From: Octopus sinensis
Lineage: Eukaryota
Direction: 5' to 3'
Assembly: GCF_006345805.1 (NCBI RefSeq)
Contig: NC_043023.1
Coordinates: 12,834,001-12,898,000, forward strand
Length of the DNA: 64,000 nt
How positions within the stretch are numbered: position 1 is the first letter of the stretch; each line of letters starts with the position of its first letter. Under the pieces are notes generated by a model. It did not search any database. It saw only the letters and a list, made by a program, of their open reading frames with translations, and was not told where the DNA came from. Made by a program: the position numbers and the translations under genes. This document shows, in pieces, positions 1 through 64,000 of this stretch.

Positions 1-225
1 CCCTTTCGTTACTGTATTTATTTTGAGATGTTCTGTGTTTCTTTCAATTACTTTAAATATAACAAAGAATTTAATAAAATAACTTAGTTAGCATTAAGCT
101 GGTGTTAGGAACATAAATTGTGACTAAGGTTTGGCAGAAGATTTGAAATCAAAACTTTTGAAAACAAGACATTTGTACTACAGAGCCAGAGGTGGTTTCA
201 GCTGGGTTGGTATCAAAAGGGTTAA
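1..225. mobile_element. piggyBac-like MITE (CCC-initiated TIR, TTAA site)
   Basis: Window starts CCCTTTCGTTAC; the right end reads GTATCAAAAGGG followed by TTAA (222-225). The left TTAA would lie outside the window. A partial second copy follows at about 249-360. Confidence 0.45.
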
Positions 226-601
226 GAATTGTTTCTCTATCATATATTTTAAGCCTTTTGTTACCATTTTCTGTCGAGATGTTCTGTGTTTCTTTCAATT
301 ACTTTAAATATAACAAAGAATTTAATAAAATAACTTAGTTATCATTCAGCTAGTGTTAAATGATGATGATGAAGAGATAGCATCTAGATATAGAACAACA
401 ACACAAACACAAAATGGTAACTTTTGTGTGACTTTTTATTCATAATTCTTTAAAATCCGACCAAAGGCATTTTCAGTAATCAAGTCATCTCGGAGTCAAT
501 ATTTTTACAGATGATGACACATTTGAGGTTCCCATTAACAGTATTGAAGTTAACAAGGGGAAAAAGAAAGTCTTCGGCAGACAAATTAGTCTTAATTACT
601 C

Positions 602-983
602 TCTCTTTACTCTTTTACTTGTTTCAGTCATTTTGACTGCGGCCATGCTGGAGCACCGCCATTAGTCGAGCAAATCGACCCCGGGACTTATTCTTTGTAA
701 GCCCAGTACTTATTCTATCGGTCTTTTTTACCCAACCGCTAAGTGACGGGGATGTAAACACACCAGCATCGGTTATCAAGCAATGCTAGGGGGACAAACA
801 CAGACACACACATATATATATATATACATATATTCGACAGGCTTCTTTCAGTTTCCATCTACCAAATCCACTCACAAGGCTTTGGTTGGCCTGAGGCAAT
901 AGTAGAAGACACTTGCCCAAGATGCCACGCAGTGGGACTGAACCCAGAACCTTGTGGTAGGTAAGGAAGCTACTCCTGCGCCT
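602..983 (-). mobile_element. tRNA-derived SINE (Octopus-type)
   Basis: Reverse complement of the SINE at 13203-13620: B-box-like GGTTCAGTCCC, same body, internal (TA)n and AG-rich tail. Confidence 0.85.
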
Positions 984-1119
984 ATTGTTGTATTTTGACA
1001 GTGATAAAGTTACACATGTGGGTGAATACCTACATGTGTATGGATGTAGCTTTTTCAAGAGAATGGTTTAGCACAGATGTCACACTGACCTGGCTTCTCT
1101 CCTGCAGAATTGCATTTAT

Positions 1120-1751
1120 GTACATTCATTCATCATTGTTTGACCGTGGTCGAGACAATGGAATTTACCATGCTACGCCAGACTTCACGGTCCATCATAG
1201 CATTACGGAGGTCCTGTTGCTGGATGCCTGTATCCCTGGAGATTACATCAGGGTAGGAGAGTGTGCGCCCTCTGGTATTGCGACCGTGGTCGAGACAATG
1301 GAATTTACCATGCTACGCCAGACCTCACGGTCCATCATGGCATTACGGAGGTCCTGCTGCTGGATGCCTGTATCCATGGAGATTACATTAGGGTAGGAGA
1401 GTGTGCGACTCTGGCATTGTGAGTAGATGGCTTCCAGAGAAGAGTAGAAATTACCTCCTTTTCAGCTCTACAACAATGTCCAGCAAACTGGACTCTCCAA
1501 CCTTTCACAAGAGATGACACAGGTGGTAGTTTCCCATATATTTGCATTTTGGTTGGATGGCGCTTCCACGAGAGATTTTGAGCTCTCATAAGGAGGCGAG
1601 TGTAAGTTCCATCCAACCGCCTCTCAAGCTTCTTTGATAACGTCCAGGTTTCTGAGCTATATAGTAGAATTGGTTCGACTGTGGCTTTGAAGATTTCAAG
1701 TTTGAAGTCTCTACTTAGGTTTGATGACCAGATCTTATGCATGTTATGCAT
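1120..1751 (-). mobile_element. 3' fragment of RTE-clade LINE (post-RT C-terminal region) with tandemly duplicated 3' end
   Basis: ORF 1383-1751 reads KIWSS..FKATVEPILLYSSETWTLSK..RLDGTYTRLL..SW..QFAGHC, typical of RTE/LINE RT C-termini. It continues by hand as GRTLSYPDVISRDTG..MMDREVWR. A 140-bp duplication starts at 1142 and 1282; the tail is TGATGAATGAATG. Confidence 0.75.
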
Positions 1752-1854
1752 AAGATGACTTGCATAAGATTTATGTACACTTAAGTTAGATCTACGAGAG
1801 AATGAATCATAGATACCAACTTCAAAATAAAAATCAAATGGGGATTGTAGTTAA

Positions 1855-2160
1855 GATACCCGTGCCGGTGACACATAAAAAGCACCATCCGAACGTGGCA
1901 GATGCTAGTGCCGCCTGACTGGCGTCCGTGTCGGTGACATGTAAAAGCACCAACCGATCGTGGCCGCTTGCTAGCCTCCTCTGGCACGTAAAAAACACCT
2001 ACTACACTCATGGAGTGGTTGGCGTTAGGAAGGGCATCCAGCCATAGAAACTCTGCCAGATGAAGATTGGAGCCTGGTACAGCCATCTGGTTCGCCAGCC
2101 CTCAGTGAAATCGTCCAACTCATGCCAGCATGGAAAGCAGACGTTAAACGATGATGATGA
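1855..2160 (+). mobile_element. (GAT)n-tailed SINE-like repeat
   Basis: TTGGCGTTAGGAAGGGCATCCAGC body ending GACGTTAAACGATGATGATGA; reverse orientation of the elements at 3495, 9687 and others. Confidence 0.8.
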
Positions 2161-2199
2161 CCATAACATAGATTCTGTTTGGTTTGAACATGTTCATGT

Positions 2200-2891
<692 letters not shown>

Positions 2892-3177
2892 TCACCCATA
2901 ATTATGACCCTAGTATCGATCTATTGCACAACAATCTCTTTTATGATTGGGGTTAGGGGGAAGGGTATCATTTTTTTCTTCACAAATGTAAATAAACCCA
3001 ATCTGTTTCTTAAACGAGGGACATATTCATATGGCACAGAATGTTATTTTACCTCAATGGACGTCTTAAGGGGATACAGCCTAAGAAAGCAAGCAAAATC
3101 TGAGTGGAACCTGGAGCAGCACTCTGGCTTGACAGCACCTGTCACACTTTCCCACCCAAACCTGCAAAGAAAATGGA

Positions 3178-3225
3178 CACTGAAGAAGAAGAAGAAGAAG
3201 AAGGAAGATGATGTTGATGATGAAA
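3178..3225. repeat. (GAA)n/(GAT)n microsatellite
   Basis: Direct read; the expanded paralogous tract is at about 44245-44390. Confidence 0.9.
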
Positions 3226-3494
3226 ACACAACAAAGACAAAATCAATGTCACTTAAAACTTTTATTCCTTATTCCCATTCCTTTATTCACTCATAACAAA
3301 TTCCTCAAAAATCCAGCACAATCCTCTTCAGAAAACAAAGTCATCTCTGTGTTGATATACTTAGATATATAAATGATATTGAAGTTGTGATTCATGAATT
3401 TCATATTGACATCCAAGAAACTGAAGTTCATAATGTCAAGCTTGAAGAGGAATAAACCCTGTCTTTTAGCAGACAAAATATTCATAATTCTTGT

Positions 3495-3775
3495 CATCAT
3501 CATCATTTAGCGTCCGCTTTCCATGCTAGCATAGGTTGGACGGTCCAACTGGAGTCTGGGATGCAGAAGGCTGCACCTAGCCCAGTCTTATCTGGCAATG
3601 TTTCTACAGCTGGATGCCCTTCCTAATGCCAACCAGTCTGTGAGTGTAGTGGGTGCGTTTTACGTGCCACCCGCACAGGTGCCAGACGAGGCTGGCAAAC
3701 GGCTACAGTCGGATGGTGCTTTTTACATGCCACCAGCACTGGTATCACAGCTACAATTTCCATTGATGTTGATTG
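3495..3775 (-). mobile_element. (GAT)n-tailed SINE-like repeat in the ZF-A 3' flank
   Basis: catcatcatttagcgtccgc...ctacagctggatgcccttcctaatgcc; the same family lies downstream of nearly every ZF gene. Confidence 0.8.
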
Positions 3776-3946
3776 ATTTCGATTTTGATTCTGATTCTCA
3801 CTTGAGTCAACAGGTCTTCACAACGAAGGTTTGTGTCCCAAGAAGGAAAGGTATGCATAAGTGGACTGGCTACATCCCATGTAGAGGCCATATATTGTGG
3901 TCTCACTTGTCCTGCTGGGTTGTAATATATTTTGATACTGATACTG

Positions 3947-4914
3947 TTAGACTAGTGTATGAATACTCAGATGTGTACTTAAGTGGCGTTTTTGAGAGAA
4001 TGACTCACCACAAATATCACAATGATATGGTTTTTCCCCAGTATGAATACGTTTATGTTTAGGCAGGTCACTACTGTGAGAGAATGATTTACCACAGATA
4101 TCACAAAGATATAGCTTCTCTCCTGTGTGGGTTCGTCTGTGATTGATTAAATTGCTATTATCAGAGAATGATTTACCACAGATAACACATTGATATGGTT
4201 TTTCCCCAGTATGAATACGTCTGTGACCAGACAAATGACTACTTCTAGAAAATGACTTACCACAAATATCACACTCATATGGTTTTTCACCTGTATGAAT
4301 ACGTAGGTGTCTGGTTAAAGGGCTATTTTCAGAGAATGATTCACCACAGATATCACACTGATATGGCTTCTCACCTGTATGAATACGTTTGTGCCTGTTT
4401 AACGTAGAATGCTGGGAAAATGATTTACCACAGATATCACAATGATATGTCTTCTCTCCTGTATGAACAAGTTTGTGATCAGTTAAAATGTTACTTGTAG
4501 AAAATGATTTACCACAGATATTACAATGATGTGGCTTTTCTCCTGTATGTGTACGTTTGTGTTTATTTAAGTCACCACTGGTAGAAAATGATTTACCACA
4601 GATATCACACTGATATTGTTTCTCTCCTGTATGAGTACGTTTGTGTGTAGCCAAGTTAGCACTTCGAGAAAATGATTTGCCACAGATATCACACTCATGC
4701 GGCTTTTCCCCAGTATGAATAAATTTGTGACGAGTTAAAGTGCTATTTTGAGAAAATGATTCAGTACAGATATCACACTGATATGGTTTGTCTCCAGTAT
4801 GAACACGTATGTGCCTACTTAGATTACCACTTTTAGAGAATGACTTACTGCAGATATCACAGTGATATGGCTTTCTCTTTTATCAGAGATTTTTGCTTTA
4901 GTTGAATTATTCAT
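3947..4914 (-). pseudogene. ZF-A: 11-finger C2H2 gene with a 1-nt frameshift after the N-terminal leader
   Basis: ATG at 4914 ([13 protein letters not shown]) is out of frame with the finger array because of a 1-nt deletion at about 4871-4880 (260 nt to ORF 3947-4654). Three more fingers are open upstream of that ORF, giving 11 in total. Confidence 0.8.
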
Positions 4915-6514
4915 TATAAGAGAATAATTTTGTTATACATATCACAATGATAGCATCTGTTTCATTTCTATGAATGTTTGTGTTCAAATGCATCAGAGAA
5001 TAATTAAATGTTATGTTACTTTCATTGGTGATCTTGCTTAATATCTAAAACAGAAGATACAAATTGGTTAACTCTTTTGTAAAGTTACTCAAACTTAACC
5101 TGTAGGTTCATCATCATTTCTACATTCCAGATGGCAAAAAAAATGTTGCTCTTAATTCCATCATGCAGAAGAAATATTTCCCCATCGTTCGTCAAAGATT
5201 TTATTTATATAAAGAAGCTGATCTTTTGATGAATGTGCCTTATGAATATATGGTCTTCCTTTAATTGATGAAAGTCAATCAAAATATCAGACACACATCT
5301 GAATGAAGAAATTTCTTTTAAATCAACATGGTATGATATTCTGAATAGGAAAAAAATTCATTTCTATGAATAATTTGTGTTGCTATTTTCAGAGAATAAT
5401 TTAATGCTATGCTTCTTTCATCTGTGATTTTGCTTAATATCTAAATCAAGAGGTGACAATTGTCTACCCCTTTGTAAAGTCATCCAAGCTTAATTAACCT
5501 GTAAAACAATCATCTCCTCTATATTCCAGACAGCAAAGACTTCAAATTGTTGCTGTTAATTCCATCGTCCAGAAGAAATATTTTGCTGTTGTTTTTCACA
5601 GATTTCCTTTATAAGATGAGTTTGATGTATTGATGAATGCTCCTTATAAATATATCATCTTCCTTTGGTTGATGGGAGCTGATAAAATATCAGAGGCACA
5701 TCTAAATGAAGTAATTTCTTTCATATCAACATGATGTGATATTCTGAAATAGAAAAACAGAAGCAGTGAAGTAAAGAGAATCATTAAACGACATAGTAAT
5801 TCAACATCAACACTGTCGTCCATTTAATGTCTATGTTTGCAGGGGTCAGAATCCATTGAGGCATTAAAACGTTTACAACATTCTGTATAGAGATTTCTCT
5901 ATTGTTCTGCCCTAGGAAAAATTTGGTGAAGGGTTAATTAAAATTTTGAAAAAGATGGATCCAATCTACTTCAAGATTCACTACAAATATATTTGTATAC
6001 ACACATACACATATATGTACACACACACATATATATATACAAGTATTAAGAGAGGGACCACATGTGGTCACTCTAACGCTAGAAATAGATCCGCAAAGGG
6101 AATCCACCACTAAAGAATTGTTCCCAAGCATTAATTCAACACGCCAAGAATGTAAGCGGGCAGGACAAATGAAAAATAACGAAAAAATGGATTAACTCTA
6201 TACAATTGTTTCATCGTTAATAGATTGTGTAATTTTACTTACAAATCATTTTCGAATCATCGGTAGAGTATATCAAAAACATAATTTGCTGAACCAAACG
6301 CCAAAATCCATACGAAATTGATGTTATTAATTAATATTCAATTTCTTTCACCCTTACACACACATATATGTATACATAATAATACATATATATGCATAAA
6401 TACATACGTATACGTACATACATGTTTGTTTATATTCGCGAGTGCCCGTTCTGCGTATTTCATTATTTAGTATAAAATAGTTAAAAAAATAGATTAATTG
6501 TTCTAATTTTCACC

Positions 6515-6923
6515 GGTACTATTTAAAAAGAGTTGTCCCGGTGCGCGCACTTGCGCTAGTTAGTCGTGACTAGTCGATCCTACAACGACTACCTAGCAAA
6601 GTAAATAAAACACAAAATAATTTTTTGGCGATCCTTCGGTATAAGTACCGTGAGTGGCTTTGTTTACATTTCTGAAGATAACAGAAACCCTTTTCTCCCA
6701 CCCCTAACACAACCCTTAACCATATATATGAAAAAAAAGACACTTTCTTGAAATGTATCTGGTACCTCCGGTACCTATACCGAAGTTACGCTCATTTTTT
6801 CAAACAAAGAAAATAATTTTTTTAAAACAACGTAAATAAAACAAAAGTACAAAGTAAGGAGCGACTAGTCACGACTAGCTACTGCGGATGCGCGCACCGG
6901 GACCTCTCTTCTTAAATAGTACC
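6515..6923. mobile_element. Palindromic MITE-like element with GGTACTA...TAGTACC termini
   Basis: Arms ggtactatttaa..gtcccggtgcgcgca / tgcgcgcaccgggacc..ttaaatagtacc; paralogs occur in each unit. Confidence 0.6.
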
Positions 6924-6926
6924 CTT

Positions 6927-7200
6927 GTAAGTGTTAGCACTTCCTTCTCTAAGCTTGGATTCGAAATCGAGTCCAAGAATCATCGGTCGTCAAACACCGA
7001 TGCATGTATAGGCGCGAAATTAAGAATCCCTTTGTCCTGACATTGGTCAGGTCGGAGGTCAAAGGGAGATGATCAATCAGTTTTTGTCAGAACAAAGGGA
7101 TTCTTAATTTCGCGCCTATACATGCATTGGTATTTGACGACCGATGATTCTTGGATTCGATTTCGAATCCAAGCTTAGAGAAGGAACTGCTAACTCTTAC
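6927..7200. mobile_element. 274-bp foldback MITE with 6-bp TSD ACCCTT
   Basis: Inverted arms of about 115 bp, GTAAG...CTTAC; ACCCTT at 6921-6926 and 7201-7206. The empty site (single ACCCTT) is seen at about 33048, 41476 and 62379. Confidence 0.8.
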
Positions 7201-7380
7201 ACCCTTATAAGTTTGTTTATATTCGCGAGTGCCCGCTCTCCGTATTTTATTTTTTAGTATAAAATATTTAAAAAATAGATCAATCTTTCTAATTTTCTCC
7301 ATACTTTATGTATTCTGGATATATTTCCCATTTCCTAACTTTTTCTCACAAGTAAGCGTCATTATCTTGGAGAGGTGCGC

Positions 7381-7594
7381 GGTACTACTAGCGAACAGTG
7401 GTCCAGGTGCGCGCACTCGCGCATCCGTGCACGCTAGTATGTAGTCGATCCTACGACTTTTTAACCCTAACCTTAGTTTGTTAACAAAAATAATGTATTT
7501 ACTTAGTTTTAAAGATTGTAGGATCGACTACTTACGACTAGCAAGCGCGGATACGCGAGTGCACGCACCGGGACCACTGTTCGCTAGTAGTACC
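7381..7594. mobile_element. Second GGTACTA-type palindromic MITE
   Basis: ggtactactagcgaacagtggtcc...gggaccactgttcgctagtagtacc inverted termini. Confidence 0.65.
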
Positions 7595-7842
7595 TTATTA
7601 TTATTGGTATTATCATCATCATTACAGCCTTAAAATAAATCTTTGTCAACTTACCGTGTTCAGATACAAACAACGAGTCAACGATCGTTAATTAAGCACC
7701 TTAATTAATTAATTAAGGAAAGTTATATCCCTTTATATGGTTATAGTTCTTCAATTTTCTATGACTGGTTCGTTTCGTTCCGGTGTCTTCTTTGTCCCAT
7801 TCTGTCAACGAATTTACCTTCAAGGTAATATAGAATATATAC

Positions 7843-8005
7843 ACTCACATATTCTAATCTACGACCGTTTCCAGCGCACGAACTGGACCCCGTCGCAGAC
7901 ACCGAAAGAAAGAAGGCATCTTTGACTTATATCTTCCTGATGTGACGTCAGGCCGTTGCACTTCCGATCCGTTTCTGACGTCATTTTCTCTCCTGTCCAA
8001 TCATT
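7843..8005 (-). promoter_or_regulatory. Putative promoter and non-coding exon 1 of ZF-A
   Basis: CpG-containing island with TGACGTCA twice (7943, 7976), CGGAAGT (7960-7966, minus) and CCAAT (7997); splice donor AT|GTGAGT at 7848. Function is inferred. Confidence 0.6.
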
Positions 8006-8060
8006 GTCCTTCCTTCACACTTCTCTCTCATCTAAAGAACAATGCTTGGATACCTTTTGG

Positions 8061-9200
8061 GGATCTTTTCCGTTTGACCGGCAGTTTTTTAAAATAATTT
8101 CCACGTAACTAAACACTTTAAACTTCGTATACTGGTAGAATGTGTTTATAAGACATCTTTTTCTCTTGGCTTTATTGAGAAAATTCAACGGTTTGTAAGA
8201 TATTTGTTGTTGTTTTTTCTTAAATTTCTGCAATTTCAACCAATCAATGACGTCTAATGAGGTAAAAAACATTCTGTCTCGTATGAATATGTCTCTCGTT
8301 TAAGAAACAGATTGTGTTTATTTACATTTCTGAAGAAAAGATGTATTTTTTTGGTGTGAATGGCAGTTTTTTAAAATAATTCCGACGTAACCAAACACTT
8401 TTAAACTTCGTATACTGGTGAAAGTGTTTATAAAACATCTTTGTCTCTTGGCTTTATTGAGAAAATTCTATAGTTTGTAAGATATTTGGGATCTTTTCGG
8501 TTTGAACGGCAGTTTATTAAAAGAATGTCCACGTAACTAAACACTTTTAAACTTCGTATACTGGTAGAATGTGTTTATAAAACATCTGTTTCTCTTGGCT
8601 TTATTGAGAAAATTCTATAGTTTGTAAGATATTTGGGATCTTTTCGGTTTGAACGGCAGTTTTTTTTAATAATTTCCACGTGTTAGGGTTAGAAGTGGGG
8701 AGAAAAGGCTTTCTGTTATCTTCGCAAATGTAAACAAAGTCTCGTGTGTACTTATATATCGAAGCATCGCCTTATTATTTACTTTGTGTAAAAAAAAAGG
8801 ATCTTTTCGGTTTGACCGGCAGTTTTTTGTAGCGGTGTCATATGAAATTGTCACCCATAATTATGACCCTAGTATCGATCTATTGCATTTCAATCTGTGT
8901 TAGGGTTAGGGGTGGGGAAAGGGCATCTTTTTTTCTTCAAAAATGTAAATAATCCCAATCTGTTTCTTAAACGAAGGACATATTCATAAGGCACATAATG
9001 TTTTTTTTTACCTTAATAGACGTCATTGATTGGTTGAAATTGCAGAAAAAGAAACAACAAATATGTTACAAACTACAGAATTTTCTCAATAAAGCCAAGG
9101 AAAAGGATGCTTTATAAATACATTCTATCTGTATACGAAGTTTAAAGTTTTTTTAGTTACCTAGAAATTTAAAAACCTGCCGTTCAAACCGAAAAGATCC
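8061..9200. mobile_element. Nested MITE cluster with GGATCTTTTCGGTTTGA(A/C)CGGCAG terminal repeats
   Basis: Several left ends plus the right end CTGCCGTTCAAACCGAAAAGATCC at 9177-9200. Equivalent nests at about 18708-19416, 33910-34835, 42335-42890, 45714-46420 and 55994-56702. Confidence 0.65.
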
Positions 9201-9222
9201 CCATTATTCCCAGAGAATAGTT

Positions 9223-9425
9223 GGCGAACCAGATGGCAGCACCAGTCTTCATTCTGATCTGGTAGAGTTTCTACAGCTGGTTGGTGTTAGGAGGGCATCC
9301 AGCTGTAGAAACTCTGCCAGATCAGATTGGAGCCTGGTGCAGCCTCCTGGTTCGCCAGTCCTCAATCAAATCGTGCAACCCATGCTAGAATGGAAATCAG
9401 ACGTTAAACGATGATGATGATGATG
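9223..9425 (+). mobile_element. 3' fragment of the (GAT)n-tailed SINE-like repeat with a 5' inverted (foldback) segment
   Basis: Inverted arms of about 58 bp span 9223-9356; tail AAACGATGATGATGATGATGAT. Confidence 0.65.
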
Positions 9426-9686
9426 ATCACAGTGATCTATTTTCTCTCATGTATAATTAAGTTGCTACTTTGAGAGAACCGTCAGTGGATGGAATGTAGT
9501 GTCTTGTGTTCGATATTCGAAGGTTGATTAATTCTTCCAATGACAACGGGGAGGGAAAAGATGGCGCCGTTCCCAACCTAATGCACAATTACGAAAGGAA
9601 ATAGAGAAGCACTGGGATTTTTACCTTTTGACCTACAGATTTAAAAGATAATTCTTAAATCTGCAAAAAATTAGGAAGATTCATCA

Positions 9687-10380
9687 TCATCATCATCATT
9701 TAGCGTCCGTTTTCCATGCTAGCATGGGTTGGACGGTTCAACTGGGGTCTGTGAAGCTGGAAGGCTTCATCAAGCCCAGTCAGACCTGGCAGTGTTTCTA
9801 CAGCTGGATGCCCTTCCTAACGCCCACCACTCCGTGAGTGTAGTGGGTGCTTTTTACGTGCCACCCGCACAGGTGCCAGACAGAGCTGGCAAACGGCCAC
9901 GAACGGATGGTGCTTTTACGTGTCACCGGCACGGGGGCCAGGCGAGGCTGGCAACGGACACAAACGGGTGGTGCTTTTACGTGCCACCGACACGGGGGCC
10001 AGACAGAGCTGGCAAACGGCCACGAACGGACGGTGCTTTTACGTGTCACCGGCACGGGTCCAGGCGAGGCTGGCAACGGACATGAACGGGTGGTACATTT
10101 ACGTGCCACCGACACGGGGACTAGGCAGAGCTGGCTTACGGCCACGAACGGATGGTGCTTTTACGTGTCACCGGCACGGGGGCCAGGCGAGGCTGGCAAC
10201 GGACACGAACGGGTGGTGCTTTTACGTGCCACCGACACGGGGGCCAGGTGAGGCTGGCAACGGACACGAACGGGTGGTGCTTTTACGTGCCACCGACACG
10301 GGGGCCAGACAGAGCAGGCAAACGGCCACGAACGGATGGTTCGCGTAACCACAGCTGCAATTCCCACTGATGTTGATCGA
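9687..10380 (-). mobile_element. (GAT)n-tailed SINE-like repeat with an expanded internal ~61-bp VNTR
   Basis: GGTGCTTTTACG recurs at 9909, 9970, 10032, 10092 and onward; about 8 units alternating between two variants. Confidence 0.8.
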
Positions 10381-11010
10381 CCTCAATTTGGTTCTGCTTT
10401 CTGATATATGAATTGATTTGCTTTGATTTTGATTTTGACTGTTCTCACTGGTCTTGCTAAGTCTTCCATTTCTAAAAGTATTTTATACTAACAAATAAAA
10501 TATGGAGAACGGGCACTCGCGAATATAAACAGATCATGTCGTGTAGCCAGCTGTAGATGTCTCCTCAGGCTGAATTACATCAACATCTCTTATTATAAAA
10601 AGCAGATTTTATCTGCCTCCCTTTGTATCTTATAGAAATCTACAATATAGGATTTCTTCAATTACAATTTACCTTGCCTTTTTTAGAGTAGAATGCATCG
10701 GGTCGTGCCAGGTCCAGTTTTCAAAATTTCAACCCCAATTAAGCAAAATTTAGAGAAAACTCACATTGTGATGTCTAAGTCAAATGCTTTTCTTAGTGTG
10801 GCCTACACCACACGCACACACACAGTGTGCAACGAATAAAGTGAAAGTAATTCACTTTTTGTACTGAGTGACTCTTTCACTCTGCCACTTCCTCTTTACA
10901 CACATAGACACGCAAATATATAAATAAAATTGTAAGCTAACGTGTGTGTGTGTGTGTGTGTGTGTGAGGGTGCGTGTGTGTGTGTGCGTGTGCGTCAGTG
11001 TGTGACAGGA

Positions 11011-11690
11011 AAGTTTTTTAGGACGAATATAAGACCTATATCCAAGTAGCAGAAAGATCGCCCAAAAGTGTATATAGATATTTAAATGTGTTTATATATT
11101 TATCTATACACAGATGTATGTATAATGTGTCTGTATATATTTCCATGGAGGTAACCTTTCACTCCATACAAAGTTTTTTAGGACGAGTATAAGATCTAAA
11201 GTATATACAAGTAGCAGAAAGATCGCCCAAAAGTGTATATAGATATTTAAATGTATTTATATATTCATCTATGCACAGATGTATGTATAATGTGTGTGTA
11301 TATATTTCCATACACGTAACCATTCACTCTGCACAAAGTTTTTTAGGACGAAAATAAGATCTAAAGTTATCTCTAAGTAGCACAAAGATCGCCCAAAAGT
11401 GTATATAGATATATAAATGTATTTATATATTCATCTATGCACACATGTATGTATAACATGTGTGTATATATTTCCATAGAGGTAACCATTCACTCCATAC
11501 AAAGTTTTTTAGGACGAAAATAAGATCTAAAGTTATCTCTAAGAAACAGAAAGATCGCCCAAAGTGTATATAGATATTTAAATGTATTTATATATTCATC
11601 TATACACACATGTATGTATAATGTGCGTGTATATATTTCCATAGAGGTAACCATTCAATCCATACAAAGTTTTTTAGGATGAAAATATTT
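11011..11690. repeat. ~165-bp minisatellite, about 4.2 copies
   Basis: AAGTTTTTTAGGA starts at 11011, 11171, 11336, 11502 and 11667. Confidence 0.9.
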
Positions 11691-11967
11691 ATATATAAAA
11701 GAAAGGTTGTGTGTCTGTCTACTCCGATTTAGATTCCTAACTACTCCCACATTTTGCGATGCAGTTTAACCAAAACCGGGTATCTTATAGTCGTGATTCA
11801 TATCGAGCCCTTCTGGGTATTAGCGCGTGTCTACGATGAGTCTATGATTTTACAAATAATTTACCGTCATTTTTTTCCATTTTAATGCATATTTTTTTTA
11901 AATAAACGGAAGTAACTCTCAAACTTCACACCAATATGCGTGCTCATATGTGACGTAATATCACATC

Positions 11968-12457
11968 AGCAGCATTTCCTCACACCCTCCTTGCACTTGG
12001 CGAAGGCAAAATACCAGGGGATGAAAATGGTAATATTGCCATCGATTCCATTTGTACCATTGTTAAGACGCCTTCTGATCTCAGAGATGCAGTGTTCCCA
12101 GATCTACAAGCTAATTATCAGAATATGGATTGGATTGGCAAAAAGGCTATACTGGCCCCGAGGAATAAAACTGTTCACCATATTAATGATGAAATGCTAA
12201 AACTCATTCCTGGGGAAGTCTATGTATATCAGTCTATCGATACAACTCCTGACCCAGAGGACGTCATCAACTATCCAATAGAGGTACTCAATTCCTTTGA
12301 GCACCCCGGACTACCACCACACTTTCTCAAACTTAAAGTTGGTGCCCCTATAATGCTCATCAGAAATTTGGTTCCCCCAAAACAATGCAATGGCACACGT
12401 TTGATTGTTAAGTCCTTATCTCCCGACGTAAGCATATATCAATATTTGCCTGAATAA
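11968..12457 (+). pseudogene. Helitron RepHel Pif1-family helicase fragment
   Basis: FPHTLLALGEG...AILAPRNKTVHHIN..LIPGE..YQSID..YPIEVLNS..GLPPHFLKLKVGAPIMLIRNL..CNGTRLIV matches the conserved Helitron/Pif1 helicase motifs; truncated at both ends. Confidence 0.85.
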
Positions 12458-12523
12458 TCATCATAATTCAGTGCAATCATTAAAAGTACTTTCAAGCAGT
12501 TCAGCGCCGAGCAATTCTGCTAG

Positions 12524-12710
12524 TCTCTATATATATAAATGGCCAAACGTTTGTCTGTGTGTGCGTGTCCTTTATACAAATCCACAATTTTTCAGTTAGA
12601 GGGCTCGCACTTTCTATGGTCATTCAAAACCTTCCTAAGGTGGTCGTGCACATCTTTACATTTCCCCAGTCACCCCACAAAGCCATTAAAAAAATCAATA
12701 GAACAAGGAT
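12524..12710 (+). mobile_element. 5' part of a Helitron of the 2314-2655 family, truncated
   Basis: TCTCTATATATATAAATGG..tgtcctttatacaaatccacaatttttcagttag matches the reverse complement of about 2470-2655. Also present at about 20690 and 35445. Confidence 0.65.
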
Positions 12711-13079
12711 CTCTGAACAAATAACAATATTTATTTTTCTGTCTGTACAAGCATTACATCTCTGGACAATCAGTAGCTAGGTCGCCTTGGTGCGGAAGCA
12801 GCAGAGACAGTTTAATCACGATTGTGAAGGCATACTTCACAGATTCGCTGAAGTTATGGATCGCCTTCAGAATTCCAGCCACACGGAGCTGGTGAAGTTG
12901 CGGCCGGCTTGGTTGGAAGCAGGGGCGAAGAGAGAGAGAGGACAGCGGTCAAGCCTAGCTGATGCTGATGACTGCACATGCGCATAAGGGGCTTCCGGCA
13001 GGCTCTTACCCCTGCGCATGCGTGGATGAAAATCCTAAAATGGCCTCTGGGACCAGGCGTCACTACAAGGTTCCCCCTT
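12711..13079 (-). mobile_element. Probable LTR-retrotransposon 3' LTR remnant with polypurine tract
   Basis: Minus strand: AAGGGGGAACCT then TGTAGTG (13067), promoter-like TGCGCATGCG, CCGGAAG and GCCATTTT, and a downstream AATAAA; the distal end is truncated. Copies at about 20868, 35775, 49930 and 58152. Confidence 0.45.
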
Positions 13080-13202
13080 GAGTGCGGGGCATGAAAATAG
13101 AAAGATTGTAGTGGCACCAGAAGTAAGATGGCTACCGATTACCCAGAAGATGTGGCACAAAATATGACAACTCAAAGAAAATGTAATCACAATATACATA
13201 TA

Positions 13203-13367
13203 GGCGCAGGAGTGGCTGTGTGGTAAGTAGCTTGCTTACCAACCACATGGTTCCAGGTTCAGTCCCACTGCGTGGAGCCTTGGGTAATTATCTTCTACTA
13301 TTGCCTCAGGCCGACCAAAGCCTTGTGAGTGGATTTGGTAGACGGAAACTGAAAGAAGCCCGTCGTA

Positions 13368-13415
<48 letters not shown>

Positions 13416-13620
13416 TGTGTTTGTCCCCCAAGTACTGCTTGACAACCGATGCTGGTGTGTTTATGTCCCCGTCACTTAGCAGTTCGGCAAAAGAGACCGA
13501 TAGAATAAGTACTGGGCTTTCAAAAGAATAAGTCCCGGGGTCGAGATGCTCTATAAAAGGCGGAGCTCCAGCATGGCCACAGTCAAATGACTGAAACAAG
13601 TAAAGGAGAAAGAGAAAGAG
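13203..13620 (+). mobile_element. tRNA-derived SINE (Octopus-type)
   Basis: A-box-like TGGCTGTGTGG, B-box-like GGTTCAGTCCC, internal (TA)n and AG-rich tail. Paralogs at about 21366, 36276 (split), 50422 and 58651; 3' half at 25681. Confidence 0.85.
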
Positions 13621-14401
13621 AGAATAAGCATGCACAAAGAATTTTATTTTTACAAAATGTTTAATAACAAAACATTGAAAATGTCCAGTACACAAAAGAA
13701 CAGCTGTCTGTCACAGGAAACAATAGAGAATCCTCCTCATCATCTTTGATTAACATCTGTTTTCCCTGCTAGCATGGGTTGGACGGTTGACTGGGGTCTG
13801 GGAAGCCAGGAGGCTGCACCAGGTTGCAGTCTGGTCTAGCAGTGTTTCTACAGCTGGATGCCCTTCCTAAACGCCAACCACTCTGTGAGTGTAGTGGAAG
13901 CTTTTTACATGCCACCGGCACAGGGGCCAGGAGAGGCTGGCAGCGGCCACAGTCACTCGGTGCTTTTTACGAGCCAACGGCACGGAAGCAAGGCGAGGCT
14001 GCCAATGGCCACGATCGGATGGTGCTTTTTATGTGCCACCAGCATGGGAGCCAGGGGAGACTGGCAATGGCCACGATCGGATGGTGCTTTTTACGTGCCA
14101 CCAGCACTGGTATCACAGCTACAATTTCCATTGATGTTGATTGATTTCGATTTTGTTTCTGATTCTCACTTGCCTCAACAGGTCTTCACAAGTTGAGTTT
14201 TGTGTCCCAAGAAGGAAAGCTATGCATAAGTGGACTGGCTACATCCCAGGTAGAGGCCATGGGTTATAGTCTCACTTGTCCTGCCGGGTTGTAATAACTT
14301 TTATATTGATATGATTACACCTGTGTATGAATACTCAGATGTGTGCTTAAGTGGCACTTTTGAGAGAATGACTCACCACAAATATCACAATGATATGGTT
14401 T

Positions 14402-15541
14402 TTAACCTGTATGAATACGTTTGTGACTGATTAAATTGCTATTTTTAGGAAATGACTTACCACAGATATCACAGTGATATGGTTTTTCCGCAGTATGTAT
14501 ACGTCTGTGAACAGACAAACTATCACTTCTGGAGAATGATTTACCACAGATATCACAGTGATAGTGATATTCTTTTTCCCCAGTGTGTATACGTTTGTGT
14601 TTAGGTAATTCACTACTGTAAGAAAATGATTTACCACAGATATCACACTGATATGGCTTCTCACCCGTATGAATACGTTTGTGCACTTTTAAAGTAGAAG
14701 GCTGAGAAAATGATTTACCACAGATATTACAACGATATGGCTTCTCTCCTGTATGAATACGTAGGTGTCTGGTTAAATGGCTATTTTCAGAGAATGATTC
14801 ACCACAGATATCGCAATGATATGGCTTCTCACCTGTATGAATACGTTTGTGCACTTTTAAAGAAGAAGGCTCAGAAAATGATTTGCCACAGATATCACAC
14901 TGATATGGTTTTTCCCCAGTATGAATACGTATATGACTAGTCAAATCACTATTTCTAGTGAATGATTTACCACAGATATCACAATGATGGGGCTTTTCTC
15001 CTGTATGAGTACGTTTGTGTCTAGGTAAATCAGCACTTCGAGAAAATGATTTACCACAGATATCACACTGATATGGTTTCTCTCCTGTATGGGTAGGTTT
15101 GTGTTTAGGTAAATCAGATCTTCGAGAAAATGACTTACCACAGATATCACAATGGAATGGCTTCTCTCCTGTATGAATAAGTTTGTGATCAGTTAAATTG
15201 CTATTTTCAGAAAATGATTTACCACAGATATCACACTGATATGGTTTCTCTCCTGTATGGGTACGTTTGTGTCTAGGTATATCAGCTCTTCGAGAAAATG
15301 ACTTACCACAGATATCACACTGATATGGTTTCTCTCCTGTATGAGTACGTTTGTGTTGAGTCAAGTGACTAATTTGAGAGAATGATTTACCACAGATATC
15401 ACACTGATGTGGCTTTTCCCCAGTATGAATAAATTTGTGATGAGTTAAAGAGCTATTGTCAGAAAATGACTTACCACAGATATCACAGTGATATGGTTTT
15501 TCTCTTTTATCATTGATTTTTGCTTTAGTTGAATTATTCAT
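14402..15541 (-). CDS. ZF-B: 379-aa C2H2 zinc-finger protein, 13 fingers
   Basis: Open ATG-TAA ORF with 13 C-x2-C-x12-H-x3-H units and TGEKP linkers. The stop is a GAA>TAA change in a linker, leaving a 14th finger at 14315-14401 untranslated. Confidence 0.9.
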
Positions 15542-16654
15542 TATGAGAGAATAATTTCGTTATACATATCACAATGATAGTATCTGTTTCATTTCTATGA
15601 ATGTTTGCGTTCAAATACATCAGAGAATAATTAAATGTTATGTTACTTTCATTGGTGATCTTGCTTAATATCTAAAACAGAAGATATAAATTGGTTAATC
15701 TTTTGTAAAGTTACTCAAACTTAACCTGTAGGTTCATCATCATCTCTACATTCCAGATGGCAAAAAAAATGTTGCTCTTAACTCCATCATCCAGAAGAAA
15801 TATTTCCCCATCATTCATCAAAGATTTTATTTATATAAAGAGGCTGATGTATTGATGAATGTGCCTTATGAATATATGGTCTTCCTTTAATTGATGAAAG
15901 TCAATCAAAATATCAGACACACCTCTGAATGAAGAAATTTCTTTTAAATCAACATGGTATGATATTATGAAATAGGAAAAAAATTCATTTCTATGAATAT
16001 ATTTGTGTTGCTATTTTCAGAGATTAATTTAATGCTATGCTTCTTTCATCTGTGATTTTGCTTAATATCTAAATCAAGAGGTGACAATTGTCTACCCCTT
16101 TGTAAAGTCATCCAAGCTTAATTAACCTGTAAAACAATCATCTCCTCTATATTCCAGACAGCAAAGACTTCAAATTGTTGCTGTTAATTCCATCGTCCAG
16201 AAGAAATATTTTGCTGTTGTTTTTCACAGATTTCCTTTATAAGATGAGTTTGATGTATTGATGAATGCTCCTTATAAATATATCATCTTCCTTTGGTTGA
16301 TGGGAGCTGATAAAATATCAGAGGCACATCTGAATGAAGTAATTTCTTTCATATCAACAGGATGTTATATTCTGAAATAGGAAAAAAAAGAAGCAGTGAG
16401 ATAAAGAGAATCATTAAACGACATAGTAATTCAACATTGCAAATCTTACAACATCAACACTGTCATCCATTTAATGTCTATGTTTGCAGGGGTCAGAATC
16501 CATTGAGGCATTGAAACTTTTACAACATTCTGTATAGAGATTTCTCTATTGTTCCGCCATGCGAAAAATTTTGGTGAAGGGTTAATTAAAATTTTGGCTA
16601 TGGTGGATCCAATCTACTTCATGCGTGCAAGATTCACTGCAAATATATTTGTAT

Positions 16655-16691
<37 letters not shown>

Positions 16692-17599
16692 CAAGTATTA
16701 AGAGAGGGACCACATGTGGTCACTCTAACGCTAGAAATAGATCCGCAAAGGGAATCCACCACTAAAGAATTGTTCTCAAGCATTAATTCAACATGCCAAG
16801 AATGTAAGGGGGCAGGACAAATGAAAAATAACGAAAAAATGGATTAACTCTATACAATTGTTTCATCGTTAATAGATTGTGTAATTTTACTTACAAATCA
16901 TTTTCGAATCATCGGTAGAGTATATCAAAAACATAATTTGCTGAACCAAACGCCAAAATCCATACGAAATTGATGTTATTAATTAATATTCAATTTCTTT
17001 CACCCTTACACACACACATATATGTATATATAATAGTACATATATATGCATAAATACATACGTATACGTACATACATGTTTGTTTATATTCGCGAGTGCC
17101 CGTTCTGCGTATTTTATTTTTTAGTATAAAATAGTTAAAAAAATAGATTAATCGTTCTAATTTTCTCTGGTACTATTTAAAAAGTGTGGTCCCGGTGCGC
17201 GCTCTCGCGCAAGTCAGTCGTGATTAGTCGATCCTACAACGACTACCTAGCAAAGTAAATAAAACACAAAATAAATAATTGTTTTCACACAAAGTAAATA
17301 ATTTTTTGGCGATCCATCGGTATAGGTACCGTGAGTGGCTTTGTTTACATTTCTGAAGATAACAGAAACCCTTTTCTCCCACCACTAACACAAACCTTAA
17401 CCATAACCCCCCACCCCCATATATATAAAAAAAAGACACTTTCTTGAAATGTATCTGGTACTTCCGGTACCTATACCGAAGTTACGCTCATTTTTTTAAA
17501 ACAGAGTAAAGAAAACAAAGTACAAAGTAAGGATCGATTAGTCACGACTAGCTACTGCGGATGCGCGCACCTGGACCTCTCTTCTTAAATAGTACCCTT

Positions 17600-17873
17600 G
17601 TAAGAGTTAGCACTTCCTTCTCTAAGCTTGGATTCGAAATCGAGTCCAAGAATCATCGGTCGTCAAACACCGATGCATGTATAGGCGCGAAATTAAGAAT
17701 CCCTTAGTCCTGACATTGCTCAGGTCGGAGGTCAAAGGGAGATGATCAATCAGTTTTTCTCAGAACAAAGGGATTCTTAATTTCGCGCCTATACATGCAT
17801 TGGTATTTGACGACCGATGATTCTTGGATTCGATTTCGAATCCAAGCTTAGAGAAGGAACTGCTAACTCTTAC
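17600..17873. mobile_element. 274-bp foldback MITE, TSD ACCCTT
   Basis: Same arms and TSD as 6927-7200. Confidence 0.8.
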
Positions 17874-18489
17874 ACCCTTGTATGTTTGTTTATATTCGCG
17901 AGTGCCCGCTCTCCGTATTTTATTTTAAAAAATAGATCAATCTTTCTAATTTTCTCCCTTATGTATTCTGGATATATTTCCCATTTCCTAACTTTTCTCA
18001 CAAGTAAGCGTCATTATCTTGGAGAGGTGCGCGGTACTACTAGCGAACAGTGGTCCAGGTGCGCGCATCCGTGCTAGCTAGTCGTATGTAGTCGATCCTA
18101 CGACTTTTTAACCCTAACCTTAGTTTGTTAACAAAAATAATGTATTTTCTTAGTTTTAAAGATTGTAGGATCGACTACTTACGACTAGCAAGCGCGGATA
18201 CGCGAGTGCACGCACCGGGACCACTGTTCGCTAGTAGTACCTTATTATTATTGGTATTATCATCATCATTACAGCCTTAAAATAAATCGTTGTCAACTTA
18301 CCGTATTCAGATACAAACAACGAGTCAACGATCGTTAATTAAGCACCTTAATTAATTAATTAAGGAAAGTTATATCCCTTTATATGGTTATAGTTCTTCA
18401 ATTTTCTATGACTGGTTCGTTTCGTTCCTGTGTCTTCTTTGTCCCATTCTGTCAACGATTTTACCTTCAAGGTAATATAGAATATATAC

Positions 18490-18650
18490 ACTCACATATT
18501 CTAATCTACGACCGTTTCCAGCGCACGAACTGGACCCCGTCGCAGACACCGAAAGAAAGAAGGCATCTTTGACTTATATCTTCCTGATGTGACGTCAGGC
18601 CGTTGCACTTTCCATCCGTTTCTGACGTCATTTTCTCTCCTGTCCAATCA
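18490..18650 (-). promoter_or_regulatory. Putative promoter/exon 1 of ZF-B
   Basis: TGACGTCA at 18590 and 18623, CCAAT at 18644, donor GTGAGT at 18495; the ETS-like site is altered (ACTTTCCAT). Confidence 0.55.
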
Positions 18651-19899
18651 TTGTCCTTCCTTCACACTTCTCTCTCATCTAAAGAACAATGCTTGGATAC
18701 CTCTTGGGGATCTTTTCGGTTTGACCGGCAGTTTTTTAAAATAATTTCCACGTAACTAAACACTTTTAAACTTCGTATACTGGTAGAATGTGTTTATAAA
18801 ACATTTTTCTCTTGGCTTTATTGAGAAGATTCTATAGTTTGTAAGATATTTGGGATCTTTTCGGTTTGAACGGCAGTTCTTAAAAAGAATGTCCCCGTGT
18901 TAGGGTCAGAAGTGGGGAGAAAAGGCTTTCTGTTATCTTCACAAATGTAAACAAAGTCACGTGTGTACTTATACATCGAAGCATCGCCTTATTATTTACT
19001 TTGTCTAAGAAAAAGAAGGATCTTTTTGGTTTGACCGGCAGTTTTTCTAGCTGCGTCATATGAAATTGTCACCCATAATTATGACCCTAGTATCGATCTA
19101 TTGCATTTCAATCTGTGTTAGGGTAAGGGGTGGGGGAAGGGTATCTTTTTTTCTTCAAAAATGTAAATAAACCCAATCTGTTTCTTAAACGAGGGACATA
19201 TTCATAAGGCACATAATGTTTTTTTTACCTCAATAGACGTCATTGATTGGTAGAAATTGCAGACAAAAAACAACAAATATGTTACAAACCACAGAATTTT
19301 CTCAATAAAGCCAAGGAAAAAGATGCTTCATAAATACATTCTATCTGTATACGAAGTTTAAAATTTTTTTAGTTACCTAGAAATTTAAAAACCTGCCGTT
19401 CATACCGAAAAGATCCCCATTATTCCCAGAGAACAGTTGGCGAACCAGATGGCAGCACCAGGCCCGAATCTGATCTGGTAGAGTTTCTACAGCTGGTTGG
19501 TGTTAGGAAGGGCATCCAGCTGTAGTAACTCTGCCAGATCAGATTGGAGCCTGGTGCTGCCTCCTGGTTCGCCAGTACTCAATCAAATCCTGCAACCCAT
19601 GCTACAATGGAAATCGGACGTTAAACGATGATGATGATGATGATCACAGTGATCTATTTTCTCTCATGTATAATTAAGTTGCTACTTTGAGAGAACCGTC
19701 AGTGGATGGAATGTAGTGTCGTGTGTTCGATATTCGAAGGTTGATTAATTCTTCCAATGACAACGGGGAGGGAAAAGATGGCCCCGCTCCCAACATAATG
19801 CACAATTACGAAAGGAAATAGAGAAGCGCTGGGATTTTTACCTTTCCACCTACAGATTTAAAAGATAATTCTTAAATCTGCTGAAAATTAGGAAGATTC

Positions 19900-20480
19900 A
19901 TCATCATCATCATCATCATTTAGCGTCCGTTTTCCATGCTAGCATGGGTTGGACGTTTCAACTGGGGTCTGTGAAGCTTGAAGGCTTCATCAAGCCCAGT
20001 CAGAGCTGGCAGTGTTTCTACAACTGGATGCCCTTCCTAACGCCAACCACTCCGTGAGTGTAGTGGGTGCTTCTTACGCGCCACCCGCACAGGTGCCAGA
20101 CAGAGCTGGCAAACGGCCACGAACGGATGGTGCTTTTACGTGCCACCGACACGGGGGCCAGACAGAGCTGGAAAACGGCCACGAATGGATGGTGCTTTTA
20201 CGTGCCACCGACACGGGGGCCAGACAGAGCTGGCAAACGGCCACGAACGGATGGTGCTTTTACGTGTCACTGGCACGGGGGCCAGGCGAGGCTGGCAACG
20301 GACACGAACGGATGGTGCTTTTACGTGCCACCGACACGGGGGCCAGGTGAGGCTGGCAACGGACACGAACGGGTGGTGCTTTTACATGCCACCGACACGG
20401 AGGCTAGACAGTGCGGTGCCGAAAACGACCACGATCGGATGGTTCGCTTAACCACAGCTGCAATTCCTACTGATGTTGAT
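19900..20480 (-). mobile_element. (GAT)n-tailed SINE-like repeat with ~61-bp VNTR
   Basis: Paralog of 9687-10380 with fewer units. Confidence 0.8.
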
Positions 20481-22331
20481 CGACCTCAATTTGGTTCTGC
20501 TTTCTGATATATGAATTGATTTGGTTTGATTTTGATTTTGACTGTTCTCACTGGTCTTGCTAAGTCTTCCATTTTTAAAAGTATTTTATACTAACAAATA
20601 AAATATGGAGAACGGGCACTCGCGAATATAAACAGATCATGTCGTGTAGCCAGCTGTAGATGTCTCCTTAGGCTGAATTACATCAACATCTCTCTATATA
20701 TAAATGGCCAAATGTCTGTCTGTGTGTGCGTGTCCTTTATACAAATCCCCAATTTTTCAGTTAGAGGGTTCGCACTTTCTATGGTCATTCAAAACCGTCC
20801 AAGGGTAGTCGTGCACATCTTTACATTTCCCTAGTCACCCCGCAAAGCCATTAAAAAATCAATAGAACAAGGATCTCTGAACAAATAACAATATTTATTT
20901 TTCTGTCTGTACAAACGTTACATCTCTGGACAATCAGTAGCTAGATCGCCTTGGTGCAGAAGCAGCAGAGACAGTTTAATCACGATTGTGAAGGCATACT
21001 TCACAGATTCGCTGAAGTCATGGATCGCCTTCAGAATTCCAGCCACACGGAGCTGGTCAAGTTGCGTCCGGCTTGGTTGGAAGCAGGGGCGAAGAGGGAG
21101 AGAGGACAGCGGTCAAGCGTAGCTGATGCTGATGACTGCACATGCGCATAGGGGGCTTCCGGCAAGCTCTTACTCCTGCACATGCGTGGTGAAAATCCTA
21201 AAATGGCGTCTGGGACCAGGCGTCACTACAAGTCTCCCCCTTCAGTGCAGGGCATGAAAATAGAAAGTTTTTAGTGGCACCAGAAATAAGATGGCTACCG
21301 ATTACCCAGAAGATGTGGCACAAAATATGACAACTCAAAGAAAATGTAATCACAATATACATATAGTTGCAGGAGTGGCTGTTGGGTAAGTAGCTTGCTT
21401 ACCAAACACATGGTCCCAGGTTCAGTCCCACTGCATGGCACCTTGGGTAATTATCTTCTACTATAGCCTCATGCCGACCAAAGCCTTGTGAGTGGATGTG
21501 GCAGACAGAAACTGAAAGAAGCCTGTTGTATAGATGTATATATATATATATGCATGTGTGTCTGTGTTTGTCCCCCTAGCATTGCTTGACAACCGATGCT
21601 GGTGTGTCTATGTCCCCGTCACTTAGCAGTTCGGCAAAAGAGACCGATAGAATAAGTACTGGGCTTAGTAAAGAATAAGTCCCGGGGTCGAGATGCTCTA
21701 TTAAAGGCGGAGCTCCAGCATGGCCGCAGTCAAACGACTGAAACAAGTAAAAGAGAAAGAGAAAGAGAGAATAAGCATGCACAAAAAATTTTATTTTTAC
21801 AAAATGTTTAATAACAAAACATTGGAAATGTCCAGTACACAAAAGAACAGCTGTCTGTCACAGGAAACTGTAGAGAATCCTCCTCATCATCATTGTATAA
21901 CATCTGTTTTCCCTGCTAGCATGGGTTGGACGGTTGACTGGGGTCTGGGAAGCCAGGAGGCTGCACCAGGTTGCAGTCTGATCTGGTAGTGTTTCTACAG
22001 CTGGATGCCCTTCCTAAATGCCAACCACTCTGTGAGTGCAGTGGATGCTTTTACATGCCACCGGCACATGGGCCAGGGGAGACTGGCAATGGCCACGATC
22101 GGATGGTGCGTTTTACGATCCACCAGCACTGGTATCACAGCTACAATTTCCATTGATGTTGATTGATTTCGATTTTGATTCTCACTTGCCTCAACAGGTC
22201 TTCACAGGTAGAGTTTTGTGTCCCAAGAAGGAAAGCTATGCATAAATGGACTGGCCACATCCCAGGTAGAGGCCATGGGTTATGGTCTCACTTGTCCTGC
22301 CGGGTTGTAATAAATTTTGATATTTATACGA

Positions 22332-22796
22332 TTACACCTGTGTATGAATACTCAGATGTGTACTTAAGTGGCGTTTTTGAGAGAATGATTTACCACAGAT
22401 ATCACAATGATTTGGTTTCTCTCCTGTATGAGTACGTTTGTGATGAGTTAAATTGCTATTTTCTGAAAATGATTTACCAAAGATATCACACTGATGTGGC
22501 TTTTCCCCAGTATGAATAAATTTGTGATGAGTTAAAGTGCTATTTTGAGAAAATGATTTACCACAGATATCACAATGACATGGTTTCTCTCCTGTATGAG
22601 TACGTTTGTGATGAGTTAAAGTGCTATTTTCAGAAAATGATTTACCACAGATATCACACTGATATGGTTTTTCTCCAGTATGAACACGTCTGTGCCTTCT
22701 TAGATTATAACTTTGAGAGAATGACTTACCACAGATATCACAGTGATGTGACTTCTCTCTTCTATCAGAGATTTTTGCTTTAGTTGAATTATTCAT
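22332..22796 (-). CDS. ZF-C: 154-aa C2H2 protein, 5 fingers (finger 4 has C>F); upstream promoter unit deleted
   Basis: Open [16 protein letters not shown]...HTQV. The upstream region breaks at about 23518 and no exon 1/promoter copy follows before ZF-D. Confidence 0.75.
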
Positions 22797-23546
22797 TATG
22801 AGAGAATAATTTCGTTATACATATCACAATGATAGTATCTGTTTCATTTCTATGAATGTTTGTGTTCAAATGCATCAGATAATAATTAAATGTTATGTTA
22901 CTTTCATTGGTGATCTTGCTTAATATCTAAAACAGAAGATATAAATTGGTTAACTCTTTCGTAAAGTTACTCAAACTTAACCTGTAGGTTCATCATCATC
23001 TCTACATTCCAGATGGCAAAAAAAATGTTGCTCTTAATTCCATCATCCAGAAGAAATATTTCCCCATCGTTCGTCGAAGATTTTATTTATATAAAGAAGC
23101 TGATCTTTTGATGAATGTGTCTTATGAATATATGGTCTTCCTTTAATTGATGAAAGTCAATAAAAATATCAGACACACATCTGAATGAAGAAATTTCTTT
23201 TAAATCAACATGGTATGATATTCTGAAATAGGAAAAAAGTTCATTTCTATGAATATATTTGTGTTGCTATTTTCAGAGAATAATTTAATGGTATGCTTCT
23301 TTCATCTGTGATTTTGCCTAATATTTAAATCAAGGGGTGACAATTGTCTACCCCTTCGTAAAGTTATCCAAGCTTAATTAACCTGTAAAACAATCATCTC
23401 CTCTATATTCCAGACAGCAAAGACTTCAAATTGTTGCTGTTAATTCCATCGTCCAGAAGAAATATTTTGCTGTTGTTTTTCACAGATTTCCTTTATAAGA
23501 TGAGTTTGATGTATTGATTCTGATTCTCAATTGCCTCAACAAGTCT

Positions 23547-25678
<2,132 letters not shown>

Positions 25679-26497
25679 CGGAAAGAAGCCCGTCATATAT
25701 ATGTATATATATATATATGCACGTGTGTGTGTGTGTGTGTCTGTGTTTGTCCTCCTAGCATTGCTTGACAATCGTTGCTGGTTTGTCTATGTCCCCGTCA
25801 CTTAGCAGTTCGGCAAAAGAGACCGATAGAATAAGTACTGGGCTTACAAAGAATAAGTCCCGGGTCGAGATGCTCTATAAAAGGCGGAGCTCCAGCATGG
25901 CCGCAGTCAAATGACTGAAACAAGTAAAAGAGAAAGAGAAAGAGAGAATAAGCATGCACAAAGAATTTTATTTTTACAAAATGTTTAATAACAAAACATT
26001 GAAAATGTCCAGTACACAAAAGAAGAGCTGTCTGTCACAGGAAACTGTAGAGAATCCTCCTCATCATCATTGTATAACATCTGTTTTCCCTGCTAGCATG
26101 CAGTCTGATCTGGCAGTGTTTCTACAGCTGGATGCCCTTCCTAAACGCCAACCACTCTGTGAGTGTAGTGGATGCTTTTTATGTGCCACCAGCACAGGGG
26201 CCAGGGAGGGTGGCATCGGCCACGATCGGTCGGTGCTTCTTACGTGCCACCAGCACGGAAGTCAGTTGTGCTGGAGCTGGCAACGGCCACGTTCGGATGG
26301 TGCTTTTTACATGCCACTGGCACAGGTGCCAGGGGAAGCTGGCAGCGGCCACGATCGGTTGGTACTTTTTACGTGTCACCGGCACTGGTATCACAACTAC
26401 AATTTCCATTGATGTTGATTGATTTCGATTTGGATTCTGATTCTCACTTGCCTCAACAGGTATTCACAAGTAGAGTTTTGAGTCCCTAGAAGGAAAG

Positions 26498-27646
26498 CTA
26501 TGCATAAGTGGACTGGCTACATCCCAGGTAGAGGCCATGGGTTATGGTCTCACTTGTCCTGCCGGGTTGTAATAAATTTTGATATTGATACGATTTCACC
26601 TGTGTATGAATACTCAGATGTGTGCTTAATTGGCGTTTTTGAGAGAATGACTCACCACAAATATCACAACGATATGGTTTTTCACCTGTATGAATACGTT
26701 TGTGCTCCTTTAATGTATAATGCTGGGAAAATGATTTACCACAGATATCACACTCAAATGGTTTTTCCCCAGTATGAATACGTAGGTGTCTGGTTAAAGA
26801 GCCATTTTCAGAGAATGATTCACCACAGATATCACATTGATATGGTTTTTCCCCAGTATGAATACGTCTGTGACTAGTCAAATTATTATTTCTACTGAAT
26901 GATTTACCACAGATATCACAATGGTATGGCTTCTCTCCTGTATGAATAAGTTTGTGATCAGTTAAATTGTTACTTCTAGAAAATGATTCACCACAGATAT
27001 CACAATGGTATGGCTTTTCCCCAGTATGAATAAATTTGTGATGAGTTAACTTGCTATTTTCAGAAAATGATTTACCACAGATATCACACTGATATGGTTT
27101 CTCTCCTGTATGAGTACGTTTGTGTCTAGGTAAAGCAGCTCTTTTAGAAAATGACTTACCACAGATATCACACTGATATGGTTTCTCTCCTGTATGAGTA
27201 CGTTTGTGTTTAGGTAATTCAGCACTTCGAGAAAATGATTTACCACATATATCACACTGATATGGTTTCTCTCCTGTATGAGTACGTTTGTGTCTAGGTA
27301 AATCAGAGCTTTGAGAAAATGATTTACCACAGATATCACACTGATATGGTTTCTCTCCTGTATGAGTACGTTTGTGTTTAGGTAAGTCAGCACTTCGAGA
27401 AATTGATTTACCACAGATATCACACTGATGCGGCTTGTCCCCAGTATGAATAAATTTGTGATGAGTTAAAGAGCTTTTGTCAGAAAATGATTTACTACAG
27501 ATATCACACTTATAAGGTTTGTCTCCAGTATGAACACGTATGTGCCTACTTAGATTACCACTTTTAGAGAATGAGTTACCACAGATATCACACTGATATG
27601 GCTTCTCTCTTTTATCATTGATTTTTGCTTTAGTTGAATTATTCAT
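26498..27646 (-). CDS. ZF-E: 382-aa C2H2 protein, 12 fingers plus a read-through tail
   Basis: Open ORF; the ancestral stop after HTQV is AAA here (26594-26596), adding [32 protein letters not shown]. Confidence 0.9.
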   Translation of the reverse strand: MNNSTKAKINDKREKPYQCDICGNSFSKSGNLSRHIRVHTGDKPYKCDICSKSFSDKSSLTHHKFIHTGDKPHQCDICGKSISRSADLPKHKRTHTGEKPYQCDICGKSFSQSSDLPRHKRTHTGEKPYQCDICGKSFSRSAELPKHKRTHTGEKPYQCDICGKSFSKRAALPRHKRTHTGEKPYQCDICGKSFSENSKLTHHKFIHTGEKPYHCDICGESFSRSNNLTDHKLIHTGEKPYHCDICGKSFSRNNNLTSHRRIHTGEKPYQCDICGESFSENGSLTRHLRIHTGEKPFECDICGKSFSQHYTLKEHKRIHTGEKPYRCDICGESFSQKRQLSTHLSIHTQVKSYQYQNLLQPGRTSETITHGLYLGCSQSTYA

Positions 27647-28766
27647 AATGAGAGAATAATTTCGTTATACATATCACAATGATAGTATCTGTTTCATTTC
27701 TATGAATGTTTGTGTTCAAATGCATCAGAGAATAATTAAATGTTATGTTACTTTCATTGGTGATCTTGCTTAATATCTAAAACAGAAGATATAAATTGGT
27801 TAACTCTTTTGTAAAGTTACTCAAACTTAACCTGTAGGTTCATCATCATCTCTACATTCCAGATGGCAAAAAAAATGTTGCTCTTAATTCCATCATCCAG
27901 AAGAAATATTTCCCCATTGTTCGGCGAAGATTTTATTTATATAAAGAAGCTGATGTTTTTATGAATGTGTCTTATGAATATATGGTCTTCCTGTAATTGA
28001 TGAAAGTCAATAAAAATATCAGACACACATCCCGAATGAAGAAATTTCTTTTAAATCAACATGGTATGATATTCTGAAATAGGAAAAAATTCATTTCTAT
28101 GAATATATTTGTGTTGCTATCTTCAGAGAATAATTTAATGGTATGCTTCTTTCATCTGTGATCTTGCTTAATATCTAAATCAAGAGGTGACAATCGTCTA
28201 ACGCTTTGTAAAGTTATCCAAGCCTTATTAACCTGTAAAACAATCATCTCCTCTATATTCCAGACAGCAAAGACTTCAAATTGTTGCTGTTAATTCCATC
28301 GTCCAGAAGAAATAATTTGCTGTTGTTTTTCACAGATTTCCTTTATAAGATGAGTTTGATGTATTGATGAATGCTCCTTATAAATATATCATCTTCCTTT
28401 GGTTGATGGGAGCTGATAAAATATCAGAGGCACATCTGAATGAAGTAATTTCTTTCATATCAACAGGATGTTATATTCTGAAATAGAAAAAAAAAGAAGC
28501 AGTGAGATAAAGAGAATCATTAAACGACATAGTAATTCAACATTGCAAATCTTACAACATCAACACTGTCATCCATTTAATGTCTATGTTTGCAGGGGTC
28601 AGAATCCATTGAGGCATTGAAACTTTTACAACATTCTGTATAGAGATTTCTCTATTGTTCTGCTGTGGGAAAAATTTTGGTGAAGGGTTAAATAAAATTT
28701 TGGCTATGGTGGATCCAATCTACTTCATGCGTGCAAGATTCACTACAAATATATTTGTATACACAA

Positions 28767-28798
<32 letters not shown>

Positions 28799-29023
28799 TT
28801 AATCAATATAGGGTGGCAAGGAAAATTTTGTAGAATTTTATTGCCACCAGCGGCCCAGCGGGAAAAAATTAAATAGTCATAGACCATTTTTAAGTTCAAC
28901 ATTAACAATTAAGGAACGGCCATAATAGGCCATTCACCCACTAGAAATAACAGCCAAAGCTTCTACCGCAAATAAAGATTAATTCCGTAAACAGGAGAAA
29001 ATTAAAAAAACATTTACCCTGTA

Positions 29024-29130
29024 ATTTCTTGTACGGTATACCGTTTCATCCGCTGTTTAATGGTAAACTAACCTGATTAAATTAAATCAAGCCAATCCTC
29101 CATAAGCCCTCGGATTCTTCAGCAAGAAAT
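29024..29130 (-). ncRNA. Type I hammerhead ribozyme, copy 1
   Basis: Sense: AUUUCUUG-CUGAAGA-AUCCG-(58 nt)-CGGAU-GAAA-CGG-UAUA-CCG-UA/CAAGAAAU. Stem I 8 bp, stem II 5 bp, stem III 4 bp, intact core. Predicted cut between 29032 and 29031. Confidence 0.85.
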
Positions 29131-29514
29131 AGCTCAAGTCGGGACAGATATATACACGAGGCATACCCAATCTTGCCAAGTCAATATCTGACCTAAAATT
29201 TTCAAATCGTCGCACTCGCGCCAAATTTATCGGCAGCAAATAGATATCAGCCGTCGATTCCATTACGGAATTAACCAAAAAATTCATAATTAATCAATAT
29301 AGGGTGGCAAGGAAAATTTTGTAGAATTTTATTGCCACCAGCGGCCCAGCGGGAAAAAATTAAATAGTCATAGACCATTTTTAAGTTCAACATTAACAAT
29401 TAAGGAACGGCCATAATAGGCCATTCACCCACTAGAAATAACAGCCAAAGCTTCTACCGCAAATAAAGATTAATTCCGTAAATAGGAGAAAATTAAAAAA
29501 ACATTTACCCTGTA

Positions 29515-29621
29515 ATTTCTTGTACGGTATACCGTTTCATCCGCTGTTTAATGGTAAACTAACCTGATTAAATTAAATCAAGCCAATCCTCCATAAGCCC
29601 TCGGATTCTTCAGCAAGAAAT
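29515..29621 (-). ncRNA. Type I hammerhead ribozyme, copy 2
   Basis: Identical motif at +491. Confidence 0.85.
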
Positions 29622-30005
29622 AGCTCAAGTCGGGACAGATATATACACGAGGCATACCCAATCTTGCCAAGTCAATATCTGACCTAAAATTTTCAAATCG
29701 TCGCACTCGCGCCAAATTTATCGGCAGCAAATAGATATCAGCCGTCGATTCCATTACGGAATTAACCAAAAAATTCATAATTAATCAATATAGGGTGGCA
29801 AGGAAAATTTTGTAGAATTTTATTGCCACCAGCGGCCCAGCGGGAAAAAATTAAATAGTCATAGACCATTTTTAAGTTCAACATTAACAATTAAGGAACG
29901 GCCATAATAGGCCATTCACCCACTAGAAATAACAGCCAAAGCTTCTACCGCAAATAAAGATTAATTCCGTAAACAGGAGAAAATTAAAAAAACATTTACC
30001 CTGTA

Positions 30006-30112
30006 ATTTCTTGTACGGTATACCGTTTCATCCGCTGTTTAATGGTAAACTAACCTGATTAAATTAAATCAAGCCAATCCTCCATAAGCCCTCGGATTCT
30101 TCAGCAAGAAAT
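30006..30112 (-). ncRNA. Type I hammerhead ribozyme, copy 3
   Basis: Identical motif at +982. Confidence 0.85.
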
Positions 30113-30677
30113 AGCTCAAGTCGGGACAGATATATACACGAGGCATACCCAATCTTGCCAAGTCAATATCTGACCTAAAATTTTCAAATCGTCGCACTCG
30201 CGCCAAATTTATCGGCAGCAAATAGATATCAGCCGTCGATTCCATTACGGAATTAACCAAAAAATTCATAATTAATCAATATAGGGTGGCAAGGAAAATT
30301 TTGTAGAATTTTATTGCCACCAGCGGCCCAGCGGGAAAAAATTAAATAGTCATAGACCATTTTTAAGTTCAACATTAACAATTAAGGAACGGCCATAATA
30401 GGCCATTCACCCACTAGAAATAACAGCCAAAGCTTCTACCGCAAATAAAGATTAATTCCGTAAACAGGAGAAAATTAAAAAAAAAAACATTTACCCTGTA
30501 ATTTCTTGTACGGTATACCGTTTCATCCGCTGTTTAATGGTAAACTAACCTGATTAAATTAAATCAAGCCAATCCTCCATAAGCCCTCGCGAGTGCGACG
30601 ATTTGAAAATTTTAGGTCAGATATTGACTTGGCAAGATTGGGTATGCCTCGTGTATATATCTGTCCCGACTTGAGCT

Positions 30678-30784
30678 ATTTCTTGCTGAAGAATCCGAGG
30701 GCTTATGGAGGATTGGCTTGATTTAATTTAATCAGGTTAGTTTACCATTAAACAGCGGATGAAACGGTATACCGTACAAGAAAT
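30678..30784 (+). ncRNA. Type I hammerhead ribozyme in the inverted segment
   Basis: Stem I 30678-30685/30777-30784, CUGAAGA 30686-30692, stem II 30693-30697/30756-30760, GAAA 30761-30764, GUA 30774-30776. Confidence 0.85.
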
Positions 30785-30903
30785 TACAGGGTAAATGTTT
30801 TTTTTAATTTTCTCCTGTTTACGGAATTAATCTTTATTTGCGGTAGAAGCTTTGGCTGTTATTTCTAGTGGGTGAATGGCCTATTATGGCCGTTCCTTAA
30901 TTG

Positions 30904-30949
<46 letters not shown>

Positions 30950-31317
30950 CAAGTATTAAGAGAGGGACCACATGTGGTCACTCTAACGCTAGAAATAGAT
31001 CCGCAAAGGGAATCCACCACTAAAGAATTGTTCTCAAGCATTAATTCAACACGCCAAGAATGTAAGCGGGCAGGACAAATGAAAAATAACGAAAAAATGG
31101 ATTAACTCTATACAATTGTTTCATCGTTAATAGATTGTGTAATTTTACTTACAAATCATTTTCGAATCATCGGTAGAGTATATCAAAAACATAATTTGCT
31201 GAACCAAAGGGAGATTTCTCTATTGTTCTGCTGTGGGAAAAATTTTGGTGAAGGGTTAATTAAAATCTTGGCAAGGATGGATCCAATCTAATAAGATTCA
31301 CTACAATATATTTGTAT

Positions 31318-31366
<49 letters not shown>

Positions 31367-33691
31367 AGTATTAAGAGAGGGACCACATGTGGTCACTCTA
31401 ACGTTAGAAATAGATCCACAAAGGGAATCCACCACTAAAGAATTGTTCTCAAGCATTAATTCAACACGCCAAGAATGTAAGAGGGCAGGACAAATGAAAA
31501 ATAATTTTTTGGCGATCCTTCGGTATAGGTACCGTGAGTGGCTTTGTTTACATTTCTGAAGATAACAGAAACCCTTTTCTCCCACCACTAACACAAACCT
31601 TAACCATAACCCCCCCATATATAAGAAAAAAAGACACTTTCTTGAAATGTATCTGGTACTTCCGGTACCTATACCGAAGTTACGCTCATTTTTTCAAACA
31701 AAGAATATAATTTTTTTAAAACAAAGTAAATAAAACAAAAATATAAAGTAAGGATCGACTAGTCACGACTAGCTACTGCGGATGCGCGCACCTGGACCTC
31801 TCTTCTTAAATAGTACCCTTGTAAGAGTTACCACGTCCTTCTCTAAGCTTGGATTCGAAATCGAGTCCAAGAATCATCGGTCGTCAAATACCAATGCATG
31901 TATAGGCGCGAAATTAAGAATCCCTTTGTCCTGACATTGCTCAGGTCGGAGGTCAAAGGGAGATGATCAATCAGTTTTTGTCAGCACAAAGGGAAAGAGA
32001 TTTCTCTATTGTTCTGCTGTGGGAAAAATTTTGGTGAAGGGTTAATTAAAATCTTGGCAAGGATGGATCCAATCTACTTTACGATTCACTACAAATATAT
32101 TTGTATACACACACACACATATATATATATATACAAGTATTAAGCGAGGGACCACATGTGGTCACTCTAACGCTAGAAATAGATCCACAAAGGGAATCCA
32201 CCACTAAAGAATTGTTCTCAAGCATTAATTCAACACGCCAAGAATGTAAGCGGGCAGGACAAATGAAAAATAACGAAAAAATGGATTAACTCTATACAAT
32301 TGTTTCATCATTAATAGATTGTGTAATTTTACTTACAAATCATTTTCGAATCATCGGTAGAGTATATCAAAAACATAATTTGCTGAACCAAACGCCAAAA
32401 TCCATACGAAATTGATGTTATTAATTAATATTCAATTTCTTTCACCCTTACACACACACATATATGTATACATAATTATACATATATATGCATAAATACA
32501 TACGTATACGTACATACATGTTTGTTTATATTCGCGAGTGCCCGTTCTGCGTATTTTATTTTTTAGTATAAAATAGTTAAAAAAATAGATTAATCGTTCT
32601 AATTTTCTCCGGTACTATTTAAAAAGTGTGGTCCCGGTGCGCGCACTCGCGCTAGTTAGTCGTGATTAGTCGATCCTACAACGACTACCTACCAAAGTAA
32701 TTAAAACACAAAATAAATAATTTTTTTACACAAAGTAAATAATTTTTTGGTGATCCTTCGGTATAAGTACCGTGAGTGGCTTTGTTTACATTTCTGAAGA
32801 TAACAGAAACCCTTTTCTCCCACCCCTAACAGAAACCTTAACCATAACCCCCCATATATATATATATATAAAAAAGACACTTTCTTGAAATGTATCTGGT
32901 ACTTCCGGTACCTATACCGAAGTTACGCTCATTTTTTCAAAGAAAATAATTTTTTTAAAACAAAGTAAATTAAACAAAAATACAAAGTAAGAATCGACTA
33001 GTCACGACTAGCTAGCGCGCCCACCGGGACCTCTCTTCTTAAATAGTACCCTTATATGTTTGTTTATATTCGCGAGTGCCCGTTCTCCGTATTTTATTTT
33101 TTAGTATAAAATATTTAAAAAATAGATTAATCTTTCTAATTTCCTCCATACTTTATGTATTCTGGATATATTTCCCATTTCCTAACTTTTTCTCACAAGT
33201 AAGCGTCATTATCTTGGAGAGGTGCGCGGTACTACTAGCGAAGAGTGGTCCGGTGCGCGCACTCACGCATCCGTGCTAGCTAGTCGTATGTAGTCGATAC
33301 TACGACTTTTAAACCCTAACCTTAGTTTGTTTACAAAAATAATGTATTTACTTAGTTTAAAAAATTGTAGGATCGACTACTTACGACTAGCAAGCTCGGA
33401 TACCCGAGTGCGCGCACCGGGACCACTGTTCGCTAGTACTACCTTATCATTATTGGTATCATCATCATCATTACAGCCTTAAAATAAATCTTTATCAACT
33501 TACCGTATTCAGATACAAACAACGAGTCAGCGATCGTTAATTAAGCACCTTAATTAATTAATTAAGGAAATTTATATCCCTTTGTATGGTTATAGTTCTT
33601 CAATTTTCTATGACTGGTTCGTTTCGTTCCGGTGTCTTCTTTGTCCCATTCTGTCAACGATTTTACCTTCAAGATAATATAGAATATATAC

Positions 33692-33852
33692 ACTCACATA
33701 TTCTAATCTACGACCGTTTCCAGCGCACGAACTGGACCCCGTCGCAGACACCGAAAGAAAGAAGGCATCTTTGACTTATATCTTCCTGATGTGACGTCAG
33801 GCCGTTGCACTTCCGATCCGTTTCTGACGTCATTTTCTCTCCTGTCCAATCA
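33692..33852 (-). promoter_or_regulatory. Putative promoter/exon 1 of ZF-E
   Basis: TGACGTCA at 33792 and 33825, ACTTCCG, CCAAT at 33846, donor GTGAGT at 33697. Confidence 0.6.
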
Positions 33853-33909
33853 TTGTCCTTCCTTCACACTTCTCTCTCAACTAAAGAACAATGCTTGGAT
33901 ACCTTTTGG

Positions 33910-34380
33910 GGATCTTTTCGGTTTGACCGGCAGTTTTTAAAAATAATTTCCACGTAACTAAACACTTTTAAACTTCGTATACTGGTAGAATGTGTTTATA
34001 AAACATCTTTTTCTCCTGGCTTTATTGAGAAAATTCTATCGTTTGTAAGATATTTGGGATCTTTTCGGTTTGACCGGCAGTTTTTAAAAATAATTTCCAC
34101 GTAACTAAACACTTTTAAACTTCGTATACTGGTAGAATGTGTTTATAAAACATCTTTTTCTCCTGGCTTTATTGAGAAAATTCTATCGTTTGTAAGATAT
34201 TTCGGATCTTTTCGGTTTGACCGGCAGTTTTTAAAAATAATTTCCACGTAACTAAACACTTTTAAACTTCGTATACTGGTAGAATGTGTCTATTAAACGT
34301 TTTTCTCTTGGCTTTATTGAGAAAATTCTATTGTTTGTAAGATATTTCGGATCTTGTATTGGTTTGAACGGCAGTTTTTT
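33910..34380. repeat. ~147-bp tandem expansion of a MITE left arm, about 3 copies
   Basis: GGATC starts at 33910, 34057, 34204 and 34349. Confidence 0.8.
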
Positions 34381-36448
34381 TTAATAATTTCCACGTGTTA
34401 GGGTTAGAAGTGGGGAGAAATGGCTTTCTGTTACCTACAAAGTCACGTGTGTACTTATATATCGAAGCATCGCCTTATTATTTACTTTGTGTAAAAAGAA
34501 AAGGATCTTTTCGGTTTGACCGGCAGTTTTTTGTAGCGGTGTCATATGTAATTGTCACCCATAATTATGACCCTAGTATCGATCTATTGCATTTCAATTT
34601 GTGTTAGGATTAGGGGTGGGGGAAGGGTATCTTTTTTTCTTCAAAAATGTAAATAAACCCAATCCGTTTCTTAAACGAGGGGCGTATTCATAAGGCACAT
34701 AATGCTTTTTTTACCTCAATAGACGTCATTGATTGGTTGAAAGATGCTTTATAAATACATTCTATCTGTATACGAAGTTAAAATTTTTTAGCTACCAAGA
34801 AATTTAAAAACCTGCCGTTCAAACCGAAAAGATCCCCATTATTTCCAGAGAAAAGTTGTCGAACCAGATGGCTGCACCAAGCTCCAATCTGATCTGGTAG
34901 AGTTTCTACAGCTGGTTGGTGTTAGGAAGGGCATCCAGCTGTAGAAACTCGGCCAGATCAGATTGGAGCCTGGTGCTGCCTCCTGGTTCGCCAGTCCTCA
35001 ATCAAATCGTGCAACCCATGCTACAATGGAAATCGGACGTTAAACGATGATGATGATGATGATCACAGTGATCTATTTTCTCTCATGTATAATTAAGTTG
35101 CTACTTTGAGAGAACCGTCAGTGGATGGAATGTAGTGTCTTGTGTTCGATATTCGAAGGTTGATTAATTCTTCCAATGACAACGGGGAGGGAAAAGATGG
35201 CACCGCTCCCAACATAATGCACATTACGAAAGGAAATAGAGAAGCGCTGGGATTTTTACCTTTTGACCTACAGATTTAAAAGATAATTCTTAAATCTGCA
35301 CAAAATTAGGAAGATTGATCCATTTTTTAAAAGTATTTTATACTAACAAATAAAATATGGAGAACGGGCACTCGTGAATATAAACAGATCATGTCGTGTA
35401 GCCAGCTGTAGATGTCTCCTTAGGCTGAATTACATCAACATCTCTCTATATATAAATGGCCAAATGTCTGTCTGTGTGTGCGTGTCCTTTATAAAATCCA
35501 CAATTTTTCAGTTAGAGGGCTCGCACTTTCTATGGTCATTCAAAACCGTCCAAGGGTGGTCGTGCACATCTATACATTTCCCTAGTCACCCCGCAACGCC
35601 ATTAAATATATATATAAATGGCAAAATGTCTCTGTGTGTGTCTTTTATACAAATCCACAATTTTTCAGTTAGAGGGCTCGCACTTTCTATGGTCATTTAA
35701 AACCGTCCAAGGGTCGTCGTGCACATCTTCACATTTCCCCAGTCACCCCACAAAGCCATTAAAAAATCAAGAGAACAAGGATCTCTGAACAAATAACAAT
35801 ATTTATTTTTCTGTCTGTACAAGCGTTACATCTCTGGACAATCAGTAGCTAGGTCGCCTTGGTGCGGAAGCAGCAGAGACAGTTTAATCACGATTGTGAA
35901 GGCATACTTCATAGATTCACTGAAGTCATGGATCGCCTTCAGAATTCCAGCCACACGGAGCTGGTCAAGTTGCGTCCGGCTTGGTTGGAAGCAGGGGCGA
36001 AGAGGGCGAGAGGACAGCGGTCAAGCCTAGCTGATGCTGATGACTGCACATGTGCATAAGGGGCTTCCGGCAGGCTCTTACCCCTGTGCATGCGTGGATG
36101 AAAATCCTAAAATGGTGTCTGGGACCAGGCGTCACTACAAGGCTCCCACTTGAGTGCGGAGCATGAAAATAGAAAGATTATAGTGACACCAGAAATAAGA
36201 TGGCTACCGATTACCCAGAAGATGTGGCACAAAATATGACAATTCAAAAGAAAATGTAATCACAGTATACATATAGGCGCAGGAGTGGCTGTGTGGTAAG
36301 TAGCTTGCTTACCAACCACATGGTTCCAGGTTCAGTCCCACTGCATAGCACCTTGGGTCAGTATCTTCTACTATAGCCTCAGGCCAACCAAAGCCTTGTG
36401 AGTGGATTTGGTAGACGGAAACTGAAAGAAGCCTGTCGTATATTTGTA

Positions 36449-37942
36449 TCTCTTATTATAAAAGGCAGATTTTATCTGCCTCCCAAACCGTTTGTTCATT
36501 ATACAAATCTACAATATTGAATTTCTCCAATTAGAATTTACCTATCATTTTTACGAGTAGAATCCATCGGGTCGTGGCAGGTACAGTTTTTCGAATTTCA
36601 CCCCCAATTAAGCAAAAATTCGAGAAAACTCAATATTTTTAGAATTTCCTCTTTCATTTCAAGTGCTTCACTCCTCCCATTACCACCAAACTTTCTGCTA
36701 CTTTCTCTTTGCAAGTGTACACACACATAGACACGCAAACATATACATATTTCAATGCTTTCCTCCGTTTTTTTCGGGAAGTTCTTTTGAAGTTGGTGTG
36801 CATCGGAAGCATTGATGTACATGTGTGCGTGCGTGAGTGTGTGTGTGTTTGATAGGGTGTGCGACACAGAACGTGTGGTGTGTAAATGAAGTGCTTTTGT
36901 TAGTGTGTGTAAAGAGACAGAGAGAGTAATGTGCTGTGTGTGTATGTGTGAAAGACAGAGATGACTGAACTTATTTTATTCACTTTTTGTAGTGAGTGAC
37001 TGAGAGAGAAAAGAAGAGAGAGAGGTTATGTATGTATATATGTATGTATGGCTTCAGTGACACACACACAAAAACACATACCTACGTACACCTAAAGCAC
37101 GCACACACACACAATCGGAGCACGAACTTCAAAAGAACTTCACGCGCTATCTATCTGGTTTGCCATTCCTCACACACACGCAAACGTATGACAGTGACAA
37201 ACATAAACGTTTCAAACAACTACATGCAAACACACACGTGTGTGTTTGTTATTGTGTGTGTGTTTGTTATTAGTAAAAAAGGCGCCAAACACAACTCACT
37301 TCTCATTCGAACACATTTGCAAAAACAAACCGACGGTCGAATTGCCATAACAATACAGAAAAGGTAAATTGGTGTTTAATTTACTTTCTGTCGTTAAATT
37401 TTGGTAGTATTAATTGGCGAGCATACTTCTGTTGTCAATTGTTGACAGAAAGAAATTGTAAGCTAAGAAGGTGTGTGTGTGTGTGTCTGTAGGAAGTGAA
37501 GGATAAAAATATTGCAAGAAGTGGACAGATGTACATATATACATCCATACATACATGTGTGTGTGTGTCTATGTATGTGTGTTATCTCTATATAAAGCTG
37601 AAGTTGTCTGTGTGCGCCAGGTTTGGTAACCTTCAACTAACACTATCTGCTCCAAGAACCTGCGGCGCAAGTTGACCAAAATTGAGAATATGATAAAAGA
37701 AGGCTTGCTCTTCCTTCCGTAGAACATAAAATTCAAATCGGACCATGTTAACATCAAAAATTATTTACATCAAAAAGCTGCTTTTTTCTATGAAAATCCT
37801 TATTTTTTACCATTTTTACACTGCTGTGTCGCCACTTTTCGGTGTATTTCAACCAGAAAAATGTTCACAAAATTTTTACTTTTCAAAATTACTATTCCAG
37901 CGGGTCCAAATAAACCCAAGCAAAGCCGGGCGATACTGCTAG
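36449..37942 (+). mobile_element. Composite non-autonomous Helitron inserted in a tRNA SINE
   Basis: A|TCTCTTATTATAAAAGGCAG start (same 5' end as 10586), GCCGGGCGATACTGCTAG|T end, and a second TC-start-like segment at about 37585. The SINE halves at 36276-36448 and 37943-38175 rejoin when it is removed. Confidence 0.75.
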
Positions 37943-38932
37943 TCTATGCATATATATGCATGTGTGTCTGTGTTTGTCCCCCTAGCATTGCTTGACAACC
38001 GATGCTGGTGTGTCTATGTCCCCGTCACTTAGCAGTTCGGCAAAAGAGACCGATAGAATAAGTACTGGGTTAACAAAAGAATAAGTCCCGGGGTCAGATG
38101 CTCTATTAAAGGCGGTGCTCCAGCATGGCCGCAGTCAAATGACTGAAACAAGTAAAAGAGTAAGAGAAAGAGAGAACAAGCATGCACAAAAAATTTTATT
38201 TTTACAAAATGTTTAATAACAAAACATTGAAAATGTCCAGTACACAAAAGAAGAGCTGTCTGTCACAGGAAACAATAGAGAATCCTCCTCATCATCATTG
38301 TATAACATCTGTTTTCCCTGCTAGCATGGGTTGGACGGTTTACTGGGGTCTGGGAAGCAGGAGGCTGCACCAGGTTGCAGTCTGATCTGGCAGTGTTTCT
38401 ACAGCTGGATGCCCTTCCTAAACGCCAGCCACTCTGTGAGTGTAGCTGCTGCTTTTTACATGCCACCAGCACAGGGGCCAGGAGTGGCTGGCAGTGGCCA
38501 CGATCGGTCAGTGCATCTTACGTGCCACCGGCCCGGAAGCCAGTGCTGGCAACGGCCACGATCGGATGGCGCTTTTTACGTGCCACTGGCACAGGTGCCA
38601 GGGGAAGCTGGCAGCGGCCACGATCAGTTGGTGCTTTTTACGTGCCACCAGCACTGGTATCAGAGCTACAATTTCCATTGATGTTGATTGATTTCGATTT
38701 TGATTCTGATTCTCACTTGCCTCAACAGGTCTTCACAAGTAGAGTTTTGCGTCCCTAGAAGGAAAGCTATGCATAAGTGGACTGGCTACATCCCAGGTAG
38801 AGGCCATGGGTTATGTTCTCACTTGTCCTGCCGGGTTGTAATAAATTTTCATATTGATACGATTACGCCTGTGGATGAATACTCAGATGTGAACTTAAGT
38901 GGCGTTTTTGAGAGAATGACTCACCACAGATA

Positions 38933-40318
38933 TCACAATGTATGAATACGTTTATGTTTAGGCAGGGTACTACTGTGAGAGAATGATTTACCACAGATAT
39001 CACACTGATATGGTTTCTCTCCTGTATGAGTACGTAGGTGTCCAGTTAAAGTGCCAATTTCAGAGAATGACTCACCACAGATATCACAGTGATATGGTTT
39101 TTTCCCAGTATGAATACGTTTACGTTTAGGCAAGTCACTACTGTGAGAGAATGATTTACCACAGATATCGCAATGGTATGGCTTCTCTCCTGTATGAGTA
39201 CGTTTGTGTCTAGGTAAGTCAGCACTTCGAGAAAATGATTTACCACAGATATCACACTGATATGGTTTTTCTCCAGTATGAACACGTCTGTGCCTTCTTA
39301 GATCACAACTTTGAGAGAATGAATTACCACAGATATCACAGTGATATGGTTTTTCCCCAGTATGAATACGTTTATGTTTAATTAAGTCACTGCTGTAAGA
39401 GAATGATTTACCACAGATATTACAATGGTATGGCTTCTCTCCTGTATGAATATGTTTGTGACTGATTAAATTGCTATTACGAGAGAATGATTCACCACAG
39501 ATATCACATTGATATGGTTTTTCCCCAGTATGAATACGTATATGACTAGTCAAATGACTATTTGCAGTGAATGATTTACCACAGATGTCACAATGGTATG
39601 GCTTCTCTCCTGTATGAATACGTTTGTGATCAGTTAAACTGTTACTTATAGAAAATGATTTACCACAGATATCACAATGATGGGGCTTTTCTCCTGTATG
39701 TGTACGTTTGTGTTTATTTAAGTCACTACTGGTAGAGAATGATTTACCACAGATATCACACTGATATGGTTTCTCTCCTGTATGGGTACGTTTGTGTTTA
39801 GGCAAGTCACTACTGTGAGAAAATGATTTACCACAGATATCACACTGATATGGTTTCTCTCCTGTATGAGTACGTTTGTGATGAGTTAAAGTGCTATTTT
39901 GAGAAAATGATTTACCACAGATATCACACTGATGCGGCCTTTCCCCATTATGAATAAATTTGTGATGAGTTAAATTGCTATTTTCAAAAAATGATTTACC
40001 ACAGATATCACACTGATGTGGCTTTTCCCCAGTATGAATAAATTTGTGATGAGTTAAAGTGCTATTTTGAGAAAATGATTTACCACAGATATCACACTGA
40101 TGCGGCTTTTCCCCAGTATGAATAAATTTGTGATGAGTTAAATTGCTATTGTCAGAAAATGATTTACCACAGATATCACACTGATATGGTTTTTCTCCAG
40201 TATGAACACGTCTGTGCCTTCTTAGATTATAACTTTGAGAGAATGACTTACCACAGATATCACAGTGATGTGGCTTCTCTCTTTTATCATTGATTTTTGC
40301 TTTAGTTGAATCATTCAT
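38933..40318 (-). CDS. ZF-F: 461-aa C2H2 protein, 16 fingers (finger 14 has H>R)
   Basis: Open [16 protein letters not shown]...HTL. A ~17-nt linker deletion at 38940/38941 frameshifts off a 17th finger (38863-38940). Confidence 0.9.
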
Positions 40319-40784
40319 TATGAGAGAATAATTTCGTTATACATATCACAATGATAATATTTTGCTGTTGTTTTCACAGATTTCCTTTATAAGATGAGTT
40401 TGATGTATTGATGAATGCTCCTTATAAATATATCATCTTCCTTTGGTTGATGGGAGCTGATAAAATATGAGAGGCACATCTGAATGAAGTAATTTCTTTT
40501 ATATCAACAGGATGTTATATTCTGAAATAGAAAAAAAAAGAAGCAGTGAGATAAAGAGAATCATTAAACAACATAGTAATTCAACATTGCAAATCTTACA
40601 ACATCAACACTGTCATCCATTTAATGTCTATGTTTGCAGGGGTCAGAATCCATTGAGGCATTGAAACTTTTACAACATTCTCTATATTGTTCTGCTGTAG
40701 GAAAAATTTTGGTGAAGGGTTAATTAAAATCTTGGCAAGGATGGATCCAATCTACTTCAAGATTCACTACAAATATATTTGTAT

Positions 40785-40825
<41 letters not shown>

Positions 40826-42116
40826 CAAGTATTAAGAGAGGGACCACATGTGGTCACTCTAACGCTAGAAATAGATCCGCAAAGGGAATCCACCACTAAA
40901 GAATTGTTCTGAAGCGTTAATTCAACACGCCAAGAATGTAAGCGGGCAGGACAAATGAAAAATAACGAAAAAATGGATTAACTCTATACAATTGTTTCAT
41001 CGTTAATAGATTGTGTAATTTTACTTACAAATCATTTTCGAATCATCGGTAGAGTATATCAAAAACATAATTTGCTGAACCAAACGCCAAAATCCATACG
41101 AATTTGATGTTATTAATTAATATTCAATTTCTTTCGCCCTTACACACACACACATATATGTATACATAATAATACATATATATGCATAAATACATACGTA
41201 TACGTACATACATGTTTGTTTATTTTCGCGAGTGCCCGTACTGCGTATTTTATTTTTTAGTATAAAATAGTTTAAAAAATAGATTGATCGTTCTAATTTT
41301 CTCTGGTAGTATTTAAAAAGAGTGGTCCCGGTGAGCGCACTCGCGCTAGTTAGTCGTGACTAGTCGATCCTACAACGACTACCTAGCAAAGTAAATAAAA
41401 CACAAAATCGGAAAATAAAGATCGACTAGTCCCGACTAGCTAGCGCGCCCACCGGGACCTCTCTTCTTAAATAGTACCCTTATAAGTTTGCTTATATTCG
41501 CGAGTGCCCGTTCTACGTATTTTATTTTTTAGTATAAAATATTTAAAAAATAGATTAATCTTTCTAATTTTCTCCATACTTTATGTATTCTGGATATATT
41601 TCCCATTTCCTAACTTTTCTCACAAGTAAGCGTCATTATCTTGGAGAGGTGCGCGGTACTACTAGCGAACACTGGTCTCGGTGCGCGCACTCGCACATCC
41701 GTGATAGCTAGTCGTATGTTGTCGATCCTACTTTTTAACCCTAACCTTAGTTTGTTTACAAAAATAATGTATTTACTTAGTTTTAAAAGTTGTAGGATCG
41801 ACTACTTACGACTAGCAAGCGCGGATACGCGAGTGCGCGCACCGGGACCACTATTCGCTAGTAGTACCTTATCATTAATGGTATTATCATCATCATTACA
41901 GCCTTAAAATAAATCTTTGTCAACTTACCGTATTCAGATACAAACAACGAGTCAGTGATCGTTAATTAAGCACCTTAATTAATTAATTAAGGAAAGTTAT
42001 ATCCCTTTATATGGTTATAGTTCTTCAATTTTCTATGACTGGTTCGTTTCGTTCCGGTGTCTTCTTTGTCCCATTCTGTCAACGATTTTACCTTCGAGGT
42101 AATATAGAATATATAC

Positions 42117-42277
42117 ACTCACATATTCTAATCTACGACCGTTTCCAGCGCACGAACTGGACCCCGTCGCAGACACCGAAAGAAAGAAGGCATCTTTGAC
42201 TTATATCTTCCTGATGTGACGTCAGGCCGTTGCACTTCCGATCCGTTTCTGACGTCATTTTCTCTCCTGTCCAATCA
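42117..42277 (-). promoter_or_regulatory. Putative promoter/exon 1 of ZF-F
   Basis: TGACGTCA at 42217 and 42250, ACTTCCG, CCAAT at 42271, donor at 42122. Confidence 0.6.
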
Positions 42278-44244
42278 TTGTCCTTCCTTCACACTTCTCT
42301 CTCATCTAAAGAACAATGCTTGGATACCTTTTGGGGATCTTTTCGGTTTGACCGGCAGTTTTTTAAAATAATTTCCACGTAACTAAACACTTTTAAACTT
42401 CGTATACAGGTAGAATGTGTTTATAAGACATTTTTCTCTTGGTTTTATTGAGAAGATTCTATAGTTTGTAAGATATTTGGGTTTTTTTCGGTTTGAACGA
42501 GAGTTTTTAAAAATAATTTCCACGTAACTAACACTTTAAACTTCGTATACTGGTAGAATGTGTTTATAAAACATCTTTTTCTCTTGGCTGTATTGAGAAA
42601 ATTCAACGGTTTTTAAGATATTTGTTGTTTTTTTTCTTCAATTTCTGCAATTTCAACCAATCACTGACGTTTATTGAGGTAAAAAAAAACATTCTGTGCC
42701 GTATGAATATGTCCCTCGTTTAAGAAACAGATTGGGTTTATTTATATTTGTGAAAAAAAATATATACCCTTCCCCTAAAACAGATTGAAATGCAATAGAT
42801 CGATACCAGGGTCGTAATTATGGGTGACAATTTCATATGGCACTACTAGAAAAAACTGCCGTTCAAACCGAAAAGATCCGTTTTCACTTCTATATGATTA
42901 CTTTAACATTGAAGGGTTCACATAATCCCATTATTTACTGGCAGGGTCACTAGCACGCCAGACAAAATGCTTCACAATATTTCTTTCGTCAATAGCTTTG
43001 TTGAGGGATCGTTTCCTTTTGAACGGCAGTTTTCAACACAATTTCTAGTTAACTAAACACTTTAAAATTTCGTTTACTGGGAGAATGTGTCAACAGAAAA
43101 CATTTTTTTCTCTTTTCTTGAGAAAATTGTAATTTGTAAGTTGTCTCTGTTTGATCTGGCAGTGTTTCTACAGCTGGATGCCCTTCCTAACGCCAACCAC
43201 TCCAGAAGTGTAGTGGGTGCTTTTTATGTGCCACCTGCACAGGTGCCAGGGGAGTCCGGCATCGGCTATGATCAGTTGGTGCTTTTAACGAGCTACCGAC
43301 ACATTTTCTTAATTGTTGTCAGTTTCCCGCTTCGAAAAATAATTACTGTAACATCGAGAGGTTCACAGAATTCTATTATTTACCTTATTATTATTATTAG
43401 TAGTAGTAGTAGTATTATCACCATTACAGCCTTAAAGTAAATCTTTATTAACTTACCGTATTCACAAATAAGCAACGAGTCAGTGAATCAGTAATTAAGC
43501 ACCTTAATTAATAATTTAATTGTTGAACCGGGGTTGAAATGTAGCAGAAGTTATTTTCCTTTACATGATTGTCTTCCTTCAGTTCTCCAATAGGTGGCTC
43601 TACTGACTGGTGGGATTCGTTGTAGTTTCCTCTTTGTCCCTTTCTGTCAAGAACTTCACTTTCAAGGGTTTTCAAATTTTTACAAGATTCTTTCAATAAA
43701 GTGTACTCACACATTCGGATCTTTTCGGTTTGAACGGCAGTTTTTTCTTGCAGTGTCATATGAAATTGTCACCCATAATTATGACCCTAGTATCGATCTA
43801 TTGCATTTCAATCTGTTTTAGGGTTAGGGGTGGGGAGGAGGGTATTTTTTTTCTTCACAAATGTAAATAAACCCAATATGTTTCTTAAACGAGGGACATA
43901 TTCATACGGCACAGAATGTTTTCACCTCAATAGACGTCATTGATTTGTTGAAATTTTCACCCATAATTATGACCCTAGTATCGATCTATTGCATTTCAAT
44001 CTGTTTTAGGTTTAAGGGTGGGGGGAAGGCTATCTTTTTTTCTTCACAAATGTAAATAAACCCAATCTGTTTCTTAAACGAGGGACATATTCATAAGGCA
44101 CAGAATGTTTTTCACCGCAATGGACGTCTTAAGGTGATACAGCCAAAGAAAGCAAGCAAAATCTGAGTGGAACTTGGAGCAGCACTCTGGCTTGCCAACT
44201 CAGGTCACAATTTCCCACCCAGGCATGCAAAGGAAATGAACACT

Positions 44245-44390
44245 GAAGAAGAAGAAGAAGAAGAAGGAGTAGGAGAAGAAGAAGAAGAAGGAGGTGGAGG
44301 AGAAGAATGAGAAGACGGAGAAGAAGAAGAAGAAAAAGAAAAAAGAAGGAGGATGAGGAGAAGAAGAAGAAGAAGGATGATGATGATGAA
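44245..44390. repeat. (GAA/GGA/GAT)n compound microsatellite
   Basis: Direct read. Confidence 0.9.
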
Positions 44391-45172
44391 AACACAACAA
44401 AGACAAAATCAATGTCACTTAAAACTTTTATTCCTTATTCCCATTCCTTTATTCTCTCATAACAAATTCCTCAAAAATCCAGCACAATCCTCTTCAGAAA
44501 CCAAAGTCATCTCTGTGTTGATATATTTAGATATATAAATGATATTGAAGTTGTGATTCAGGAATTTCATGTTGACATCCAAGAACCTGAAGTTGATAAT
44601 GTCAAGCTTGAAGAGGAATAAACCCTATCTTTTAGCAGACAAAATATTCATAATTCTTGTCATCATCATTTAGTGTCCGCTTTCCATGCTAGCATGGGTT
44701 GGACGGTTCAACTGGGGTCTGGGAAGCCAGAAGGCTGCACCTGGCCCAGTCTGATCTGGCAATGTTTCTACGGCTGGATGCCCTTCCTAATGCCAACCAC
44801 TCCGTGAGTGTAGTGGGTGCTTTTTACGTGCCACCATTACAGGCGCCTGATGGGGCTGGCAACGGCCACGATCGGATGGTGCGTTTCACGTGCCAGCCGC
44901 ATGGGGGCCAGGCGAGTCTGGCAACGGCCATGATCGGATGGTGCTTTTTACATGCCACCAGCACTGGTATCACAGCTGCAATTTCCATTGATGTTGGTTG
45001 ATTTTGATTTTGATTCTGATTCTCACTTGCCTCAAAAGGTCTTCACAAGTAGAGTTTTGTGTCACAAGAAGATAAGGTATGCATAAGTGGACTGGCTACA
45101 TCCCAGGTAGAGGCCATGGGTTGTGGTCTCACTTGTCCTGCCGGGTTGTAATAAATTTTGATATTGATACGA

Positions 45173-45655
<483 letters not shown>

Positions 45656-47806
45656 TGTCCTTCCTTCACACTTCTCTCTCAACTAAAGAACAATGCTTGG
45701 ATACCTTTTGGGGATCTTTTCGGTTTGACCGGCAGTTTTTTTAAATAATTTCCACGTAACTAAACACTTTTAAACTTCGAATACTGGTAGAATGTGTTTA
45801 TAAAACATCTTTTTCTATTGGCTTTATTGAGAAAATTCTATAGTTTGTAAGATATTTGGGATTTTTTCGGTTTGAACGGCAGTTTTTTAAAATAATTTCC
45901 ACGTGTTAGGGTTAGGAGTGGGGAGAAAAGGCTCTCTGTTATCTTCCCAAATGTAAACAAATTCACGTGTGTACATATATATCGAAGCATCGCCTTATTA
46001 TTCGCTTTGTGTAAAAAGAAAAGGATCTTTTCGGTTTGACTGGCAGTTTTTTGTAGCGGTGTCATATGAAATTGTCACCCATAATTTTGACCCTTGTATC
46101 GATCTATTGTATTTCAATCTGTGTTAGGGTTAGGGGTGGGGAAAGGGTATCTTTTTTTCTTCAAAAATGTAAATAATCCCAATCTGTTTCTTAAACGAGG
46201 GACATAGTCATAAGGCACATGGTTTTTTTTACCTCAATAGACGTCATTGATTGGTTGAAATTGCAGAAAAAAAACAACAAATATGTTACAAACTACGGAA
46301 TTTTCTCAATAAAGCCAAGGAAAAGGATGCTTTATAAATACATTCTATCTATATACGAAGTTTAAAATTTTTTTAGTTACCTAGAAATTTAAAAACCTGC
46401 CGTTCAAACCGAAAAGATCCCCATTATTCCCAGAGAACAGTTGGCGAACCAGATGGCAGCACCAGGCTCCAATCTGATCTGGTAGAGTTTCTACAGCTGG
46501 TTGGTGTTAGGAAGGGCATCCAGCTGTTGAAACTCTGCCAGATCAGATTGGAGCCTGGTGCTGCCTCCTGGTTCGCCAGTCGTCAATCAGATCGTGCAAC
46601 CCATGCTAGAACGGAAATCGGACGTTAAACGATGATGATGATGATGATCACAGTGATCTATTTTCTCTCATGTATAATTAAGTTGCTACTTTGAGAGAAC
46701 CTTCAGTGGATGGAATGTAGTGTCGTGTGTTCGATATTCGAAGGTTGATTAATTCTTCCAATGACAACGGGGAGGGAAAAGATGGCGCCGCTCCTAACAT
46801 AATGCACAATTACGAAAGGAAATAGAGAAGCCCTGGGATTTTTACCTTTTGACCTACAGATTTGAAAGATAATTCTTAAATCTGCAGAAAATTAGGAAGA
46901 TTCATCATCATCATCATCATTTAGCGTCCGTTTTCCATGCTTGCTTGGGTTGGACGGTTCAACTGGGGTCTGTGAAGCTTGAAGGCTTCATCAAGCCCAG
47001 TCAGAGCTGGCAGTGTTTCTACGGCTGGATGCCCTTCCTAACGCCAACAACTCCGTGAGTGTAGTGGGTGCTTTTTACGTGCCACCCGCACAGGTGCCAG
47101 ACAGAGCTGGCAAACGGCCACGAACGGATGGTGCTTTTACGTGTCACCGGCACGGGGGCCAGGCGAGGCTGGCAACGGACACAAACGGGTGGTGCTTTTA
47201 CGTGCCACCGACACGGGGGCCAGACAGAGCTGGCAAACGGCCACGAACGGACGGTGCTTTTACGTGTCACCGGCACGGGTCCAGACGAGGCTGGCAACGG
47301 ACATGAACGGGTGGTACATTTACGTGCCACCGACACGGGGACTAGGCAGAGCTGGCTCACGGCTACGAACGGATGGTGCTTTTTCGTGTCACCGGCACGG
47401 GGGCCAGGCGAGGCTGGCAACGGACACGAACGGGTGGTGCTTTTACGTGCCACCGACACGGGGGCCAGGTGAGGCTGGCAACGGACACGAACGGGTGGTG
47501 CTTTTACGTGCCACCGACACGGGGGCCAGACAGAGCAGGCAAACGGCCACGAACGGATGGTTCGCGTAACCACAGCTGCAATTCCCACTGATGTTGATCG
47601 ACCTCAATTTGGTTCTGCTTTCTGATATATGAATTGATTTGCTTTGATTTTGATTTTGACTGTTCTCACTGGTCTTGCTAAGTCTTCCATTTCTAAAAGT
47701 ATTTTATACTAACAAATAAAATATGGAGAACGGGCACTCGCGAATATAAACAGATCATGTCGTGTAGCCAGCTGTAGATGTCTCCTCAGGCTGAATTACA
47801 TCAACA

Positions 47807-49741
47807 TCTCTTATTATAAAAGGCAGATTTTATCTGCCTCCCTTTGTATCTTATAGAAATCTACAATATAGGATTTCTTCAATTACAATTTACCTTGCCT
47901 TTTTTAGAGTAGAATGCATCGGGTCGTGCCAGGTCCAGTTTTCAAATTTCAACCCCAATTAAGCAAAATTTAGAGAAAACTCACATTGTGATGTCTAAGT
48001 CAAATGCTTTTCTTAGTGTGGCCTACACCACACGCACACACACAGTGTGCAACGAATAAAGTGAAAGTAATTCACTTTTTGTACTGAGTGACTCTTTCAC
48101 TCTGCCACTTCCTCTTTACACACATAGACACGCAAATATATAAATAAAATTGTAAGCTAACGTGTGTGTGTGTGTGTGTGTGTGAGGGTGCGTGTGTGTG
48201 TGTGCGTGTGCGTCAGTGTGTGACAGGAAAGTTTTTTAGGACGAATATAAGACCTATATCCAAGTAGCAGAAAGATCGCCCAAAAGTGTATATAGATATT
48301 TAAATGTGTTTATATATTTATCTATACACAGATGTATGTATAATGTGTGTGTATATATTTCCATGGAGGTAACCTTTCACTCCATACAAAGTTTTTTAGG
48401 ACGAATATAAGATCTAAAGTATATACAAGTAGCAGAAAGATCGCCCAAAAGTGTATATAGATATTTAAATGTATTTATATATTCATCTATGCACAGATGT
48501 ATGTATAATGTGTGTGTATATATTTCCATACACGTAACCATTCACTCTGCACAAAGTTTTTTAGGACGAAAATAAGATCTAAAGTTATCTCTAAGTAGCA
48601 CAAAGATCGCCCAAAAGTGTATATAGATATATAAATGTATTTATATATTCATCTATGCACACATGTATGTATAACCTGTGTGTATATATTTCCATAGAGG
48701 TAACCATTCACTCCATACAAAGTTTTTTAGGACGAAAATAAGATCTAAAGTTATCTCTAAGAAACAGAAAGATCGCCCAAAAGTGTATATAGATATTTAA
48801 ATGTATTTATATATTCATCTATACACACATGTATGTATAATGTGCGTGTATATATTTCCATAGAGGTAACCATTCAATCCATACAAAGTTTTTTAGGATG
48901 AAAATATTTATATATAAAAGAAAGGTTGTGTGTCTGTCTACTCCGATTTAGATTCCTAACTACTCCCACATTTTGCGATGCAGTTTAACCAAAACCGGGT
49001 ATCTTATAGTCGTGATTCATATCGAGCCCTTCTGGGTATTAGCGCGTGTCTACGATGAGTCTATGATTTTACAAATAATTTACCGTCATTTTTTTCCATT
49101 TTAATGCATATTTTTTTAAATAAACGGAAGTAACTCTCAAACTTCACACCAATATGCGTGCTCATATGTGACGTAATATCACATCAGCAGCATTTCCTCA
49201 CACCCTCCTTGCACTTGGCGAAGGCAAAATACCAGGGGATGAAAATGGTAATATTGCCATCGATTCCATTTGTACCATTGTTAAGACGCCTTCTGATCTC
49301 AGAGATGCAGTGTTCCCAGATCTACAAGCTAATTATCAGAATATGGATTGGATTGGCAAAAAGGCTATACTGGCCCCGAGGAATAAAACTGTTCACCATA
49401 TTAATGATGAAATGCTAAAACTCATTCCTGGGGAAGTCTATGTATATCAGTCTATCGATACAACTCCTGACCCAGAGGACGTCATCAACTATCCAATAGA
49501 GGTACTCAATTCCTTTGAGCACCCCGGACTACCACCACACTTTCTCAAACTTAAAGTTGGTGCCCCTATAATGCTCATCAGAAATTTGGTTCCCCCAAAA
49601 CAATGCAATGGCACACGTTTGATTGTTAAGTCCTTATCTCCCGACGTAAGCATATATCAATATTTGCCTGAATAATCATCATAATTCAGTGCAATCATTA
49701 AAAGTACTTTCAAGCAGTTCAGCGCCGAGCAATTCTGCTAG
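47807..49741 (+). mobile_element. Composite Helitron with helicase fragment (duplicate of 10586-12523)
   Basis: Same termini; ORF 49310-49675 is identical to 12092-12457. Confidence 0.8.
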
Positions 49742-50421
49742 TCTCTATATATATAAATGGCCAAACGTTTGTCTGTGTGTGCGTGTCCTTTATACAAATC
49801 CACAATTTTTCAGTTAGAGGGCTCGCACTTTCTATGGTCATTCAAAACCTTCCTAAGGTGGTCGTGCACATCTTTACATTTCCCCAGTCACCCCACAAAG
49901 CCATTAAAAAAATCAATAGAACAAGGATCTCTGAACAAATAACAATATTTATTTTTCTGTCTGTACAAGCATTACATCTCTGGACAATCAGTAGCTAGGT
50001 CGCCTTGGTGCGGAAGCAGCAGAGACAGTTTAATCACGATTGTGAAGGCATACTTCACAGATTCGCTGAAGTTATGGATCGCCTTCAGAATTCCAGCCAC
50101 ACGGAGCTGGTGAAGTTGCGGCCGGCTTGGTTGGAAGCAGGGGCGAAGAGAGAGAGAGGACAGCGGTCAAGCCTAGCTGATGCTGATGACTGCACATGCG
50201 CATAAGGGGCTTCCGGCAGGCTCTTACCCCTGCGCATGCGTGGATGAAAATCCTAAAATGGCCTCTGGGACCAGGCGTCACTACAAGGTTCCCCCTTGAG
50301 TGCGGGGCATGAAAATAGAAAGATTGTAGTGGCACCAGAAGTAAGATGGCTACCGATTACCCAGAAGATGTGGCACAAAATATGACAACTCAAAAGAAAA
50401 TGTAATCACAATATACATATA

Positions 50422-50598
50422 GGCGCAGGAGTGGCTGTGTGGTAAGTAGCTTGCTTACCAACCACATGGTTCCAGGTTCAGTCCCACTGCGTGGAGCCTT
50501 GGGTAATTATCTTCTACTATTGCCTCAGGCCGACCAAAGCCTTGTGAGTGGATTTGGTAGACGGAAACTGAAAGAAGCCCGTCGTATATATGTATATA

Positions 50599-50636
<38 letters not shown>

Positions 50637-50840
50637 TGTGTTTGTCCCCCAAGTACTGCTTGACAACCGATGCTGGTGTGTTTATGTCCCCGTCACTTAG
50701 CAGTTCGGCAAAAGAGACCGATAGAATAAGTACTGGGCTTTCAAAAGAATAAGTCCCGGGGTCGAGATGCTCTATAAAAGGCGGAGCTCCAGCATGGCCA
50801 CAGTCAAATGACTGAAACAAGTAAAGGAGAAAGAGAAAGA
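50422..50840 (+). mobile_element. tRNA-derived SINE
   Basis: Duplicate of 13203-13620. Confidence 0.85.
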
Positions 50841-51685
50841 GAGAATAAGCATGCACAAAGAATTTTATTTTTACAAAATGTTTAATAACAAAACATTGAA
50901 AATGTCCAGTACACAAAAGAACAGCTGTCTGTCACAGGAAACAATAGAGAATCCTCCTCATCATCATTGTATAACATCTGTTTTCCCTGCTAGCATGGGT
51001 TGGACGGTTGACTGGGGTCTGGGAAGCCAGGAGGCTGCACCAGGTTGCAGTCTGGTCTAGCAGTGTTTCTACAGCTGGATGCCCTTCCTAAACGCCAACC
51101 ACTCTGTGAGTGTAGTGGAAGCTTTTTACATGCCACCGGCACAGGGGCCAGGAGAGGCTGGCAGCGGCCACAGTCACTCGGTGCTTTTTACGAGCCAACG
51201 GCACGGAAGCAAGGCGAGGCTGCCAATGGCCACGATCGGATGGTGCTTTTTATGTGCCACCAGCATGGGAGCCAGGCGAGGCTGGCAATGACCACGATCG
51301 GATGGTGCTTTTTATGTGCCACCAGCACAGGGGCCAGGGGAGACTGGCAATGGCCACGATCGGATGGTGCTTTTTACGTGCCACCAGCACTGGTATCACA
51401 GCTACAATTTCCATTGATGTTGATTGATTTCGATTTTGTTTCTGATTCTCACTTGCCTCAACAGGTCTTCACAAGTTGAGTTTTGTGTCCCAAGAAGGAA
51501 AGCTATGCATAAGTGGACTGGCTACATCCCAGGTAGAGGCCATGGGTTATAGTCTCACTTGTCCTGCCGGGTTGTAATAACTTTTTATATTGATATGATT
51601 ACACCTGTGTATGAATACTCAGATGTGTGCTTAAGTGGCACTTTTGAGAGAATGACTCACCACAAATATCACAATGATATGGTTT

Positions 51686-52825
51686 TTAACCTGTATGAAT
51701 ACGTTTGTGACTGATTAAATTGCTATTTTTAGGAAATGACTTACCACAGATATCACAGTGATATGGTTTTTCCGCAGTATGTATACGTCTGTGAACAGAC
51801 AAACTATCACTTCTGGAGAATGATTTACCACAGATATCACAGTGATAGTGATATTCTTTTTCCCCAGTGTGTATACGTTTGTGTTTAGGTAATTCACTAC
51901 TGTAAGAAAATGATTTACCACAGATATCACACTGATATGGCTTCTCACCCGTATGAATACGTTTGTGCACTTTTAAAGTAGAAGGCTGAGAAAATGATTT
52001 ACCACAGATATTACAACGATATGGCTTCTCTCCTGTATGAATACGTAGGTGTCTGGTTAAATGGCTATTTTCAGAGAATGATTCACCACAGATATCGCAA
52101 TGATATGGCTTCTCACCTGTATGAATACGTTTGTGCACTTTTAAAGAAGAAGGCTCAGAAAAGGATTTGCCACAGATATCACACTGATATGGTTTTTCCC
52201 CAGTATGAATACGTATATGACTAGTCAAATCACTATTTCTAGTGAATGATTTACCACAGATATCACAATGATGGGGCTTTTCTCCTGTATGAGTACGTTT
52301 GTGTCTAGGTAAATCAGCACTTCGAGAAAATGATTTACCACAGATATCACACTGATATGGTTTCTCTCCTGTATGGGTAGGTTTGTGTTTAGGTAAATCA
52401 GATCTTCGAGAAAATGACTTACCACAGATATCACAATGGAATGGCTTCTCTCCTGTATGAATAAGTTTGTGATCAGTTAAATTGCTATTTTCAGAAAATG
52501 ATTTACCACAGATATCACACTGATATGGTTTCTCTCCTGTATGGGTACGTTTGTGTCTAGGTATATCAGCTCTTCGAGAAAATGACTTACCACAGATATC
52601 ACACTGATATGGTTTCTCTCCTGTATGAGTACGTTTGTGTTGAGTCAAGTGACTAATTTGAGAGAATGATTTACCACAGATATCACACTGATGTGGCTTT
52701 TCCCCAGTATGAATAAATTTGTGATGAGTTAAAGAGCTATTGTCAGAAAATGACTTACCACAGATATCACAGTGATATGGTTTTTCTCTTTTATCATTGA
52801 TTTTTGCTTTAGTTGAATTATTCAT
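51686..52825 (-). CDS. ZF-B': 379-aa C2H2 protein, 13 fingers, identical in translation to ZF-B
   Basis: The ORF track translation matches 14402-15541 and has the same premature TAA. Confidence 0.9.
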
Positions 52826-53939
52826 TATGAGAGAATAATTTCGTTATACATATCACAATGATAGTATCTGTTTCATTTCTATGAATGTTTGCGTTCAAAT
52901 ACATCAGAGAATAATTAAATGTTATGTTACTTTCATTGGTGATCTTGCTTAATATCTAAAACAGAAGATATAAATTGGTTAACTCTTTTGTAAAGTTACT
53001 CAAACTTAACCTGTAGGTTCATCATCATCTCTACATTCCAGATGGCAAAAAAAATGTTGCTCTTAACTCCATCATCCAGAAGAAATATTTCCCCATCATT
53101 CATCAAAGATTTTATTTATATAAAGAGGCTGATGTATTGATGAATGTGCCTTATGAATATATGGTCTTCCTTTAATTGATGAAAGTCAATCAAAATATCA
53201 GACACACCTCTGAATGAAGAAATTTCTTTTAAATCAACATGGTATGATATTATGAAATAGGAAAAAAATTCATTTCTATGAATATATTTGTGTTGCTATT
53301 TTCAGAGATTAATTTAATGCTATGCTTCTTTCATCTGTGATTTTGCTTAATATCTAAATCAAGAGGTGACAATTGTCTACCCCTTTGTAAAGTCATCCAA
53401 GCTTAATTAACCTGTAAAACAATCATCTCCTCTATATTCCAGACAGCAAAGACTTCAAATTGTTGCTGTTAATTCCATCGTCCAGAAGAAATATTTTGCT
53501 GTTGTTTTTCACAGATTTCCTTTATAAGATGAGTTTGATGTATTGATGAATGCTCCTTATAAATATATCATCTTCCTTTGGTTGATGGGAGCTGATAAAA
53601 TATCAGAGGCACATCTGAATGAAGTAATTTCTTTCATATCAACAGGATGTTATATTCTGAAATAGGAAAAAAAAGAAGCAGTGAGATAAAGAGAATCATT
53701 AAACGACATAGTAATTCAACATTGCAAATCTTACAACATCAACACTGTCATCCATTTAATGTCTATGTTTGCAGGGGTCAGAATCCATTGAGGCATTGAA
53801 ACTTTTACAACATTCTGTATAGAGATTTCTCTATTGTTCCGCCATGCGAAAAATTTTGGTGAAGGGTTAATTAAAATTTTGGCTATGGTGGATCCAATCT
53901 ACTTCATGCGTGCAAGATTCACTGCAAATATATTTGTAT

Positions 53940-53976
<37 letters not shown>

Positions 53977-54885
53977 CAAGTATTAAGAGAGGGACCACAT
54001 GTGGTCACTCTAACGCTAGAAATAGATCCGCAAAGGGAATCCACCACTAAAGAATTGTTCTCAAGCATTAATTCAACATGCCAAGAATGTAAGGGGGCAG
54101 GACAAATGAAAAATAACGAAAAAATGGATTAACTCTATACAATTGTTTCATCGTTAATAGATTGTGTAATTTTACTTACAAATCATTTTCGAATCATCGG
54201 TAGAGTATATCAAAAACATAATTTGCTGAACCAAACGCCAAAATCCATACGAAATTGATGTTATTAATTAATATTCAATTTCTTTCACCCTTACACACAC
54301 ACATATATGTATATATAATAGTACATATATATGCATAAATACATACGTATACGTACATACATGTTTGTTTATATTCGCGAGTGCCCGTTCTGCGTATTTT
54401 ATTTTTTAGTATAAAATAGTTTAAAAAATAGATTAATCGTTCTAATTTTCTCTGGTACTATTTAAAAAGTGTGGTCCCGGTGCGCGCTCTCGCGCAAGTT
54501 AGTCGTGATTAGTCGATCCTACAACGACTACCTAGCAAAGTAAATAAAACACAAAATAAATAATTGTTTTCACACAAAGTAAATAATTTTTTGGCGATCC
54601 ATCGGTATAGGTACCGTGAGTGGCTTTGTTTACATTTCTGAAGATAACAGAAACCCTTTTCTCCCACCACTAACACAAACCTTAACCATAACCCCCCACC
54701 CCCATATATATAAAAAAAAGACACTTTCTTGAAATGTATCTGGTACTTCCGGTACCTATACCGAAGTTACGCTCATTTTTTTAAAACAGAGTAAAGAAAA
54801 CAAAAGTACAAAGTAAGGATCGATTAGTCACGACTAGCTACTGCGGATGCGCGCACCTGGACCTCTCTTCTTAAATAGTACCCTT

Positions 54886-55159
54886 GTAAGAGTTAGCACT
54901 TCCTTCTCTAAGCTTGGATTCGAAATCGAGTCCAAGAATCATCGGTCGTCAAACACCGATGCATGTATAGGCGCGAAATTAAGAATCCCTTTGTCCTGAC
55001 ATTGCTCAGGTCGGAGGTCAAAGGGAGATGATCAATCAGTTTTTCTCAGAACAAAGGGATTCTTAATTTCGCGCCTATACATGCATTGGTATTTGACGAC
55101 CGATGATTCTTGGATTCGATTTCGAATCCAAGCTTAGAGAAGGAACTGCTAACTCTTAC
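54886..55159. mobile_element. 274-bp foldback MITE, TSD ACCCTT
   Basis: Duplicate of 17600-17873. Confidence 0.8.
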
Positions 55160-55776
55160 ACCCTTGTATGTTTGTTTATATTCGCGAGTGCCCGCTCTCC
55201 GTATTTTATTTTAAAAAATCGATCAATCTTTCTAATTTTCTCCCTTATGTATTCTGGATATATTTCCCATTTCCTAACTTTTTCTCACAAGTAAGCGTCA
55301 TTATCTTGGAGAGGTGCGCGGTACTACTAGCGAACAGTGGTCCAGGTGCGCGCATCCGTGCTAGCTAGTCGTATGTAGTCGATCCTACGACTTTTTAACC
55401 CTAACCTTAGTTTGTTAACAAAAATAATGTATTTTCTTAGTTTTAAAGATTGTAGGATCGACTACTTACGACTAGCAAGCGCGGATACGCGAGTGCACGC
55501 ACCGGGACCACTGTTCGCTAGTAGTACCTTATTATTATTGGTATTATCATCATCATTACAGCCTTAAAATAAATCGTTGTCAACTTACCGTATTCAGATA
55601 CAAACAACGAGTCAACGATCGTTAATTAAGCACCTTAATTAATTAATTAAGGAAAGTTATATCCCTTTATATGGTTATAGTTCTTCAATTTTCTATGACT
55701 GGTTCGTTTCGTTCCTGTGTCTTCTTTGTCCCATTCTGTCAACGATTTTACCTTCAAGGTAATATAGAATATATAC

Positions 55777-55937
55777 ACTCACATATTCTAATCTACGACC
55801 GTTTCCAGCGCACGAACTGGACCCCGTCGCAGACACCGAAAGAAAGAAGGCATCTTTGACTTATATCTTCCTGATGTGACGTCAGGCCGTTGCACTTTCC
55901 ATCCGTTTCTGACGTCATTTTCTCTCCTGTCCAATCA
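55777..55937 (-). promoter_or_regulatory. Putative promoter/exon 1 of ZF-B'
   Basis: TGACGTCA at 55877 and 55910, CCAAT at 55931, donor at 55782. Confidence 0.55.
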
Positions 55938-58900
55938 TTGTCCTTCCTTCACACTTCTCTCTCATCTAAAGAACAATGCTTGGATACCTCTTGGGGATCT
56001 TTTCGGTTTGACCGGCAGTTTTTTAAAATAATTTCCACGTAACTAAACACTTTTAAACTTCGTATACTGGTAGAATGTGTTTATAAAACATTTTTCTCTT
56101 GGCTTTATTGAGAAGATTCTATAGTTTGTAAGATATTTGGGATCTTTTCGGTTTGAACGGCAGTTCTTAAAAAGAATGTCCCCATGTTAGGGTTAGAAGT
56201 GGGGAGAAAAGGCTTTCTGTTATCTTCACAAATGTAAACAAAGTCACGTGTGTACTTATACATCGAAGCATCGCCTTATTATTTACTTTGTCTAAAAAAA
56301 AGAAGGATCTTTTTGGTTTGACCGGCAGTTTTTCTAGCTTCGTCATATGAAATTGTCACCCATAATTATGACCCTAGTATCGATCTATTGCATTTCAATC
56401 TGTGTTAGGGTAAGGGGTGGGGGAAGGGTATCTTTTTTTCTTCAAAAATGTAAATAAACCCAATCTGTTTCTTAAACGAGGGACATATTCATAAGGCACA
56501 TAATGTTTTTTTACCTCAATAGACGTCATTGATTGGTAGAAATTGCAGACAAAAAACAACAAATATGTTACAAACCACAGAATTTTCTCAATAAAGCCAA
56601 GGAAAAAGATGCTTCATAAATACATTCTATCTGTATACGAAGTTTAAAATTTTTTTAGTTACCTAGAAATTTAAAAACCTGCCGTTCATACCGAAAAGAT
56701 CCCCATTATTCCCAGAGAACAGTTGGCGAACCAGATGGCAGCACCAGGCCCGAATCTGATCTGGTAGAGTTTCTACAGCTGGTTGGTGTTAGGAAGGGCA
56801 TCCAGCTGTAGTAACTCTGCCAGATCAGATTGGAGCCTGGTGCTGCCTCCTGGTTCGCCAGTACTCAATCAAATCCTGCAACCCATGCTACAATGGAAAT
56901 CGGACGTTAAACGATGATGATGATGATGATCACAGTGATCTATTTTCTCTCATGTATAATTAAGTTGCTACTTTGAGAGAACCGTCAGTGGATGGAATGT
57001 AGTGTCTTGTGTTCGATATTCGAAGGTTGATTAATTCTTCCAATGACAACGGGGAGGGAAAAGATGGCCCCGCTCCCAACATAATGCACAATTACGAAAG
57101 GAAATAGAGAAGCGCTGGGATTTTTACCTTTCCACCTACAGATTTAAAAGATAATTCTTAAATCTGCTGAAAATTAGGAAGATTCATCATCATCATCATC
57201 ATCATTTAGCGTCCGTTTTCCATGCTAGCATGGGTTGGACGTTTCAACTGGGGTCTGTGAAGCTTGAAGGCTTCATCAAGCCCAGTCAGAGCTGGCAGTG
57301 TTTCTACAACTGGATGCCCTTCCTAACGCCAACCACTCCGTGAGTGTAGTGGGTGCTTCTTACGCGCCACCCGCACAGGTGCCAGACAGAGCTGGCAAAC
57401 GGCCACGAACGGATGGTGCTTTTACGTGCCACCGACACGGGGGCCAGACAGAGCTGGAAAACGGCCACGAATGGATGGTGCTTTTACGTGCCACCGACAC
57501 GGGGGCCAGACAGAGCTGGCAAACGGCCACGAACGGATGGTGCTTTTACGTGTCACTGGCACGGGGGCCAGGCGAGGCTGGCAACGGACACGAACGGATG
57601 GTGCTTTTACGTGCCACCGACACGGGGGCCAGGTGAGGCTGGCAACGGACACGAACGGGTGGTGCTTTTACATGCCACCGACACGGAGGCTAGACAGTGC
57701 GGTGCCGAAAACGACCACGATCGGATGGTTCGCTTAACCACAGCTGCAATTCCTACTGATGTTGATCGACCTCAATTTGGTTCTGCTTTCTGATATATGA
57801 ATTGATTTGGTTTGATTTTGATTTTGACTGTTCTCACTGGTCTTGCTAAGTCTTCCATTTTTAAAAGTATTTTATACTAACAAATAAAATATGGAGAACG
57901 GGCACTCGCGAATATAAACAGATCATGTCGTGTAGCCAGCTGTAGATGTCTCCTTAGGCTGAATTACATCAACATCTCTCTATATATAAATGGCCAAATG
58001 TCTGTCTGTGTGTGCGTGTCCTTTATACAAATCCCCAATTTTTCAGTTAGAGGGTTCGCACTTTCTATGGTCATTCAAAACCGTCCAAGGGTAGTCGTGC
58101 ACATCTTTACATTTCCCTAGTCACCCCGCAAAGCCATTAAAAAATCAATAGAACAAGGATCTCTGAACAAATAACAATATTTATTTTTCTGTCTGTACAA
58201 ACGTTACATCTCTGGACAATCAGTAGCTAGATCGCCTTGGTGCAGAAGCAGCAGAGACAGTTTAATCACGATTGTGAAGGCATACTTCACAGATTCGCTG
58301 AAGTCATGGATCGCCTTCAGAATTCCAGCCACACGGAGCTGGTCAAGTTGCGTCCGGCTTGGTTGGAAGCAGGGGCGAAGAGGGAGAGAGGACAGCGGTC
58401 AAGCGTAGCTGATGCTGATGACTGCACATGCGCATAGGGGGCTTCCGGCAAGCTCTTACTCCTGCACATGCGTGGTGAAAATCCTAAAATGGCGTCTGGG
58501 ACCAGGCGTCACTACAAGTCTCCCCCTTCAGTGCAGGGCATGAAAATAGAAAGTTTGTAGTGGCACCAGAAATAAGATGGCTACCGATTACTCAGAAGAG
58601 TTGGCACAAAATATGACAACTCAAAGAAAATGTAATCACAATATACATATAGGTGCAGGAGTGGCTGTTGGGTAAGTAGCTTGCTTACCAAACACATGGT
58701 TCCAGGTTCAGTCCCACTGCATGGCACCTTGGGTAATTATCTTCTACTATAGCCTCATGCCGACCAAAGCCTTGTGAGTGGATGTGGCAGACAGAAACTG
58801 AAAGAAGCCTGTTGTATAGATGTATATATATATATATGCATGTGTGTCTGTGTTTGTCCCCCTAGCATTGCTTGACAACCGATGCTGGTGTGTCTATGTC

Positions 58901-59624
58901 CCCGTCACTTAGCAGTTCGGCAAAAGAGACCGATAGAATAAGTACTGGGCTTAGTAAAGAATAAGTCCCGGGGTCGAGATGCTCTATTAAAGGCGGAGCT
59001 CCAGCATGGCCGCAGTCAAACGACTGAAACAAGTAAAAGAGAAAGAGAAAGAGAGAATAAGCATGCACAAAAAATTTTATTTTTACAAAATGTTTAATAA
59101 CAAAACATTGGAAATGTCCAGTACACAAAAGAACAGCTGTCTGTCACAGGAAACAATAGAGAATCCTCCTCATCATCATTGTATAACATCTGTTTTCCCT
59201 GCTAGCATGGGTTGGACGGTTGACTGGGGTCTGGGAAGCCAGGAGGCTGCACCAGGTTGCAGTCTGATCTGGTAGTGTTTCTACAGCTGGATGCCCTTCC
59301 TAAACGCCAACCACTCTGTGAATGTAGTGGATGCTTTTTACGTGCCACCGGCACATGGGCCAGGGGAGACTGGCAACGGCCATGATCGGATGGTGCGTTT
59401 TACGATCCACCAGCACTGGTATCACAGCTACAATTTCCATTGATGTTGATTGATTTCGATTTGGATTCTGATTCTCACTTGCCTCAACAGGTCTTCACAA
59501 GTAGAGTTTTGTGTCCCAAGAAGGAAAGCTATGCATAAGTGGACTGGCTACATCCCAGGTAGAGGCCATGGGTTATGGTCTCACTTGTCCTGCCGGGTTG
59601 TAATAAATTTTGATATTTATACGA

Positions 59625-60367
<743 letters not shown>

Positions 60368-63241
60368 TATGAGAGAATAATTTCGTTATACATATCACAA
60401 TGATAGTATCTGTTTCATTTCTATGAATGTTTGTGTTCAAATGCATCAGATAATAATTAAATGTTATGTTACTTTCATTGGTGATCTTGCTTAATATCTA
60501 AAACAGAAGATATAAATTGGTTAACTCTTTCGTAAAGTTACTCAAACTTAACCTGTAGGTTCATCATCATCTCTACATTCCAGATGGCAAAAAAAATGTT
60601 GCTCTTAATTCCATCATCCAGAAGAAATATTTCCCCATCGTTCGTCGAAGATTTTATTTATATAAAGAAGCTGATCTTTTGATGAATGTGTCTTATGAAT
60701 ATATGGTCTTCCTTTAATTGATGAAAGTCAATAAAAATATCAGACACACATCTGAATGAAGAAATTTCTTTTAAATCAACATGGTATGATATTCTGAAAT
60801 AGGAAAAAAGTTCATTTCTATGAATATATTTGTGTTGCTATTTTCAGAGAATAATTTAATGGTATGCTTCTTTCATCTGTGATTTTGCCTAATATTTAAA
60901 TCAAGGGGTGACAATTGTCTACCCCTTCGTAAAGTTATCCAAGCTTAATTAACCTGTAAAACAATCATCTCCTCTATATTCCAGACAGCAAAGACTTCAA
61001 ATTGTTGCTGTTAATTCCATCGTCCAGAAGAAATATTTTGCTGTTGTTTTTCACAGATTTCCTTTATAAGATGAGTTTGATGTATTGATAAATGCTCCTT
61101 ATAAATATATCATCTTCCTTTGGTTGATGGGAGCTGATAAAATATCAGAGGCACATCTGAATGAAGTAATTTCTTTCATATCAACAGGATGTTATATTCT
61201 GAAATAGGAAAAAAAAGAAGCAGTGAGATAAAGAGAATCATTAAACGACATAGTAATTCAACATTGCAAATCTTACAACATCAACACTGTCATCCATTTA
61301 ATGTCTATGTTTGCAGGGGTCAGAATCCATTGAGGCATTGAAACGTTTACAACATTCTGTATTGAGATTTCTCTATTGTTCTGCCTTGCCAAATATTTTG
61401 GTGAAGGGTTAAAGAAAATTTTGACAAGGATGGATCCAATCTACTTCATGCGTGCAAGATTCACTGCAAATATATTTGTATACACACACACATATATATA
61501 TAAGTATTAATAGAGGGACCAAATGTGGTCACTCTAACGCTAGAAATAGATCGGCAAAGGGAATCCACCACTAAAGAATTGTTCTCAAGCATTAATTCAA
61601 CACGCCAAGAATGTAAGCGGGCAGGACAAATGAAAAATAACGAAAAAATGGATTAACTCTATACAATTGTTTCATCGTTAATAGATTGTGTAATTTTACT
61701 TACAAATCATTTTAGAATCATCGGTAGAGTATATCAAAAACATAATTTGCTGAACCAAACGCCAAACTCCATACGAAATTGATGTTATTAATTAATATTC
61801 AATTTCTTTCACCCTTACACACACACATATATGTATACATAATAATACATATATATGCATAAATACATACGTATACGTACATACATGTTTGTTTATATTC
61901 GCGAGTGCCCGTTCTGCGTATTTTATTTTTTAGTATAAAATAGTTAAAAAAATAGATTAATAGTTCTAATTTTCTCTGGTACTATTTAATAAGAGTCGTC
62001 CCGGTGAGCGCACTCGAGCTAGTTAGTCGTGACTAGTCGATCCTACAACGACTACCTTGCAAAGTAATTAAAACGCAAAATAAATAATTTTTTGGTGATC
62101 CTTCGGTATAGGTACCGTGAGTGGCTTTGTTTACATTTCTGAAGATAACAGAAACCCTTTTCTCCCACCACTAACACAAACCTTAACCATAACCCTCCAT
62201 ATATATAAAAAAAAAGACACTTTCTTGAAATGTATCCGGTACCTATACCGAAGTTACGCTCATTTTTTCAAACAAAGAAAATAATTAAAAAAAAAAGTAA
62301 ATAAAACAAAAATACAAAGTAAGAATCGACTAGTCACGACTAGCTAGCGCGCCCACCGGGACCTCTCTTCTTAAATAGTACCCTTATATGTTTGTTTATA
62401 TTCGCGAGTGCCCGTTCTCCGTATTTTATTTTTTAGTATAAAATATTTAAAAAATAGATCAATCTTTCTAATTTTCTCCATACTTTATGTATTCTGGATA
62501 TATTTCCCATTTCCTAACTTTTTCTCACAAGTAAGCGTCATTATCTTGGAGAGGTGCGCGGTACTACTAGCGAAATTCAACGGTTTGTAAGATATTTGTT
62601 GTTGTTTTTTCTTCAATTTCTGCAATTTCAACCAATCACTGACGTGTATTGAGGTAAAAAACATTGTCTCGTATGAATATGTCTCTCGTTTAAGAAACAG
62701 ATTGTGTTTATTTACATTTCCGAAGAAAAAAAGTATCTTTTCGGTGTGAATTTTAAAATAATTCCGACGTAACTAAACACTTTTAAACTTCGTATACTGG
62801 TGAAAGTGTTTATAAAACATCTTTTTCTCTTGGCTTTATTGAGAAACTTCTATGGTTTGTAAGATATTTGTTGTTTTTTTTCTGCAATTTCAACCATTCA
62901 CTGACGTCTAATGAGGTAAAAAAAACATTCTGTGCGTTTAAGAAATAGATTGGGTTTAATTATATTCGTGAAGAAAAAAAATATACCCTTCCCCCCAACC
63001 CTAACCCTAACCCTAAAACAGATTGAAATGCAATAGATTGATACCAGGGTCGTAATTATGGGTGACAATTTCATATGGCACCACTAGAAAAAACTGCCGT
63101 TCAAACCGAAAAGATCCGTTTTCACTTCTATATGATTACTTTAACATTGAAGGGTTCACATAATCCCATTATTTACTGGCAGGGTCACTAGCACGCCAGA
63201 CAAAATGCTTCACAATATTTCGTTCGTCAATAGCTTTGTTG

Positions 63242-63812
63242 AGGGATCTTTTCCTTTTCAACGGCAGTTTTCAACACAATTTCTAGTTAACTAAACACTT
63301 TTAAACTTCGTATAACTGGTAGAATGTGTCAATTTAATTTTTCGAATTTTAACCAATCCTATGCCCTCTTTTTAGCTGAAGTCATTTGCCGCGTCTAAAA
63401 CTGAGTCAACATCCTGTCACTAACCTTAACCCTAACCCTCACCCTAAATTTTAGCCTTTCGGTTTTTTTTTCTTAATTGTTAAGTTAATTTAAGGATAAC
63501 AATTATAAAAAAAAAACGAAAGGCTAAAACGAAAGCAATGGAAAATAATTTAAACAATTAACAAAAAAATAATTCTATAGGATGTTGTCTCAGTTTTAGA
63601 CGCAGCAAATGATTTTAGCTAGATAGAGGTGATTCATTGGTTAAAATTCGAAAAATTAACCTACGTTAAACTTACAAATTACAAATTTCTCAAGAAAGCC
63701 AAGAGAAGAAAATGTTTTATTTTGACACATTCTACCAGTATACGAAATTTAAAACTGCTTAGTTAACTAGAAATTGTGTTGAAATCTGGCCATCAAAAGG
63801 AAAAGATCCTTG
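63242..63812. mobile_element. Nested palindromic MITE-like elements
   Basis: Outer arms at about 63242-63330 / 63720-63812; inner arms at about 63331-63415 / 63578-63658; CCCTAA-like motifs inside. Confidence 0.55.
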
Positions 63813-64000
63813 TTGAGCTATACATTAAAATAATCAGGAACAAGAGCGTGTCGGTGTATTGCTTATTTTGCTACACAGTGTGAGGGTGGCTACCATCGAC
63901 CATTTAATTCTCTAAGACACCTCTCTCGATTAAACAGACGTTCCATTTTTGCGGACGAACCACAGTGAAAATCCCTGTCTACTTTGCTCTCGAAGCAGGA

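Follow-up and report, generated by a model that had tools for sequence, protein, structure and literature searches.

A very young insertion of hammerhead repeats, probably a metazoan non-LTR retrozyme, in the presumed first intron of an Octopus sinensis ZF gene

Introduction

Do ribozyme motifs that are found inside a gene act on that gene, or do they belong to a mobile element that has inserted there? This question is raised by a 64,000-nucleotide stretch of the Octopus sinensis genome (here, the window) that carries a cluster of duplicated ZF genes, one of which, ZF-E, has a tandem array of hammerhead motifs in its presumed first intron. Our favored explanation, which we consider very likely, is that a metazoan non-LTR retrozyme inserted here recently, and that its unit is a 491-nt RNA with one type I hammerhead. 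Here, we describe the host gene, the insertion, and the motif, and then weigh what the array might mean for expression of ZF-E.

Results

The coding ORF of ZF-E (27646-26498) is intact save for a degenerate last finger (Table 1). Upstream of it is a block that occurs in six copies at 98 to 99% identity, with two TGACGTCA sites, an ATTGG box, a TATAAG element, and a conserved AT/GTGAGT donor. A promoter/exon-1 copy and a minus-strand coding exon had both been predicted for ZF-E, and both were recovered. In this copy, exon 1 would end at 33698, the GTGAGT donor occupies 33697-33692, and a candidate acceptor, TCTTCTGTTTTAG/AT, has its AG at 27778-27777. From these signals, we infer that one intron fills the 6-kb interval. 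Three hammerheads, the ZF-E ORF, and the promoter/exon-1 block share the minus strand, and the insert lies in the probable first intron of this one paralog in sense orientation.

Table 1. Features of the ZF-E locus, with positions counted from the first letter of the window.
Feature	Position	Strand	Remark
ZF-E coding ORF	26498..27646	-	382 aa, ~12 C2H2 fingers
Presumed intron 1	27777..33697	-	5,921 nt, insert within; presumed from sequence
(CA)n preceding the left (TA)n half	28768-28779
Left (TA)n half of target microsatellite	28780..28798	.
Whole retrozyme-type insert	28799..30907	-	empty sites in paralogous copies
Repeat unit 1	28799..29285	-	3'-most in sense orientation
Hammerhead 3, type I	29024..29130	-	predicted cleavage between 29032 and 29031
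Repeat unit 2	29286..29776	-
Hammerhead 2, type I	29515..29621	-	predicted cleavage between 29523 and 29522
Repeat unit 3	29777..30267	-
Hammerhead 1, type I	30006..30112	-	predicted cleavage between 30014 and 30013
Unit 4	30268..30589	-	5'-truncated, offsets 1-318
Near-perfect palindrome	30374..30908	.	arms ~213 bp, loop ~106 nt
Inverted partial unit	30588..30907	+	5'-truncated, offsets 426-107
Hammerhead 4, complete	30678..30784	+	in inverted arm; predicted cleavage after 30776
Right (TA)n half of target microsatellite	30908..30944	.
Presumed promoter and non-coding exon 1 of ZF-E	33698..33880	-	near-invariant across six copies

The 2,109-bp insert consists of three full and one partial 491-bp repeats together with a 321-bp inverted partial copy. 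TRF reported a period of 491 bp with 3.6 copies and 99% matches (28795-30589). By blastn, the full copies span 28795-29285, 29286-29776, and 29777-30267; the partial copy spans 30268-30589, and the inverted copy, which is 99.7% identical, spans 30588-30908. The boundaries of the insert hold to within 1 to 2 nt because its ends overlap the (TA)n tract: the array ends in unit 1 with ...ATTGATTAA and the inverted copy with ...ATTGTTAA, each adjoining (TA)n. Besides the units themselves, no terminal direct repeats were found in the insert. The element has a GC content of 36.9%, and the longest ORF in the insert (66 aa) has no Pfam match. Folding predicted a highly structured monomer, both as a linear molecule (-147 kcal/mol, z -5.3) and as a circle (-142 kcal/mol, 61% of bases paired). 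A search of the unit for Pol III A/B boxes or a tRNA-like promoter found neither. The family occupies a single locus in the window, and metagenome scans yielded no relatives. Within the window there was no Penelope-like RT/EN ORF; all ORFs of at least 180 aa were ZF arrays, apart from one running through a 62-bp tandem repeat.

The target of the insertion was a (TA)n microsatellite preceded by (CA)n. At least five further copies of the duplication have the two flanks joined directly across a (CA)n(TA)n tract, and the insert is absent from every other copy in the window, as had been anticipated for the paralogs. On the strength of that absence from the other copies in the window, we rejected a conserved regulatory intronic ribozyme of the Cpeb3 or HH9 kind. 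The right (TA)n half is longer than the entire tract in the paralogs; the extra length could be a target duplication or a microsatellite expansion. The paralog introns are mutually 89 to 94% identical. The insertion is recent because a single substitution, at offset 198 of unit 2, is all that separates the three full units, and we regard the insertion as very young.

Four copies of a hammerhead with an identical sequence were found, three in the direct array and one on the opposite strand. Three minus-strand matches to Rfam RF00163 (type I), at 29026-29128, 29517-29619, and 30008-30110, scored 21.4 bits (E = 0.23 over 9 kb), short of the gathering score of 34; at the gathering threshold, an Rfam scan of the whole window returned no match. 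In the alignment to the model, most of the 65-nt helix II counts as insertions, which we take to be the main cause of the low score. All four copies have the core CUGAAGA ... GAAA-CGG UAUA CCG-U-A/C, which includes C3 U4 G5 A6 N7 G8 A9, G12 A13 A14, the A15.1-U16.1 pair, and a non-G H17. The minimum free energy (MFE) fold of a 116-nt stretch reproduced the three-way junction (z -5.5), running through helix I (8 bp), CUGAAGA, helix II, GAA, helix III (ACGG-UAUA-CCGU), and then A17. Helix I is open-ended, helix II is closed by a 5-bp stem and extends beyond it, and helix III has 4 bp and a UAUA loop. A descriptor (helix I of at least 5 bp, CUGANGA, helix II of at least 4 bp, GAAA, helix III of at least 3 bp, U-H) matched four times in the 64 kb, every time inside the array, against a chance mean of 0.003 per window (300 dinucleotide shuffles). 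The Rfam matches, MFE fold, and descriptor agree with the original prediction of three tandem sense-strand hammerheads between the exon-1 block and the coding exon. The coordinates predicted for the RNA ends, 30013, 29522, and 29031, are also exact, given H17 at 30014, 29523, and 29032.

These motifs are complete type I hammerheads, from which we infer self-cleavage. The motif is expected to act as a monomer, given its stable 4-bp helix III. Long transcripts have an MFE structure other than the active fold, which costs +7.3 kcal/mol to enforce, and folding suggested that one unit can be masked by the inverted arm. The hammerhead of unit 4 lacks the 5' strand of helix I and the CUGAAGA box and is therefore unable to cleave. 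The plus-strand hammerhead 4, in the inverted arm, had not been part of the original prediction.

The 10.1-11.1 pair of hammerheads is usually G-C; here it is A-U. With all four copies identical, the motif has no covariation support. Both features, like the subthreshold Rfam score, the unusually long insertion in helix II, and the single locus in the window, would also fit a plain tandem duplication or a minisatellite in which the resemblance to a hammerhead is accidental or the motif is catalytically inactive. We regard that explanation as most improbable. A full core with helices of 8, 5, and 4 bp is far rarer by chance than what was observed, and the hammerhead is the MFE fold of the isolated motif. 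Furthermore, the insert splits (TA)n precisely, includes a truncated copy in inverted orientation, and has empty counterpart sites in the paralogs, which argues for transposition and against local slippage.

Unit 4 and the inverted copy meet head to head at 30588/30589 with CG/CTCG microhomology. The palindrome that results is predicted to fold into a hairpin of ~213 bp (-398 kcal/mol, z -41.8), such that a transcript of either strand would form a long double-stranded RNA (dsRNA), in line with what the original prediction had foreseen for the inverted arm. Its arms are nearly identical, and complex Penelope-type tandem/inverted insertions often trouble shotgun assemblies (PMC8557442), so we considered whether misassembly of a simpler insertion could have produced the head-to-head palindrome and perhaps also the number of repeats. 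This seems to us very unlikely: the junction is a specific microhomology join, and the inverted arm stops at a different offset (107), where it has a separate UUAA/(TA)n junction, which is what real two-strand priming should produce.

Discussion

The element is best read as a retrozyme, a noncoding, non-autonomous retroelement of a kind already known. We favor this reading because the tandem hammerhead units, low GC content, lack of coding capacity, and self-paired monomer fit the published definition of metazoan retrozymes, namely tandem type I hammerhead repeats of 150 to 450 bp with low GC content that form self-paired circles (PMC7229834). The insert also has the hallmarks of Penelope-like insertions, which target (TA)n and carry an inverted 5'-truncated copy at the 5' end (PMC8557442): it splits a (TA)n target, and such a copy sits at its own 5' end. 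Paired hammerheads on opposite strands have also been reported (PMC4209133), and Penelope-like elements are thought to mobilize metazoan retrozymes. The original prediction had named neither the retrozyme-type identity nor the Penelope-like insertion. An autonomous Penelope-like element was considered and rejected, as the insert has no RT or GIY-YIG ORF (maximum 66 aa).

Following the published model for metazoan retrozymes, a multimeric transcript would be cut by its hammerheads at GUA/C into monomers of 491 nt that end in 5'-OH and 2',3'-cyclic phosphate, which a host RNA ligase would close into highly base-paired circles. An autonomous Penelope-like element would then supply the reverse transcriptase and GIY-YIG endonuclease that copy circular or multimeric RNA into (TA)n microsatellites. 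At this locus, priming apparently began on both target strands, at UUAA sites matching (TA)n, which would yield the 3.65-unit direct array head to head with an inverted 5'-truncated copy. The hammerheads would serve the element's own processing. Cutting of ZF-E pre-mRNA, release of two 491-nt monomers per host-promoter transcript, and dsRNA from the palindrome would be side effects of the insertion. The array is in the intron because of transposition, not because of any regulatory role in ZF-E. If the ribozymes are active, the locus offers a clean, very recent example of retrozyme integration, and its (TA)n target, apparent two-strand UUAA priming, and head-to-head junction support the proposal that animal retrozymes depend on Penelope-like machinery. 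Apart from what active ribozymes would imply, it is one more intronic transposon insertion.

The original prediction assigned the array possible consequences for its host: the three sense hammerheads could cleave ZF-E pre-mRNA during transcription and so attenuate the paralog, 491-nt monomers or circles could be produced from the ZF promoter, and the palindrome could feed ADAR or small-RNA pathways. In the strong form of this proposal, attenuation would be measurable and the ZF promoter would be the main driver of monomers or circles. Attenuation, circles made from the host promoter, and a dsRNA hairpin of 213 bp are all physically possible, yet we find the strong proposal as a whole unlikely. 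The hammerheads share the strand of the ORF and lie between the conserved donor and the candidate acceptor, the unit has no detectable Pol III or tRNA-like promoter, and the palindrome is predicted to form its ~213-bp hairpin. The cleavage sites are 1,255 to 2,237 nt upstream of the candidate acceptor, a distance that Pol II would cover in tens of seconds at 3.5 to 4.1 knt/min, the rate given for long genes of mammals. Cleavage by a coral retrozyme hammerhead proceeds at ~0.8 per min, a similar timescale. The outcome for splicing hinges on cleavage speed: fast ribozymes in introns abort splicing, and the Cpeb3 intronic ribozyme reduces host mRNA, whereas hammerhead-cut introns were still spliced normally in exon-tethering experiments, a model that rests on slower hammerheads leaving splicing unaffected. 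Several other observations weigh against an effect on ZF-E. Alternative pairings compete with the active fold in long transcripts, intronic retrozymes are common in Xenopus (42 to 44% of copies; 2026 preprint, 10.64898/2026.07.22.740005), the very young insertion may simply await purging, and no transcript data turned up in exact-product look-ups for the E, B, F, and G ORFs, which gave no match.

More broadly, the locus could be a natural experiment in which a sense retrozyme, brand new on an evolutionary scale, makes intron 1 of one ZF paralog self-cleaving, with the host Pol II promoter driving circles and losing output of the paralog. In that case the hammerhead would be an unusual active variant, with its 65-nt helix II and A10.1-U11.1 pair. 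We think this an unlikely outcome. If it were true, the near-identical uninterrupted paralogs of the cluster would serve as internal controls. With active ribozymes, comparison of the insert-bearing paralog with the at least three intact-ORF paralogs in the cluster that lack the insert would be a built-in test of the effect of intronic self-cleavage on host mRNA.

Classical hammerhead satellites, such as newt satellite 2, Schistosoma Sm-alpha, and cave-cricket pDo500, occur as large arrays with promoters of their own, of the snRNA or Pol III type. In contrast, the octopus array is a single 3.65-unit insertion in which no tRNA-like or A/B-box promoter was detected. HH9 and HH10 are intronic hammerheads of amniotes. 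These and Cpeb3 are single, ancient, and conserved in orthologous introns, whereas our array is a triple and very recent transposon insertion. What it has in common with HH9, HH10, and the HDV-like ribozyme of Cpeb3 (PMC10919898) is a sense-strand self-cleaving ribozyme motif within an intron, a setting in which the rate of cleavage relative to splicing can tune host mRNA output. Plant LTR retrozymes (PMC4918200) are likewise non-autonomous retroelements, and propagate via hammerhead-processed circular RNAs. However, besides PBS/PPT motifs, they have type III hammerheads within LTRs, 4-bp target duplications, and a GC content above 55%, and these last three do not apply here.

The closest likeness is to metazoan non-LTR retrozymes (Cervera and de la Peña 2020, PMC7229834; Li, Clavereau, and Pollet 2026), which share head-to-tail type I hammerhead repeats, low GC content, no ORF, a self-paired monomer, few units per locus, and an often intronic location. 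The 491-bp unit exceeds their classical range of 150 to 450 bp, yet falls within the consensus lengths of 51 to 972 bp in the 2026 survey, where 75% of families had seven or fewer units (10.64898/2026.07.22.740005). Helix II, at 65 nt, also differs from that of metazoan retrozymes (~4 bp plus loop), and the stable 4-bp helix III is a further difference. With Penelope-like elements and their pseudo-LTR hammerheads (Cervera and de la Peña 2014, PMC4209133; Craig et al. 2021, PMC8557442), the array shares the (TA)n target, the partial tandem, the presence of a hammerhead in the repeat, and the inverted 5'-truncated copy adjoining the 5' end. It differs from them in having no RT or GIY-YIG ORF and in its canonical hammerhead with a full helix III, as animal Penelope-like elements typically carry a "minimal" dimer-dependent variant.

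A 491-bp tandem array inserted upstream of ZF-E

In the window, C2H2 zinc-finger (ZF) units, every one on the minus strand, form an AT-rich cluster of tandem duplicates. A 350-bp block lies 1.7 to 6 kb upstream of five of the ZF ORFs, with a truncated sixth copy elsewhere, and the copies share 98 to 99% mutual identity. Upstream of ZF-E, the gene copy next to the array, the block has an ATTGG box and a TATAAG element along with two TGACGTCA palindromes, and it includes a consensus splice donor (AT/GTGAGT, the slash marking the junction) that would end exon 1 at 33698. About 185 bp of the block, donor included, are near-invariant in all six copies. Because this conservation is well above that of the surrounding intron-like sequence (89 to 96% identity between paralogs), the block fits a conserved promoter plus 5' exon. 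A candidate polypyrimidine-AG acceptor (TCTTCTGTTTTAG/AT) is kept in six of seven copies, with the next exon starting at 27776. Given a conserved donor block and a conserved acceptor, a ZF-E intron spanning 33697-27777 is plausible, and the original prediction that the array sits in intron 1 gains two conserved candidate splice sites while the intron itself remains a candidate.

ZF-E had also been described as intact. It does have an open frame of 382 aa with about 12 fingers and 71% identity to its paralogs, but its last finger is the sole degenerate one by comparison with them, and the frame then enters nonfinger sequence before the stop. A homology search with the full protein returned generic C2H2 proteins alone, from many animals and at no more than 62% identity, and a query with the N-terminal 56 aa matched two fragments. 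Lookups of the exact ORF products of ZF-E and of three other intact paralogs (B, F, and G) gave no matching contigs or transcripts, and a paper on cephalopod C2H2 expansion does not cover gene structure.

Coordinates of features in the ZF cluster and the array
Feature	Position	Strand	Basis
ZF ORF	3947-4654	-	ORF search
ZF ORF	14402-15541	-	ORF search
ZF ORF	24132-25478	-	ORF search
ZF-E ORF	26498-27646	-	ORF search
ZF ORF	38933-40318	-	ORF search
ZF ORF	51686-52825	-	ORF search
Degenerate last finger of ZF-E	26498-26600	-	
350-bp block, five copies	7751, 18398, 33600, 42025, 55685		blastn
350-bp block, truncated copy	45496		blastn
491-bp period, 3.6 copies	28795-30589		TRF
Partial fourth unit, 322 bp	30268-30589		blastn
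Inverted copy, 321 bp	30588-30908		blastn
Insert, 2,109 bp	28799-30907		
Hammerhead	29026-29128	-	RF00163, E-value mode
Hammerhead	29517-29619	-	RF00163, E-value mode
Hammerhead	30008-30110	-	RF00163, E-value mode
Hammerhead in inverted arm	30678-30784	+	
AATAAA/ATTAAA hexamers, examples	29824, 29333, 28842	-	
(CA)n(TA)n-bearing segments, ZF-E intron	28643-28798, 31211-31355, 31996-32133		
147-bp tandem repeat, 3.3 copies	33906-34346		
Relatives of 147-bp repeat	near 8345-8681, 18704-18898, 42330-42623, 55991-56181		
62-bp tandem repeats	26173-26389, 9777-10340, 19997-20398, 46998-47561, 57283-57684		
Spurious long ORF, example	47019-47588		
~135-bp palindrome	34857-34993, 9222-9354, 19438-19571, 46442-46575, 56724-56857		
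~135-bp palindrome, half-copy	26101-26144		

The array lies between ZF-E and its block. ZF-E flanks on both sides of it align to other unit copies, with a (CA)n(TA)n tract at the point where the two alignments come together. Paralogs had been proposed as insertion-free controls, and they indeed carry an uninterrupted site (...TTTGTATACACACACACATATATATATACAAGTATTAAGAGAGGGACC...), whereas in ZF-E the insert interrupts the (TA)n. These alignments identify the array as an insertion. Since a single substitution separates its three full units, against 6 to 11% divergence between paralog introns, the comparison places the insertion well after the gene duplications, with the split between B and G as a possible exception. 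The units of these two paralogs (13800-19600 and 51084-56884) match at 99.2% identity over 5.7 kb, and the 379-aa proteins that they encode are the same. Such similarity indicates a very recent duplication at ~37-kb spacing, much younger than the other paralog splits. A (CA)n(TA)n-bearing segment, each time with the following 300 to 1,000 bp, occurs three times in the ZF-E intron and once in the paralogs in the same comparison, so local duplication, in addition to the array, has added length to the presumed ZF-E intron.

Other repeats accompany the cluster. Directly upstream of the ZF-E block is a 147-bp tandem repeat with relatives beside the other blocks, and GC-rich 62-bp tandem repeats downstream of ZF ORFs yield spurious long ORFs. 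Upstream of each ZF unit is a near-perfect palindrome of ~135 bp. Against Rfam mir-449 (gathering score, 60) it reaches 46 bits, and further miRNA models match it on both strands; it resembles a foldback or MITE-like repeat more than it does a conserved miRNA. The truncated block copy (45496-45904) stops 4 nt beyond the splice donor (TATGTGA) and directly abuts the middle of a ZF array (44747-45500); the join suggests that a deletion removed the intron and 5' fingers, as opposed to a processed copy.

Structure of the array

The array consists of three full units, a partial fourth unit, and an inverted copy corresponding to unit offsets 107-426. The direct array terminates in ...ATTGATTAA against (TA)n, and the inverted copy terminates in ...ATTGTTAA, also against (TA)n but at a different unit offset. 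The two are joined head to head at 30588/30589 through a short CG/CTCG microhomology. In principle, such a palindromic arrangement could be an assembly problem; the specific junctions argue against this.

The unit has a GC content of 36.9%. A protein-coding reading was ruled out, as the ORFs reach at most 66 aa and have no Pfam match. The computed fold of the unit (-147 kcal/mol, z = -5.3) is far below that of shuffled sequences, and the circular form is predicted to be 61% paired. Pattern and tRNA scans of the unit found neither a tRNA-like element nor Pol III A/B boxes, which agrees, if weakly, with dependence on read-through transcription. AATAAA and ATTAAA hexamers occur in each sense unit and could act as premature polyadenylation signals within the presumed intron. 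Matches to miRNA families at the array edges in an E-value scan were rejected, as they fall on the flanking low-complexity CA/TA microsatellites.

Hammerhead ribozymes in the array

The central claim of the original prediction, three sense-strand hammerheads between the block and the ZF-E ORF, held up by fold and descriptor, along with a subthreshold covariance-model match. An Rfam scan of the window at the gathering threshold gave no hits. In E-value mode, RF00163 (type I hammerhead) matched three times at 21.4 bits, where the gathering score is 34. The alignment is complete: helix I (UUCUUG/CAAGAA), CUGAAGA, helix II (AUCC...GGAU with a long insertion), GAAA, and helix III (CG-GUAUAC-CG), followed by U, A, and the cleavage site. 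Because the Rfam score by itself is not significant for a 64-kb window, we wrote a descriptor requiring, in order, helix I (≥5 bp), CUGANGA, helix II (≥4 bp), GAAA, helix III (≥3 bp), U, and a non-G. It matched four times in the window, every time in the array, and in 1 of 300 dinucleotide-preserving shuffles (mean, 0.003). For the isolated 116 nt, the three-way junction is both the minimum-energy and the centroid structure (-35.8 kcal/mol, z = -5.5), with helix I of 8 bp, helix II made of a 5-bp closing stem and a 14-bp distal hairpin, and helix III of 4 bp with a UAUA loop. With so stable a helix III, the motif is predicted to be active on its own. H17 falls at 30014, 29523, and 29032, in exact agreement with the cut ends proposed earlier (30013, 29522, and 29031).

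All complete hammerhead copies are identical and so show no covariation. The fourth, absent from the original prediction, lies on the plus strand in the inverted arm, and an antisense transcript of the locus would likewise be expected to self-cleave, after 30776. The truncated fourth direct unit has a hammerhead that is missing both the CUGAAGA box and the 5' strand of helix I. In a metagenome scan, the hammerhead 3' half gave 0 hits, and a gapped core pattern gave 67, about the chance estimate, 0 of which fit even a relaxed hammerhead descriptor. The supplement of PMC7229834 is without a matching ribozyme sequence.

Possible consequences for ZF-E

The three predicted cleavage sites lie 3.7 to 4.7 kb downstream of the donor and 1.26 to 2.24 kb upstream of the candidate acceptor. 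In published work, fast intronic ribozymes abolished splicing, and the one in a Cpeb3 intron reduces the mRNA of its host (PMC10919898). In published exon-tethering work, a hammerhead-cut intron was spliced normally and slower ribozymes had no effect, so the outcome for ZF-E would be set by cleavage rate. In silico, the active fold in its 491-nt context is +7.3 kcal/mol above the minimum-energy fold, and the inverted arm can sequester one unit. The earlier suggestion that this arm gives long double-stranded RNA appears physically sound, given a computed palindrome hairpin of ~213 bp at -398 kcal/mol. In Xenopus, 42 to 44% of retrozyme copies are intronic, yet they are depleted there relative to intergenic DNA (2026 preprint, 10.64898/2026.07.22.740005); by this analogy, the location of the array would not be unusual in itself. 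Regulatory effects on ZF-E are possible as side effects of the insertion.

Proposed mechanism and relation to known elements

Whereas the architecture of the array is observed, we infer the steps of cleavage, circularization, and enzymatic copying. Multimeric sense transcripts would be cut at GUA/C, giving two 491-nt monomers per pass through the locus, and the monomers would be ligated into circles. A Penelope-like reverse transcriptase (RT) would then copy the RNA where (TA)n targets are nicked. If both strands were primed at UUAA microhomologies, this would account for the head-to-head junction and for the difference between the two 3' ends. As the 64-kb window has no RT/GIY-YIG ORF, the element is nonautonomous, with a presumed mobilizing partner.

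By its architecture, the array is a retrozyme-type hammerhead element, of a kind already known, that appears to have inserted recently by a Penelope-like mechanism. Metazoan non-LTR retrozymes are low-GC tandem repeats of 150 to 450 bp with type I hammerheads, and their self-paired circular RNAs are expressed in one coral, one mussel, and the axolotl (PMC7229834). The array shares the tandem type I hammerheads, the low GC content, the lack of any ORF above 66 aa, and the self-paired unit. Its 491-bp unit exceeds that size range but falls within the consensus lengths of 51 to 972 bp reported for retrozymes, 75% of whose families have seven or fewer units (2026 preprint, 10.64898/2026.07.22.740005). 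The same preprint relates retrozymes to the pseudo-LTRs of Penelope-like elements, which characteristically insert into (TA)n as partial tandems with an inverted 5'-truncated copy at their 5' end (PMC8557442); the insert shares all three features. Hammerhead pairs on opposite strands, 100 to 700 bp apart, have been reported (PMC4209133). The usual animal hammerhead has a helix I of 6 bp, a helix II of 4 bp, and a helix III of 1 to 2 bp with a palindromic loop (PMC4209133), whereas the ribozyme described here has a 65-nt helix II and a stable 4-bp helix III instead.

What the first reader, a model, noticed from the sequence alone, without database searches (positions are those of the whole stretch)
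28799..30908. Hammerhead-ribozyme tandem array: candidate cephalopod retrozyme / non-autonomous Penelope-like element
Seen: 3.6 copies of a 491-bp monomer with almost no differences (one C/T at 29483 and one A-run length noticed). Each full copy has a complete type I hammerhead on the minus strand: stem I AUUUCUUG/CAAGAAAU, core CUGAAGA and GAAA, stem II AUCCG/CGGAU, stem III ACGG-UAUA-CCGU and a GUA cleavage triplet. No RT or other recognisable protein is encoded. Established: type I hammerheads occur in Penelope-like element pseudo-LTRs and in metazoan retrozymes, which are tandem arrays of a few hundred nt processed to circular RNAs. Inference: this is a young retrozyme-like insertion. Its ends do not coincide with the cut site and intact ribozymes lie internally, which suits reverse transcription of a circular monomer. 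I do not recall such a family being described from octopods, but I cannot search for it.
Basis: partly seen in the sequence, partly recalled or inferred. Interest (0 to 1): 0.95.

Follow-up and report, generated by a model that had tools for sequence, protein, structure and literature searches.

The report
Hammerhead-ribozyme tandem retroelement (retrozyme) insertion
A 2.1-kb block of near-identical 491-bp repeats, each carrying a complete self-cleaving hammerhead ribozyme motif, was recently inserted into a (TA)n microsatellite of a zinc-finger gene cluster; it belongs to an already described class of ribozyme-bearing mobile elements (animal "retrozymes"), and its two head-to-head arms resemble the insertions made by Penelope-like retrotransposons.

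Summary
TRF finds 3.6 copies of a 491-bp unit at 28795-30589 with 99% matches. There are four complete type I hammerheads, three on the minus strand and one on the plus strand. All have the core (CUGAAGA, GAAA, GUA), an 8-bp helix I, a 5-bp helix II with a 58-nt extension, and a 4-bp palindromic helix III. No motif this good appeared in 1000 shuffles of the window. Rfam Hammerhead_1 aligns over its full length but scores 21.4 bits, below the 34-bit gathering score, apparently because of the helix II insertion. Seven uninterrupted paralogous sites in the window show that the block is a discrete insertion into a (CA)n(TA)n tract. The arms meet 5'-to-5' at a 2-nt microhomology. Their 3' ends face outward and stop at the same position of an internally repeated motif. 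This fits priming of reverse transcription from both cut target strands, as published for a Penelope-like element enzyme. No protein is encoded. Not testable here: cleavage, circular RNA, other genomic copies, covariation and host species. Verdict: a real non-LTR retrozyme-type element, a new member of a known kind, of moderate interest.

The parts
28779..28798 (.). Left remnant of the target (TA)n microsatellite (20 bp), preceded by (CA)n
   Evidence: Paralogous empty sites carry a single (TA)n run of 11-33 bp at this position.
28799..30589 (-). Left (long) arm of 1791 nt. The ribozyme-sense strand is the minus strand. Read 5'->3' on minus: a truncated unit (sense positions s411-491), three full 491-nt units, then s1-233. 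Its 3' end abuts the left (TA)n.
   Evidence: TRF, BLAST of the unit against the window, coordinate mapping.
29024..29130 (-). Complete type I hammerhead no. 1; predicted cut between 29032 and 29031
   Evidence: Descriptor scan; Rfam RF00163 21.4 bits at 29026-29128.
29515..29621 (-). Complete type I hammerhead no. 2; predicted cut between 29523 and 29522
30006..30112 (-). Complete type I hammerhead no. 3; predicted cut between 30014 and 30013
29032..29522 (-). Excisable 491-nt monomer A (between cut sites 2 and 1). It carries the T variant at 29483.
   Evidence: Derived. As a circle it folds at -142.1 kcal/mol, z = -5.1 against shuffles; the antisense strand reaches only -100.7.
29523..30013 (-). 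Excisable 491-nt monomer B (between cut sites 3 and 2)
   Evidence: Derived.
30501..30589 (-). Truncated hammerhead of the 5'-most direct unit. Helix III, GAAA and most of helix II are present. The helix I 5' strand, CUGAAGA and the first 3 nt of helix II are missing, so it cannot cleave in cis.
   Evidence: Sequence; not returned by the descriptor scan.
30588..30589 (.). Head-to-head junction of the two arms: a 2-nt CG shared by both arms, centre of the palindrome CTCGCGAG
   Evidence: The BLAST hits overlap by 2 nt; sequence. It is not a perfect foldback: in the inverted pair nearest the junction the arms lie 106 nt apart (pair I7).
30588..30908 (+). Right (short) inverted arm of 321 nt. The ribozyme-sense strand is the plus strand. 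It spans s303-491 plus s1-131, and its 3' end abuts the right (TA)n.
30678..30784 (+). Complete type I hammerhead no. 4; predicted cut between 30776 and 30777
   Evidence: Descriptor scan; Rfam RF00163 21.4 bits, E 0.0067, at 30680-30782; the minimum-energy fold is the hammerhead, -35.8 kcal/mol, z = -4.3.
30907..30945 (.). Right remnant of the target (TA)n microsatellite (39 bp)
29283..29303 (-). Internal copy of motif A (CCTATATTGATTAATTATGAA, s220-240). The left arm's 3' end (28799) falls after TTAA of this motif.
29386..29405 (-). Internal copy of motif B (CCTTAATTGTTAATGTTGAA, s118-137). The right arm's 3' end (30906-30908) falls after TTAA(T) of this motif.
   Evidence: 16 of 20 aligned positions identical plus one gap. 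An equal or better score occurs in 0.3% of random position pairs in the unit and 2.9% of AT-rich pairs.
31211..31504 (+). Nearest uninterrupted paralogue of the insertion site (empty site). Six more lie at about 6.0, 16.7, 32.1, 40.8, 54.0 and 61.5 kb.
   Evidence: Alignment A1; BLAST of the flanks; junction listing.

Best explanation
This is a very recent insertion of a non-coding, non-autonomous retroelement of the animal 'non-LTR retrozyme' type. Its 491-nt unit contains one type I hammerhead ribozyme.

Proposed life cycle (inferred from the published class). An array is transcribed on the ribozyme-sense strand. Each hammerhead cuts after GUA, and this locus could release two full 491-nt monomers. 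[quoted passage not shown] The RNA is then copied into DNA by the reverse transcriptase/endonuclease of an autonomous element, most likely a Penelope-like element (PLE).

Proposed integration at this locus (inferred from the anatomy). Both strands of a (TA)n tract were cut. Each 3'-OH primed cDNA synthesis on retrozyme RNA at the same short motif, UUG(A)UUAA^U. One cDNA ran for 3.65 units, either around a circle or along a multimer. The other ran for 0.65 unit. The two cDNA 3' ends annealed through a CG dinucleotide, and each served as template for the other's second strand. This gives the observed head-to-head arms with their 3' ends outward.

Shown here: the motif, the array, the insertion, the arm polarity, the microhomology and the absence of coding capacity. 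Inferred: transcription, cleavage, circularisation, the identity of the enzyme and the order of events.
For: Hammerhead. All conserved core nucleotides and three helices are present. Four identical copies are found, against 0 of 1000 shuffles at this quality. Rfam RF00163 aligns over positions 1-45 of 45 with no non-standard pair marked. The isolated 119-nt region folds into the hammerhead as its minimum-energy structure, z = -4.3.

Sense-strand RNA. The 491-nt circle folds at -142.1 kcal/mol against -111.5 +/- 6.0 for shuffles (z = -5.1). The antisense strand reaches only -100.7.

Insertion. Seven paralogous sites are contiguous across a single (TA)n of 11-33 bp. The filled site has 20 bp on one side and 39 bp on the other.

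Youth. There is one substitution and two homopolymer length changes in about 2.1 kb. The host flanks differ from their paralogues by 0.4-16%. No other tandem array in the window exceeds 95% matches.

Non-coding. The longest ORF is 68 aa, with no Pfam hit and no relative in the protein database.

PLE-style architecture. Published PLE insertions are 5'-truncated partial tandems, often with an inverted 5'-truncated copy at the 5' end, and show a (TA)n bias in Naiads (PMC8557442). A purified PLE protein cuts and extends both target strands, prefers AT-rich DNA and starts reverse transcription at defined internal RNA sites (PMC11167929). Here the inverted arm lies 5' of the sense array, and both arms end at equivalent positions of a repeated motif.

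Class definition. Tandem units with a type I hammerhead, low GC, no LTR/PBS/PPT, with PLEs suspected as the mobilising partner (PMC7229834; preprint 10.64898/2026.07.22.740005).
Against: No experimental or comparative support is available here. There are no other copies in the window. Exact-pattern scans of metagenome and viral contigs found nothing. Covariation, copy number and expression are therefore untested.

The ribozyme is below Rfam's gathering score (21.4 against 34 bits). The 10.1-11.1 pair is A-U where the Rfam consensus has G-C. The usual short loop 2, and hence the canonical loop 1/loop 2 contacts, are absent. In the full circle, helix I is predicted to cost +3.9 kcal/mol relative to the minimum-energy structure, with pair probability of about 0.5%.

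No PLE reverse transcriptase or GIY-YIG ORF lies within about 8 kb. The rest of the window was checked only through ORFs of at least 110 aa.

The PLE clade with the documented (TA)n bias (Naiad) lacks canonical hammerheads. The two arm ends are 103 nt apart, whereas the PLE 'tail' is 30-40 bp. The shared end motif is only moderately significant once AT-richness is allowed for (p about 0.03).
Confidence: 0.72

Rival explanations
1. The element is the same, but the template was a linear, uncleaved multimeric transcript of a source array (internal initiation and read-through of several units), not a circular monomer.
For: For the anole PLE studied in vitro, unprocessed RNA was the dominant template. 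Its hammerhead needed the protein to cleave, and ribozyme mutants did not change insertion (PMC11167929). The long arm's cDNA begins and ends at internal positions, as expected for internal initiation and 5' truncation. The single C/T difference and the variable A-run could reflect heterogeneity between units of a source array.
Against: A stable 4-bp helix III and an 8-bp helix I predict a ribozyme that is active as a monomer (invertebrate retrozyme hammerheads self-cleave efficiently, PMC7229834). A 1.8-kb transcript would therefore have to escape three consecutive cuts. Circles were the most abundant form in the invertebrates that were tested.
Confidence: 0.3
2. Only one unit, or a fragment such as a solo PLE pseudo-LTR, was inserted. 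The tandem copies arose afterwards at the DNA level by unequal crossing-over, replication slippage, or rolling-circle amplification and reintegration of extrachromosomal circular DNA, i.e. satellite birth.
For: The 2026 preprint proposes local amplification of PLE-derived sequence as the origin of retrozyme arrays. Near-identity of the units is equally expected from very recent DNA-level duplication.
Against: The arms have the specific polarity expected of twin priming: ribozyme-sense 3' ends outward, 5' truncations inward, joined by 2-nt microhomology. Both ends stop at the same motif position. Length changes in the U7/A7 run occur in 2 of 5 traversals, which suits reverse-transcriptase slippage. 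None of the seven paralogous sites holds a single-unit intermediate.
Confidence: 0.12
3. The hammerhead is a decayed or non-functional motif, and the array is an ordinary satellite or minisatellite with no RNA-based life cycle.
For: It is below Rfam's gathering score. The 10.1-11.1 pair is A-U, there is a 58-nt insertion in helix II, and no recognisable loop-loop contacts. PLE-associated hammerheads can have very low activity in vitro (PMC4209133).
Against: Every core position and all three helices are intact in all four complete copies. The chance expectation is about 0.001 or less per 64 kb. The helix II insertion itself folds as a continuous 14-bp plus 4-bp extension of helix II rather than disrupting it. 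The strong strand asymmetry of predicted folding favours the ribozyme strand.
Confidence: 0.08
4. Assembly artefact: a collapsed or expanded repeat, or a chimeric foldback read.
For: PLE-type tandem/inverted structures are known to cause assembly problems. The homopolymer length differences could be sequencing errors.
Against: The inverted junction is not a perfect palindrome, because the arms are offset. Both outer flanks are unique host sequence and colinear with seven paralogues. The units carry a distinguishing substitution.
Confidence: 0.04

Closest known systems
Metazoan non-LTR retrozymes (Cervera & de la Pena 2020, PMC7229834), e.g. the Mytilus galloprovincialis 350-390-bp repeats, coral and axolotl families
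   Same: Tandem head-to-tail units of a few hundred bp, one type I hammerhead per unit, no ORF, no LTR, GC below 50% (36.9% here). The sense RNA is predicted to be highly self-paired. As in the mussel hammerheads, the conserved loop 1/loop 2 nucleotides are missing.
   Different: The 491-nt unit is above the usual 170-400 nt, though within the stated 150 to >1000 nt range. Helix II carries a 58-nt extension in place of a short loop. Helix III is longer (4 bp). The 10.1-11.1 pair is A-U. Expression and circles are not shown. I found no retrozyme paper in the searched library that reports cephalopod hammerheads, and the retrozyme papers I searched do not describe an inverted arm or a microsatellite target.
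Penelope-like elements (PLEs) and their pseudo-LTR hammerheads (PMC4209133, PMC8557442, PMC11167929)
   Same: Partial tandem organisation, 5' truncation, an inverted 5'-truncated copy at the 5' end, an AT-rich or (TA)n target, ends defined by internal initiation of reverse transcription, and a sense-strand type I hammerhead.
   Different: There is no RT/GIY-YIG ORF, so this is not an autonomous PLE. Metazoan PLE hammerheads are mostly 'minimal' (helix III of 0-2 bp, acting as dimers), whereas this one has a stable helix III. The distance between the two end sites is 103 nt, not a 30-40-bp tail. Sequence similarity to any PLE pseudo-LTR could not be tested.
L1 'twin priming' inversions (from my own knowledge: Ostertag & Kazazian 2001)
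   Same: Two cDNAs primed from the two target strands on the element's RNA, joined 5'-to-5' by microhomology, which gives an inverted 5' segment next to a direct 3' segment.
   Different: Different enzyme family and no poly(A). Here both primers are (TA)n ends, and the template is a repeating or circular unit.
Classical hammerhead satellites (newt satellite 2; from my own knowledge also Schistosoma Sm-alpha and the cave-cricket pDo500 satellite of about 500 bp)
   Same: Tandem DNA repeats transcribed into self-cleaving monomers. pDo500 has a similar unit length.
   Different: Those are high-copy families with demonstrated cleavage. Only one locus is seen here and activity is untested. These families are now subsumed under retrozymes.

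Membership tests
Hammerhead ribozyme, type I (Rfam RF00163 / structural definition) | Conserved core C3 U4 G5 A6 N7 G8 A9, G12 A13 A14, an A15.1-U16.1 pair, and H17 (not G) at the cut site | tested here: met
   CUGAAGA ... GAAA ... U-A|C is present in all four complete copies.
Hammerhead ribozyme, type I (Rfam RF00163 / structural definition) | Three helices around the core, with helix I open (type I) | tested here: met
   Helix I 8 bp (open), helix II 5 bp plus a 58-nt closed arm, helix III 4 bp plus a UAUA loop. This is the minimum-energy structure of the 119-nt region.
Hammerhead ribozyme, type I (Rfam RF00163 / structural definition) | Score at or above the curated Rfam gathering threshold (34 bits) | tested here: not met
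   21.4 bits, E 0.0067-0.07, full-length alignment. I attribute the deficit to the long helix II insertion and the A-U pair at 10.1-11.1; this attribution is inferred, not measured.
Hammerhead ribozyme, type I (Rfam RF00163 / structural definition) | Helices supported by covariation among homologues | not testable with these tools
   All copies are identical in the ribozyme. No relatives were retrievable.
Hammerhead ribozyme, type I (Rfam RF00163 / structural definition) | Site-specific self-cleavage | not testable with these tools
   Needs an in vitro transcription and cleavage assay.
Animal non-LTR retrozyme | Tandem repeats of about 150-1000 bp | tested here: met
   491 bp in 3.6 direct copies plus a 0.65 inverted copy.
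Animal non-LTR retrozyme | A type I hammerhead in every full repeat unit (the preprint's criterion for an 'active' retrozyme) | tested here: met
   Three of three full units, plus the inverted arm.
Animal non-LTR retrozyme | No protein-coding capacity, no LTRs, low GC | tested here: met
   ORFs of at most 68 aa without Pfam hits. Simple tandem structure. GC 36.9%. PBS and PPT motifs were not specifically searched for.
Animal non-LTR retrozyme | Evidence of mobility (a discrete insertion and dispersed copies) | tested here: inconclusive
   A discrete insertion is shown by seven empty paralogous sites. Dispersed copies elsewhere in the genome could not be searched.
Animal non-LTR retrozyme | Expressed as self-cleaved linear and circular monomer RNA | not testable with these tools
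   No transcriptome access. The prediction is 491-nt RNAs spanning 29032-29522 and 29523-30013 on the minus strand.
Animal non-LTR retrozyme | Co-occurrence with autonomous PLEs in the same genome | not testable with these tools
   Host species not identified. The literature reports PLEs in cephalopods, including Octopus vulgaris.
Autonomous Penelope-like element | An ORF with a telomerase-like RT and a GIY-YIG endonuclease | tested here: not met
   No ORF over 68 aa in the element, and none over 150 aa in 27.6-38.9 kb. It is therefore not filed as a PLE, only as a likely PLE-dependent element.
Autonomous Penelope-like element | Insertion architecture: partial tandem, inverted 5'-truncated copy upstream, AT-rich or microsatellite target | tested here: met
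   compared with PMC8557442 and PMC11167929.

The most novel reading that the evidence does not exclude
This locus may be a clean snapshot of retrozyme integration. Both strands of a (TA)n target appear to have primed reverse transcription of a 491-nt hammerhead RNA at one specific, internally duplicated initiation motif (UUG(A)UUAA^U), and the two cDNAs were joined by microhomology. If genome-wide copies show the same two termini and the same head-to-head arms, this would be direct structural evidence that animal retrozymes are integrated by the dual-strand, internally initiating mechanism so far shown only in vitro for one vertebrate PLE. It would also define a cis-acting initiation signal, and it could mean that a hammerhead-bearing parasite exploits a (TA)n-targeting PLE lineage that has no hammerhead of its own. 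The 58-nt helix II arm would then be a new natural hammerhead variant lacking the canonical loop 1/loop 2 contacts.
Probability: 0.3. Interest if true: 0.65.

Novelty: new member of a known kind. Interest (0 to 1): 0.45.

Why it matters
Animal retrozymes and their circular RNAs are an established but thinly sampled class. How they are reverse-transcribed and integrated is still hypothetical. This locus adds a probably molluscan (possibly cephalopod) family with an unusually large unit and an extended helix II. More usefully, it offers one very young insertion with empty paralogous sites, so the target, both termini and the internal junction can be read at base resolution. That anatomy matches what PLE enzymes do in vitro and what PLE insertions look like. 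It is therefore independent support, from a single locus, for the view that retrozymes are PLE-dependent. It also gives concrete, testable predictions: two cut sites, a 491-nt circle, and a candidate initiation motif. It is not a new kind of system.

Tried and rejected
1. Rfam at gathering threshold over the whole window gave no hit. The sub-threshold mir-297, mir-1277 and similar hits are only the (CA)n(TA)n tracts.

2. I tried to retrieve related copies through spurious ORFs of the unit. The exact look-up of the 66-aa ORF found nothing on record, and the homologue search found no candidate.

3. Exact DNA pattern scans for the ribozyme gave 0 matches in metagenome contigs (two patterns) and in viral contigs. 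I did not scan the bacterial/archaeal genome collection or the phage, plasmid and E. coli collections, because they are irrelevant to an animal repeat.

4. Host identification failed. The zinc-finger protein search was saturated by generic C2H2 hits of at most 62% identity (a poor choice of query). Exact look-up of six window ORFs found none in the collection. The Pif1-like fragment gave only a 62% cuttlefish hit as the best named relative.

I replaced it with a stop-to-stop ORF listing and a Pfam scan of selected ORFs.

6. My first hammerhead descriptor script had a bug (helix III extended into its loop) and returned nothing. It was corrected.

7. Considered and rejected:
- A viroid-like or deltavirus-like integrated replicon. 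There is no ribozyme of the opposite polarity at E <= 10 and no ORF.
- A plant-type LTR retrozyme. There are no LTRs, and the ribozyme is type I, not type III.
- A simple foldback artefact. The arms are offset.
Full report
**1. What is in the sequence**

Tandem Repeats Finder reports one array at 28795-30589: period 491, 3.6 copies, 99% matches, no indels. No other tandem array in the window exceeds 95% matches.

BLAST of the first unit against the window gives three full units: 28795-29285, 29286-29776 and 29777-30267. It also gives a partial fourth unit (30268-30589, unit positions 1-318) and a minus-strand match at 30588-30908. That last match is the reverse complement of unit positions 107-426 at 99.7% identity (inverted repeats I1-I8).

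The differences among copies are few:
- C/T at 29483.
- The first bases at the edge of the TA tract.
- The length of one A-run: 7, 7, 7 and 11 nt in the direct units and 8 nt in the inverted arm.

There is no other copy or fragment of the unit in the 64 kb.

**2. The hammerhead**

Read on the ribozyme-sense strand, each complete copy is:

AUUUCUUG-CUGAAGA-AUCCG[58 nt]CGGAU-GAAA-CGG-UAUA-CCG-U-A|CAAGAAAU

A descriptor scan I wrote finds four such motifs and nothing else in the window, even at relaxed thresholds:
- 29024-29130, 29515-29621 and 30006-30112 on the minus strand.
- 30678-30784 on the plus strand.

In 1000 dinucleotide-preserving shuffles of the window, the expected number per shuffle was:
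- 0.035 with stems of at least 3/3/2 bp.
- 0.001 with stems of at least 5/4/3 bp.
- 0 at the observed 8/5/4 bp.

Rfam finds nothing at gathering threshold. In E-value mode, Hammerhead_1 (RF00163) aligns over its full length (positions 1-45 of 45) with no non-standard pair marked, at 21.4 bits against a gathering score of 34. Three copies were listed in the 2.7-kb search, and the plus-strand copy was found in a separate 261-nt search. The alignment shows that the core matches. It also shows a long insertion in loop II and an A-U pair at 10.1-11.1 where the consensus has G-C. I take these two features to be the cause of the score deficit.

The 119-nt region folds into the three-way junction as its minimum-energy and centroid structure: -35.8 kcal/mol, z = -4.3, with 0 of 200 shuffles as stable. 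The 58-nt insertion forms a coaxial extension of helix II, with a 4-bp and a 14-bp stem separated by internal loops.

Helix III plus its loop, ACGGUAUACCGU, is a perfect palindrome. Small palindromic helix III loops are typical of metazoan type I hammerheads (PMC4209133). At 4 bp, however, this helix should be stable in a monomer.

The fourth direct unit is cut off at 30589 inside its ribozyme. It lacks the helix I 5' strand, CUGAAGA and the start of helix II.

**3. The RNA it would make**

The predicted cut sites are 29032|29031, 29523|29522 and 30014|30013 on the minus strand, and 30776|30777 on the plus strand. A minus-strand transcript across the long arm would release two complete 491-nt monomers (30013 to 29523 and 29522 to 29032).

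As a circle, this RNA (36.9% GC, 37% U) has a predicted minimum free energy of -142.1 kcal/mol, against -111.5 +/- 6.0 for shuffles (z = -5.1). The complementary strand reaches only -100.7. That asymmetry points to the ribozyme strand as the structured, functional one.

In the full circle, helices II and III belong to the minimum-energy structure. Helix I competes with local hairpins: forcing it costs +3.9 kcal/mol, and its pair probability is about 0.5%. The circle is thus predicted to be only partly protected from re-cleavage. Tertiary contacts are not modelled.

No ribozyme of the opposite polarity, and no other RNA family, is detected at E <= 10.

**4. It is an insertion, and a young one**

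The host sequence on the left (28600-28779) and right (30950-31200) of the block recurs seven more times in the window. Each time the two flanks are contiguous and separated only by a (TA)n run of 11-33 bp, at about 6.0, 16.7, 31.3, 32.1, 40.8, 54.0 and 61.5 kb. The common context is ...TTTGTATACACA(CA)n(TA)nCAAGTATTAAGAGAGGG...

At the filled site, 20 bp of (TA)n lie to the left and 39 bp to the right of a 2108-bp insert (28799-30906). The total of 59 bp is about three times the 19 bp of the paralogues at 16.7 and 54.0 kb. This is compatible with a target-site duplication within the microsatellite, but microsatellite instability makes it unprovable.

The flanks differ from their paralogues by 0.4-16%. 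The about 2.1 kb of element sequence contains one substitution. The insertion therefore postdates the duplications that built the gene cluster.

The site lies 1.13-1.15 kb upstream of the start codon of a minus-strand C2H2 zinc-finger ORF in four of the units. At the filled site, the ribozyme-sense strand of the long arm is the same strand as that gene.

**5. Anatomy of the insertion and what it implies**

I number the sense strand from the nucleotide after the cut (s1).

- **Long arm** (sense on minus, 30589 to 28799): s411-491, then three full units, then s1-233. That is 1791 nt.
- **Short arm** (sense on plus, 30588 to 30908): s303-491, then s1-131. That is 321 nt.

Both arms have their sense 3' ends facing the flanking (TA)n. 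Their 5'-truncated ends meet in the middle, sharing a CG dinucleotide (30588-30589) at the centre of CTCGCGAG. The junction is not a perfect foldback, because the arms are offset; this argues against a chimeric-read artefact.

The two outer ends fall at the same position (+/- 1 nt) of a roughly 21-nt motif that occurs twice in the unit:
- CCUAUAUUGAUUAA^UUAUGAA
- CCUUAAUUG-UUAA^UGUUGAA

Sixteen of 20 aligned positions are identical, with one gap. An equal or better match occurs in 0.3% of random position pairs within the unit, and in 2.9% of pairs when both are AT-rich.

My manual reading of the junction sequences is that, downstream of each end, the RNA could pair with a (TA)n primer end over about 4 nt, counting G-T wobble pairs.

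The simplest model is twin priming:
1. Both strands of the (TA)n tract are cut.
2. Each 3'-OH primes cDNA synthesis on the element's RNA at that motif.
3. One cDNA runs for 3.65 units and the other for 0.65 unit.
4. The two cDNA 3' ends anneal through CG, and each completes the other's second strand.

The extra As in the homopolymer occur in the last-synthesised unit of the long arm and in the short arm. This would suit reverse-transcriptase slippage on U7, though sequencing error is an alternative.

**6. Comparison with what is known**

*Retrozymes.* Cervera and de la Pena (PMC7229834) define animal non-LTR retrozymes as follows:
- Tandem repeats carrying type I hammerheads.
- No LTR, PBS or PPT, and low GC.
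- Circularised by a protein ligase.
- Proposed to be reverse-transcribed from the circle into tandem cDNA, with PLEs as the leading candidate for the enzyme.

Mussels carry about 5000 such ribozymes in 350-390-bp repeats, and those lack the canonical loop-loop nucleotides. A 2026 preprint relates vertebrate retrozymes phylogenetically to PLE pseudo-LTRs and favours local amplification for array growth.

*Penelope-like elements.* Craig et al. (PMC8557442) describe PLE insertions as 5'-truncated partial tandems, often with an inverted 5'-truncated copy at the 5' end. Naiads show a (TA)n insertion bias; they occur in cephalopods but lack canonical hammerheads.

Frangieh et al. (PMC11167929) show several properties of a purified PLE protein:
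- It cuts and extends both target strands.
- It prefers AT-rich DNA.
- It initiates at defined internal RNA sites that are not homologous to the target.
- It mainly uses unprocessed RNA.

A 2026 repeat annotation of Octopus vulgaris lists PLE families and does not mention ribozymes.

*Where this locus stands.* It meets every structural criterion of a non-LTR retrozyme that I could test, and it has the insertion architecture of a PLE. It has no RT/EN ORF, so it is not itself a PLE. I found no paper in the library that describes hammerhead retrozymes in cephalopods. The retrozyme papers I searched do not mention inverted arms or microsatellite targets.

**7. What could not be settled**

- **Other copies, covariation and a PLE partner:** The ORF-based route and the DNA-pattern route both returned nothing.
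- **Template topology:** a circle and a multimeric linear RNA both fit. A monomer-competent ribozyme argues for the circle; the in vitro PLE data argue for unprocessed RNA.
- **Host:** the window is a cluster of C2H2 zinc-finger ORFs with a 14-kb segmental duplication at 98.5-98.9% identity. The only taxonomic hint is a Helitron-like Pif1 fragment whose best named relative is from the cuttlefish Acanthosepion pharaonis at 62% identity. A cephalopod origin is plausible but unproven.

**8. Verdict**

This is a new family of an already described kind of element. It has a somewhat unusual ribozyme (a long helix II arm and an A-U pair at 10.1-11.1) and an informative, very young twin-arm insertion into (TA)n.

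Scores:
- Interest: 0.45.
- The most novel reading still open, that this locus documents the dual-strand, motif-specific integration mechanism of retrozymes: probability 0.3, interest 0.65 if true.

Noticed in passing
window 3947-4654, 14402-15541, 22332-22796, 24132-25478, 26498-27646, 38933-40318, 51686-52825, 59939-60367 (all minus strand): A cluster of multi-finger C2H2 zinc-finger ORFs. Five of the eight start with the same N-terminus, MN(N/D)STKAKI(N/S)D(K/R)REK. The 84-bp TRF arrays are the finger repeats. A generic protein search gave only hits of 62% identity or less, and the exact ORFs are not in the protein collection.
   Followed up: partly
window 8485-22657 vs 45707-59942: A segmental duplication of about 14 kb at 98.5-98.9% identity (offset about 37.2 kb), plus older unit-level duplications of the zinc-finger gene unit at 80-94% identity.
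   Followed up: partly
window 30950-31200 and its paralogues at 6040-6290, 16692-16942, 32134-32384, 40826-41076, 53977-54227, 61502-61751: The 251 bp to the right of the insertion site are 98.4-99.6% identical among seven paralogues. The left flank is only 84-96% identical. This suggests a conserved exon or promoter about 1.1 kb upstream of each zinc-finger ORF, or gene conversion. Unexplained.
   Followed up: no
window 12092-12457 (+) and duplicate 49310-49675 (+): A 121-aa ORF with a Pif1 2B domain (PF21530, E 1.6e-15), probably a Helitron-type helicase remnant. The best named relative is a protein of the cuttlefish Acanthosepion pharaonis at 62% identity. This is the only taxonomic hint obtained.
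   Followed up: partly
window 1383-1751 (-): A 122-aa ORF that I read by eye as the C-terminal part of a LINE-type reverse transcriptase. It has only a weak, sub-threshold DUF6451 Pfam hit. It does not look PLE-like.
   Followed up: partly
window 9846-10340, 20066-20443, 47067-47561, 57352-57729: GC-rich 61/62-bp minisatellites (82-88% matches) that stay open in several reading frames on both strands and so produce many spurious ORFs of 110-190 aa.
   Followed up: no
window 8348-8681, 33910-34396, 42340-42634: Short tandem arrays (2-3 copies, 87-95% matches) of a 145-147-bp unit, recurring at three places. Probably another repeat family or SINE-like element.
   Followed up: no
window 28721-28788 and 30893-30964: Sub-threshold Rfam 'mir-297', 'mir-1277' and 'mir-568' hits. 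They are low-complexity matches to the (CA)n(TA)n tracts, not microRNA genes.
   Followed up: yes
window 27646-30589 (minus strand): The long arm's ribozyme-sense strand is the same strand as the zinc-finger ORF 26498-27646, which starts 1.15 kb downstream of the arm. If the gene's 5' exon or promoter lies beyond 30.9 kb, the hammerheads would sit in its pre-mRNA and could cleave it. Read-through from the array into the gene is also conceivable.
   Followed up: no
window 30945-30952 vs the paralogous empty sites: At the filled site the right flank reads (TA)nCATACAAG, whereas all the empty sites read (TA)nCAAG. This is a 4-bp ATAC duplication next to the microsatellite, of unknown relation to the insertion.
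   Followed up: no
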